From: Heteronotia binoei
Lineage: Eukaryota
NCBI RefSeq assembly: GCF_032191835.1
Contig: NC_083231.1
Coordinates: 2,170,001 to 2,234,000 of the forward strand
Reading direction: 5' to 3'
DNA length: 64,000 bases
In this document: positions 1 through 64,000 of the stretch, one piece after another
How positions within the stretch are numbered: position 1 is the first letter of the stretch
How the letters are laid out: each line of letters opens with the position of its first letter
The notes under the pieces: generated by a model
Told to the model about the DNA's origin: nothing
Database searches by the model: none
The model's input: only the letters and a program-made list of their open reading frames with translations
Translations under genes and position numbers: made by a program

Positions 1-522
1 GCTCTCCCTCCTGCAGCATTCTGAGGCAGATCTCCTCATGACGTTGAGGGATTTTCTATCCTCTCTAGAGAGTTTCCCTCAGAATACTGGTTGAAGAGGG
101 GGGGAGAGGAGGGGGGAATGAGGAGGAGATGAGGCCAAGGCCTGCCTAAAGTTTGATAGTCTCCTCCCATCCAGCCCACAGAAAGCCAAACCCCCACACA
201 AAATGACGCTTTTCCGCAAGGGAAAAGAGAGGAAAGCAACACAAGAAGGCCACTCCTGCTCCATCCACCATTCAAGCTCCTGGGTGAAGGAATCCCTCCT
301 CTGTTCTGAGTGAAATGCAGTGTGGGGTTACCTTTTCCACACACCAACACCGTCCCTTTGGAGGTCTGGACCACTACTGCCTGGCTTGCATTCAGCCATG
401 AGAGAAAGAAGGGCCATCAAAATGCAAGTCATCATGTTACTGGGATCCCGGGAGGGACCGGCTGCTGTGGCTCAAGAACGAATGAGGGCAAAGACTGTGC
501 TCAGGAAACACAGCTGCATTAC

Positions 523-663
523 CACAAAGAGATCGTCAATGACGCGTCGCTGCTCCAGAACTTGCAGTTTCAGGAATTCAAGTTCTTGTTCTTCCCGGGT
601 GCTGCTGAGATCATTCAATGAAGTGTGTCTTCTCAAAGTGGGCTGAGCAGATAACTTCTCTTT
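523..663 (-). CDS. JAKMIP1: JAKMIP1 coding exon 6 (KEKLSAQPTLRRHTSLNDLSSTREEQELEFLKLQVLEQRRVIDDLFV)
   Basis: Manual translation. 141 nt, TTTTAAG| acceptor, GTG|GTAATG donor. The gene continues off the window. Confidence 0.93.
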
Positions 664-678
664 CTTAAAAATAAATAA

Positions 679-682
<4 letters not shown>

Positions 683-734
<52 letters not shown>
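683..734. repeat. (AT)26 microsatellite
   Basis: Read directly from the sequence. Confidence 0.97.
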
Positions 735-736
<2 letters not shown>

Positions 737-2752
737 CAGCACCACATCCAGATACTATGAACCCTTTTATTACAAACATTCATTATCCCTGAGTCCCATG
801 GAAGTAGTAACCTCAGGCCAGCAGCCTCCTGTCCGGCTCACCTCCTGCTCCCCCCCACCAGGGCCTTCTCCAGTTCATTCCCCACCTCTGTGCCCCCCCC
901 CCCCGGGAGCTGAAGCCCCTACATGCCCCACAGGGCTTCCCCTGCTCCCAGAAGAGCCATTCCTCTCACAGGCATTTGGATGGCTGTGGTCAGCAACTGT
1001 GGCCATCGTTTTGGGTTTTTAAATACCATGGCAGGAGGCAGAGGAAGCAGGCAAAGGTGATTCATTGCTCCAACCCTCAGGCAGCAGCAGGTGGCCTCAC
1101 GAGGGCTGGGCCAGAAATGACTGCTCCGCTATTGGGCAGTGGTGGGCAGGGAGGGATTGACAGAAAGGTGGCTGAGAAACAGTGCTCCCCTTTTCCTACC
1201 CGGATGAAATCCTCACTTGAGCTACAAGAGAGAGGAACACAGCAGCACATAAAATCCTAGAGTTGGAAGGGATCTCCAGGGTCACCTAGTCCAACCTCCT
1301 GCACAATGCAGGAAACTCACAAATACCCTCCCCCTAACATGAGTGAGGAAGTGGCAGTTGTGAAGCACCATCCCAAGCAGATGCCCTACACACATCCAAA
1401 CACTTTAGAGTTTACTGTGCCTGCCATCCACTCCACACACACACCTGGTGTGATTCAGTCACCTTTTGGCATAGAAATCATGGATAACGACACGATGGCA
1501 GTTCTGGAGTCCGTGTGGTCTAGTGCATCACGTGTTGGGGAGGAGGGGGGCTTACACTGAGCCAGCCATGAATGGGCTGGTGGCTTAGGCCGCTTGTGTA
1601 TGGGCAGCCCAAGGCACACGAAACAAGCTCAACAGTGTCTCCAAATGAAGGATGATGGGAGAAGACCCAGCGCTGCAAAGGGACTTAGGAGCTTTGGAGC
1701 AGGCAAGGACTGGCAGGGTCAGCAGCCCACAGCAGGGGCAGCTAGAAAGTCACTCGGAAGCGACCAGTCACTCTCCAAGGAGTTAAGAGTAACTCTCTGC
1801 TCCTCCTCCACTGTCTCTGTAATGACTTTCTTATTCTTCCATTTAAAGTTAAAAGTGCTGTTCAGAGAGAGAAGCTGTTCGGAGGAAGAAAAAAAAACCC
1901 TTACCCTTCTGCTCACCCCCCCCCCCCCCCCCACACACACACATCCCCTCTCTCTACCTCTCTCTCTGTCTGGGGACACACCAAGGGTGGGCTCAAAATC
2001 TGGAACAGCCACTCACCATAACCAGGACAGCTTCCACTAGCAATCATCTGGTTTGCTTGGCTTTATGTGTGATACAGGCCTCACAGGTTAGTTGCCCAAG
2101 TTTAGTATTTTACGTTATTCTTTTAATCTTACTTGCATTTTCCTGCTTTTCCTTCTGTTACTTTTATGTTCCATCAGGCCTCAGATTCAGTGGGAACTCA
2201 CAGGAGCACAGCTCCTCCTTCCCACCTTGTCCACTGAATAGTAGGTGCAGCTGCACAACAATCCCTGGATGAGCTCCACCACCTATTTTCCTACAAAACG
2301 ACCCCTGTGTTCCATAAAGATTAAAGCTGTGTCACTACCTGCTATTCCAGCTCTCCCCAGAGTATGGCCCAGATTTCTGCATATTCAAGCAGACAAAAGA
2401 CCCCCTGACCTGGAAGTTCAGAGGCGCCCTTGTGGAAGAACATTCAGATGTACCCCGAAGCACTCTAGGTAAAACAGCAGACAAGTGCTGATCCATTTCA
2501 AGAGGATGAGGCAAAAAACAAATGCCTCAAAATTATGGCTGTGAGTTATTTAAAAATAACTCACGGCCCCTTTGGAATGCATCAGGTTCTGAAATGCCAC
2601 TGCCTCAAGACATTTATTTCCAACACTAAGAGCCAGTTTGCCTATCAAAACAAAAGGGAGATTTAACCATCTGAGTTCACTGTCTGGTGACCTTTTGAAA
2701 GCTCTAAGCCATCTAGAACTGCTGATGAGACTCCGTGAGGATGGCCCCTTAC

Positions 2753-2899
2753 CATTTCTATGTTTTCCCTGGAGAGGTTCTTAATTTTGTCTTCCATTCT
2801 CTGTATGCTCTGCAGCATGTCCTCGTTCTTCTTGTTCAGCCTTTTGTTCTTTTCTACAAGTGGCTTAAGTTGGGCTTCTGTCTCCCGAGACCGTTTCAG
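2753..2899 (-). CDS. JAKMIP1: JAKMIP1 coding exon 5 (LKRSRETEAQLKPLVEKNKRLNKKNEDMLQSIQRMEDKIKNLSRENIEM)
   Basis: Manual translation. 147 nt, CTTCAG| acceptor, ATG|GTAAGG donor. Confidence 0.95.
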
Positions 2900-4056
2900 C
2901 TGAAGATGGTGAAATAATAAAGTAAAATGAACATGCAGCTTTCAGGGGGGCTTTCATTACACAGCAGTCTTCAGTAAATGCAACAGTCCTTCTTCTTGCT
3001 GATCCAACACAGGAGAAAGCTACTGGAAGGATCAGGCTGCAAGACCACTCAATGCCAGGGAAGGATGCTTGAACTGCTGTGACAGCATTCAGACTATTTG
3101 CCAGTTGACAACAGAAAGTCAGGTTTTTGTCAGTCACTTCAGCTCTTTGAGAACAGTCTGAGCCTGTTCAGTGGTTGCCTTTTCTCATATTCAAACCGTG
3201 CAGTGGGCAGTGTTTCACCACATACAGTCTCACATAGCAGGATGGGTGGAAGTCCTACGTTCCTTCCCTGCCGCACAGACCTATCGTCATTATACACTGA
3301 TAGGCAACCAATCATATAAACAATGAGCAAATCAACTTATCTGGCACTGATGATAAACTGGGCTGCTGTTGTTTTTTAAGTCTTCCCATTTGGTGTTCAT
3401 TTAGGTAAATGTTGACTAAAATGTACTGGGTTCAAAGCATGAGGACACCCAAGAGATAGTGAGTTCAGCTCTTTATTCAGTGATTCAGCATAGTGAGATA
3501 GGATCAGAACTGTCTGGCAGGACCAACGGCCCTGCGTATATGCATGCAAACCTCCCCACCTAAAAACCCATTTCCATCATCCCATTGCACACAACTATAG
3601 GTTAATAGCTGGCCTAACGATCCCTGATGGGCCTCCTTCCTGAATCCAGGTGGCTATTGCTTTAGGGTCTCAAGCTCAGCCAAGTCTCTGCTGGCCCTTG
3701 GGCCAAACTCCAGTTCCAATACATAACAATGACCCATATTATTTTGTGCATGCACATTTTCACACAGCCATATGGAAGGCCTAGTTGCCCCCCTCTCCTC
3801 ATTAATTATTTGAACTGACTGTCCAGGATTCCTGGATAGAAGAATCATCTAGTGCACAAGTGCAAAAGCTCCAGCAGGGCTAGGAAAGGAAACTCCACCA
3901 CTAGATCTTCCTGCACAGCTGCAAATCTGGTCAAAAGCCATTTGAGGAGGACGGCAGACAGGTCCACAGATAAGAAGGACCAAAACTGTGAAGGGCTTCG
4001 TACAGGATAGCCCGTATCTTGACTGTGCCTCAACAAGGAAAAGAAAAATCAAAATT

Positions 4057-4267
4057 GGGGAGGGACGGTGGCTCAGTGGTAGAGCATCTGCTTGGTAAGC
4101 AGAAGGTCCCAGGTTCAATCCTCTGTATCTCCAACTAAAAAGGGTCCAGGCAAATAGGCATGAAAAACCTCAGCTTGAGACCCTGGAGAGCCGCTGCCAG
4201 TCTGAGTAGACAATACTGACTGATGGACCGAGGGTCTGATTCAGTAGAAGGCAGCTTCATATGTTCA
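4057..4267 (+). mobile_element. tRNA-headed SINE with CR1-type tail (second copy at 59329-59538)
   Basis: GGTGGCTCAGTGGTAGAGC...GGTTCAATCC head and GATGGACC...GGCAGCTTCATATGTTCA tail. The two copies align end to end. Confidence 0.8.
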
Positions 4268-4488
4268 AACTGTCACTGCTGTCACAGTAAGTAAAGAACA
4301 ATAGAGAGTATGTTAAAAGTTCTGGCTTTCCTAACATTTAAAGCACAGCTCAGAATCCAAGGAAATGTGTTGTTATACAGAAAAACAGAAAGCAGGCAAG
4401 ACAAAACTCACAGGCCACCCATGTCACACAAATGCAAAAGTGCAGCATGCCCAGAATGAAAACTACCACAGTTGGCTTGGACTTGTTA

Positions 4489-4635
<147 letters not shown>

Positions 4636-6304
4636 TTAAGCACAGGACCATCAGCAAAAGGAAAGTGAAGATAAAAATTATCTTGTAAAAACGGCAGGCC
4701 ATGGACATGTGAGACAGGTCACTCATCCGTGGACTCTTGTCAATGCTTTGCAGAAACCCTGTTTCTGAGATTAGCCCCCCCCCCAGGACAAGCAGGACAG
4801 CAGCCCATTTCGCACAGGAGGTTTACTCTACAGAAGAACTGTTGCTTGGGGGAGGGAGGATCAGCTCCTAAAGACCCGTTAATATTTCAAAAAGGTCCTG
4901 GAAGGGAACACGTATGTTGCTTCCTCTTTGTAGGACTAGATTTGACTTGAGGGCAAGCATTATTTTTATTCCTGATTTGAATTCAATGTGCTACCATCAA
5001 CATTTTCCAGGAAATCAAAATTCTGTTCAGCTGAAACACCCAAGAAAGATTTCCGATGTTTCAAACTTGTGCTTGAGAATTAGGGTTGAGGACCCATGGT
5101 GTGGGGGGAGTTCCTGTGACTATTGGGGTTTCAGCCAGGAAGCCCCACCCTCAAACATCCTCCTCATGAAGCAACGTCACTGATGTGATGATGTCGCATG
5201 GAAGTGCTACCATCACGTCGGGATGTTGTGTAGCAACACTCTAGCATTTGGGTTACCATAATGTTTTGCCCCAAATGCTAGAGCATTGCTGGCATGATGA
5301 TATCACTTCTGAACCTGAAACAGCCTCACGGAGCTGGTATTGGCCCTGTTGAGGCAGACACACAGGAACACATCCATGTAATGCTTCTCGAGGCTGTTCA
5401 GGAAAATGGCAGACTATGGTTTTCCTGAGACAAAGTTACACACTCTGAGCAGTTATTTAAACCTGGGTCTCCCCAGTTCAACACTCTGGTCAATATTCCC
5501 CACCCTCTCACTGCACTGACCCTCTTCAATAATGTCTTTGGGCTCCTTGAAAACCAAGTGTTTTCTCTTTCTCCTCATGGCTGGATTCATATGCACACCT
5601 TCCCACAGGTATAGAGCAGGGATCCCCAACATGGTGCCCACTGACACACTGCCTAGCGCCCACCAAGTGTTTTTAGAAAGTAAGTGGGGCCAGGTGGGGG
5701 TCTTGCCCAGCAAGGCTTCTGATTGGCCACTGGAGATCCAATTGACTGTACAGATTAAAATAACACTGTTTCACCAACAGCTATCTACCACCACAATGTT
5801 GGTTTTATTCTCTCTCACTCTTCTTTTCCTGCATTTTTTAAAAAAAATTCAATCCCTAGCACTTTGGCTTCCTCTGAGGGGTTGGCTCTGTCTCCCCCCA
5901 GCAGCCATTTTGTGCTTGTGCCCATGACCCCGTGTCAGAATTCCAAAGGAGCTTGCAAGCTCAGAGAGGTTCGTCCAACTGGTATAGAGTATGCTGAAAC
6001 TTTTTAATATACTGCCAAAATCTGAGGCCACTTTGAAGCCTGAAAGATCCAACTGACCTTCCAAAATAACTTCAGCATAATTTTTAGGGTTACTTTAATT
6101 TTTAGTACTGACTGACTGCATAAAATATTTGGCCAATAAAGTTTAAAACAATTTGTATTTGCAATTTTATGCTGGAAAACCATGACTTTTTTTTTACTAG
6201 AAAATAAAGTCCTTTGGAGAATGAAATCAAGTCTCGCTGCTGTATTTTTACACAACTTACTTTTAATTTATTTGTCCTTTTCTATTATAGTTTCTGACCT
6301 GCTT

Positions 6305-6848
<544 letters not shown>

Positions 6849-8510
6849 TTAGGGGAGGGGGGGGGGAACCAGCATTGTTAACAATGACTCCAAGCACAGA
6901 ATGTCCTTTTTCCTTAGCAACTCTTCCATGGTAGCCAAGTCATGCCTAGGAGGAAGCTGGGCTGCCCTGAAAACCAGCATCGCTTCTTCAACAGAATCCA
7001 ACAATGCTACCTCTGTTCCTTGCTTCACTACTTCCTTTGAGTTGCTTTGCAATATCAAAACCTGAATCCACTTGAGAGATGTTGATTCCCCTCCATGCAA
7101 GCTGGGAACTGAGAAGACGCAGCCACCATGAGCAGCTGCAACAACATCTGAAGAGAGATGCTTGTTCAGTGACAGTTCGGAGGGGAAAAAATCTCTTTGA
7201 AATGCCTTAGCACCCTTTCAAGGTAATGAAAACAGCTTCAGCTGTCTGAATATCTGAGGCAACCCAATAAACCAAAGCACAGGAACGGCCTTTCTTGGAA
7301 CAAGAAGTTCCACTCTTGGGTCATATGGTCAGTGACTAAAACAGCATTTTGTATGCCTTCAAAAACATCTGAAGGCTCTCCATGCTCAGACCCTTCTCTA
7401 CTACATGAATATCAAGAAAGAGATGAGATGTTAATCAGGGTGAATACAGAAATGTTGTATGTGGAACCAAAAACAAAGTAATACAAAATCATTTTGCCAC
7501 CCAAAGCCAAATAGACTAGGGACACTATAGAAGTTCCCGTCTGATGACTTTGTTAATGACAATAGTAAGTAACGTGATGTTTACAACAGACAGAAGCAAC
7601 TGTATACTAGATGGTACAGAAACAGACACCACTACTAAAACACTGACATGATCTATGAAGCATAGGAAGTGTGTGTGTGGGGGGGGAGGAATCAAGGAAT
7701 CAGATGTGCCTGCGTGTCTAAAATGCCATCGTCACAGCCAATTTATGGTGACCCTCACCGGTTTTTCAAGGTGGAGATAATTTGCCATTGCCTGCCTCTG
7801 CACTGAGACCCCGGCCTTCTCTAGAGATCTCCCATCCAAGTACTAACCAGAGTCAACTCTTCTTAGCCTCACAGGTTAGCTGAATCCAGTGGCACCTTTA
7901 AAACCAACAAGGCTTTATTCTTGGAATTGTCAGGATCCATGCAATGTCTCCTGTCATGCCTTTTTACATGTAACTGTTATTGTGGTATATTCTGGGGGGC
8001 TGCTGTATTGAACATGTAATGTTCTTGGGATGGTCTGTGAAAAGTTATCTTGTTTCTCACAGTAGAGATGATGGTGGCTGCCAGTGGTTGCCAAGAGATA
8101 AAGAACTTCTGTTAGATTTTCAAGCTACTAAAAGGTCATAACATTTAGAGCATATTGTTTAAGGGGGCCCATTTCATCAGGAGCCCACAGGGCCCAGTTG
8201 CCATTGGGCAAGCTGACACCCTGGCCAGTCCACTACTGGGGGCTGCCCGGGAATGTAGGGGCCCTCCTCCCTCTCTCATCATCTGGAGATGGAGTCTGGG
8301 AAGAGCCTTCACTTCTCTGGAGATAAGGAGATGGGTTCCCCTTGAACCGCTTTGTGTTAGGAGGTCTGGGGGGTGGGGAAGAAGACCACACTTCCCTGAA
8401 TTACTTAATGATGTCTGTGATTCTTACTTTCATTTCTGACAAGGCCTCCATATGGGAAAGGTCTGAACTTGTGACGTATCAATAAAGCTTCACCTATGTT
8501 TGCATTAGTA

Positions 8511-8808
8511 AGAGCCCCGTGGCGCAGAGTGGTAAAGCTGCAGTACTGCAGTCGGAGCCCTCTGCTCACAACCTGAGTTCACTCCCAGTGGAAGCTGGTT
8601 CAGGTAGCCGGCTCAGGTTGACTCAGCCTTCAATCCTTCCGAGGTTGGTAAAATGAGTACCCAGCTTGCTGGGGGGGGGGAGTGTAGATGACTGGGGAAG
8701 GCAACGGCAAACCACCCCGTAAAAAGTCTGCCGTGAAAATGTCGTGATGCAGCATCACCCCAGAGTCAGAAACGACTGGTGCTTGCACAGGGGACTACCT
8801 TGACCTTT
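8511..8808 (+). mobile_element. Sauria SINE
   Basis: tRNA-like head (GAGCCCCGTGGCGCAGAGTGGTAAAGCTGCAG), typical body GGTTGACTCAGCCTTC, and BovB-like tail GGGGAAGGCAACGGCAAACCACC. Confidence 0.85.
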
Positions 8809-9728
8809 ATGCTTGCATAGTGGAAGTCTATCTGAGTGTTACTCAGCAAAGCACAGGTATAAGCTTTTGTCTGCACATGAAAGCTTCTACTCAGAATAAA
8901 ACTTTGTTGGTCTTAAGGGAGCCAGTGGACTCAAACTTTGTTCTGTTGCTTCAGACTGGGGTGGCCAAACTGCACACGTGGCTCTTTCAAACATACTGTG
9001 CAGCTCCCAGAGGTCAAGGAGGAACTTAATGCAAGCTTACTCTCAAGTAAGTGTGCTTAGCAACAGGACCTGTCAGCCTCTGAATGCCAACCTACAGTTG
9101 GTGACTATTTGTGCTGTGTGTGAAGCAGGGAGGAGGGGGGAATAGGCAGGCTTACAAGCTCTTCCCTTCCACCGTACGTCGCCCAGAGACCTAGAGTGGA
9201 GAAGAGAGTGCAAGAGCCAAGGGAGACACTGGAAGGAGGGACAGAATTAAAGAAGGTGGCACAGGGTTCCTCCTTAGTTTCACAGCTCTTGTAGGAGCTA
9301 TATTTACTAATCTTGGTGTCAAGGCATAATGACGCAAACAGGTGGTCAGTGATTTAAATGGAACATGTGTGTTTTCTTCTCCCACTGTTGCCAAAAAATA
9401 ATTCCCTAACCTTTACTATGCTGGTCTTATGGGGACTGTTATTCCCAGCTTTTGTTTTTAAAAGTCTCCTTCTAGCATGGTTGTGTTGTAAAGTGCATAC
9501 AGATGTATTTTATCTTTCTGTGCAAAGAAAGAATTAAGAGTTTTAATAAAGGTGTGTAATATTGTTCATCTCTTGTGGCTCTCAAACATCTGACATTTAT
9601 TCTATGTGGTTCTTATGTTAAGCAAGTTTGGCCACCCTTCCTTCAGACCAACACAGCTACCCACTAGATTATTTTAAGGATTCAGCTGCATGTAATGGTA
9701 ACAAAATTTGGAGCATAGCCTGCTCCTA

Positions 9729-10235
<507 letters not shown>

Positions 10236-10342
10236 CTAGAACATTTTATTGGAAAGTCAACCAGTTACACAGGAATGGCTGATTTGAAAGGGAAGCACTT
10301 ATCTATTACAATTTTCTATTGTTTTTATCTAGGGTTGTCATA

Positions 10343-10945
10343 GAATCATAGAGTTGGAAGGGAACTCCAGGGTCATCTAGTCCAACCCCTTGCATAATGC
10401 AGGAAATTCACAAATCCCCCCCCCCCCCTCTAAATTCACAGGATTTGTGTTGCTGTCAGATGGCCATCCAGTTTGGTGTAGTGATTGTGTGGACTCCTAT
10501 CTGGGAGAACCAGGTTTGATTCCCCACTCCTCCACTTGCAGCTGCTGGAATGGCCTTGGGTCAGCCATAGTGTTCATAGGAGTTGTCCTTGAAAGGGCAG
10601 CTGCTGTGAGAGACCTCTCAGCCCCACGCACCTTACAGGGTATCTGTTATGGGGGAAGGAGATAAAGGAGATTGTGAGCCGCTCTGAGACTCAGAGTGGA
10701 GGGCAGGATATAAATCCAATATTCCCATCATCATCATCCAGCCTCTGTTTAAAAATTTCCAAGGAAGGAGAGCCCACCACCTCCCAAGGAGGAAGCCTGT
10801 TCCACTGAGGAACCACTCTAATGGTCAGGAAGTTCTTCCTAATGTTGAGCCAGAAACTCTTTTGATTTAATTTCAACCCACTGGTTTTGGTCCTACCTTC
10901 TGGGGTCACAGAAAACAATTCTGCACCATCTTCTAAAGCAGTGTT
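10343..10945 (-). mobile_element. CR1 LINE 3' fragment, split by a SINE at 10472-10734
   Basis: LFSVTPEGRT...RKNFLT..VVPQWNRLP.EVVGSPSLEIFKQRLD, and a CR1 tail (AGAATCATAGAGTTGGAAGGG on the plus strand). Confidence 0.9.
10472..10734 (+). mobile_element. Squam3-like SINE (tRNA head, L2-type tail) inserted in CR1
   Basis: Head GTTTGGTGTAGTG...GGTTTGATTCCCC, tail GATATAAATCCAAT(CAT)n, and CATCCAG duplicated on both sides (10465-10471 and 10735-10741). Confidence 0.8.
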
Positions 10946-11186
10946 TCCCAAAGTGGGCGATATTGCCCCCTAGGGAGCGTTGGAACAATCCAGGGGGGTG
11001 GTAGTAGCAATTGCGAGGCGGTGCAATTGCAGGGCAGTGAATAAAAATAAGGGGGCAATAGAAGCCTAAAGTAAGAAGAGAAGAGGGTGGGAGCGGAGGT
11101 GTCAAAACATCACATTTCTAGGTCCAGAATTTCTAATTTAGAGAAAAAATCCAAATAACAAAAATAAAGGATTCCCTTTTGTCTGC

Positions 11187-11525
11187 TAGAATCATAGAGT
11201 TGGAAGGGATCTCCAGGGTCATTTAGTCCAACCCCCTACACAATGCAGAAAACCCACAAATACCTACCCCAAATTCACAGGATCTTCATCGCTGTCAGAT
11301 GGCCATCTAGCCTCTGTTCAAAAACGTCCAAGGAAGGAGAGCCCACCACCTCCTGAGGAAGCCTGTTCCACTGAGGAATTGCTCTAACGGTCAGGAAGTT
11401 CTTCCTAATGTTGAGCCATAAACTCTTTTGATTTAATTTCAACCCACTGGTTCTGGTCCTACCTTCTGGGGCCACAGAAAACAATTCCACACCATCCTCT
11501 ATATGACAGCCCTTCAAGTATTTAG
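11187..11525 (-). mobile_element. CR1 LINE 3' fragment
   Basis: ORF 11275-11517 is the CR1 ORF2 C-terminus, with the same tail as 10343. Confidence 0.9.
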
Positions 11526-12253
11526 AGTGAATTCACCCCATTAGACTAGTAATGAGGACCAGAACTCCGTCCAATTAAAATATAAGAAGGATGCAGTTTA
11601 TTTACAAGACAGAATAAAAAATAGAGGTGTACAGACAAGAAACACAGAAACAAAAAATCTTACTAGTCTATCCTAGCCAATACTTGTTACAGCTAGCAGC
11701 TTCTCAAGGTTGCTTGCAGTTTCTCTCTCAGCAATACAGTTTAAATCAGGACAGTTGGAAGCACTGAGGCAATTGCACAAACTTCTCTGAAGAGTTCCAA
11801 CCTGTGGCTTTCTCCTCACAAAGTTTTCAAACTTCTTACAGTCCTCTGGTTACCAGTTGATCGCTTCTGTTGATTTCAGCCAACTGCAGGGCCCCCGACA
11901 CAGTGTCTTCTGCAGGGCCAGCATATGGGAGTAGGCAGGGTAGGCAACCACCTAGGGTGCCACTATACCAGGGGGCGCTGTTGGGTGCCCCCTTACTCCC
12001 CCTTCCCATGTGGCACTTATCTGGGCTCTATGCTGAGCATATCTGGGATGGGATTTCTAAAAACTGTTTTCTCCCTGTGATTTCTTGTGAAATGATAGAT
12101 AAATGACTAATCGGAGCAGATTATCACAAAATGGTAAAGACCAGAATGTATTAATCCCCATTTTTAGGTCAGCCATAGACACCCTAGCTCCATTCAGGCA
12201 TAACACAACATCACTTTAACTATGGTAATTTTGTAAAACCAAAAGCTGGCCGG

Positions 12254-12497
12254 TTTTCTTTGCAGGGCAAACATTGCCTTGCGCTTGTTGAACGCTTCCA
12301 AGGAAGCCTCTGAAGAGCGCCCCATTTTACTGCTGCCTGCTGCTTTCGGGTTAAAAGTGGCTGGTGGTGGCACCTTCCCATTGCACTAGTTGGAGCTTTC
12401 AATCCAAAAGTAGCAGGCAGCAGTAAAACTGGTCACTCTTCGGAGGCTTCCTTTGAGGCTCCGACAAGCACAGACAATGTTTGCCCTGTGAAGAAAA
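12254..12497. repeat. Decayed fold-back element with ~92-bp inverted arms
   Basis: 12254-12346 aligns to the reverse complement of 12407-12497 with scattered mismatches. Confidence 0.75.
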
Positions 12498-13134
12498 GCT
12501 CATTGCGGCAGCACTTGTGTGCTCTGGGCTTGCCTGCTGACTGGCATGATGACATCGTCACCAGCATGCAAAGAATATCCCCCCTTAGGAGCACACGGGG
12601 CGGGGCATATGGGGGGTTCTGCCTAGGGTGGTAGAACCCCTAGTGCCGGCGTTGGTCTTCTGTTCCTTTTCTTCAGAAGAGAGCACATACAAAATTGGGT
12701 TTAAAGGAAATGGTCAAATTCTCAGTTTACAAATTCCTCAGGCTTTTCAGTGGAGAAAAAAAGCATTTTTAAAAACAATCTACTTCATTTGTACTCCTGC
12801 TTCTCATTCCAAATAGGGACCCAAAATGGCTTATAACAGTTTCTTCTTCTCCATTTTATCTTCGTAATAGCCCTGTGAGATAGACTAGCCGAGGGATGTG
12901 TAACTGGCCCCAGATCACCCAGCAAGCCTCTATGACAAAGTGGGCAGCATTCGAACCTGGTTCTTCCAGTTGGACACTCTAACTACTACAACATCAGGGG
13001 AACCTCTTTGCACAGCCTCTTGGGACAGAGATGACTAAAACTCAAAGATATTTTCTTGATACTGGAGAACAAGAAATAGCTTATGGCTGTCAGTAAGACA
13101 GGGTTGCACTTACCTGCAACTGTGATTCATTCTG

Positions 13135-13138
<4 letters not shown>

Positions 13139-13197
<59 letters not shown>
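13139..13197. repeat. (AG)n microsatellite, ~29 units
   Basis: Read directly from the sequence. Confidence 0.97.
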
Positions 13198-13199
<2 letters not shown>

Positions 13200-13460
13200 A
13201 CCTTGGCAGTCGCACAAACACAGACTTTCTGGGCATCACTGTCCCAGATTGGGGCTTCCCTGAATCCTCAGACCCACCTGGTTCAGCAGCACATAAAGAG
13301 TAGTCCATGACTGCCTCTATAATAGGCGAGGCACCACAGTCTGGAGAGAGCAACCCCCAAACTCACCAGCCAGAGGTCACAGTGCATTTCTGGTGCTATT
13401 CTATTAGATGCAAGTATGTATGATGGCGGAATCATTTAAGACAAGTCCATCAGTCATTCA

Positions 13461-15740
13461 GTCAGGTAAAGGCCATCCTAAAGAAGAAGGTCTTGCAGGC
13501 CCTGCGGAACTGTTCAAGGTTCCGCAAGGCCCGCACTTCTTCCGGGAGCTGGTTCCATAGGTGTGGAGCTGCAATGGAGAAGGCCCGTGTATGAGTACTC
13601 TTTAATTTTGCCTCCTTCAGCCCGGGGATAGTCAGTTGGTTCTTCCCCACTGACCTCAGTGCTCTCTGGGGTTCAGGTAGGCAGGTCCTCGACCATATAG
13701 GGCTTTAAAGGTAATAACCAGCACTTTGTAGCGAACCCGGTATACAACTGGCAGCCAGAGCAGTCCGCGTAGCCCTGGCTGTATGTGCTCCCATTTCGGG
13801 AGCCCTAATAACAGCCTAGCTGCTGTGTTCTCCACCAGCTGCAGCTTCCAGGTTCAGCACAGAGGCAGTCCCATGTAGAGGGCATTACAGTAATCCAACC
13901 TTGAGGTGACCGTTGCATGGATCACTGTTGCTAGGTCCTGACACTCTAGGAAGGGGGCCAACTGCCTTGCCCGCTTCAGATGAAAAAACGCTTACTTGGC
14001 AGTGGCTGCTATGTGGGCCTCCATTGATAATGAAGGCTCCAGTAGAACTCCCAAGCTCCTGACTCGGTGCGCCGCTTTCAGCGGCGTACCGTCAAAGACC
14101 GGGAAAGGAATTTCTCCTCCCAGAGCGCCGCGACCCATGCAAAGGACCTCTGTCTTCGTCGGGTTCAGCTTCAACCCACTCAGCCTAAGCCAACCTGCCA
14201 CAGCCTGCAATGCCAGGTCGAGATTCCCTGGGACGCAGTCAGGCCGGCCGTCCATTAGCAGATAGAGCTGGGTGTCATCTGCATATTGATGGCACCCAAG
14301 CCCATACCTCCGGGCAATCTGGGCAAGGGGGCGCATGTAGATGTTAAATAACATTGGGGAGAGAACTGCTCCCTGCAGCACTCCACAATCTAGTGTGTGC
14401 CGCTGGGACAGCTCACCCCCAATTGCCACCCTTTGTCCCCGTCCCTTGAGGAAGGTGGAAAGCCACTGTAGGGCCACCCCCTAACCCCTATGTTGGCGAG
14501 GCGGCGGGTCAGTAAATGATGGTCGACCGTATCGAACGCAGCCAACAGATCTAACATCAGCACTGCCACGCCACCTCGATCCAGATGCCGCTGGAGGTCA
14601 TCTACCAAGGCGACCAGCACTGACTCCGTCCCATGGCCCGGGCAAAAGCCGGACTGGCAGGGGTCTAGAATGGAAACGTCATCCAGGAAGCCCTGCAACT
14701 GCAACGCCACTGCCCTCTCTATAATTTTACCTAAAAACGGTAAATTAGAGACCGGCCGGTAATTTGCCAATTCGGCCAGATCTGCTGTACTCTTTTTTAG
14801 GAGGGGACAAACCATAGCCTCTTTCAAAGGTGTTGGAAAACGCCCCTCTGAGAGGGATCTATTTATGATGTCCCGTAAAGGACATCTAAGCTCCCTCTGG
14901 CAAGATTTAATCAGCCAGGAGGGCAAGGGTCCAAATCACAAGTTGTTGGGTGTGCAGTCGAGAGAATTCCGTCAACTTCCTCCAGGCTGAGTGTGTCGAA
15001 GCGATCCAGAACTAAATCAGAAGACAGGCACGGGGCCTCAAGTTCATGTACTGTATCCAATGTGGTAGGCAAGTCCCAGCGGAGCGACGTGATCTTATTT
15101 GCAAAACATTTCGCAAAAGCCTCATAGCCTATCTCTAATTCTCTCACGTTTGGTCTGCTTTGAGGCAGTGTAGTAAGATTTCCAATTATTCTAAATAATT
15201 GTGCCGGGTGCGAATTTGCAGACGCAATCCTAGCCGCAAAGTAATCTTTCTTTGTGGCCTTGACTGCCATCTCATGACTTCATGAATGTTCTATAGGATG
15301 TTCTCGTCGCTTCATCACGAGTATGCCGCCACTGCCTCTCTAGCCGTCTGAGCCCTTGTTTCAGCTGTCGCAGCTCCGAGGTGTACCATGGAGCCAGCCT
15401 CACACGAGGGCGCAGAGGGCGTCGAGGTGCAATCTCGTTGATAGCCCTGGATAGCTGGTTTTGCCAGGTCTCAACCAGGTCATCAAGGGAATCGCCAGGG
15501 ATCCCGCAGAGCTATTTTGGAACCGTTCCAGATCCATCAGGCTCCGCGGGCGAGCCAAAATAGGCTCTCCACCCATACAGGGTTGAGGCAGCGTCTCCAT
15601 ACGGGCCTTGAGGGCTAGGTGATCCGACCATGGCACTGCTTCTGCCGCGATATCGTTCACGAAGATCCCGGACGCAAAGATCAGGTCTAATATGTGCCTG
15701 CCTGGTGCATAGGAGTCGTAACAAATTGAGAAAGTCCTAG
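13461..15740 (-). mobile_element. L2-clade LINE, 5'-truncated, frameshifted ORF2
   Basis: Endonuclease end (WSDHLAL), RT motifs (NYRPVSNLPFLGKIIER, QSGF, LDL.AAFDTVDH, QGAVLSP, YADDTQLY) and C-terminus (RAFSIAAPHLWNQLP). Confidence 0.92.
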
Positions 15741-15889
15741 TGTCGCCATGGAAGACACTAGACCCATCGCCTGATTGGAGGCCATATCACCACTCATGTC
15801 ATCTCCACTCCAGGCTAAACACACCTAGCTCCTTCAGCCTTTCCTCTCAGAACTTGACCTCATTGCCCTCCTCTGCCATTAGATCTAAC

Positions 15890-16715
15890 AATACCTGCCT
15901 CAATCCAGCTGCCTACAGAGATCGTCTGTGAGAGCAACCAGTGCTATCTCTGGCCCATGATCAAGGTGGAAGCAGGACTGAAATGGGTCCAGAGGTGATT
16001 TCTCCAGGAAAGCTGGAGCTGTTCCGATGCCTCCCTATTACCATACCCAGGAACAAGATTCTATACTGGATGGCAATTGGATGGATCAGTAGGATCCAAC
16101 TATGATTTCTTCAAGAGCAGCCTCAGCACAGCCTCCTTTAATCCCCTCAGGAAGACCCCCAAACTCAGGGAGAGATTTATAATGGCCATCAGAGAGACTC
16201 ATTCCATCACCACTGGCTTTCATCAGCCATGATGGGCACAGGTCTAAGATGCATGTGTTAAGCTTCATAGCACCCAGTATCCTGTAGACATTTGCCCAGA
16301 AAGTCTGGACCCAAAGATGGCTAAAGGGCCTCCAGTTCATGTACTGCATCAATGTTGGCAGGCAGGCCCTGGTGCAGAAACAAGATTTTGACCAATCTCG
16401 CACTCACCTTACGCCGCTCTCACGTTCGTCTTCTCAGCGCGGCTTCCTTCTGATTTCCTACTATCTGCCTCGGGGCTGCAGCAAGGATCATTGTTTTCAT
16501 GCAGCAAACAGAAACTGCTAAAAAACAGTTTCTGTTTGCTGCGTGAAAACGACGATCCTTGCTGCAGCTCCGAGGCAGATAGTGGGAAATCGGAAGGAAG
16601 CCGCGCTGAGAAGACAAACATGAGAGCGGTGTAAGGTGAGTGTGAAATTTGTCTTTGTCGGCAAAAAAGCTTGCAAAGTCCTCACAACTAATTGCTGAAT
16701 CACTAACATTTGGAG
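15890..16715 (-). mobile_element. Older L2 LINE fragment interrupted by a MITE
   Basis: Degenerate L2 ORF2 (CEDFASFFADK|ILF, LDLCPSWLMKA, LKEAVL) that reads through once 16390-16653 is removed. Confidence 0.75.
16390..16653. mobile_element. Fold-back MITE (PIF/Harbinger-like)
   Basis: 128-bp inverted arms (16390-16517 and 16526-16653), 8-nt loop, 3-bp TSD TTT. Confidence 0.85.
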
Positions 16716-16780
16716 TTTTTTAAAAAGACACCAAGATCTTTCAAGATGTCCAGATTTTATTGTGTCTGATTCAACTAGAT

Positions 16781-19700
16781 TGTCAAGCATGGTGAAATTC
16801 CATTGATAATTGATTGTTTTAGGGTCCTGCCTAACCTGGTCTGTGAAGTATCATGGAGGATCCAACTTTGCTAGCTTGTTATTCTTTCCCTTCCCTCCAT
16901 CTTGCTTTATGGCTTATAATTAGAAGTAGTGAGAACTGAAACCAAGTAATCAGCACCTTCCCATACATTCCTGTAAGGGAGTACGAGACATCTGGGGAAA
17001 GCAAGGATGCAGTCCTGATAACACTATGGGAATGTAGACATTTATGCTAGTTTATGTGTGAATGCTACCCCGCAACCCCATCCCTTGGAATCCTTTTGAA
17101 GTAAGCCTTAAAAGTATTGTATCAATGTATTGTCAGCATTACTCTCAAGAACCTGTTATACCAAAGTATCTGTCTATCAATAAATGTAGTCTTTGTGCCG
17201 GAGTACGCTCTCTTAAACCTAGTAGACGCCCCATATATTCCTGAACATGCGGAGGAATTAATCTCGCATATTTCGTGGCAGCTAAATTTGCAATAGCTTT
17301 GGTCTGGAAGCAAAATCTCCTCCCTCGAGGCAGGCCTGGTGGCTGAAACTGTGGGATTATTTTGTCTTAGATAAGCTTACTTATGATTTAGATCCCCATT
17401 GTTCTTCCCAAACTGCTTCCTTGAGTTTTATGCGAAAATGGCGTCCCTTCCCAAACTGCTTCCTTGAGTTTTATGCGAAAATGGCGTCCCTTCATTAGTA
17501 AAGTCTCAAAGGACAGCGGAAGCCCTAATGACTCATATCATGCTATACTGATGTCATGCCAACTAATGTTGTAACTTGTTTTTCATTGGTCAATCTTGTA
17601 TGTATCCACTTCCTCATTTTATATTGGTACTTGGTACGCACCTATTGATGTACTACCATCTCTGTACCTGAAACTTTATATTAATAAAGCTTTTCAAAAC
17701 TTAAAAAAAAATGTAGTCTTTGTATCAACTTCGACTCGTCATTGAACCCGCATGCTTGACATTTTGAGACTAAACTACAAGAAGTTTAACCGCCCTGGCA
17801 ACTTTATAGCTGAATGGCTGAAAAGATTCCAGTAAGCAGTGAACTTCCCGAACCTGAGGAAGGGGCGAGAGCACCAACCCCAATGTGGCACGTGCTGGAC
17901 GCCCGGAGAGTCGCTGGACCGAGTTCCCCTCTCCACATTCAACAACTATTGGTCACCCCGCAGCAGTGGCAGCCCCGTACCTCCACCACCACGAAGGATG
18001 AGGCTCCAGCACGCCGAGAAGCCATTCTAACCAGGCACATGCGCCGGGTAAAGATGGCCAACGAAGGGGGTGAGAACCCTGGACCCGGAGAGGAAGAGGG
18101 CACAGAGGCTTGTAAGAAAGTGGCCTTGTAAGTAGTGATCGGTGCAGAAGCCGACCCCCCTCTGGGCACGGGACTTGGGAACCCCGAAACACCTGGCCCG
18201 AGAGAGGAGGAAGATGAGATGGCTCGTGAATTCCGTGCGATGATCCAAAAGGAGGTTGAAGAGGTCACCAAGGGATTGCGGGACGAGATGCAGGAGATAA
18301 CCACCATGATGGCTGGAGAGTTCAACAGGCAAATTGACCGAGTCCTGGGAACGACCCACCCGAGAAGAGCCCCGCAACCGCCTGTGGTTAGACCCCCAGC
18401 AGCGCTGCTGCCACTGCAACCGGCGGCGCCCCCAGCCCCACTAGAGGGGGGCCGCGGGAGAGAGTTGGAAGCCACCTTTGACGGAGATCCCGAGGAGGTG
18501 GAGTATTTCACGATCCAGGCGAATAGCTACATGCACTATTGGGGGGAACACCTTGCCTGATGAATTCAGTCATGTGGACTATCTGGGATCAAAATTGAAG
18601 GGGGCCGCCAAAAGGTGGTACGTGAGCCTGTACAAGGCCATGAGCCCGGAGCTGGACTTTGTGGCCACTTTCTTACAAGCTTTGCTAGCCCAGTACGAGG
18701 GCCCTCTGCAAGAGACCCGTGCCCTGGCCGCCCTGAGGGACATGCAACAAGACTCCAAGACGATTCGGGAGTATGCAGCCGAGTTCCGTACCAACGCGGC
18801 CAAGGTGAGGGGGTGGAGTGAACTGATGAAGATTGAACACTTCACCCGCAGGCTGAACGCGAGCTTCCTGGATCGAGCCCTGCAACAAGCCAGACCAACC
18901 AACCTGGTGGGATGGATCCAACTGGCGGGAGAAGTGGAGACCAATATGAAGAGAGTGGCCATGCAACGGCAACATCAGAGCAGTAAGTCAAGTCGTGACC
19001 CGAAACCCAAAGGGAAGACGGAGGCGAAGAAACCCCAAGGGGGGGGGAGCCAGGGGAAAACCACCGGGCACCCGCAAATGCTTCAGGTGCAGGGACCCAA
19101 ACCATCTGGCCAGCAGCTGTCCGAACCCTCCCAGGCCACCATCGAGCATCTCTAAGACAAGCACTCCGGCACCAAAGAAGCAGGCCGGCCGCCCTAAGGA
19201 AGCGGAGAAGAGCAGTGCAGCCATGAGTTCGATGCCTGATGACGACACCATCGTCACCAATGAGATGAGTGAGATGTCCTGGGCTGACGAGCCACTGAGA
19301 AACGAGGACGACCTGCTCTAAATGGTGCCAGCCAGCAGGTCGCCGATGAACCGGCACCACTCAGGATGAGAGTAACGGGGTCGCTATATTTTGTGCCAGT
19401 AATTTTGCTAAACAGCAAACTCAAGAGGTTCGTGCAAGTGAAAGCCCTGATTGATTCGGGCTGTACCAGAGACATAATCACCCCTAAACTGGTGGACGCA
19501 TTGGGGCTTCCCACGATGGCCTTGCCGCACCCCATCCAGTTTGAACAGATGGATGGGTCAGTAATGAGGGGGGAGCCATGTGTGTTAGAGACTCAGTTAG
19601 TGCCGTTGGGCATCAAAGACCACTGGGACCAGGCGGCCTTTGTAATTGCCCCCTCCTCCTCTTACAATGTGGTTTTGGGAGTGGGTTGGTTGACCAAGCA

Positions 19701-22700
19701 TGAGCCAGACATTCGGTGGGGCGACCAGACAATAGAATTCAATGACCCGAGATGTAAAGCCCATCACTGGACTAAGGAATGGGGTCCCAGTCCACCGCCC
19801 CGAAATGAGAAAGTCTGCTTGACAACGGAAGAGGTTCAGGCAATCCCTAATGCCTATAAAGACTTGAGGGGGGTGTTCAGCGAACAGGGGGCCGATGAAC
19901 TACCACCCCATAGGGACATGGACTGTGCCATTGAACTGATCCTGGGGCAAACCCTACCTAAGGCCAAACTGTATTCGATGGGGTGGGCGGAAAAGGTGGA
20001 ATTGCGGAAATTCCTAGATAAGAACTTGAAATGAGATTTCATCCAACCCGCCACAGCCCCCCATGCAGCCCCAGTCCTCTTTAGAAAAAAGGACGGCTCG
20101 CTCGGACTTTGTACTGATTTTCGGGGGATTAATGGGATCTCCACCTCCAATGCCTATCCTATCCCCCCTCATCAAGGACTTACTCAGCACGGTGTCGGAG
20201 GGAAAGGTGTTCACAAAGCTGGACTTGAGGGATGCGTATTTTAGAGTGCGCATCAAAGAGGGGGATGAATGGAAAACGGCGTTCAATACACCCATGGGAC
20301 AGTTTGAGTATCTAGTAATGCCATTTGGGTTGCAAGGGGTTCCGGGAGTGTTCATGAACTTTATCAATGAGGTGTTGAGAGAATATCTGTTCAAGGGGGT
20401 GGTGGTGTACCTGGATGACATCATTATCTATTCACAAGATCTCCCATCGCATGTGAAATTAGTGAGGGAGGTTCTTAGCACCCTATTGAAGCACAAACTG
20501 CATGCTAAATTGTCAAAATGTGAGTTCCATAAGACCGAATTTGACTATTTGGGCTTCAGGGTATCAGCACAGGGGTTAGCCATGGACCCGAGTAAGGTTC
20601 AAGCGGTACCGGATTAGGCTCCCCCGAGGACACGTAGACAGCTCCATTTGTTCCTCGGGTTCGCCAATTTTTACCGAACCTTTATACCAGGGTTTGCCAA
20701 ATCATGTTACCCCTCACGGAGTTGCTAAAAACCAGAGGTAAGGGTCCGGACGCAAAAAAACCGGGGGGCAAAACTAAATTGGACACAGAAGCGCCAAGAG
20801 GCGTTCAATAAGCTCAAACAATTGTTCACTAGTGAACCAGTTTTAAGCCACCCTAATGAGCTGAAGCCCTTCATTGTGCAGCGTGATGCCTCCAATGTCG
20901 CCGTCAGAGCCATCCTCATGCAAAAAGATGAGGAGGGGAGGCTAAAGCCCTGTGCCTATATTTCTAAAAAGTTTTCCCAGGAGCAGAGAAATTGGTCGGT
21001 ATGGGATAAAGAAGCTTTTGCTGTGACTTACGCTCTAAAGACCTGGAGGTCATGGCTAGAAGGCGCTAAAGTGCCATTTGAAATCTGGACCAATCACAAG
21101 AATTTGGAAGCGCTCACCGGTCGGCGTAAACTCAGTGAAAAGCAGATCAGGTGGGCGGGTTTTTTTTCCAAATTCGACTTCGTGCTGAGGCACATCCCTG
21201 GGACAAAAAACTTTTTGGCGGACGCCCTTTCGCGCCTTCCTCAGCACAATAGCCAAAAAGAGGAGGTGGTAGACTCTCTGATCCCTCTCTCTCAACTAGC
21301 CGCCATGGTAACCACCCGGTCCAAAACACGGTGGAATCTGCAGCCCGATAAGTGGGGGAGAGAGCGCCTGGCCATAGAAACTGAAAAGGAGGGGGAAGAC
21401 AGACCGGAGGAAGTACAGAAAGGGGAGGATGGGTTTTGGTATAAAGTTGACAAGCTGTATGTCCCTAAGAGCCTACGGTCCGAAGTCTTGCAATTCTACC
21501 ACTCTAACAAATTAGCTGGCCACTTTGGGTATGTGAAGACACTGCATTTAATTAACAGACAGTTTTGGTGGCCTTCCATGAAAAAGGACGTTTCTGAATT
21601 CGTTGCCTCCTGTCCAATTTGCTTAATGGCAAAAAAGGGGGAGGGGAAGCCCCCCGGGCTGTTAAAACCTCTGGAGACACATGTCCTTGGTCTGTGGTGT
21701 CAATGGATTTCATAGTCGAACTACCAGTCTCACAAGGCAAAACCATAATTCTGGTAGTAGTGGACACCTTCTCCAAACAAGCACATTTCATCCCCTGTGC
21801 GCAGCTGCCAACAGCTAAGAGATTAGCCTATCTATTTTTCCATCACATTGTAAAACTACACTTGTTCCCGGATAAGATTATTAGTGACAGAGGGCCACAG
21901 TTCGTTGCCAACTTCTGGCGGGAGTTCTGTAAGTTATCAGGCATAGAACAAGGGTTGAGCTCAGCCTACCACCCCCAGACAGACAGACAGACAGACAGAA
22001 CGCGTGAACGCACTGTTAGAACAATATTTATGGTGCTATGTGAGTCACCAACAGTCTAACTGGGTGGATCTCTTGCCGTTTGCTGAGTATGGTTACAATA
22101 ACAGCGTGCACAGCTCAACCAAGGCTTCCCCGTTTCAGATTGTAAATGGGTATGAGGGGAAGCCTGTTCCGTTGCTGCCAGGGGGAGAGCAAACCCGTGA
22201 CCCCACCTCGTTCGAACAACGGTGGGGAAAATTAGGGAACAGCTGGAAGGGAATTCAAGAGAATTTGGAGGCCGCTAAGGAGGCGTACAAAAAACAGTAT
22301 GACAAATCCCATGTACCCACTTGGGATTTTAAAGTGGGGGATTCAGTATTTGTGTCAACAAAAAACCTCCCACTGAATCAGCCCTCCAAGAAGCTGGCGT
22401 ATAGATTCTTGGGTCCTTTTTAAGATCAAGAGGGTGATTAACAAAGTGACCGTAGAATTGGCCCAAAATGTTTAGTAAAATACACCCTGTCTTTCATTGC
22501 AGTCTTTTGCGAAGAGACCCGGGTGGTTCTCCTTGGCACCCTCGACCACCAGCTCCGCAACCTATCCAGATTGGAAATCAGAGTCATCATGAAGTACAAG
22601 AAATATTAAATTAAAAAATGAAGCGTGGAGTTTTGTATTATTTGATTAAGTGGAAACATTTCCCAGCCAGTGAAAATGAATGGGTAGCAGAAAAAATGAG

Positions 22701-23209
22701 TTAGCCCCTGATTTGGTAAACAAGTTTCCTTAGAAGCCCCGAGGCTGATTTTAGGGGGGGCAGTATGTCAAGCATGGTGAAATTCCATTGATAATTGATT
22801 GTTTTAGGATCCTGCCTAACCTGGTCTGTGAAGTATCATGGAGGATCCAACTTCGCTAGCTTGTTATTCTTTCCCTTCCCCCCCGTCTTGCTTTATGGCT
22901 TATAATTAGAAGTAGTGAGAACTGAAACCAAGTAATCAGCACCTTCCTATACATTCGTGTAAGGGGGTATGAGCCATTTGGGGAAAGCAAGGACGCAGTC
23001 CTGAAACCCCAAGGGGAATGTAGTGTTTATGTGTGAATGCTACCCCGCAACCCCATCCCTTGGAATCCTTTTGAAGTAAGCCTTAAAAGTATTGTATCAA
23101 TGTATTGTCAGCATTACTCTCAAGAACCTGTTACACCAAAGTATCGGTCTATCAATAAATGTAGTCTTTGTATCAACTTCGACTTGTCATTGAACCTGCA
23201 TGCTTGACA
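16781..23209 (+). mobile_element. Ty3/gypsy Tf1/sushi-type (chromovirus) LTR retrotransposon, element A, decayed
   Basis: LTRs at 16781-17761 (containing an L1 insert) and 22766-23209, with TGTCAAGCATG...CATGCTTGACA termini and 5-bp TSD TAGAT. Gag from 17814 has a capsid-like domain and CX2CX4HX4C. Pol has protease (ALIDSGC), RT (YLDD), RNase H, integrase and a chromodomain. PPT is AGGGGGGG-CAGTA. Many stops and frameshifts. Confidence 0.95.
17197..17708 (+). mobile_element. 5'-truncated L1-type LINE inserted in the 5' LTR of element A
   Basis: Absent from the 3' LTR. 15-bp TSD AAATGTAGTCTTTGT (17182-17196 and 17709-17723), AATAAA plus A-tail. Frameshifted ORF2 C-terminus (AAKFAIALVWK...WLKLWDYFVLDKLTY...RKWRPF). 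Confidence 0.85.
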
Positions 23210-23600
23210 TAGATATCGTCTTGCTCCTCTCCACCATCTTACTAACAGAGGATCAAAAAATGAGGAAAGCTTTCTCCCTGGCAAGATGTTCAACCCTTCC
23301 TTCTGCTGTCCTTGAAGGTATAAGAAAATTGCATTTGTTCAGAGACTTTTCCAGTGTGAGTTGCAAGAAATAGAAACAATTGAACATGTGCTTCTAATAT
23401 GTCCTTGGTATAGTTTAGCCCATGCTAAATACATTTTCCCATGAGTTAAGACTAAGCCAGGACTAACAGGGTCTACTCAGGTAGTCTGTCTCCTCTCAGA
23501 TGCCAATCAGAATATCCCAAAACAAGTAGCTAAGTTTTGTAGTGCTTGTCTCTGCATTAGAAAGGCATATATCTCTTTTTTAATTTTATTAATTTCACTA
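23210..23600 (+). mobile_element. Non-LTR retrotransposon ORF2 C-terminal fragment (RTE-X-like, tentative), the host of element A; its 5' part is at ~16720-16780
   Basis: Translates as RKAFSLAR..LPSAVLEGRY...IETIEHVLLICPWY...LLSD...VAKF and is continuous across TSD TAGAT. Confidence 0.65.
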
Positions 23601-25786
23601 TTCTATTTTAACCATGGATAATTTTGAAGACGACTGCAAATTTATACCCCACCCTTCTCTCTGAATCAGAGTCTCAGAGCGGCTTATAATCGCCTTTATC
23701 TTCTTCCCTCACAACAGACAACCTGCAAGGTGCATGGGGCAGAGAGGGCTCTCACAGAAGCTGCCCTTTCAAGGACAACTCCTACGAGAGCTATGGCTAA
23801 CCATAACTTTTTATTTCAACCCTATAAACACCAGACGTGATCCTTATTACAGACAACTCACAGCAGGGTTGGGGTGCTCATGCACCCTTCTGCACCAGTG
23901 GCATCTGGTTCACCTAGTCACTAAACAGAAATGCCTTAGAAATCAAAGCGATGTTTGCCTTTCTGTCCTACCTAATGGGAAGAAATATCAGGTGGCAGCA
24001 GACAACCTAACAGTGATGTTCTATGTAATCAAATGGGGGTAGGGAGGAGGAGGAGGAGATCGGATTGATGCCCCACCCTTCACTTGAAGTCTCAGAGTGG
24101 CTTACAATCGCCTTTCCCTTCCTCTCCCCAGAACAGCCACCCTGTGAGGTTGGTGGGGCTGAGAGAGCTCTGACAGAAATGACTCTTGAGAGCAGCTCTT
24201 TTGAGAACTGTGACTCACCCAAGGTCATTCAGAAACAATTCAGATCTCAAAATGCCATCTATTGTTTTGGGGAGGACTCCCTCGCATTCTGCTGGTCACA
24301 TGAGGGGGAGAGGGGCCCATTAGTTTCCATAGCCTAAGCACTTCAAGCTTTCAATCAGTACAAAACCTACTTTATTGCCTTGGCCTTCCATTGGTCAATG
24401 AGCAGATGCTCCTCAGAATGACTGGAGCTCCCCAGCCATGGAATCCATTAAGGCAGTCAGCACACTCAACCAACCCGATGTGCCAATTGGCAGTCAGCAA
24501 TACATCCATCAACGGAAGTCCTATTCTCTGTTGCTATCCATAAGACAGTGATGCAATGACTGGCAGAGGGTGAGGAATGGAAGGGCACACCCACAAAGTT
24601 GAATAAGGCTCAGAGGAAGATGGTTCCAGAGCGGAGCCACGTTGGTCTGCAGTAGAACAGCTAGATTTGAATCCAGGAGCACCTTAGAGACACCAACAAG
24701 AGTCCCAGGGATGGAACTCTGGAGAGTCAATGTTCCCTTCATCAGGCACAGGAGAACAGAACTTCTATTCTTCTTTGTCTGACTAAGGGAGCCTTGAGAG
24801 GTCACACCCCAAAAAATCTAGTCTCTAAAGTGCTGCTGGACTTGAAATCTAACTGAGGCACCATTATTTGCCTTCTACCCTGTTAGGAGCATGCTTATAC
24901 AGTCTTAAGGTCTGCCATCCAAGGGGATCAAACATGAGAGCACTGTGATTAATGAAGCCCACTGTGGGAGGGAAGGCCCTACAATTAAGAAAATGGTAGT
25001 CAATAGACAGATGCCTGGCACGAGATCACACAAGTATCTCACAGCAATAATTCTCTATATCTGTAGATCAAAGTTTGAGGCCAATGGTACCTTCAAGATG
25101 AACAAAGTTTAATTTTGGATATAAGCTTGCACACAAAAGCTTCTACCCAGAATGAAACTTTGTTGGTCTTCAAGGTGCCTGACTGGACTAAAACTTTGTT
25201 CTCTTGCTTCAGACCAGCATCACTCCCCACCTGACTCTATCTCTATCTATGATTCAATTACATTTGGCCGCTAGAGCAGACATCATAGAGCAGAAAGAAA
25301 TCTTTGTAAGGACAGTCAATGTATTGTGCAAACCAGGCATAAGAAGCTGGTAATTTTCCCACTCATTTGCACTGTATTTCCCTTCCAACCCCCTCAGTAA
25401 TTTGGCCTGTGTGTCCCAGAAACAAACAAGAGAGAACCCAGCATACATGGGGGGGGGGGGGGGGACAGTTACCCTAATCATATAACAGTTTTGCTGACTA
25501 AACCAAGAAGAAACCCTGGGAAATTACTGGCTGTAGATCAACAGTTCAGCCATTTGGAAATGGCCAAAATTCTGTGTGAAGACAGAAGTCAGTAAGGACA
25601 GAAGCAGGAAAAACCCACACAGGACAGATGTTTAATTGCTCCAGCTTTACCAAGGGGACTGCTCCACTGCAGATTAGAAATCCACAGGAGCCACCACCAG
25701 CTTGGTTAAAACAGGAGATCAGAGGGCAGGTGTCCCATTTTTAAATTGTAAATAGCAGTGAAAGAGGGGCTGATTCAGTCTGGGAT

Positions 25787-27821
25787 TAGGGATGTGCATT
25801 CGGTTCGGCCGAATCGAAGAAACCTCCGAATCACCCCTGATTCGGAAGTATACGCCGCCATATGCTTCTGAATCCAATCGGAAGCCATTATACAGGAGCC
25901 GGATACGGCTCCCTGTATTCTTCCGAATCAATATTCAGAACTATACGGAAGTCCATAGAAAAGGCGAGAAAGGAGCTTCTGCAGCCTCAGGGAAGCTGCT
26001 TCCCTTCTTTCCCACCTTTGGAAGCCTTTTCCCGCCTCTCCGATAGCCTCCCTGGGATCAGGGATGGAGGGGGAGTGGGAGAGGAGCCCCAGCAGCCAAT
26101 CCAAAGCATGCATTTACAAAATGCATTGCAAATGCATGCTTTGCAGGGCTGTTGTGTAGCTGATGGCTGGGCTAATCCCCCAGCCATCAGCAACATTGTT
26201 GTTCTTTTGTTTACTTGGGTATCCAACAGTGTTCTCTGGCCAATCATAAAGCAGTGGTATTTTTTGAAACTGCTCTGTGTAGGACCAGAGAACATTTTTA
26301 AGGAATCTGCCTGGCTGGACTCCATTCCATTGTTGCTGTGTTGGTGTTGGTGTGAGAGAGAGATTGTGCAGCACTGGCCCTTGGCCTCAGCTGCTGCTGC
26401 GCTCTCTCAGCCTTGCCTGCCTTGCCTGACCTGCCTGGAGAAGACATCTAAGGTAAGACAGTCTTGGGGTTCTTGTTTTTATTTTAGTTAGTAAAAGGAC
26501 TTTTTAAGACTCAGAGTCCCTTTACTTATCCAGATTTGGGTGGGTGGGTACTGAGTAGCTTATTTGGGGTTAGGGTTTGGGGGTTCTGCTGGGGGTGGGG
26601 GCCTGGGGTGGGGGAGTTGCCAGTTTGCCTATATCTTACTTTAGTGAGAGGACTTTTAAAAGTGCAGTGTCCTTTTACTTTTCCTGATTTGGGTGGCTTC
26701 AATTTCTTGGGGTTAGGGTGAAGAGGTTTTTTTGGGGGGGGAGAGGTTGGTAAAGTTCCTGTATTGTTAAAAGTCAAGTTTTTTACTGTTTTAAAAGGAT
26801 TCTGTGTTTGATTTGTTTCTGCTGTTGTTCCTTTTCTCTTCTGGTTCTGGTTCTTGAGGGGGGCCTGTTTGGCCTAATTTTCATTGTTAAAAAGGTCGCT
26901 TTTTTAACAGTTGAATTTGTTGGCCTTTTCTCAGTGATTTGGATCTGTTGCTGTTGGTTTTGCATCGTGTTCTGCTGTCCCTTTTCCTGGTTCTGGTTTT
27001 TTGGGGAGGGGGGGCGTTGTTGACTGATTTGGCCTGAGGTTTTTTATTGTTGAAAAGGTCACTTTTTTAACAGTTGAGTTTCTTGGCCTTTTCTCAGTGA
27101 TCTGTTTGGATGTTGTTGTTGTTTGGATCTGTCCACCGCTTCTCTTGTTTGAGAGTTGTGTTGTTTGGGGCAGGGCTGGAGAGCTGGCATCTGTAGATTG
27201 TGTGTTCTGTGGCAGGGAAGCTGGCATCTGAGTGAGAGACCCAGAACCAGCATGCTTCTTGTGCTTGGCCAGCTCTCCTCACGTTGTTTGGGGCAGGGCT
27301 GGAGAACTAGCATCTGGGTTTGCTGCAGTCAGGTCTGCAGAGCAGACCTTGAGCAGATTGTGTTTTGTGTGGCAGTAATGTTGGCAACTGGGTTTATATT
27401 GGTTCCAGGCCAGCAGGGTTCATAGAGGATGGATGTAGTGATTTGGATCCTATATTCTCTGGTGTAAAGTTAGGTTTGGCTTTGGGTGCCCCAGGAATTG
27501 GACCCCCTGGCCCAATCTTTTTGGGACTTGGGGGGTTTTGTAGGGGAGAGTCCCCTGCAGGTCTCCTGCATATTTGGGGGCTCTCCCTCAAACCTCCTCC
27601 CCTCCAGGTGGCTTCAAATATACCCTATTTGCCACTGATTTCAATGGCCATAGGGTATAATGGGGCCGTATATTCGGAAATAGCCATACATCTACCATAT
27701 ATACAGCTATTCTGAGTATCGGTATTTGGAAATATATGGCATTCCAAATATTTTGGTCCCGTATACCGTATTTCCGAATCCAATTATTTCTGATTTTTTT
27801 TTTTTTTTTGGCACACTGCTA
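25787..27821 (+). mobile_element. Non-autonomous hAT-type DNA transposon (~2 kb)
   Basis: Imperfect TIRs TAGGGATGTGC / GCACACTGCTA, near-perfect 8-bp TSD TCTGGGAT/TTTGGGAT, subterminal CCGAAT-type repeats, no transposase ORF. Confidence 0.7.
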
Positions 27822-28283
27822 TTTGGGATCACAGGACAAGGAAGGGGAGTTTGACATCAATTTCACAGGCTCAATCCTCATGGGGAAAACATACAAGCAC
27901 ATACATGGTGCCTGTGAGGTATTGCCACTGCTGGTCCAAGGGGGACAGGAAAATGGCCAAACCCTCACACTACAGCCTCACCCCACTCTGGTTGCTTCTC
28001 TTTACTACTAAAAATCCATGGCTGATCTCTTTAGATAGCTGGTCTAGTTAAGCACTTGGGTACTAGTTAAGCATCTGAGGCTCTCCATTGCAGCTCTGCC
28101 CCTCCAGTCTCTAACCACACAATCTCTTAAAGGCTTAAGCAAATGCTTCCTCCAGGCCTTGGATTCAGTGGGAGCTCACAGGAGCACAGCTCCTGAACCT
28201 CCTTGTCCACTGAATAGTAGGTGCAGCTGCATAACAATCCCTGGATGAGCTCCACCACCTATTTTTCTACAAAATGACCACTG

Positions 28284-31200
28284 TGTCAAGTCTGCTGTAT
28301 TTTGGTTGACCTATTCTCTAACTCTGGTTCAGAAGCAAGGGATTCTGGGTAGATCACACTGAACACTGAATGCTGCTAGCTAACTCTCCTTCCCCCCTTT
28401 CATAGCTATGCCTTTGTTATGTAGCCTGCTTTGAAATGCTGATATGTGAACAAGATAGTAGAGCCTTCTCAGGCCGGGTGTCTGTGGGAGTGTTAAGCGC
28501 CAAGGCCTTGGCTTGGGAACGAGGGAGTAACATCCTAGTGCGAAAATATACTGCATAGAGTGCCCCGCCCGTAGGAATCCTTTGATCTATACCTTAAATG
28601 CTTGGTGAATGTCCATGTACCCCAATCCTTCAATCTCTATCATGGTCTTCAGTTCTGCTTTCAATAAACTAGTAACTTTGTTTCAACCAAAGACTCGTTA
28701 TTGAATTCAGCCGACTTGACATTTTGAAGGACTCCCTATCTTGGAGTTCAACCTTTCCGGCAACTTGAAAAGGCGATGACCGACCAGACTCCGGACAACG
28801 GAGAACTCCCAACCAGAGCGGAGGGGGCTGAGACACCCTGGCACATCCATACTGCCAGAAGGACCGCGGCTTCTCCCCCCCAGTTTCAACTGGTGGTTAC
28901 TCCCCGGCAATACCAACCGAGGACCTCCACCACGCTGATGGACCAGGCACCGATCCGCCGGGAGGCAATCATGACCCGCCACACCAAGCGGGTTCAACTG
29001 GCTGAAGCCGCGGCTACCAACCCGGGCGAGTCGGGCGAAGGAATCGAGGCAACCGTGACCCAAGTCCCCGGTAGCGGAGGCGAAAGTGCGGAGTGTGGGG
29101 CGGAGGATGGGGGGCCGAAGCCCAAGGACCCGCACGATGAGGACTATGAGATGTTTCGGTCGATGGTCCACCGCGAGGTCGGCGGAGCGGTGAAGGACCT
29201 CAAGGACCAGATGCAGACCCTAACCACGCAGCTGGGGAGAGCGTTGGGGGTGACCGGGGCCCGTCAGCAACAGCCAGGGCCGGCGGGGCCTCGGGGCCGC
29301 CCAAGCCAACTGCCACCCGTCGCCCCCACGGCTCCCCAAGCGCCGGCGGCACCCCCACCTGCCCCGGTTAGGCAGCGAGACTTGGGGGGGGGGGCCGGGA
29401 GCTGGATGCCACTTTCGACGGGGACCCGGAGGAAGTGAACTACTTCACGATCCAAGCGAACAGCTATATGTACTATTGGGGGGACCTGTTCCCCGACGAG
29501 ATGAGCCGAGTGGATTACCTGGGGTCGAAGCTGCGGGGCGCTGCCAAGAAATGGTACGTGAGCCTGTGTGAGACCAACAGCCCGATCCTGCACTTCGTAA
29601 ACACGTTCGTGCAAGCCCTACTGACCCAGTACGAGGACCCCTTGCAGGAGGCCCGAGCGCTATCGGGACTACGGAACATGAAGCAAGGGGACCGATCCAT
29701 CCGGGAATACGCGGCAGATTTCCAGGCTAACGCTGCCAGGGCCTGGAACTGGAACAAAGTAATGAAAATCGAGCACTTCACCAACGGGCTGAACCCTAGC
29801 ATCCTGGACCGGGCGCTCACCCAAGCCAACCCAGACACGCTAGTGGGATGGATCCAGCTGGCGGGAGAGGTGGAAACCAACCTGAAGCGAGTGGCAATGC
29901 TGTGCCAAGCACTGGCTGAGGGCAAAGGAGCGCCCAAAACCACTCCCCGGAAGGCCGAGCCTCCCAAAGCCAAGAAGCCGCCGGTGGCCGCTCCGGCGGG
30001 GCCCCGCCGTTGCTTCCGGTGCGGTGACCCAAACCACCTCGCCTCCAACTGCCCTCAGCCTCCCGCGGGAACCACCCAGGCGCCAGGGTCAACCAGGCAG
30101 AGCACCCCGGAACCCAAGAAGCCCCCTGGCCGCTCTAAGGATGCGGCGAAAAGCAGCGCGTTGATGGTGCAGGAGGAGCTGCAGGAAGAAGAGGTCCGTC
30201 TATCCGCAGAATTGGCCGACCTCGCGTGGGAAGAGGAGCCGGCGGGAAACGACTCCGACCTGCTCTGAACAGTGCCAGCCAGCAGGTCGATCGGGAAAAG
30301 GCACCACTGACGGTGAGAGCCACGGGAAGACTGTACTTTGTGATGGTAAAATTGTTGAACCCAAAGTTGAGAAGGTTCCTACAAATTCGAGCCCTCGTAG
30401 ACTCGGGGTGCAACCGAGAACTAATCTCCCCCAAGGTGGTGGAGGCCCTGGGGCTAGAGCGCTCACAGCTGCCCCACCCCATGCTGTTTGAGCAGATGGA
30501 TGAGTCAGTGATGGGGGGGGAGCCCTGTACGCAGGAAACAGAGCCATGCCCCTTGGGGATTGAGGCCCATTGGGACCAGGTGACTTTTGTCATTGCCCCG
30601 GCCTGCGGCTATCCAGTAGTGTTGGGAGTGGGGTGGCTGGAAAGGCACAAGCCGCTCATTCGTTGGAAGGCACAGACCATTAGGTTCCCCGACCCAGATT
30701 GCAGCGGGCACTTATAGAACACGGCGTGGGGGCCGCAGGTGCCCGCCGCCCGAGAGAGGGCGTGCGTCCTGGTAGAGGAGGTGCACCATGTCCCGAGTGC
30801 ATACCGCGACCTGATGGAGGTGTTTAGCGAGCGGGAAGCCAATCAACTACCCCCCACATCGGAACACGGACTGTGCCATAGAACTGATCCCCGGGGAAAG
30901 CCTACCCCGGGCCAAACTCTACCAGATGGGGTGGGCCGAGAAAAAGGAACTGCGCAAATTCTTAGACTTGAACCTGGACAGGGGTTTCATTAGACCCGCA
31001 ACGGCCCCCCATGTGGCCCCGGTTTTGTTTAGAAAGAAGAAGGATGGGACGCTTAGACTTTGCACTGATTTTCGCGGGATAAACGCGATTTCGATGTCCA
31101 ACGCCTACCCCATCCCCCTCATCAAAGACTTACTGAACACGGTGTCGGGGGGGAAGATATTTACAAAACTCGACCTGAGAGACGCGTACTTCCGAGTGCG

Positions 31201-34061
31201 CATCAAAGAGGGGGATGAGTGGGAAACGGCGTTCAACACTCCAATGGGGCAATTTGAGTATTTAGTTATGCCGTTTGGGTTGCAGGGGGCGCCGGGGGTG
31301 TTCATGAACTTCATAAATGATGTGTTGAGAAAATTTCTGTACAAGGGGGTGGTGGTGTACCTGGATGACATCATTATTTACTCCCAGGATGAGCAATCTC
31401 ATGTAAAATTGGTGAGGGAGGTACTGAGCACCCTGCTAGAGCATCAACTGTATGCGAAACTGTCTAAATGCGAATTTCACCGCACCGAACTAGACTACCT
31501 CGGGTTCCGAGTGTCTAGAGAAGAATTAGCCATGGACCCCGCAAAAGTGCAGGCGGTCTTAGAATGGGCCCCCCCAAGAACACGTAGACAGCTCCAATCA
31601 TTTCTCGGGTTCGCAAATTTTTACAGAGGATTCATTGAGGGGTTCGCCCAGATCGCCCTGCCCCTAACTGACCTCCTAAAGACAAAGGGGAAGGGCGAGG
31701 ACGCGAAGCGACCCGGGGCCAAGCTAAACTGGACGCCCACCTGCCAGGCGGCTTTCGACCGGCTCAAGCAACTGTTCACTAGCGAGCCGGTCCTGAGCCA
31801 CCCGGATGAGCAAAAGGGCTTCATGGTGCAATGCGACGCTTCCGACGTCGCCGTAGGAGCCATTCTCATGCAGAGGGATGGGGCGGGGAAACTGCGACCC
31901 TGTGCCTACATCTCGCGGAAGTTCTCCGACGAGCAGAGGAATTGGTCGGTGTGGGACAAGGAGGCTTTCGCAGTCATGTTTGCATTAAAAACCTGGAGGT
32001 CGTGGCTAGAGGGAGCCAAAGTGCCATTTGAAGTGTGGACTGATCACAAAAACCTCGAAGCGCTAACTGGGAGACGGAAACTGAGTGAAAAGCAAATCAG
32101 GTGGGCGGGATTCTTTTCCAAATTTGATTTCACCCTAAAACACATCCCAGGGACCTGGAATTTCTTGGCCGACGCCCTGTCAAGGCTCCCGCAACACGAG
32201 AGCCAGAGGGAGGAGATGGTAGACTCGCTAATATCCCCCACGCAAGTGGCGGCCATGGTCACCACCCGCTCACAGAAAAAGAAGGAACTGGACGGGCTCA
32301 GCCGCGACCGCATCGCCTTGGAGACCGAGAGGGAGGGAGGTGGGCAGCCCGAGGGGGTGCGGAAGGGGAAAGATGGGCTGTGGTACAAAGAGGAGAAATT
32401 ATACGTCCCGATGACACTGAGAAGAGAGATCTTGCAACTATGCCATTCATCTAAATTGGCCGGGCACTTTGGCTATGTAAAAACCCTGCACTTAGTGAAC
32501 CGACAGTTCTGGTGGCCGTCCTTGCGAAAGGACGTGTCGGAATTTGTAACCGGCTGCCCGGTGTGCATAATGGCGAAAAAGAGGGGGGGGGGAGCCCCCA
32601 GGTCTACTGCAACCACTGGAAACGGCCAAACGCCCCTGGGCCATTGTGTCCATGAACTTTATAGTAGAGCTTCCTTCCTCAAGGGGGAAAACAGTCATTT
32701 TGGTGGTGGTAGATACGTTTTCCAAACAAGCCCATTTCATCCCCTGTACCCAACTACCCACAGCCAAGAAACTGGCCACCCTATTCTTTGATCACGTGGC
32801 CAAACACCACTCAATCCCCGACAAAGTCATTACTGACCATGGGCCTCAGTTCGTTGCCACCTTTTGGTGGGAGTTCTGCAAACTGTTAGGGATGGAGAAA
32901 GGGCTAAGCTCAGCGTACCACCCCCAGACGGACGGACAGCCAGAGGGAGTGAACAGGGTGCTGGAGCAATATTTGTGGTGCTTTGTGAGCCAGCGCCAGT
33001 CCGACTGGGTAGATCTCCTCCCCTTTGCAGAATATGCCTATAACAACAGTACCCACAGCTCCACCAAAGCCTCCCCCTTTTCAACAGTGTTTGGGTATGA
33101 GGGAAAACCGATCCCGATGCTGCCGGGGGGGGGGGGGAGACCCAGGCACGGGCTCTGCCTTCAAACAATGGTGGCAGGGACCCAGCCAGTGCTGGCCATC
33201 CATCCAGGAGAACTTAAAAGTAGCAAAGGAGGCTTACAAGAAGCAATATGACAAGTCTCATGTACCAGTCTGGGAGCTAAAGGTTGGAGACTCAGTATAC
33301 CTGTCAACGAAAAATCTGCCCCTCTCCCAACCATCCAGGAAATTGGCTTTTAAATTCTTGGGTCCCTTTAAGATCAAGCGAGTAATCAACCCAGCAACTG
33401 TGGAATTAGATTTGCCTCCTGCCCTTGGTAAAATCCACCCTGTGTTTCATTGCAGCCTGCTCCGTCGAAATCCGGAACCGTCCCGTTGGCATCCGCCAGA
33501 ATCAACATCCCTCCCCGTCAAAGGGGAGTGTCGGAGCCTCTGGGGCCCCGAAACACTGAGCTATAATCGGGAGCAAACCTTCCCTCGAGCCCGCGCTGCA
33601 GGAGGGGCTTAGGGGGGGCAGTATGTCAAGTCTGCTGTATTTTGGTTGACCTATTCTCTAACTCTGGTTCAGAAGCAAGGGATTCTGGGTAGATCACACT
33701 GAACACCGAATGCTGCTAGCTAACTCTCCTTCCCCCCTTTCATAGCTATGCCTTTGTTATGTAGCCTGCTTTGAAATGCTGATATGTGAACAAGATAGTA
33801 GAGCCTTCTCAGGCCGGGTGTCTGTGGGAGTGTTAAGCGCCAAGGCCTTGGCTTGGGAACGAGGGGGTAACATCCTAGTGCGAAAATATACTGCATAGAG
33901 TGCCCCGCCCGTAGGAATCCTTTGATCTATACCTTAAATGCTTGGTGAATGTCCATGTACCCCAGTCCTTCAATCTCTATCATGGTCTTCAGTTCTGCTT
34001 TCAATAAACTAGTAACTTTGTTTCAACCAAAGACTCGTTATTGAATTCAGCCGACTTGACA
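28284..34061 (+). mobile_element. Ty3/gypsy Tf1/sushi-type LTR retrotransposon, element B, young, no chromodomain
   Basis: 438-bp LTRs at 28284-28721 and 33624-34061, with only 3 differences seen, and TSD CACTG. Gag 28776-30268 (CFRCGDPNHLASNC). Pol in the -1 frame from ~30244 to 33612 (ALVDSGC, YLDD, RNase H, HHCC/DDE integrase). PPT present. Confidence 0.97.
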
Positions 34062-35011
34062 CACTGGTTTCCTCAGTAACTGACCAACAGGATCAAGGGG
34101 GCGAGGGGAAAAAAATTAAGGCAGCAGAATGTACTCAGTAAAATGCAGCAAAGAATACCGCAGCCAGGGAATTAAAAAGCAGAACACTGGTTCTAGCTTC
34201 CAATTGCCATATATGTCCATGGAAAAACCCTGGCAACAGCCAGCAACTAGATTTGGAAATCAGAGTCTCTCTCTCTCCTGCTCTTGAGAGGAACACCTCT
34301 GTGAGAACTTGTGAGGTCACATTAGCAGGTGCATGTGAAGGAGTGGAAAATCAAACCTGGTTTTCCCACTGCACAAGCTGGCTAGGAGATGTTGCATGAC
34401 ATCCAAGAAGCATAACTTTTGCTAACATCAAACAAAGGGTCCTTAACCAAAAGACTGTTTCCTTGCCATTCCTTCTCTGATTCAGCAGGTTGGCCCAGTC
34501 CAAGGGCAATTATAAGGAATATTCTGCACAAACACACTCACAACACAAGCATCTGTTGGGCTAACATTACACACAGCTGCATTACACTGTCTTCTTTGGC
34601 CCTCAAGACAGGACATTAGTTGCACAGGGTGCATTCAGACACAAGGACTCAATGACCCAGTGCAACAAGCATGAACTTTAGAAGCCCCCAGCCTTGTGGA
34701 GTCGCTCTCTTTCCCTGCTCTCTCTCGGGTCCACATGAAACCCTGACAGCTTTGAATAAGTATAGCTTCTGAATGGGATCTCATAACACAGGGGTTTTTG
34801 CATATGGTAAAAAGTTTATTACAGCCATTTTAAAATGTGCTTTAATTAAGATATAAATTTAAAATACAAATAAATAAATTATTGTTCTCCTTTCCCCACT
34901 ATTTGGAACCAAAACAAGACATCCTTGCCAGCTGCACGTACAAAACTAAATCTTTCACTGGCATCCAGAGCAGCTCATGTTCAGTTGGACCTGTCTCCAT
35001 CTGGAATTTCA

Positions 35012-35286
<275 letters not shown>

Positions 35287-36314
35287 CTGAAAGGAAACAG
35301 AAGCTCAGTGTTAACTGACCAGTAAGAGCACCCTAGGAACAATCCAACCAAACATCCTGTTTCCTTGCCATTCCTTCTCTGATTCAGCAGGTTGGCCCAG
35401 TCCAAGGGCAATTATAAGGAATATTCTGCACAAACACACTCACAACACAAGCATCTGTTGGGCTAACATTACACACAGCTGCATTACACTGTCTTCTTTG
35501 GCCCTCAAGACAGGACATTAGTTGCATTCAGACACAAGGACTCAATGACCCAGTGCAACAAGCATGAACTCCCACAGCCTTGTGGAGTCGCTCTCTTTCC
35601 CTGCTTCTCTCGGGTGCTGCTCAGAAATTAGTGACTTCCATGTTCACAACAAGCCACAGTTCACCTTTACATATGAATCACAAACAACAGATTCTTTATT
35701 GCAAGGATTCACTCTGACTTGGAATCGTGAAACAAACCCTACTTCGTATTTCAAACCTAATGTTCAATGAATGGAAAGGGAAGCAGACAGAAGCAAGCAT
35801 AACCAAAACTTCCAAGGTTCATTTTTTTGTAAAATAAATCATGCTTTGTTGTATAATAGTGTAGAAATAGTAGTTGTTTGTTGCAGTGTAGTGATAGACA
35901 CTTCAGAAATTGCCTAGCTTTTGGAAATGGAATAGCACAGAGTTCTAGAAGCATTCTGAATATATTTTAAACGAATTCTGTCCCAGGAGTTCAGGGCAGC
36001 ATATGTGATTGCCTCTCCTCCATTTTATCATCATAGAAGGTAAGGCTAACAGTGGTGAGCTCCTGCCCAAGGACACCAAATGGGTGAGTGGAGATTTTAC
36101 CCTGGCTCTCCCCAAACATGGTCTAGCCCTCTAACCACTAGATTATGAAAAATTAAATATTTCCTGAGTCACATAAAGAGTGAAAACTGTTGCTGTTCAA
36201 ATTGAGTAAAGGCACTTCGGATGGAAAAAGAAGAAGAGCCTGATATAGCCTAATGTACCTTCTTAACCAAGGCACCAAAGACTCAGGATCACACAGGAGC
36301 CTTCTACCAAAACA

Positions 36315-36790
36315 TATTATTATTATTATTATATTATTATTATTTTCAACTTAATCACCCTATTCCAGCTTGTGTTGGGCTCAGGGTGATGTGCAACATA
36401 CACTGAAACAATATACTAGTTAAAAACAGCACAATAAATTAATTAAAATATAAAATCTCAGGTGCCTTATAAATTTTTCTGCATTCTGGACTTCCAGGGT
36501 ATCATGCTGGGGAGTGGGGGAGGGAGAGAGAAAAACTTGCAAAGTGTGTGGGGGGGAGGTGACAGCCCAGTAGCAAACCATTGTTGCCCACAACCAAAGC
36601 CTGGTGGAACACCTCTGCCTTACAGGCCCTGCGGAATTGCATAAGATCCCACAGGGCCTGATGTCATCTGGCAGAGAGTTCCACCAGGTTGGGGCCAGGA
36701 CCGAAAAGGCCCTGGTTGAGGACAGCCAGACTTCCCTAAGGTCAGGGATCACCAAAGCATTCTTACCAGTAGAGCACAAAACTCTTCCAA
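36315..36790 (-). mobile_element. L2 LINE 3' fragment with (AAT)n tail
   Basis: TRAFSVLAPTWWNSLPDDIR motif and AAT repeats at 36315-36345. Confidence 0.75.
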
Positions 36791-36994
36791 GGACATAATA
36801 ATATTATTATCATTAGAAATGGATATCTAGAAACATGTTGCCAGCTGGAGAGCAGAGAACATAGGAGAGCAGAGAACATCAGACACAAAACAAACATAAG
36901 AATGGAGGCAAAGGAGAGGTAAAAACGTTTACCTTTTTTACTAAACATGGGTTAACTGTGGGCTTTTTTTGAGCAGGAATGCACAGGAATATAG

Positions 36995-37130
36995 CAGGGG
37001 TGGCCAACAGTAGCTCTCCAGATGTGTTTTGCCTACAACTCCCATCAGCCCCAGCCAGCATGGCCAATGGCTGGGGCTGATGGGAACTGTAGGCAAAAAA
37101 ACATCTGGAGAGCTACCGCTGGCCAGCCTG
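36995..37130. mobile_element. Palindromic hAT MITE (136 bp)
   Basis: Whole-length inverted symmetry and a perfect 8-bp TSD GAATATAG. It is nested in a CAGGGCTTTTT-family MITE remnant. Confidence 0.85.
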
Positions 37131-40100
37131 GAATATAGCAACGGATTAGGTCCATAAACCTCAACATCACTCTGGATTTCTCTTACCACACTGTGACATC
37201 CCCGGGTCCTCTTTGGAACACCTCAGACTGACCAACTCGCCATCTGCTATCACTGAAATTCTAATTGTATAATAATAATAATTTTTGAAAAGTATGAATT
37301 ATTGCACTAGCACCTATTGAGATTGATGTTTTAATAATTGTTTTATGTCTTATTTTTATTACTGTTTTATCTTGTTTGGTCATTGCTTGACCCTAACCTG
37401 TGAGCTGCTCTGAGTAGGCCTTCGTCAGGGAGGTCAGAATATAAATTAAATAAAATTAAATAAACAAACAGGAACATAGTTCCAGCTGGCTTGGCATTAG
37501 GACGTGTGGCCTAATATGCAAATGAGCCCCTGATGAGTTTTAAAATGCCCTGTGTGAAATAATAATGACATCCGGGGTGTGACCTAATATGCAAATGAGT
37601 TCCTATTTGCGTGCGCATAGGTAAGAAACATTATGGGGTTATGTGCATATCACTAAGTATTAAAAAAAATTTGGTGACCGTAAACCGGATGTCTGAGGCT
37701 CCTCTTGCTTCCTTCTGCATCACAGCTTGCTCAATCACACAGGAGCTACAGAGCAAAACTTCTCCATTGGCTGAGACTCCTCCCTTGGAGAGGATGAGGG
37801 GAGAGGATAGCTTGCTTTGCCAGGCTCTCTCAATCGCACAGTAGAGCTACTGAGCCAAGCCTCTCTTCCTTCTATTGTCTGAGGCTCCCCCCCCCGGTCC
37901 CCTGGGGAAAGAGCCAGAGCTTCCTTTGCCCAGTTCCCTGGATTGCACAAGAGAGATACAAAGAAAACACCTTTAAGACCAAGTGCTAGTGTTTTAAGCA
38001 TGTTTTAAGTTTTTTAAATCTTTAACTGTGTTTTTCTGTGTCCTTTATAAAGTTTTTAAAGCCCTGAATGACAAGAATATAACGTTTATATATCCACTAC
38101 ATTTTATGCTGCTTATGGCCCGGCCAGGTCACATTCAGCCCTCATAACAAATGAGTTCGACACCCCTTGTTCAGGGATGGTCTTACACCAGTGGAAGAGA
38201 AACTTCTTCATATAATGTAAGGGAGCTCTTGGATCCAACCCACAGTAATAATAATTTGGAAAAGAACATCTTTACTTATCCAAGTAAAAAATATTTATTA
38301 GAGACTTCTGACTTATGGTGACCCTATGAATTAAAGACCTCAGAAAAGTCTTATTGTTGACAGCCTTGCTCAGGTCTTGCAAACTGAGGGCCCTCAGGGC
38401 TTCCTGGTACAAATAGATGCCCCAAAATGAAAACTTTTGAGACATTCTGCCTGCCCTGGGCTGAAGAAGGACATCTCAGGGGACCTTGAGCATAACCATA
38501 CGTTTGCTCTGCAGACCAAACAGTCAAGAGGACTTAGATATTTGCTTAAAGACATGAATATCTTGGTAGAATAAAGGTAGAAAAATGGCTTTAACGTATT
38601 AATCTAAACTACCGTTAAACAGGAATGCTGCATGTGAAATCCCATGGCTTCATGGCTTCGGGTTTGATTCCCCACTCCTCCACTTGCACCTGCTGGCATG
38701 GCCTTGGGTCAGCCATAGCTCTGGCAGAGGTTGTCCTTGAAAGGGCAGCTGCTGTGGGAGCCCTCTCCAGCCCCACCCACCTCACAGGGTGTCTGTTGTG
38801 GGGGAGGAAGGTAAAGGAGATTGTGAGCCGCTCTGAGACTCTTCGGCGTGGAGGGCAGGATATAAATCCAATATCTTCTTCTTCTTCATGTGAGAGCCAA
38901 TGGCCAGATGGTATCTGGCAACCCTACCTTAGCTTTATCTAGAATTGGCCCAGTGTATACAGGAGAAGACCACCACACCAGGTAAGCAGAACACTCTACA
39001 AAAGAACAAAGTCTGAGTCCAGTGGCACCCTTAAGACCAACAAAATTTAATCCCTAAGTACACGAAAGTTTATACCAGGAATAAAACTTTGTTGGTCTTC
39101 AAGGTGCCATTGGACTCAAACTTTGTTCTGCTGCTACAGATCAACACAGCTACCCACCTGAAATCTGCCCTACAAAAGCTTATTTGCCAGCAAAGTGGTA
39201 ACAATATGGTGCCAGTTCCACTTCATATCGCTTTTCCTCCTACTCTTTTGTCCGTATCATTTACCTCACCCATTTTGACCACAAAGTGAGGATTCTTCTC
39301 ACCACATCCATACCTACAACTACCCAGCCCGTCTAAAAACTACTTCTGTTTTGGCTTTACTTGGAAAAGGATTTTGTGTGTGTGTGTGTTCTATATTATC
39401 TGCCTATAGTCCTTGGCCTAAAGATGACCACACAGAAATGATTTTGAAAAACCAAAAAAACCCCTCCATCCAGCAGTTCTGAGTCCCAGGGATGTGCCTC
39501 TGGCAGGACCCATTACTCTGTAAAGCCAAAGGACACTATTTTGTAAAATCATTTACAAATATACTATTTGCCTTTTGGTGTGTAATGGCTGACCCACACG
39601 CTTTGCTAGCTGCTGAAGACACTTCAGTTTCCCAAAGCCAAATAGTATGGACCCATATTTCAGAAGCACTGCAATGTGGGGGGAGGGACCTTCTCTCTCC
39701 TGATAGCTACATTCCAATGCAAAACCACAATCTCTTCTGCCCCACAGTCATATTATCCATTAAGGAAAGGGAGGCTATTAGAGGGGAAAAAGATCGATTC
39801 CTCTTCTTGGGTCACTAACAAGCGATTGGCATAACAAATATAGTAACTCAAAGGCCATTTCAGTGTATTCTAGACATTTGCTTTCCTCATTCTTTTACAA
39901 AACAGGGACCCTTCAGTCTCCTTCACTTTGAGTGGGAAGGATTAAAAAAACTAAAGCCAACCAAACCAGAGTGATCCAGAAGTTCAGAACAACAGGCCAG
40001 CACTCAGATACCTATTCAGGAAGCTCCTTCACTGCAATCCATTCAAAATATACACATTTCTTCCAGGGCCAAATTCTGAAAAATATGGTTCTGCAGATAC

Positions 40101-40476
40101 TGACTGTGCATGGCATTAATGTAGCTGGCTGCTCACGGTGTCATTAATAAACCTTCAGTTGTCTACAGTAGGGTTGGCCAACAGCAGCTCTCCAGATGTT
40201 TTTTGCCTACAACTCCCATCAGCCCCAGCCAGCATCTGGAGAGCTACTGTTGGCCACCCATGGTCTATAGTAGACTATGGCTTTAGGATTCCTGAAAAAC
40301 TACATTTCCCAGGCTCCCTGGTATTCAAGGCATCAGAATACCAAGAAGGAAGAGGGGTAGTAGGGTGGGAAATGTGCGGGATTTAAGGGAACAAACTTAG
40401 AAAAGCAATGTAGCTCTTCAGACCAAGGCCAAAGTCAGAAATCATGATCTAAAATATAACATCTGTCCATGTCAGG

Positions 40477-40784
40477 TATTATACAGTGGGTTCTACGCAT
40501 GGCGAAGTCTCGGAATAAGTGATAACAAGCTCTTTAATAGGAGTAGTATAGTATAAGATTACATTCCAAGCCTGGGGATGGGGCCAGTCTTATATACGTC
40601 TCTCGGTTCCCGCACAAGCATGTTATTGAGTCATTCAAACCAGTGGGGGCCTGTGATTGGTCTAGGGCTGCAGAGATTTGGATCCTGCAGCCTTTTGTTC
40701 CCAAGTCCCCAAGTTCAGTCCGTATGGCTCCAATGAGCCCGGCAGGAACACCCAAAGTTCCCCCTTGAGTCCACATACATAACA
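40477..40784 (-). mobile_element. Solo LTR (308 bp)
   Basis: The minus strand begins TGTTATG and ends TGTATAATA (terminal CA mutated). It contains TATATAAG and ATTAAA in the expected order and is flanked by 5-bp TSD TCAGG (40472-40476 and 40785-40789). Confidence 0.8.
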
Positions 40785-42558
40785 TCAGGAAAAAATGCAC
40801 AGCAACGCGGTCAACCACCCAGAATCTAGAAAACACTTTCATTTGCAAACTGAGAATTAATCTGATACAAATATAACATCAACGTGGTTCTACAATACAG
40901 ACTGCTAACATTAAAAGTACAAGAAAACTAAAGGTTGACTACCAGTGAACATGCACACACGGTTGTGTAACAACACCCCAGCTCAGGCAGCTCCTCTCCC
41001 ACCACCATCCACTGCCGGAAACATTTGAGACAGCCAGGTCACTCGGCTGCCTGGTTTCCTGAGATCTCAATCTCCAAAGCTCAGGCAGCCTTCCCTGTGT
41101 TTCAGAGAGGAGCAGAGAAAACACACAGACACATTTTCAAAGCTTCTTTCATGTGAGCCGTCTGTCAGGATTCCACATTTTGCTGCAGAAGGAGCTCCCT
41201 TTGGCAGCACCTGTGCTAAAACTGGAAGGAGCTTGCTGGGTGAGAAAAGGAAGAGACCATCATGTTTCCATTCGGACAAACTTTGCCTGACAATCTGTAG
41301 GATTTCCCTCAAGTTAAACAAACAAATTCAAGAAAAACAAAAAACAAAAAACAAAAAACCAAACCATAAGCTAAACCAGAAATCTCTGCTGCTATGTGAG
41401 GACTGCAAACTTTGACCAAACTTTGTGCAAGACTGCTTCTGCACTGGGATAACACAGCAATTGCTCTCTGTAGTCTGGGAGTCAGTTCAAGTTCAGAGAG
41501 AACTCCAGGGCCTGCCTTGAAGTTGGGAACCTTAACTGGAGGGACTCCTTCCCTGCTGGTCATCAGCATTAAATTTCCAATTACCACTGGCAGTTCTAAC
41601 TGTGGACCCAACTCTTAAAAAGCCATCAAACAGGAGATTGCATGTTAAAATGTGGTGCTATTGGGGGGGGGGGGGGGATATCACACTGCAACATTTAACA
41701 CACCCCACTAGCCCTCCGATACACGTTTCCTAAAAAGGCCAAGAAAAATGGAGAGCAACTTAACTTTTCGTATGCTGTCACAATTGGCCTTTTGACCACA
41801 TCCAAAAGCACAAGATCACACATGAAGAGCTTTGGGGAAAGAGCATTCTGAGATTGTCCTATGGAGAATACTCCATGGAAATGGGGCTTGTTTTTGCTTT
41901 AAAGAACCAGTTGTTGCCTAGAAAATTAGTATCAGAAATAATTTATAAAGATATCTGTGTTCCTAACGTGAAGCAGTATGTCTTATCATGAAATTTAGAA
42001 GCATTAAATAGAATTTTATTTTTAACGGGGCATTCAATATATAAGGCTACATTTTGCAATGCATTCCCTTTCATTAGGTCATGTTTATATAAGCTGGCTT
42101 CACCCTTCAGTATCTAATCCGCAAGGAAGTTCTGATATGCTTTGCAAATATTGAACAATATTCTGTACTTGTTATTTCAGATCTGCACATTCTTCACTTC
42201 TTTAATGCATGCTTTTAAATGACACATCTGTTTATACCATGAACAGTTGTGGTATGTATTATATGCTTTCAGAAATGGTGAACACAGTTCAAATTTTGCA
42301 AAAGTTACACATGCATTTATACTGTCATACTTAACAACTGGTGGGGACCACCTTTACCTTTTTACTTAACGTTCAAACATACAGACTCCAAACTGAAAAA
42401 ATATCTTCTCCAGTTCGTAATACGAGGTATATAATAAACAAGCCCTTTTCTAATGTGTACTATTTTTCATTTCCATGGAGTATTCTCCATAGGACAGTCT
42501 CAGAATCCCGTAAACCTTGATATGTATGCCAAATGTTGCTGTCGTCAGCCATACACAA

Positions 42559-42592
42559 TACACTTAATTTTAGCCAAAAGGCCAAGAAGCAA
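42559..42592 (-). pseudogene. 3'-truncated U2 snRNA fragment (nt ~2-35)
   Basis: Minus-strand GCTTCTTGGCCTTTTGGCTAAAATTAAGTGTA matches U2 GCTTCTCGGCCTTTTGGCTAAGATCAAGTGTA at 29/32. All mismatches are transitions. Confidence 0.85.
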
Positions 42593-42919
42593 AGTATTTG
42601 GTAAAGGTTTTAATGAATATGTAGAAGTGGCAAAATATGCAAAATTGAATAGGCAGTAATGGTGAAACTAATGATGTAGTCAAAATAGATGAGTTATGAA
42701 GTTTGAAACTTAAACTTAAAATGTTGAATACAATCATACCCCGACAGAAGAACTATTGTAGTTTACAGATAACACCTTAAAATTATAATGAAGAGGATGT
42801 AACGGAAAATATTTTTGTCTTATACATTTTGTAATACATTATTTCCCTGACATTACTTATTTGATTTCTAGACTGCCCTCCCCCAAGGCAGTTCACAACA
42901 TTTAATAAATACATTATTC

Positions 42920-43116
42920 CAGGGCTTTTTTTGAGCAGGAACGCACAGGAATGCCGTTCTGGCTGGCTTGGTGTCAGAGGGTGGGGCTTAATATGAAAAT
43001 GAGTTCCTGCTGGGCTTTTTTGGTAGAAAAACAATGCACAAAACAATGGTGACATCAGGGGTGTGGCCTAATATGCAAATGAGTTCCTGCTGGGCTTTTT
43101 CTACAAAAAAGCCCTG
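42920..43116. mobile_element. hAT MITE (CAGGGCTTTTT TIR)
   Basis: TIR CAGGGCTTTTT/AAAAAGCCCTG and a perfect 8-bp TSD CATTATTC. Confidence 0.85.
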
Positions 43117-43389
43117 CATTATTCTAATAAGTAATCATTAAAATAGGCTACAAGATTTAAACAACAGCAATCAAAATATTCAAGGTGGTGTTAAAACTCT
43201 GGTATTCTACCTCTGGAGGAGCAGAGAGATGAAGGATAGAGAATAAAGAAGGAGGCCAGGCTTGCTGCCAAATGTTGCTGTCGTCAGCCATACAATTATG
43301 ATGTATAACCCCTTTTTCCCTTTCCCTTTTCTAGATCCCTCCTGTCTTCCTAAATAAATAAAAAAGAAATACCAACACGAAGTTCTCCA

Positions 43390-43700
43390 CCATCAGGTAC
43401 ACCCCGAGTTTAAGAACAAAGTTTGAGTCCAGCAACACCTGTAATGACAACCAAGTTTGATTCAAGGGATGAGCTTTCCTGGGCAAGCACACTTCTTCAG
43501 ATACAATGAAAAGGAAATGCCTATTCCACACAGACAGATAGAGAGGGAGGAGTAGATGAGAATACAGCAGAATGAACATGTTTAACACATCCAAGGACCA
43601 AAGAGAAATAACAAGCTTAATTTATATGGTTACCATTTGTTTGGGTTTGATTCCATTTCACTGTATCTGCAGGCTTACTTAAGGGAAAGTCTGACTGAAC
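43390..43700. mobile_element. Penelope-like element terminal fragment (tentative; short relatives at 7880, 8900, 24620, 25075, 39005, 47690, 62060)
   Basis: Recurrent motif TTTGAGTCCAG(T/C)(G/A)GCACCT..AAGACCAAC...AGCTTTC. The class is assigned from recalled similarity only. Confidence 0.4.
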
Positions 43701-44315
43701 GGTGTTAGAGGACATCCTTACAAAGGCTTCACTGGGGTTTGTTTGTTTGTTTGTTTGTTTGGGGGGGGGGAGTCCCCTTCTGGCCCTGTACTGCCCCAGA
43801 TTATCCCCTGATACTCACAGGCCTTTATGTGACTTTAGTTTTTGCTTTGCTTTTTAAATATTGTTTTCCTTGTTTCTTCCCCAGTTCTTTTGAGACCACT
43901 TTTATGCTGATCTTTTCTAGAAGCCAATTCTGATTCGCCTTTTCCCTTGTGCATATGCCAAATGTTGCTGTCGTCAGCCTTCAGCGAAAAGTGGACTTTC
44001 ATCACTATTAAACCACTCCCTCTTTACTCTCTTCCCCCCAATAATCTAAAACAAATACAAGCCTTATATCGATACAAGCATACATAAAAACAAAAACTCC
44101 TCTAACCCTATCATTACAACAGTATAACAATATTGGGGGGGGGGGGGGTAATGCAAAAGCCCTGACCTTTGGGGGGGGCGGGGTGCAGCCATTTCTGGTG
44201 CCAGAAAAAAGTGGTGAGGTTTGAAAGGGACGCAGCACTTCGCATACAGTTCATAAACAGATGGGCGGCAGAGCTGCTTCTCTGTGCAAAGCTAGGAAGG
44301 CAGAGGAGGACTTAC

Positions 44316-44420
44316 ATCAACCCAATAGCCAGGTGCGGTCCTCCCGCCCCAGGAATGCTATCCCCGCAGCAGCCGCGCGCGCGTGTGTGTGAACAGATTC
44401 CCCCATGCCTTTTCTCTTTG
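44316..44420 (-). promoter_or_regulatory. Candidate non-coding first exon or promoter of JAKMIP1
   Basis: A small CpG cluster (gcagccgcgcgcgcg, ccgcccc) is followed on the minus strand by a consensus donor GAT|GTAAGT at 44315-44310. There is no transcript evidence. Confidence 0.3.
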
Positions 44421-46479
44421 TCCCCAAGCATGTGTTTACTTTAGATCTTTCTTTTTAAAAATTCACCAATAACATTAATATAAGCTTGTCCAAAAAGGAA
44501 AGCTGTGACACCACCAATAATGGCAGTACCTTCCCTTGAAAATCAGCACTACTTAAGTTAAGACAGACGCAGATGGAAATAAGCTGACTCCACAACTGTG
44601 AAAATGCAGAGAGGTCAGACATGCAGAAGAACCACACCCAAACTGATGCTTGTAGATTGACTGCCAAAAAAATCAGAAGTTGAGCATATAGAAAGGTCCC
44701 AAGTGAGTATTCTACAGAAAGGACCAGAGTAGCCCTCTCCCTCTGCTTCACCTTTGCCATCTCCACTCATCAGCTGCCGTTCTTCTGGCTCAGTTTTTGC
44801 CTACCACTGTTGCCCAACTGCTCCAGTGAGTGATGCAGCATGACTGGCTGGCCGTGCAGCAGGAGAAAAGCCGCCTCCTCACCTCCAGTTCCGCACTCAG
44901 GAATGAACCAAGGGAAGCCTTTCCTACCCCAGAGTCCTACTCCAGCCAGCCAACTTGCTGCAGCATCAGAGAAAAGAGCCAAGTGTTCTGCTCCAGGTAC
45001 TCAAGTTGGACTGGGAGACAGCGAGCCCAATTCTTGCTTTTCCAAAAAAGCTCATCTTGAACCAATCTTTATCACTCAGCATCACCCATCTCACAGGATT
45101 GTTGCAAGGAAAAAAGGAGGGAGGGGACCAAAAGAATTTATACCCTCAGGAAGTCCTTGAAGTCAGACTACAACACAAGCCCACACACAATAAGTCTTTA
45201 TTTTTTAAAACAAATTAAAAATTAAGCTGGTAATAATATACACCCAGGAAGTGTTAATTCCAGATGGATAATCATATTGATCTGAAACAGCACAATAAAA
45301 CAGAAGTCCACACTAACGTTCCAATGGAAACACACATTTGAAGGAATCTTACTGTTACACTTCCTCTCATTTGCTAATTATTTTACCAAAATCCTTTTTG
45401 GGTGTACTTCCTAGTCCCTTTAGAATCCCTTGACCATGTTAATCCCATTCCACGGAAATCACTTGGGTGTCCAGCAGACTCCAGAGGGAACTATTTGCTA
45501 CTGAGTTTAAAAACTGTGCCTTGCAAATCATTTTGATCTAAACACTGCATGTCATAAAACAGGCTTCCACCAAACACTACTGTATAATTTCAGAATCACA
45601 GTACTTCATCAAATGCCCATTTAAATAACAATGTTCTGATGATATTGCTCACATGAGGTCATATTCAAAGACAAAACAGCAGATCTCCTGGGGTAAAGAC
45701 ACACAATTTATAACAGGTGATGAATTCAGGGTGAACCTGGAAGCTCCAAAAGAACAGTAACAGTCAAGAAAAGAAAATTTTAAAGAGAACATACCAATTC
45801 TCAAACTAAGAAGTGCTGCAAGAGGCAACCAGTAAATGTCAGTGCAAAGAAGCTTAGAATATGCTTCTCATCTAAAAATAAAGAGGGTACTTGGACTGCA
45901 GGCAGAAGGTGACAAATCCTCTACCTGCAGACTAGATAATACCACCTGTTCCTGCCCCAGCCAATCAGCATCACTTCTGCTATGTGCGGTGTTCTCACAC
46001 TCAGGACAACTTCATATGGTTGCACGCAGCACACGTTATGCACAAAGAAGACAAAAATTCACAGGCCAGGAAATGGCTGCTGCTCATTGGCACAGGCAAT
46101 GATGTGTGAGCAGGACTTGGAGAGAACCTTGAGCCTGAACAGGCGGAAGGGAAGGGCACCAGCCCCAAAATGTGGCTCTTCCATTGGATAACGAGCCATT
46201 TAAGATGAAGGAAACCTTCCAAACTGTGCTCAGTACAGTGGTGGGATACTGTAAGGCGTCCCTAGATTCAAACGAAAAATTACCTTATTTTAGAGACTTG
46301 CCTACTTTGTTGAATTACTACATATCCATATACTGCTTAGAGCTTGGAAGAGGTTATTTGTAGAGATTCAGCAGGGTTTGGGACTTCTGTGTTTGAAAAA
46401 CAGACAGGATTTTAAAGAACAAAAATATTTTGTGAGCTTCCTCCTTCCCTACTGACATATATTCGAAGTGTCAGTCAGT

Positions 46480-47200
46480 CAAAAATTGTATTGTGTATAG
46501 CCTCTGGCCATTACAAAACAGAACACGAACAACAAAGTTCCCAATTAACACCTTAAAAGTTCCCCAGAAAGGCCGACCTCAAGAAGTTACAGCATTTGAT
46601 ATTACTCTTGCTCTTATCTTCTTAGCTGCAAGGGCAAACAAAGAGACTCTATAGGACACAAGAGCATCATTGTCAGATACCAGAAATACAATCTTTTCAG
46701 TCTCTGAACATGATTTGAAGGAGGTTAGTACTCCAGACAGAAATTTAATTCTGGGGGTGTTGTAGAATGGACAAGATAGAATATAATGGGGAAGGTTCTC
46801 TATCATGGGCAAATACAAAAAGAAATGTTCTGTTGGGATGTGGGAATGTTGGCCAGTTAATAGAGTTGTTTGCATAGTCTGAAAGTGGAGAGCTGTGAAG
46901 GATGTTCTGATGTTAAATCTGGAGATACTAACCAGGTATGGGGATCTCAGAAGATCGGATTTGATTAGTCTGAACTAGGCAGCTACTTTAGATTTTAGAT
47001 CTAGCAACGCATCTGAAAAACATATCCAATCCCTAAGTTGAGAATTGTCATTTGGGCTCCTAGGAGATCATTAGGAATAGAATAACTCTGGATAATGTTG
47101 TTGAGGTATCTAGAATCCCTGTGAACTTTTGATAGAAGATCAAATGAATGGTGATTAAGGGAAGTATGATGAGAGGATTTACTCCCCCCCCCCACAATGT
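46480..47200 (-). mobile_element. Second RTE-X-like LINE 3' fragment
   Basis: IENLPHYILSCPFYNTPRIKFL...FLVSDND...VSLFALAAKKIR is the same domain as at 23300-23570. Confidence 0.6.
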
Positions 47201-47879
47201 TTTATTATAGCTAGGTGTGCCCGTGCTCTTATGGAAGGGAGTCCTGTTTCAGCCCTCATTAGGGCAGCAGAAGAGCCCCTAGGAACAGCAAGAATTCATT
47301 TTAGCAACTGATTCTGGATTACGTCCAGACTAAAGAATTCTCATTCCACCCCCATATTTTGACACGGTACAAAAGATGTGGTAGAACCTTGCTTTTAAAT
47401 AATTTGAGTGCCGGATCTATCAAGCGTCCACCCTTTGTATGAAAAAAGTGAAGAATTGACCCAACAATCCTCAGTGCTGAGGATTCTACCAATGCCAGGT
47501 GGCCATTCCAATTCAGTGTCTCCTAAAAGGTTACCCCTAGGTATTTAAAAACGCTGCATTGGGTGATTAGATTGCCCACTATACTCCAGCAGAAGATTTT
47601 GGGCTTTATAGTGGGTAAGAAGGTGAATGAAATCACACATGGATCTTCACAAGTGATAGCAACAATCCATGTCATGGAGGGTATACAGATCCAGGTGGGC
47701 AGCCATGTTAGTCTGAGGCTGTAGAACAGATTTTAAGTCCAGTCCGGCATCTTTAAGACCAACAAAGGATTATTCAAGATATGAGCCTTCATGTGCACAT
47801 ACACTTCCTCAGATACACTGAAATGGAAGCTACCAGTTCATATATATAAGGCAGACACACACAGCCCTTCTTTATGGTG

Positions 47880-48350
47880 TAGGGTTGCCAAGGCCAACTC
47901 AAGAGATATCTGGGAACTTTGGGGAAGGATCCAGGAGCAAGGGTGTGACAAGAACAGCTGAACTCTGAAGGGAGTTCTGGCCATCACAGTTAAAGGGACC
48001 TTGCTCCTGTTAAATGCCTTCCCTCCATTTGGAATAATGAAGGATAGGAGCACCTTCTTTTGGGGCTCATAGAATTGGACCTCCTGGTCCAATCCTTTTG
48101 AAACTTGAGGGGGTTTTTTTTAAGGAGAGGCACCAGATGCTGTGCTGAAAATCTGGCACCTTTACCACAAAAAAGCCTCCCCACCTGAGCCCCATGATCA
48201 ATCCATTATAATCTATGGGAATCGGTCTCCATAGGGAATAATGCTCAGTAGACATTTCCCTCCCCCCCCCCCGCTTTCTGATGACCCTGAAGTGGGGGAG
48301 GGCCTCCAAATTAGGGATCCCCTGCCTCCACCTGGGGATTGGCAACCCTA
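47880..48350. mobile_element. hAT MITE (TAGGGTTGCCAA TIR); relatives at 50404-50837, 60460-60680, 61355-61590
   Basis: 12-bp TIR TAGGGTTGCCAA/TTGGCAACCCTA and TSD TTATGGTG/CTATGGTG. Confidence 0.8.
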
Positions 48351-48989
48351 CTATGGTGGTGGGGAGCACAGTCAAACCACAGCTGACTTATGCGACCCCA
48401 GATGGGGTTTTCAAGGCAAGAGGTGGCTGCCATTGCCTGCCTCCATGTCATGACCCTGGGATTCCGTGGAGGTCTCTCATCCAAATACCAGCCAGGACCA
48501 ACCCAGCTTAGCTCCCAAGATCCGATGAAATCAGGCCAGCCTTCATAACAAGCCTCAAATCTTAGAAAAGCGTCCCACTGGACACTCATCTTCTTTGCTC
48601 CTTTGTCTGAGGCAAAACCAGATGAGATGCAGGAAGGGGTGAAGGGTTAACAGCCAGGCTGCGCTTTTACCTCCACAAGGCTCTAAACTGGACAACCTGG
48701 CAGCTAGTTACAGGAGAGCTGGCAACCGTGGCAGGCCTTTGCATCCAACTGAGGGGAGCCACACTGCCTCTAATGACTTGGGGGAATCGGGTTCGCTCAG
48801 AACTGTAAAGCTTCCCCTCCATTACAAGACATTCTTAGGGTAGCAGCTAGTGTAAAGGCTTTGGGTTCACTGCTGTGAGGTAAATTCTGTGGTGAGCAAG
48901 AACAGAGATCACGGAGTTGTACGCAAATAAGCAGTTTATCTATAAGCTGGTTTTAAGGAATATATCAGCAGCACAGCAGTGTGTGTGTG

Positions 48990-50290
48990 TGTGTGAAGTC
49001 ACTTCCAACCTATGGCAACCGCATGAATTAATGTCCTCCAAAATGTCCTGTCATTAACAGCTCTGCTCAGGTCTTGCCAATGAGGGCCGCTGTGGTTTCC
49101 TTGACTGAGTCCATCCATCTCTTGCGGCTCTTTTCCTGCTGCCTTCAGTTTTTCCTGGCATTCTTTTCCAGTGACTCCCGTCTTCTCAGAATGTGACCCC
49201 AGTACGATAGCCGCAGCTTAGTCATTTTAGCTCACAGGGTAAGTTCAGACTTGATACGATCTAGAACCCACTGATTTGTCTTTTTGGCAGTTTGTGGTTA
49301 TCGCTAAAACTCTCCTCCAACATCACATTTCAAATGAATCCATTTGCTTCTTGTCATGTTTCTTCACACACCCACACATAGTAACAGAGAATACTATGGC
49401 ATGAATTATCTAGATCTTGGTCACTGGCAACACATCCTTACACTTAGGAATCCTTTCTAGCTCCTTCACGGCTGCACTTCTCAATCTCCTGACTTCTTGG
49501 TTGCAGGAATAGAATAGAAAATCTTTTAAGAATTTCAGTTTCTTCACTGTCAACCTTAAAGTCATGTAATTCCCCAGCAGTCATTATTTTTGTCTTCTTG
49601 ATGTTCAGCTGTAATCCCACTTTGGCACATTTAGCCTTCAGCAGTAGCCATTTAAAGTCTTTACTATCTTCTGCCAGTAGTAATATGGCATCATTTGCGT
49701 ATCTCAGGTTGTTCATGTCCCGTCCACCAATTTTCATGCCATCTTCATTCCACCTTCACCCAAATCTACCTCAGCTTTCCTTGGGATGTGTTCTGCATAT
49801 AGATTTAAAAGACAGGGAGCTGAAATGCATCCTTGTTTGACACCTTTGCCAATTGGAAACCATTCTGTTTCTCCATATTCTGTCTTCATAGTGGCCTCTT
49901 GTCCAGAGTACAGGCTGCACATCAGCACAATCAGATGTCGTGGCACATCCATTTCTGTTAAAACCAATCAACCATAACTTTTCATGATCTACACAGTCAA
50001 AAACTTTGCTGCACTCTATGAAACACCAACGGACTTTCCTCTGAAATTCTCTCATATGTGCCAGTAATCTATGTAAATCAGCAAGGTGGTTTCTAGCACC
50101 TTTTCTTTTTTTTTCTGAATCCAGCATGAACATCTACCATTTCTCATTCCATATATGGCAACAGACCTTGTTGTAAGATTTTTAACATCCCTTTACTCAC
50201 ATGAGAAATTAACACAATGATCTGATAGCTGCTGCAGTCTTTGACATCTTTTTCGTAACTGGAATATAGCTCAAGTGTTTCCCATCTGTG
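48990..50290 (-). mobile_element. RTE/BovB LINE fragment, decayed
   Basis: RT motifs (KVFDCVDHEKLW, IGKGVKQGCI..PCLLNLYAE, NNLRYAND..LLAE, GLQLNIKKTKIM) and a BovB-type 3' end near 48990. Confidence 0.85.
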
Positions 50291-51310
50291 GGCCACTGTT
50301 TTGTTTTCCATATTTGTTGGCAAGCAAGGGAAGCAAGGCAAGGGCTCAGCCAGACCCACCCTGCCCAAGCCCCATTTGAGGCACACCCTTCTTGAAGCAA
50401 GGCTAGGGTTGCTAGACACACACCCCTGGAGGAGGCAGGGTTTCCCCGCTGCCAGGCCCCACCTCCCCACTGCTGATCAGGTAGCCAGCGTAGGGGAGGG
50501 GGGAGTCTACACTGAAAAAAGAGGAAGAACTATATGACATGTACAAATGTGTCTATGTCATCCCCCACCTGACCCAGAAGTGACGTCATCGCATCTGGGA
50601 CATTGGGGTGATGCTCTGGTATTTGGGCTAAACTTTTATGGTAGAAGCCGAATTTATCATAAAGTTTTTGTCCAAATACCAGAGTATCATCCTAACATCT
50701 CAGACATGATGATGTGACTTCCAGGTCATGTGGGCAGTGATGTAGACACATTGCTATACAGCAGCTGGGCCTCCTTGCTGCTCCCGGTAAGTCCCCCCAC
50801 CCCCCACTGGTTGCCAGGAGGGACCCTCCAATCCTAGGCGAGGCAGGCTTGAAGCATCAGCCTGCCCCAGGCGAGGGAGAAGGTGGTGCCTGGCCTGCTC
50901 CATGCAAGGTGAGGGGGAAGGTGGCTCCAGGATTGCTCGATCCCCACCCAAGGAAAGAGAGGTGGTAGTGCCACCTCTGTCCTGCCCAATATTGCACCCA
51001 GCTCACCCAAGGCAAGGCAAGAGAGGAGAAAGCCCCCAGCTCAGCCTGCTGGAGCCTCACACTGGAGACTCACAGCCTGCCTGAGGCTCAAAGGAAACCA
51101 GGGGATCTGTGCCTGGCCTGCCCGAGGTGCCCACCCAAGCCCCAAATGATGCCAGGAAAGCTGCACTCCACAAACTGGTTAGGCAGGTTGCCTCTTTTTT
51201 GCTCCCTCCCCTCTTTGGAGGACCGAATAGAGTCAGGCAGATTCCTCCTTCTTTCTCACACTCCTTCAGGTGGGCTGGCAGAAGTTTACACTCTGAGTCC
51301 ACACACCTTC

Positions 51311-54300
51311 TGTAGTGTATCATCAGCGATACGCGCCCTGCGCAGAGGCGACTGGGCTGTCCCAGGCGCTCCAGCGTAGGGCGCGGAATCCCCCGCCAAT
51401 CACCAGCTGTGGCGGGAAGTTCAACAGGTCAGGATTGGCCTGGCCTGCCCAGTAGGCTGTACCGGGGATTGTATATAAGCGGGACCCGGCCCGCGTGTTC
51501 CCTCTCTTGCAACGTGCTCTGAATAAAGAATGTTGCCCTACCCGCGTCTCCGGACTGAGTACGTTACACTGGCGACGAGGATGGGATTCTAGCCTCATCG
51601 GCTACGCCGGAGATCAAGGGCACCACCAGGCCACGACCACCGCCGCAGCTGCCATGGCCACCCAGGGCGGAACCACCGGTCACGTTGAGCCGTTCGACCC
51701 CGCGAATCCAGAGGCCTGGGAGTCCCACTTGGAATGGGTTGAATGCTACCTGAGGGCCAACAAGGTCACGGAGGACAGTATGAAGAGGGACGTTCTCCTG
51801 AGCGTCTGCGGTGCAGCCACATTCGAGATCGCTAAAGGTCTCTCGGCCCCCGCCCGCCTCACGGAGAAGTCCTTCGCGGAAGTCAGCAGCTCCTCACCGG
51901 CCATTTTTTGCCTCAGCTTTCACGGGTGGCTCGCCGGTTCCTGTTCCACAGAAGGGACCAGGCTGCAGGAGAATCGGCCGCCGACTACTTGGCGGCGCTA
52001 CGCAGGATCGCCAGGAACTGCAACTTCCCCCAGCTGGAAGAGACCCTGGCCGATCGCTTCACGTGGGGCCTCCACGACGAGAGGCTCCAGCAGAAGCTCT
52101 TCGCCAAGGAAGAGCTCACCCTCCAGAGCGCCTTCAGCGAAGCTGTGGCGTTCGAAAGGACTTCGAGGACCTTTCCCAAGGCCCGCACAGACGCCGTCCA
52201 CCACGAGGAGCTGGACCACGACCGCCCGGAAGAGGGAGAAGCCTACCAGCTGCGCCGCCCAGCTGGGCCACCCAACTGAGCATCCCCGGGCCCCGAGCGC
52301 CGGAACGTCCCCCAGCGTCGGAGAGGTCTCCAGCCCCCAAGTGCGCCAGCTGCGACGACCCACACGACAGACGGGACTGCCAGTACCGGACCTGGGACTG
52401 CCGGAGCTGCGGGAAGACCGGCCACATCGCGAGGGCCTGCCGGACCAGGCCCAGCTGTCGGAGGCCGACCACCCACCAAGAGTCCGCGGAGTTCCACTCC
52501 ACAGCATCCACGAACATGCAGGTACTGAACTTGCCCCTGAGCGTCCCAAATAAAATGAAAATGGCGGTCCTAATAGAGGGCGCCCCCTGCCAAATGGAGG
52601 TGGACTCGGGCTCCTCCATTTCCATTATATCAGAGGAGACCCTGAGGAATCTGTGCCCCGGGCAGCGGGTTCAGACAAGACCGGCGGACTTTGTTCTAAG
52701 AGACTTTCAGAAGAACCCGGTGCAGATCGCGGGGTGGGCCCGGGTGCATGTCGAGCGGGGGTCCTTTAGGGGGCCGTTGGACATTCTGGTGGTCAAGCGC
52801 CAGCTGACCACCCTACTGGGTCTGGCGTGGTTCAAACCCCTGGGAATATGACTGGAGGGGGTGGGGCAAATCCTATCCACCAGTGGGTTCGGGGAGGTAT
52901 GCCGCGAGTTCCCCGACATGTTCGATGGGTCCTTGGGGAGCTACAAAGGGCCGGCCATCTCCCTACCGCTGGACCCGACGGTCCGACCAATCAGGCTAAA
53001 GGCCAGAAGGGTTCCTTTCGCCCTCAAGCCCAAGATAGAGGCGGAATTGGACCGGCTAACGGCCCAAGGGGTACTGGAGCCAGTAGACTACGCCACGTGG
53101 GAGACCCCCATAGTCACACCGGTCAAGCCTAATGGGGAGGTGCGGATCTGTGCTGACTATAAGTGCACCATAAACAGGGCACTTCAAGACAATCCGTACC
53201 CAGTGCCGGTGGTGAGCCATGTTCTGGCAGCCCTAGCAGGGTCAAAGATCTTCGGGAAGCTGGACCTGGCGCAGGCCTACCAGCAGCTCCCGGTAGATGA
53301 AAAAACGGCAGAGGCCCAAACGATCGTCACACACAGGGGGGCTTTCAGGGTGCGGAGGCTACAGTTCGGGGTGAGCGTGGCTCCAGGGATTTTCCAAAGC
53401 ATAGTAGACGCTCTCCTTAAAGGAATCCCCAGAGTCCAACCGTTTTTCGACGACGTTTTGATCGCCGCCCCGGACCCCGAAGAATTCAACAACCGCCTCA
53501 GAGAAGTGCTCCGCCGGTTCCAGTCTGCGGGGCTCAAAGTCAAGCGGGAAAAGTGCTTACTGGGAGTTCTGTGGGTGGAGTTCCTAGGGTTCGCGGTAGA
53601 CGCCGCAGGAATCCACCCGCCGGAAGAGAAAACACGAGCCATCGTACAAGCCCCGGCCCCCACTTGCAAAGCAGAACTCCAAAGTTTCCTGGGGTTGCTC
53701 AATTTTTATCATACGTTCCTCCCACACAAGGCAGCCTTGGCGGAACCGCTACACCGGCTGCTGGACAAACACGCCCCTTGGGTATGGGGCAAATGCCAAG
53801 CCGCCACATTCCAGGCGGTTAAGGACACGCTGGTCTCAAATGCTGTGCTCCACCACTTTGATGAGCGCCTTCCGGTCATACTGGCCTGTGATGCGTCTCC
53901 ATATGGGGTGGGCGCAGTCCTGGGGCACCAACTCCCGGACGGGAGGGAGGTGCCAGTAGCCTATTACTCCCGCACGCTAACGCCGGCAGAGCGCAATTAC
54001 GCTCAAATCGATAAAGAGGCGCTAGCCATAGTAGCGGGGGTACACAAGTTCAATGATTACCTCTATGGGCGGAGGTTCACGATCGCCACCGACCACAAGC
54101 CGCTCTTGGGCCTGCTAGCGCCGGACCGCCAAACCCCACAAATACTGTCCCAGAGGGTACTGAGGTGGAACCAGTTCCTAAATTCATACACGTACACACT
54201 GGTCCACCGAGCAGGCAAAACAATGGGCCACGCGGACGCGCTCAGCCGCTTGCTGCTTCCGGAAGTGGGTCCCGCCCCCGCACACCATGTCATGCTAGTG

Positions 54301-55856
54301 GAGAGCCTCCCAGAGCAGCCCCTCCATGCAGCGGAGGTCGCCAAGGCCACACAGAAACACAAGACACTGGCACGGGTGCTCGACTGGGTGGTGAGGGGCT
54401 GGCCGGAAGGGAACATGGGGGAAGAATTCAAACCGTATAAGACCAGGAGGGAGGAACTAGCAGCCCACAAAGGGTGCCTCTTATGGGGTAGCAGGGTGGT
54501 GGTCCCGCCCCCGCTACAAAAGCGTGTTCTAGAGTCCCTACATGAGACCCACCCCGGCATAGTCCGAATGAAGGCCTTAGCGAGGAGCTACGTCTGGTGG
54601 CCGGGGATGGACGGGGAGATCGAGAATTGGGTCCGTAGGTGCCAGACATGTCAGGAATTGCGGCCCGAACCTCCCAGCGCCCCGCCACTCGGTGGGAGTC
54701 CACCCGGAAGCCATGGTCGAGACTCCACCTCGACTTCGCGGGGCCATTCCAAGGGCAGATCTTCCTCATAAGCGTGGACGCCTACACCAAATGGCTGGAG
54801 GTCTTCCCCGTAGCGTCCACGTCTTCAGCCTCCGCCATCCGGGCACTGCGCAGGGCACTATGCACACACGGCATTCCCGACACCATCGTCTCTGACAACG
54901 GGGCGGCCTTCACCTCTGGAGAATTCCAGGCGTTCCTCCAGAGGTACCTGATCCGACACATAAGGTCCGCCCCGTTCCATCCGGCCACCAACGGTCAGGC
55001 AGAGCGCATGGTGCGCACCACGAAAGAAGCCCTTAGCCGGATCATACAGGGGGATTGGGAACACCGGCTAGCGGCTTTCCTATTTGACAACCGGGTGATT
55101 CCCAACCCTGTCACGGGGGTAAGCCCGGCGGAACTCCTCATGGGGCGCAAGCTCATAACCAGGCTTGACCGGCTACACCCCGACAGGGCTTCAGACATTC
55201 GCGGGAACCCCGAGGTCCGGGACGCGGCCAGGGGTTTCTTCGCAGGCGACCCGGTATACGCCCGGAACTATGCCAGGGGGCCCGAATGGGTGGCGGGTCA
55301 AGTGCTACGAGTCACGGGGTCCCGCCACTACGATATATCAACCGAGGGGGGCCAGGTCGTACGGCGGCACATAGACCAACTACGCCGCCGCACACTACCA
55401 GAAGAACCAGTGGACACAGAAGAAGCGAGACCCGGGGAAACGCCAACCAGGGGCCAACCAGAGGACGCGGCCCCAACTCCCATTATTCCGACGCACGAAG
55501 CGCCCGGGCCGGCAGAGCCCGAAAGACCCGCGGAACAGGACCAGCAGACTCCGGTCGCGCCTCCACCCACAGACACACCAGCAGCAGGAGCCGCGCCTCC
55601 CCCACAGGACCCCCTAAGGCGGTCCACCAGGGAGCGCCGACCTCCCGCTTATCTCAAGGACTATGTACATTAACCAGGGGGGGAGGGGTGTAGTGTATCG
55701 TCAGCGATACGCGCCCTGCGCAGAGGCAACTGGGCTGTCCCAGGCGCTCCAGCGTAGGGCGCGGAATCCCCCGCCAATCACCAGCTGTGGCGGGAAGTTC
55801 AACAGGTCAGGATTGGCCTGGCCTGCCCAGTAGGCTGTACCGGGGATTGTATATAA
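51311..55856 (+). mobile_element. Ty3/gypsy Mag-type (K02A2.6-like) LTR retrotransposon, element C, with truncated 3' LTR
   Basis: 258-bp 5' LTR at 51311-51568 (TGTAG...TTACA, TATATAA, AATAAA). Gag from ATG 51654 has two CCHC knuckles. Protease VDSGS, RT FFDD, RNase H and integrase follow, ending PPAYLKDYVH* at 55673. PPT 55676-55688. The 3' LTR 55689-55856 stops after the TATA box. Three frameshifts and one TGA at 52849. Confidence 0.93.
51570..51589 (+). promoter_or_regulatory. Primer binding site complementary to tRNA-Ser(GCU)
   Basis: TGGCGACGAGGATGGGATTC is the reverse complement of the recalled vertebrate tRNA-Ser(GCT) 3' end GAATCCCATCCTCGTCGCCA. Confidence 0.85.
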
Positions 55857-58800
55857 CGATGGTGCCTCCTCCCTTAGCTGCTGCTGGTGACAATGCCCAG
55901 AAATTGCTTTGCAGATGGCGGTGGATCACTGCTAGCAGAATGATGTTCTGCAAGACTCTGCTGGCAGCTGCATTAATGCCACACAGCAGAGCATTTTCTC
56001 CACACTGCCAGCAACCCCACTTATGAGTGCATAGCTGCTGCACTGTGGCATTCTGGGTTGGTTTGTTTTTGAAAGGAAAACCCCTATCTGTCCAAAATGA
56101 CTGGCAGTGGGCATTGCTCACACATCAGCAGCTGACACATTTACAGGTTTAGAAATACAAAAACTGGTAAATTAATGCAAAACTGATATTTTAAACCAAA
56201 ACCCTGGCTCTTCGGTTCATTCACAAGGGCTCAAGCTGAGGGACACTCACACTTTTAAGCCTCTTCTGGCATCATTTTCAAGTCAGAACTGCCAATTCTC
56301 ACTGGGGATTTGTGGGACTCCCCTGAGAAAGTTCACCAGTTACCGGTCCCCCTTCGGAACGCCAAAAAGTGTGATAGAAACATTTGCTTAATTAGTCAGC
56401 TGAGCCCAAAGAAATTGCTAAAAAAAAGAACCCTGGAACACACAGAATTTCTCTACCTCACCTCAACCTCATATTAGCCACCTTGTGAGCTCTACATATA
56501 GGGGAAAGGTGAGGTATAAATACACTAAGCAAGCCAGGAAACACACACCAGTTGCGTCACACAAATCTTCTCTTCGTAATCCCATTAGGTTTCATGGCTT
56601 GTGGCCATCTTTGCACCAATGGCTTTTCTGCCCCTGACCTTCTGTCAGCTCTCATATCTCGGATGATCTCACCAGCCTTTCGTCTGGCCGTCTTTCCAAC
56701 ACATCCCACTGAAAACGGCAGGACCCGCTAACCTTTTGGGGCAAGTCTGTCATTTGTCCAGTCCAAAGCACCCGACAGCAAGCCACTTTAATGCATGCCA
56801 CAAAACACATGAACCTGCCCAAGTGAGGGTTTTGCCTCTGGTCTACTGAACAGGGAAGGAGGCAGCAGCACTTTCACAAGTCAGGCCCATAAACTGGCCT
56901 TGCCTTGACCACATTCATGGCCCTTTCCACCAAGCAGAGAGTCCAGCCTCTGTACTTGCCTCTGAGAAAGAAGGGATTCCTGGGCCATGCCTGTCAAGCC
57001 ACAAGGGGAGGCCGTGAGAGGAAGGCCTAGCATAGCCCTACCCATCCTAGTCTGCATTCTGCCACTCTGCTCAACAGCTTTCCTTCAACTTCAGGGGCTT
57101 TTCCAACAGAGAAAGTGCCTGTTAAGCTCCACTAGGCCAGAGGAGGTCTTTGGCATTTGCTGAACAGGGCGGTGGGAAGACACTGGCCGGTCCCTGTTCC
57201 TCCACATCCCCTCCCTCTTTGGCGTGCCGCCTGTGGCTCTCCCCATGATGGCATTGTGCCCCCGCCCAGGAAAATGGGTAAGGCCCTCGTCCAGCGCAGC
57301 TTGTGACTGGCACCTTGAAGCAGCCACTGCCCAAAGGGGAAGCACACTGCAAGCCTCCCTGAGGGGCAGTGAGGACCCAAAGCGGCTTTCATGGTTCTTG
57401 TCTCCGCAGTCGTGAGCCCCACAACAGGTAGGCCAGGCTTGAAAACAAGCAACCCCACCTATTTACTGAAGGGGTTACTGTGCACATGCCAAAGAAGGGC
57501 CAGAGAGGTGTGCCCCGCTTCTCTCTCTCTCTCTCTCTCTCGCGTGTGCAGCAAAGGCCAGGAACAGTTGCTTCGGTGCATCCATAGACACACTTTGTAA
57601 CTCTGCCCATGAACACCCACACTGATGTCACAACAGACAAGTCACCAGGAATGTTTCTCTAAAATGGACAGAGAAGGCCCAGTGTTGAAAAAAAAAATGT
57701 TTTTAAACCTGCCATTTTCAGGTTCAAGCTCTGGTGGACCTTTTCCAATTTTTGGAGAGCACTAAAGGAGACCCTTAGATATCCTCTTTCAGAATCAGGT
57801 ACACATTTAAGACAAGGATTGACTCACTCAAAATAGGCACTGTGAAGATTTCCATATAAGGTCATCAACAGCATTAGATAACAAGTGGGGAACCCACAAG
57901 ACTCTCGGTGAGGGGGCAGTCCCGTCCTTCCTGCCAACTCAGCACCAGTGCCCCTTCCTCTCTCCCTCCTCCCCTGTTCGTTTGCAAGGCCACTGCCAGC
58001 ATGGCTCATACCTGCCCTCTCTCTGCCCCACAGCTCCATCGCCCCTGTTCATCCCCCTCCCCGCCCACTTCCCGCAAAACGGTGATGGAGATCTCAGAGT
58101 AGTAGCATGACTTTGCTATCTTTCCCTTTAAAAACCTTCATTTCAATTTTTTTCTGGAAACCTGAAAGACTCCCTGTCTGTACTTTTCCCCATTATCTGG
58201 GTGGAAGGGAGTTAACCACATGGGGGCAAGGTCCAGAATTAGATAGGTAAGTTCTGTCCAAATAACACCCTCTCTTTTGTTTACTACAAAATGTCAATAT
58301 TCTATTTTTGCCTGTCTCTCAGATGTCAAAAACTATAAACAGGTGTGATGAGGAACAGATTGCAGCAATGTTCAGCTCTCATGCCATTTTGCTTGCAGAA
58401 AGTGAGGCTGCAAACCTAAGCACACTTACCTGAGAGTAAGCTCCATCGAATAAAATGGGACGTGCTTCTGAGTAAGCATGCATAGGATTGCAAGGCATTT
58501 CTGTAATAGTTACTTCAGTTATACCCTGCTTTTCTGCCCTGTTGAGGCCTAGAGTGGCTCACTCTGCTCTCCTCTGCTCCATTTTACCCTCACAAGGTAG
58601 GTGAGGCTGGCAATGGTGACTGGCCGAGGTCACTCTTCTGTGGCAGAGTGGGGATTTGAACCTCTTCCAGATCCCAGGTTATCACTAGAAGCACTGCACC
58701 AACACTGGCAAACTGTACTTGCCAACTAAGTTCTAAATAATGTATTTTTACAGTCATAGCGGTCAAAAAATCATCAAAGGTCTTTTTTGCCCTTAACCAA

Positions 58801-61800
58801 CCAGGAGAAAATCTGTTGCAATACAATTATTAAGCATTGCATACATATCAATTCCCCCCCTTTTTTTCTTTGTTTCTTACATCTTTTTTAACATCTGCAG
58901 AATTTTTATATTTCTAGAAGGGGACTCTTCAATGCTGTCTTTTGGAAACTGGACAACAATTTTAACAGAAGGTACAAAATAAGGAACACATGAATTATAA
59001 TTAAGAAGGGCTGATAGATTCAAGATTCTTTACACCTGTTTGACTATTAGAAATCAGAATAATTAAAGATCCTTTTGTTCTTAGCCAACCAGGAAAAAAT
59101 CCAACTGTTACAGTCCAGTTATTAGCCAAAAATACTGATTTCAGATGGGACTCATGCAGTAGCTTCTCTGCAGTGACAACTTCATTTCCATCCTCAACTC
59201 TCTATTAATCACTAGAGGGGGACACAAATTAAGGTTCATCACAAATTTCAGCCTGTTCATGATTCACAAAGTGATGTTGGTGAACTAAAAAGCTGCCATG
59301 AACTTCTATGAATTTTGATGCAGTCTATGGGGAAGGACGGTGGCTCAGTGGTAGAGCATCTGCTTGGGAAGCAGAAGGTCCCAGGTTCAATCCCTGGCAT
59401 CTCCAAAAAAGGGTCCAGGCAAATAGGTGTGAAAAACCTCCGCTTGAGACCCTGGAGAGCCGCTGCCAGTCTGAGAAGACAATACTGACTTTGATGGACC
59501 AAGGGTCTGGTTCAGTATAAGGCAGCTTCATATGTTCATATGGTGGTTTGTGAAGAGCAGAAATCCATTTAAACCCCTGCTTTCTGCTCCCCACAAAAAG
59601 TGGCAGGGAGCAGAAAGCAGCAGTTTAAATGGCTCATAAACTGATATGAACTGGTTTGGTTTGTGAACTGGCAAATCAGTTCATGGTTCAGCCATAAACC
59701 AAATTGCAAAAATGTAGTTCATGCCCATCTCTATTCACCACCCTGGAAAAACTTACTGATAAGATTTTGAAGCATGAAAAGTAATAGGCCCTTAATTTAA
59801 CAAATAAAGTTATTTATGAATTGCTATGTGAACAATAATGGAAGGGTATAAAATGGAACTTCACAAACACGTCATAACTTTCCTGATTTCAGATACTATT
59901 TCAGCTCAGAACTGAGGAACAATCCAGTATAACTGGTGTTCAAGCTTGCACAACTGAGTAGGTAAAAAGTAGGTAACATTGCTGAACAATTTCTAAAATA
60001 CTGGATAAATCCACAATTGTATTTCAGGCATATTCAGAAGAAATTCATTTTTAGCCAGTTCAGTGCTTGACAAGTTAATTATCCAACAAAGGACAGAAGC
60101 TAGGTGCATGCTTAGAATGATCAAAAATCTTGCTATGCTGACAAACTTTCCAGTGTATTCATGGCTAAACATATTTGTTATTATCTACAGCTTTATTGAC
60201 AGCTGTACAATACAATACACAGAAGACCTGTCCTAAGTTGTTATTCCACAATTTTAAATGAGATGAAAGGTACGTGACTTTGTCTATGGGGTCGCAAAGA
60301 GTCAGACTCAACTGTGCAACTGAACAAGAATCACTAATAATGTTTAACAAAAGGAGCTTTGTTTATACTTTCCTGACTCTGATGGCCAAGAAACTGCTGC
60401 TTTGATGTCAAGTTTTCTGCACCTTGATCTCTTATTAGTTCATAAAGTTTAATGACCTGTTCCAGGGTTGCCAACCTCCAAGGGGCAGCTGGAGCTCTCC
60501 TGCTATTATAATTGACCACCAGTTGACCAAGATTGGTTTCCCTGGAAAAAATGGCTGGTTTGGAAGGTGAAGCCTATGGCATCATAGCACGATGAAGTCC
60601 CTCCCCTCCACAAATCCACCTCCCCAGGCTCCCCCCGCTCCCAATCTCCAGGTATTCCTGACCCAGAGCTGGCAATTCTACTTGTACCCCAGCCCAAGCT
60701 GATCCTGTATTGAAATACACTGAACCTGCACCTGGTTTGCACACAGTACTTTCCTTTACTTACGTGCTGTTCTCTCAGGCATCATGAGACAAATAATTTC
60801 TCCACAGAAACAATACACAACACATAGAAAAAGAGAGAGTGAAACCTTGGCTTCAAGGTTTTTTGCAAAACTCTACTTAAGTCAACCACAAATAAAGCAT
60901 CCAGCAAATACAAAAAAATCTAAGTGGATGATAAAGTGGGGGAAAAGAAAGCATGGCAATTAGATTGCTAGGCACATTAAGACAGACAATCAGAATTATT
61001 TTGTGTACATCAGAAGCAGGAAGCCAACCAGCGAGGTCAGGGTGCCCTCAGAAAGAGATGGAAATGCCATTCCAGGAAGATGGGGAGACTGCAGAGGAAC
61101 CAAAGGCCACAGTTGCTCCTTTTGAGAACTTAGCTAAGCAGAGGAGAAATGAAGTTTTCAGGGTCATGGACAAATCAAGAACATGTACCAAGGCTGGATG
61201 CGTCTAAAAACTCAAATAAGAAATTCTTGAATATGAATTGCTCTGGAAAGAGTAAATGCAATGCTGACTTTTAAGAGAGGATCCAAAAGAAATGAAATTA
61301 CCAGGAAGTTCCGCATCCACTTGGGCCAGAATCAGCATGAAGTCCAGTAGGGCTGCTAGGTCCCCTTAGGCGCCAGAGGAGTACAGTTGCCAGCTCCAGG
61401 TACCAGAACTCCTGGAGATTAGGGATGGTGGCATCTGTGGAAGGCAAGGACCTCTGTGGGGGTTCAAGGCCAGAGAGTCCCCCCCTTCAAAGCACCAATT
61501 TTCCCCAGGGGAACTGATCTCAGTAGTCTGGAGATGAGCTGTAGTTCCAGGGGATACTCCGGGCCCACCTGGAGGCTGACATCCCTAATATCCAATCCGG
61601 CAAACCTTTCAGATCCCTTCCCCCTTCCCTCTGCCATTTGTATGTTGTGGTTGAATCCCAGGGGGTTAGCCCCTGCTCCTTAGTTCTGTTGGTTAGACTT
61701 GTAGACTGTATGAGCTCCCTGGTTTGGAACCACTCACTCTCATCCCTGCATTTTCTTGTTAATAAATAGACACTGTTTTGACCACAACCATCTCAGCTGT

Positions 61801-63236
61801 GTGACCCTGAGCAGAGGAACCTGAGTGAGTAGCACTCTATTCCTGATCTGCAAGCGAAAGGGAGCATCACAGATTGGGATGTCTGCTTTTAACTACAGGT
61901 AAGTGTCGCATGTCCTCTGGAAATGGATGTGAACAGTGCTCTGGTCTGTGTCATAATCAGCCACCATCAGGGTTCTTTTCCCAACGAACACATCAGACCT
62001 TCCAAGTGTACATGACTCACTTTGCAACACTCTGACCTGAAAAGATTCAGGTGGGGGCAGCCACGTTGGTCTGAAGCAACAGAACAAAGTTTGAGTCCGG
62101 GGGCACAGTGAAGACCAACCAAGTTGAAAGTTTGTAAAATCTTAGAGATGAGCAAAATTCTCAGGGGGGGGGGGGGACTGAACAATGGAGTCTGGAAGCA
62201 AATTTTTTGGGGGGAGGGGGTAAAGAAAGAAAGAGCACAATAAAAGTCGGAGGTTCTGAAGCTCTGCTCCTGTGAGTTCCTGCCCAAAATGAAGCCTGCA
62301 GAGATGGTCCTTTGGACACTGCAGCAAACTGTGACTTGAAGTTTTTGATAATGATTTGGACAGTAAGTGCATATAAATGGATTCAGGATTATGAGAATGT
62401 CCACATCACCAATCATTTCTATGAGCCTTGAGGGGCCTCCAAGAGAGAGATGCCATATTTAGGATAGTCCTGAGCATGGCTTATAGGTAGCTTATAAGAA
62501 ACCAGAAGAGGATGAGAACCCAGAAGCAAAAGATCAATCACTGCATCCGTACACTGGAGTGTTCTGTCAAAATATGGATTATTCCAAGGGTTAAAGTTCA
62601 GTATTAGCTTCCATCCAACAATTTGCTGCGCTCTTCTTCAGCAAGCCCTGTCTCTCAAGCACTTCAATGCTCTTTTAACTGCAAAGAATTATTTTTTCAA
62701 ATCTACATTAAGTCATTTGGCATAGCCAGCCAGTCGGACTGTAATCACAAGAACTGAAATGGAAAATAGGGGCATGGAGAGCCAAAACAGCTCAGATGTT
62801 CAAGTAGCAAGTAGACGAGGCTGAGTATCTAGGAGACATTTTCTTTGAAGTAAAGAGCAAAAGGTGGTCCGATGGAGCAAACGATGCTTGTAAGATGCAT
62901 GAATATTCACAGCTGGACTCTGAGCACCCCAGTACCAGAGGCATCTTAAAGTCACCAATAGAAATAAATGAATCAGGACCAGATACCTGTATTTGGGAAG
63001 GATCCTCCCTAGGATAATGCTAATTGTCATATTTTCAAAGCACAATAAGTTGTGCAATTTGGGGTATGGATTTTCCAGCTATGTCAAAGGTAGGAAGGTT
63101 TTACTTGCAAGTTCTAAAACTCACAAGCAAAAGTTCTTGGTTTAATGAATAACTAGGGTAGGATAGGGGCTCCTTACAGCCATCATAATGCCTTTTCCAG
63201 CATCAGTGTGCCTTTAGAACCAACCTTTACATCTAA

Positions 63237-63503
63237 CCAGTTTGGTGTAGTGGTTAAGTGTGCGGACTCTTATCTGGGAGAGCCGGGTTTGATTCCCCTC
63301 TCCTCCACTTGCACCTGCTAGCATGGCCTTGGGTCAGCCATAGCTCTGGTAGGAGTTGTCCTTGAAAGGGCAGCTGCTGTGAGAGCCCTCTCCAGCCCCA
63401 CCCACCTCACAGGGTGTCTGTTGTGGGGGAGGAAGGTAAAGGAGATTGTGAGCCGCTCTGAGAGTCTTCGGAGTGGAGGGCGGGATATAAATCCAATATC
63501 TTC
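63237..63503 (+). mobile_element. Squam3-like SINE, full length (other copies at 38659-38888 +, 23640-23788 -, 24042-24230 -)
   Basis: Near-identical to 10472-10734 and 38659-38888, with intact A and B boxes. Confidence 0.8.
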
Positions 63504-64000
63504 AATAACCATCATAACAAATTACAACAAGCAATTCTAAACTGAAAAACCTAAGATTTAACTCACTTTATACAGATATACCATCCTCCACAATCCCAAC
63601 TTTGCTGATATTCCACACCTGTCCCAGTTTCTGTCTCCTGCAGACTATTAAATGCAACAGTGAAATATTTTCACCTTCTTCTGACTGGGCTTTTTGCTTC
63701 AAAGACACCTTTTTCTTCACTTTTCTCCCCAATGGAGACTCAAAGCAGCTTCCATCATTCTCCTCTCTTCCATTTTATCCTCACAACAGCCCTGTGAGGT
63801 AGATTAGGCTGAGTGTGCATGACAGGCCCAAAGACTAGCTCTAATCAATCACACTAGCTCCAATCAATCATTAGTCATATTTATCACACCACCCAAGTTG
63901 GACAAACACTCCAACTTCCTTCTCATCCACTCACACATGACACAAAAGCATATGTGACAATTGTTTAATGATACCTAGATTCAAGGCCAGTAGCATCTTA

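Follow-up and report, generated by a model that had tools for sequence, protein, structure and literature searches.

The window analysed here, a 64-kb stretch of Heteronotia binoei DNA, contains on its forward strand a sushi-type LTR retrotransposon, referred to below as element B, which is a defective copy. The element is bounded by a 5-nt target-site duplication and carries two LTRs of equal length that differ from each other at exactly three positions (28367 T/C, 28526 A/G, and 28625 A/G). Its features are listed below in window coordinates, with + denoting the forward strand.

28279-28283, +: left target-site duplication of element B, CACTG; the same 5 nt are repeated at 34062-34066
28284-34061, +: whole of element B, 5,778 bp; sushi-type LTR retrotransposon, defective copy
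28284-28721, +: 5' LTR, 438 bp, with TG..CA ends; 99.3% identity with 33624-34061
28594-28599, +: TATA-like TTAAAT, read directly, 30 nt 5' of the putative self-primer
28624-28633, +: 5' LTR copy of the primer site, AATCCTTCAA, putatively the self-primer and the beginning of R; position 28625, an A, is unpaired with the primer binding site
28663-28668, +: poly(A) signal AATAAA, beginning 39 nt after the first base of the primer site
28701-28752, +: span of a candidate U5/leader helix with arms 28701-28708 and 28745-28752
28722-28723, +: TT spacer separating the LTR CA from the primer binding site; all ten elements compared have a spacer of 2 nt
28724-28733, +: putative primer binding site TTGAAGGACT, of non-tRNA type; exact reverse complement of 33964-33973
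28776-33612, +: coding region gag-PR-RT-RNaseH-IN, broken and without a chromodomain; Pfam matches fall in separate ORF pieces
33611-33621, +: polypurine tract AGGGGGGGCAG, separated by TA from the 3' LTR; read directly, with the same motif found 5' of the 3' LTR of element A
33624-34061, +: 3' LTR, 438 bp, with TG..CA ends
33964-33973, +: counterpart of the primer site in the 3' LTR, AGTCCTTCAA, which pairs with the primer binding site over all 10 bp

The LTR termini of element B form 9-nt inverted repeats, TGTCAAGTC and GACTTGACA, at 28284-28292 and 28713-28721. The left flank of the element, at 28200-28283, is a very high-copy repeat, with a summed contig depth of about 10,000-20,000 in three RNA runs as compared to tens inside the element; B therefore appears to have inserted into a SINE-like repeat.

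Coding capacity and classification of element B

Pfam matches along B appear in the order Retrotrans_gag, zf-CCHC, RVP_2, RVT_1, RT_RNaseH, Integrase_H2C2, rve, and SH3_Tf2-1, i.e., the domain order gag-protease-RT-RNase H-integrase, and the same order is obtained when B is compared to intact snake proteins. The closest public proteins are those of squamates (Paroedura picta, Crotalus, and Pantherophis, with 55-64% identity), and the next closest are those of amphibians and fishes (44-51% identity, with fish pol at 44-47%); fungal and algal proteins show about 40% identity. Several of the proteins near B have been named after PEG10 or Tf2 by their sources. Based on domain content and pairwise identity, we assign B, a defective copy, as a putative squamate chromovirus of the Tf1/sushi group within Ty3/gypsy.

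No Chromo match was found in the last coding piece of B. The sister element A, which lies in the same window and is described below, does have a Chromo match (E 1e-8) with an in-frame stop, and the domain is also found in relatives such as P0006. Judged from these matches, the chromodomain is a trait of the family that copy B is predicted to have lost.

The homology of B to intact snake proteins passes through frames 1, 3, 2, 3, 1, and 2. One of these frame changes coincides with the expected gag/pol -1 site, and at least four others are breaks. At the transition from gag to protease (30154-30334), the homology to intact relatives shifts from frame 3 to frame 2, i.e., by -1. Because gag and pol are broken, copy B would be unable to make its own proteins, and an exact-protein look-up of its 621-aa ORF in public assemblies retrieved no record. 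Element B pairs LTRs that are 99.3% identical with at least four frame breaks and the loss of the chromodomain. This combination suggests either the copying of B from an already defective source, with proteins provided by other copies, or a later homogenisation of its LTRs.

Complementarity between the LTR and leader of element B

After the 5' LTR of element B, the sequence reads CA, then TT, then TTGAAGGACT, and this last 10-mer and AGTCCTTCAA of the 3' LTR are exact reverse complements. An earlier note on this DNA had described this pairing together with the lack of a TGG tRNA-type site after the 5' LTR, a G-to-A change in the 5' LTR copy of the 10-mer as one of only three LTR differences, and a distance of 30 nt from the TATA-like TTAAAT to the 10-mer. 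All of these hold when the letters are read directly: the bases at 28724, where the CCA end of a tRNA would pair, are TTG; the primer binding site at 28724-28733 is the reverse complement of 33964-33973 in every coordinate and letter; position 28625 is A in the 5' LTR copy and G in the other; and the motif at 28594 is 30 nt from 28624. Within the 64-kb window, the 10-mer occurs only twice, at 28724 on the forward strand and as the reverse complement at 33964-33973, with 0.27 occurrences expected by chance. Of 20,000 shuffles, 47 gave the 16 nt following the LTR an exact reverse-complement match of 10 nt to some part of the LTR, and the shuffle p value for B's 10-nt match is about 0.002-0.003.

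The two LTR copies differ in how well they pair with the primer binding site. The 3' LTR copy forms 10 bp at -14.7 kcal/mol, as compared to 8 contiguous bp at -10.4 kcal/mol for the 5' LTR copy, and RNA from copy B would bear the weaker primer. The primer binding site has a C that would pair with G, and 28625 was therefore probably a G originally. The proposal that the G-to-A change weakens priming stands as far as the weaker duplex is concerned, but the change matters little, the coding region of this copy being broken already. The chance of one of the three LTR differences landing in the 10-nt site is about 7%, and therefore nothing points to selection on the change at 28625.

Sister element A and other elements of the window

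A second element of the same kind lies in the window.

16781-23209, +: sister element A, with target-site duplication TAGAT; pol about 73% identical to that of B; same geometry as B

In element A, the LTR-terminal CA is followed by TT and then by TTGAGACTAA at 17762-17773, and the LTR site TTACTCTCAA is found at 17139 and 23114, i.e., in both LTRs. This site is complementary to TTGAGACTAA at 9 of 10 positions. Given that the LTRs of A are only 93% identical, a single later substitution within 10 nt is no surprise. In terms of mismatches to the element's own primer binding site, there is one in the 5' LTR copy of B and one in each LTR copy of A. The own duplex of A has an energy of -8.6 kcal/mol, as compared to -5.3 and -4.8 kcal/mol for the cross duplexes between A and B, and each of the two predicted primer binding sites is thus better suited to its own LTR than to that of the other element. 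A compensatory 2-nt indel between A and B was also considered, since the primer binding sites can be aligned with such a gap (TTGA--GACT versus TTGAAGGACT), and was rejected because the LTR sites lie where the two LTRs align poorly.

The 5' LTR of element A contains an insert of about 515 bp (17197-17711) that ends in an A-run and is flanked by a 13-nt duplication, ATGTAGTCTTTGT; it looks like a LINE-mediated retroposon. Around 17405-17490, about 43 bp of the insert itself are duplicated in tandem. Neither solo LTRs nor extra copies of families A and B were found in the 64-kb window. A further element of the window, at 51311-55856, has 168-bp LTRs that are 98.8% identical and a pol that is 29% identical to that of B. 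It was used as a control, and no LTR-to-leader complementarity was found in it.

Comparison with squamate relatives

For the comparison with other squamates, we used the DNA around seven relatives' proteins, in which LTR pairs were located by self-comparison and orientation was given by the pol match. This provided nine distinct sushi-like elements from Paroedura picta, Crotalus adamanteus, C. tigris, and Pantherophis guttatus (one locus, L007, duplicates another, L006), with pol 55-61% identical to that of B, and the copies were compared one by one rather than through a family consensus. Eight of the nine relatives have an 11-14-nt exact complement of their own LTR that begins 2 nt after the LTR CA (shuffle p <=0.005 each), and the ninth has 8 nt contiguous. 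In these eight, the LTR site is located 89-140 nt upstream of the primer binding site, within the same LTR. In contrast, four unrelated LTR elements from the same loci, serving as controls, gave matches of only 5-8 nt (p 0.07-0.99), and two of these four (in L003 and L006) have ordinary TGG sites with no LTR match. Individual relatives are listed here with host, match length, and LTR site.

Pp1, Paroedura: 14-nt match, LTR site GTCAGATTTGACTT
Pp2, Paroedura: 12-nt match, LTR site GGAAGCTCTTAC
Ca2, Crotalus: 12-nt match, LTR site AGTGCTAACTTA
Ca3, Crotalus: 11-nt match, LTR site GATTCTGGCAT
Ca4, Crotalus: 11-nt match, LTR site AGTGCTGACTT
Ca8, Crotalus: 11-nt match, LTR site AGTGCTGACTT
Ct5, Crotalus tigris: 12-nt match, LTR site AGCGCTGACTTT
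Pg6, Pantherophis: 8 nt contiguous, LTR site TTTGGCTG, with interrupted pairing on both sides

When each primer binding site was compared to each LTR, the match to the element's own LTR was 10-14 nt and the match to a foreign LTR was 4-9 nt. The exceptions were Ca4 and Ca8, which share a primer and match each other over 11 nt, element A, with an exact match of 6 nt, and Pg6, with 8 nt. The ten elements hold nine different primer/site pairs, the one shared pair being that of Ca4 and Ca8. Paired changes can be followed within one snake family, that of Crotalus, where the LTR sites AGTGCTGACTT, AGTGCTAACTT, and AGCGCTGACTT are each accompanied by a matching primer binding site; single changes in the LTR site, from G to A in Ca2 and from T to C in Ct5, likewise come with a primer binding site changed to match. 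By both the cross comparison and the Crotalus pairs, then, primer and site change together across related elements. The central claim of the earlier note, i.e., that RNA of the element itself rather than a tRNA serves as the primer in this family, is supported by the recurrence of the same layout in eight of nine squamate relatives and, at 9 of 10 positions, in sister element A.

Two of the relatives lie in surroundings of their own. Ca3 (L003:6405-20506) is nested in a different LTR element with an ordinary tRNA-type primer binding site, TGGCGACCACGAAGGG. Ca4, from Crotalus adamanteus, is embedded in an extended array of tandem satellite repeats whose period is about 169 bp (L004:3660-8657 and 14804-19610), a location that would fit chromodomain-guided insertion into heterochromatin.

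Putative position of the RNA 5' end and predicted RNA structure

All four canonical TATAA[AT] motifs present in 4,553 nt of the relatives' LTRs are located at -31 to -28 of the LTR site, and TATA-like motifs are found at -30 in B and Ca2 and at about -31 in A. A poly(A) signal is located at +25 to +54 of the site in nine of nine elements tested. This arrangement implies that R would be short, at about 50-75 nt, and that U5 would be a few tens of nt. The TATA and poly(A)-signal spacings agree with the proposal that the LTR site lies where a transcription start is expected; placed by motif spacing, the LTR site is the putative RNA 5' end. The only public RNA runs that contain this stretch are Logan contigs from metatranscriptomic libraries, which are short, cover U3 and R-U5 at 88-99% identity, and carry no end information; at that identity, they show that related copies exist.

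Minimum-energy RNA folds were predicted for a span beginning at the LTR site and extending 40 nt beyond the primer binding site. The complete duplex between the 5' end and the primer site was present in seven of eight relatives, and 7 of 10 pairs formed with the mutated 5' copy of B. The earlier note had additionally proposed a U5/leader helix in B, and an 8-bp pairing of TTGAATTC (28701-28708) with GAGTTCAA (28745-28752), including one G-U and with an energy of -8.1 kcal/mol, does exist. However, this candidate helix is not above chance, as 86% of shuffled leaders pair equally well or better. Several related contigs are without one base within TTGAATTC. For the best loop-to-leader duplex, none of the nine elements tested did better than its shuffles (z = +1.0 for B; z of about -1.7 for the best two). 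Such duplexes are therefore given no weight in favour of self-priming, although the results do not refute them.

Source of the primer

The LTR boundary itself bears on where the primer must sit. The LTR identity of B stops at 28721, and the next two bases are the usual extra dinucleotide; therefore, minus-strand synthesis must have begun opposite about 28723, with the 3' end of the primer paired from 28724. The only nearby TGG, at 28742, was considered as a tRNA primer site, and it misfits the observed LTR boundary, lying 20 nt beyond the LTR end. The tRNA genes of the window were likewise considered as a primer source. Two were found by ARAGORN and Rfam, and their match to the post-LTR sequence is only 5 nt.

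The tRNA-like sequences at 4062-4130 and 59335-59405 are very similar to each other, and both are above the Rfam tRNA threshold; the one at 4062-4130 is called as tRNA-Thr(GGT) by ARAGORN. They may be tRNA-derived SINE heads rather than tRNA genes.

A host RNA, e.g., an internal part or a fragment of a tRNA, could in principle act as the primer, with the LTR-leader complementarity instead serving cyclisation, dimerisation, or packaging. Half-tRNA priming exists in some copia lineages (PMC6317226), the transcription start of the present elements is placed by spacing only, and the tRNA comparison covered the two tRNA genes of the window. Nevertheless, we consider a host primer improbable. A shared host primer would hold the site constant, whereas the sites differ by lineage with each fitting its own LTR, and the complementarity in every element begins exactly where the 3' end of the primer must sit, 2 nt after the CA. 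The 5-nt matches of the two window tRNA genes to the post-LTR sequence also count against it.

A variant of self-priming is that the 5' end of one packaged RNA primes on the primer binding site of a second copy. Sequence cannot separate the fold-back of one RNA from the pairing of two, and the occurrence of 99.3% identical LTRs in the coding-dead B suggests that RNAs of the family are handled by the proteins of other copies. However, the minimum-energy folds of single RNAs already hold the duplex, and in the published Tf1 model it is the 5' untranslated region of the Tf1 mRNA that forms the primer-duplex structure (PMC10085805), so we regard priming between two molecules as unlikely. That the 10-nt match of B is a functionless chance match is scarcely credible, for although it is short and one of the two LTR copies matches incompletely, its shuffle p value is low and the same geometry is found in eight independent relatives while being absent from four control elements.

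Probable Tf1-type self-priming in a squamate lineage

In Tf1, the primer binding site is paired by RNA bases 1-11, and RNase H cleavage separates base 11 from base 12 (PMC7175516). The Tf1 "pretzel" is a three-duplex RNA, two side duplexes of which join LTR sequences and sequences flanking the primer binding site (PMC10085805). Self-priming is described as a common feature of Tf1/sushi elements, including vertebrate ones (PMC10085805, PMC7175516, PMC4600332, PMC6317226). Our literature search on self-priming in squamate chromoviruses retrieved nothing relevant. To our knowledge, self-priming has been demonstrated experimentally for Tf1 only, the vertebrate cases being drawn from sequence; for vertebrate Tf1/sushi elements such as sushi-ichi of Takifugu, it was reportedly proposed by Butler et al. 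in 2001 (J Mol Evol 52:260; cited in PMC10085805 and PMC4600332) from similar sequence evidence.

Like Tf1 and Tf2 of Schizosaccharomyces pombe, as well as Tj1, Tosmo1-3, and Tcry1, with their match of about 11 nt, element B has an LTR-adjacent primer binding site complementary to the LTR stretch at which its RNA is expected to begin. As in Tf1 and Tf2, a tRNA-type site is absent and the LTR terminates in CA; B is likewise a Ty3/gypsy element whose integrase has a Tf2-1-like SH3 domain, and a chromodomain is found in the family (element A and P0006). Unlike in Tf1, where the match is 11 nt, it is 10 nt in B and 11-14 nt in the relatives, and the two "pretzel" side duplexes are not detectable above chance in B and its relatives. 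The gag and pol of B also appear to be split by a -1 frame change, as opposed to the single ORF of Tf1 and Tf2, and the host is a reptile, with B known here from sequence alone. With vertebrate Tf1/sushi elements (sushi-ichi, Takifugu), B shares a PEG10-like capsid, a Tf2-1-like SH3 domain, a chromodomain in the family, and the 44-47% pol identity to fish proteins; it differs from them in its squamate lineage and in primer/primer-site sequences that are not common to the other elements compared. The succession of LTR-CA, 2-nt spacer, and primer binding site, the polypurine tract before the 3' LTR, and the 5-bp duplication are all as in tRNA-primed Ty3/gypsy elements and retroviruses. Unlike in tRNA-primed elements, the site of B has no initial TGG and matches the element's own LTR, whereas the controls in L003 and L006 have TGG and no LTR match. 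The layout in B is expected because membership in the Tf1/sushi group predicts self-priming.

Directly observed are the complementarity, placed exactly at the LTR boundary, its recurrence in relatives with different sequences, the promoter and poly(A) geometry, and the absence of a tRNA-type site. We consider it likely that the cis-acting 5' region of element B has a Tf1-type self-priming layout and that B is a defective squamate copy of a Tf1/sushi chromovirus. The transcription start, the RNase H cut, and the priming itself are steps that we infer. Transcription would start about 30 nt past the TATA-like motif, at or near 28624, and the first 10 or so nt of the RNA would fold back onto the primer binding site, which lies 2 nt beyond the 5' LTR. 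RNase H of the element would then cut the RNA just past the paired stretch, and the released 3' end would prime minus-strand DNA through U5 and R.

As such, element B and its relatives are a well-supported putative new squamate example of the known Tf1-type self-priming, and the mechanism is not new. They add a reptile lineage, together with a small set of comparisons from geckos and snakes, to the elements inferred to self-prime and leave knowledge of the mechanism unchanged. For the annotation of squamate sushi-like elements, they provide a rule, namely that the primer binding site be placed 2 nt past the LTR CA, where it matches an LTR stretch some 30 nt downstream of the TATA box.

The 99.3% identity of B's LTRs despite at least four coding breaks suggests that cis signals alone let defective copies spread on the proteins of others. 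In the Tf1 model, the primer binding site is re-copied from the primer in each cycle, and primer and primer binding site would therefore stay in step. Because the primer belongs to the element itself, the pair would be free of constraint by a host tRNA. We tentatively raise the possibility, though we are inclined to doubt it, that the primer/primer-site pair serves as a fast-evolving, lineage-private cis "address", there being nine such pairs in ten squamate elements.

Follow-up and report, generated by a model that had tools for sequence, protein, structure and literature searches.

Does the junction of gag and pol in a gecko retrotransposon carry a recoding signal of the kind known from PEG10, and if it does, how are the two related? 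The question is raised by element B, which extends from 28284 to 34061 of the window, i.e. the whole 64-kb stretch of Heteronotia binoei DNA analysed here. Gag-pol frameshifting in LTR elements is textbook knowledge, and the frameshift of PEG10 is essential for placental development, with drug-targeting efforts under way. The result obtained here is confirmatory: the cassette of element B is an expected and well-supported new example, and it involves no new mechanism.

Among LTR retrotransposons, element B belongs to Ty3/gypsy (Metaviridae), and there to the sushi/Tf1-like group. Its pol has Pfam matches to RVP_2, RVT_1, RNase H, Integrase H2C2, rve and SH3_Tf2-1, the Pfam domain order of the whole element is CA-CCHC / PR-RT-RNase H-IN with a Tf2-type SH3, and the closest proteins in the protein search are squamate models named “Gypsy retrotransposon integrase-like” and “PEG10”. 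The two LTRs differ at 3 positions only (99.3% identity; 435 of 438) and the 5-bp target duplication CACTG stands at both flanks, so the insertion is young. Gag and pol, on the other hand, are interrupted by a single in-frame stop and by four or more frame breaks, whose positions are approximate: one change of frame lies in gag and three more lie in pol, in addition to the stop (Table 1). Across gag and pol, the ORFs examined do not amount to an autonomous coding capacity. When the earlier note on this DNA called the element recently mobile, it was right about the insertion, to judge from the LTRs and the duplication, but the gag and pol of this copy are broken. Because of these breaks, the signal described below is not productively usable by this copy, which is non-functional; the intact signal is a fossil of a function at the level of the family. 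Near-identical LTRs together with broken ORFs could mean either that a defective copy was mobilised using the proteins of other copies, or that some of the breaks are assembly errors. The window also contains a third RT region (53017-54750), which is unrelated and shares 29% identity with the RT of element B.

Table 1. Features of element B, of its frameshift cassette and of the same cassette in the older element A (positions in the window)
Feature	Position	Strand	Remarks
Cassette of element A	19297..19357	+	heptamer changed to GAGAAAC; stems and loop lengths as in element B; loop sequences differ; gag tail and protease in frames 0/-1
5' LTR, element B	28284..28721	+	438 bp; TG at start, CA at end; target duplication CACTG just upstream
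gag, N-terminal part	28776..29438	+	frame differs from that of the remaining gag; the frame is broken at about 29.4 kb
gag, capsid and CCHC zinc-knuckle part	29435..30268	+	tail ...PAGNDSDLL, then TGA; Pfam Retrotrans_gag, Ty3_capsid, DUF4939, zf-CCHC
-1 frame ORF, start of pol with aspartic protease	30226..30717	+	DSG at 30400-30408; in-frame stop at 30715-30717; Pfam RVP_2, gag-asp_proteas
Slippery heptamer G GGA AAC	30244..30250	+	in gag frame, GGA and AAC being gag codons; base before is C
Spacer, 5 nt	30251..30255	+	
Stem 1, 5' arm, 9 nt	30256..30264	+	
Loop 1, 7 nt	30265..30271	+	holds gag stop TGA, 30266-30268
Stem 2, 5' arm, 5 nt	30272..30276	+	
Loop 2, 4 nt	30277..30280	+	
Stem 1, 3' arm, 9 nt	30281..30289	+	
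Loop 3, 10 nt	30290..30299	+	
Stem 2, 3' arm, 5 nt	30300..30304	+	
RT, RNase H and integrase zinc-finger piece of pol	30926..32791	+	another frame; Pfam
Integrase core piece	32646..33251	+	another frame; Pfam
Integrase C-terminal SH3 piece (Tf2-1 type)	33025..33612	+	another frame; Pfam
3' LTR, element B	33624..34061	+	3 mismatches to 5' LTR; CACTG just downstream

At the junction itself, gag and pol overlap by 43 nt (30226-30268), and the heptamer lies inside this overlap. Pol lies in frame -1 with respect to gag; the -1 ORF spans the heptamer and encodes the aspartic protease, and gag ends with the tail ...EEPAGNDSDLL*. Past the spacer, stem 1 has 9 perfect pairs and encloses a 16-nt hairpin loop, while stem 2 has 5 perfect pairs (GTGCC/GGCAC). 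Together the two stems are predicted to form an H-type pseudoknot whose loop 1 holds the gag stop, a prediction of moderate confidence as far as stem 2 is concerned. Canonical eukaryotic -1 PRF signals have an X XXY YYZ heptamer of the upstream frame within the overlap, the expected product encoded in the -1 frame and, 5-9 nt further on, a stable structure that relatives conserve, and the junction has all three. Judged by its sequence, we regard it as a genuine PEG10-type -1 frameshift cassette. On recheck, the positions that the earlier note had given for the heptamer, the spacer, both stems and the end of gag turned out to be exact, as did the placing of pol in the -1 frame.

PEG10 (also Edr) is a gene of therian mammals, and its frameshift is experimentally proven. 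Its published site reads GGGAAACTC, with a 5-nt spacer and a structure that begins two bases past the UCC codon; in the published signal, stem 1 is bulged by 3 nt and loop 1 contains the gag stop. A PEG10 orthologue was also found in our representative search (P0215, tail ...SPSGNSPAPL), and its contig (L012) shows GGGAAAC with a C in front of it and 5 nt of spacer behind it. Stem 1 has 10 bp and a 3-nt bulge, its loop opens with the stop TAG, and stem 2 (GGGACC/GGTCCC) has 6 bp and could be lengthened to 8 bp, with a loop 3 of 9-11 nt. We take this orthologue to be non-human, as its sequence differs from that of human PEG10. PEG10 and element B are alike in the C followed by G GGA AAC, in the 5-nt spacer, in having exactly five codons from AAC to the stop, in the stop within loop 1, in the H-type pseudoknot, which is a prediction in element B (with 9-10 bp in stem 1, 5-6 bp in stem 2 and a loop 3 of 9-11 nt), and in a DSG protease encoded in the -1 frame. 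They differ in the sequences of stems and loops, loops 1 and 2 being shorter in PEG10, and in stem 1, which carries the 3-nt bulge in PEG10 but consists of nine uninterrupted pairs in element B. The zinc knuckle is about 10 residues away from the heptamer in PEG10 and about 65 in element B. Besides, PEG10 is a host gene without LTRs, whereas element B is an LTR element. The PEG10-like frameshift layout proposed in the earlier note is thus matched item by item in the literature and in contig L012, and the PEG10 gag tail, quoted there as ...PAGN..L*, reads ...(A/S)GNSPAPL*.

Conservation of the cassette can be seen within the window. Element A (17100-22000) is an older relative of element B, whose RT protein is about 74% identical to that of B. 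Its gag is interrupted by frame breaks of its own, and in its cassette the heptamer is altered and the pseudoknot unaltered. Over a 1.3-kb stretch, A and B are about 60% identical; all 28 stem bases are kept and the loops differ. The identity of 0.90 at 30260-30289 is among the three highest peaks of this stretch, compared with 0.37-0.67 in the flanks.

Eight more junctions of the squamate type, from Paroedura picta, Heteronotia binoei and one public run, were collected by protein searches and contig look-ups, which makes ten together with elements A and B. For gag homologues, a word-indexed protein collection gave only one match, and an exhaustive representative search was used instead. In the ten-sequence alignment, the proposed structure is paired in 82.9% of the cells, compared with 22-47% after shifting the partners by 1-3 columns. 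Both sides have changed in six of the 14 pairs, and the observed pairing or covariation score was reached by none of 500 shuffles. RNAalifold, run on the ten junctions, predicted exactly the nine pairs of stem 1, three of which are compensated. As a predicted structure, stem 1 is strongly supported by these comparisons, in which RNAalifold is an independent line.

Stem 2 has three variants: GTGCC/GGCAC in the elements of the window and in Heteronotia, GCCCC/GGGGC in two Paroedura copies, and GGCAC/GTGCC in the public run; one Heteronotia copy has a U.G pair in this stem. All three variants occupy the equal loop position and pair 6-12 nt past stem 1. When stem 2 is taken alone, shuffles give p = 0.04-0.12 per lineage possessing it, and two junctions out of the ten (Paroedura copy 2 and L009) showed no convincing stem 2. 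MAFFT set the stem-2 arms of Paroedura out of register, which makes the counts for stem 2 conservative; for Paroedura, this stem was given a score of its own. With three distinct complementary arm pairs at one position, stem 2 is moderately supported as part of the predicted fold.

The heptamer varies more among the ten junctions, being GGGAAAC in four, GGGAAAT in one and changed from G to A within its first three bases in the other five. Every intact GGGAAAC (window 30243-30244, L001, L004, L008 and the PEG10 contig L012) is preceded by C, so that its first G belongs to a CpG, and three decayed copies have an A in place of this G, as CpG decay predicts. Part of the heptamer variation is therefore ordinary decay of dead copies.

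To place PEG10 relative to these elements, the earlier note had suggested a phylogeny. Our gag tree of 48 rows (quick search, midpoint root) is divided into a 16-row group, with PEG10, a piranha element and environmental proteins, and a 32-row group with all squamate elements, both with 100% SH-aLRT support, and in this tree the lineage of element B is not the nearest relative of PEG10. We then have eighty metagenome loci (L013-L092) related to the PEG10-side group. These loci have an Asn codon 15-18 nt upstream of the gag stop, with GGAAAAC in 35 and GGGAAAC in 9 of the 80, and the heptamer is followed by a 5-nt spacer, a stem, the stop in its loop and a second stem that starts just past the stop. 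A stem 1 of at least 6 bp and a stem 2 of at least 5 bp in the geometry of the cassette exist in 10 of the 19 non-redundant environmental loci, against 0.42 expected from shuffles. The environmental bearers of the cassette are probably fungal or plant-associated. Since elements on the side of PEG10 bear the cassette as well, element B is one bearer among many and does not represent the “ancestral form” of the PEG10 module that the earlier note saw in it; by its distribution, the cassette is old and widespread. The PEG10-like reading is thus partly supported by the comparison, namely for the layout and for a probable shared ancestry, and not for a special closeness.

Several other explanations have to be weighed against a frameshift signal with a pseudoknot. 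Heptamer and inverted repeat might co-occur by chance, and indeed GGGAAAC is not enriched in the 64-kb window (10 copies vs 12 expected), while the folding-energy z-score of the 60-nt stretch is weak (-1.58) because the region is G+C-rich. Perfect 9-bp stems with loops of 3-30 nt, however, have only 97 start positions in the 64 kb and two in the 4.9-kb interior of element B, one of which begins exactly 5 nt past the in-frame heptamer within the 43-nt overlap. The cassette exceeds the chance expectation. Given the frame, the placement in the overlap, the scarcity of such stems and the recurrence among relatives, a chance origin has next to no probability, and the comparative data have effectively refuted it. 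It is also very improbable that double coding of the gag tail and the pol N-terminus, and not an RNA structure, accounts for the conservation. The 5' arm of stem 1 does lie where gag and pol overlap, and several copies share the tail ...DLL*, but the 3' arm of stem 1 and both arms of stem 2 lie past the gag stop, where pol alone codes; lineages show little conservation of the pol peptide in this part, and paired changes alter amino acids while the pairing persists. The stimulator might further be a simple hairpin (stem 1, perhaps extended) that causes frameshifting without a pseudoknot, stem 2 being a chance complementarity. We consider this unlikely. In its favour, stem 2 is just 5 bp long and is equalled by shuffles of element B in 8% of trials, Paroedura copy 2 and L009 either lack it or show it unclearly, and in the minimum-energy fold of B, stem 1 is preferably lengthened by a 3-bp extension, which shares one base with the stem-2 arm. 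This competing extension is not kept in element A, however, and three lineages have different complementary arms at the equal loop position and at a similar downstream distance, with stem 2 beginning just past the stop also in PEG10 and in the 10 of 19 environmental relatives.

The likeness to PEG10 raises a separate alternative, in which GGGAAAC, spacer and pseudoknot are a generic solution of retroelements, reached convergently and with no common ancestry. The stem sequences differ, stem 1 of PEG10 is bulged, and the gag tree sets PEG10 and the squamate lineage apart with full support for each. The simian retrovirus 1/Mason-Pfizer gag-pro signal, from an unrelated retrovirus lineage, consists of GGGAAAC and an H-type pseudoknot, and PNMA3/5 and RTL3 use GGGAAAC too, so the heptamer alone is no proof of shared ancestry. 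Convergence is nevertheless improbable, because independent details match (the C before the heptamer, the 5-nt spacer, a stop that comes 5-6 codons later and sits in loop 1, a stem 2 past that stop and a loop 3 of 9-11 nt) and because the layout is present on both sides of the gag tree, for which inheritance within the retrotransposon group is the simplest account. The layout of the cassette appears to go back to a common ancestor among the metaviruses.

Returning to the preferred reading, we hold it to be very probable that the cassette is the gag-pol recoding signal of a sushi/Tf1-like Ty3/gypsy element, with the layout of PEG10 and most likely with an H-type knot. In a working member of the family, most ribosomes on the genomic RNA would finish at the gag stop, and the downstream structure would hold up a minority while GGA occupies the P site and AAC the A site. 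There, tRNA-Gly and tRNA-Asn would slip back together by one base, to GGG and AAA, and translation would continue in the -1 frame. The product would be a Gag-Pol predicted to be joined as ...PAGN/RLRPAL..., with protease, RT, RNase H and integrase after the junction. As the stimulator we propose the 9-bp G+C-rich stem located 5 nt past the heptamer, whose 16-nt loop, holding the gag stop, would most likely pair through 5 bases with a segment 10 nt downstream, leading to the H-type pseudoknot. We infer these translation steps from the sequence features, the frames, the covariation and the PEG10 layout. Stop-codon readthrough as a route to pol was rejected; the 0 frame stops again 14 codons later. 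Rfam has no family that matches the junction region (the sole match, at E = 2.5, is by chance), and a PDB sequence search with gag gave no match.

How does this signal compare with other known systems? In a 2003 survey, pol was reportedly in the -1 frame in 28 of 51 animal Ty3/gypsy elements, many of which had tandem-slippage heptamers. Gag-pol sites of Ty3/gypsy elements in general likewise have pol in the -1 frame and a classical heptamer near the gag stop, but the pseudoknot layout with the stop in loop 1 is, within the present data, specific to the PEG10/sushi group. Some relatives do without the signal: in snakes (Crotalus adamanteus, C. tigris and Pantherophis guttatus), gag and protease are in one continuous frame (...DPMVS...), and at the corresponding places (L002:4900-5200, L005:4330-4620, L006:44800-45100 and L011:3620-3860) there is no gag stop and no pseudoknot region. 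As this related lineage has fused frames without the cassette, the signal is dispensable in some relatives. The fused-frame state of the snakes resembles RTL1 and the published proxy Gypsy-15_Ano.

PEG10 is assumed to have its frameshift from a metavirus. According to a 2024 survey of domesticated capsid genes, the ancestor of PEG10 almost certainly had a frameshift, while its proxy Gypsy-15_Ano is without one. Both Gypsy-15_Ano (from Anolis) and RTL1 belong to the same broad sushi-like Metaviridae group as element B and have no frameshift, unlike element B and its gecko relatives. Squamate relatives with the cassette support inheritance of the PEG10 signal over later invention, and its living bearers are natural variants with which the importance of single features of the PEG10 knot could be tested. 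We incline, if only slightly, to a broader reading, in which the combination of C and GGGAAAC or GGAAAAC, 5-nt spacer, stem 1, stop in loop 1 and stem 2 past the stop might be a deep trait of the whole sushi/PEG10-related branch of the Metaviridae, from environmental elements through fish and squamates to PEG10. If this is true, the gecko and lizard elements would be the frameshift-bearing living relatives that are missing from the 2024 survey, and the recoding signal of PEG10 could be dated and traced pair by pair.

As to the variant heptamer, G GAA AAC takes the place of G GGA AAC in 12 of the 19 non-redundant environmental loci and in one Heteronotia copy (L010:12916-12988). GGAAAAC is also said to occur in a paper that treats frameshifting in connection with dsRNA mycoviruses of Fusarium poae. 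It goes without mention in the part of a large 2016 recoding review that was available to us. Several environmental loci with GGAAAAC have a -1 ORF that is open for more than 460 codons, and the non-canonical G GAA AAC looks like a shift site that is used.
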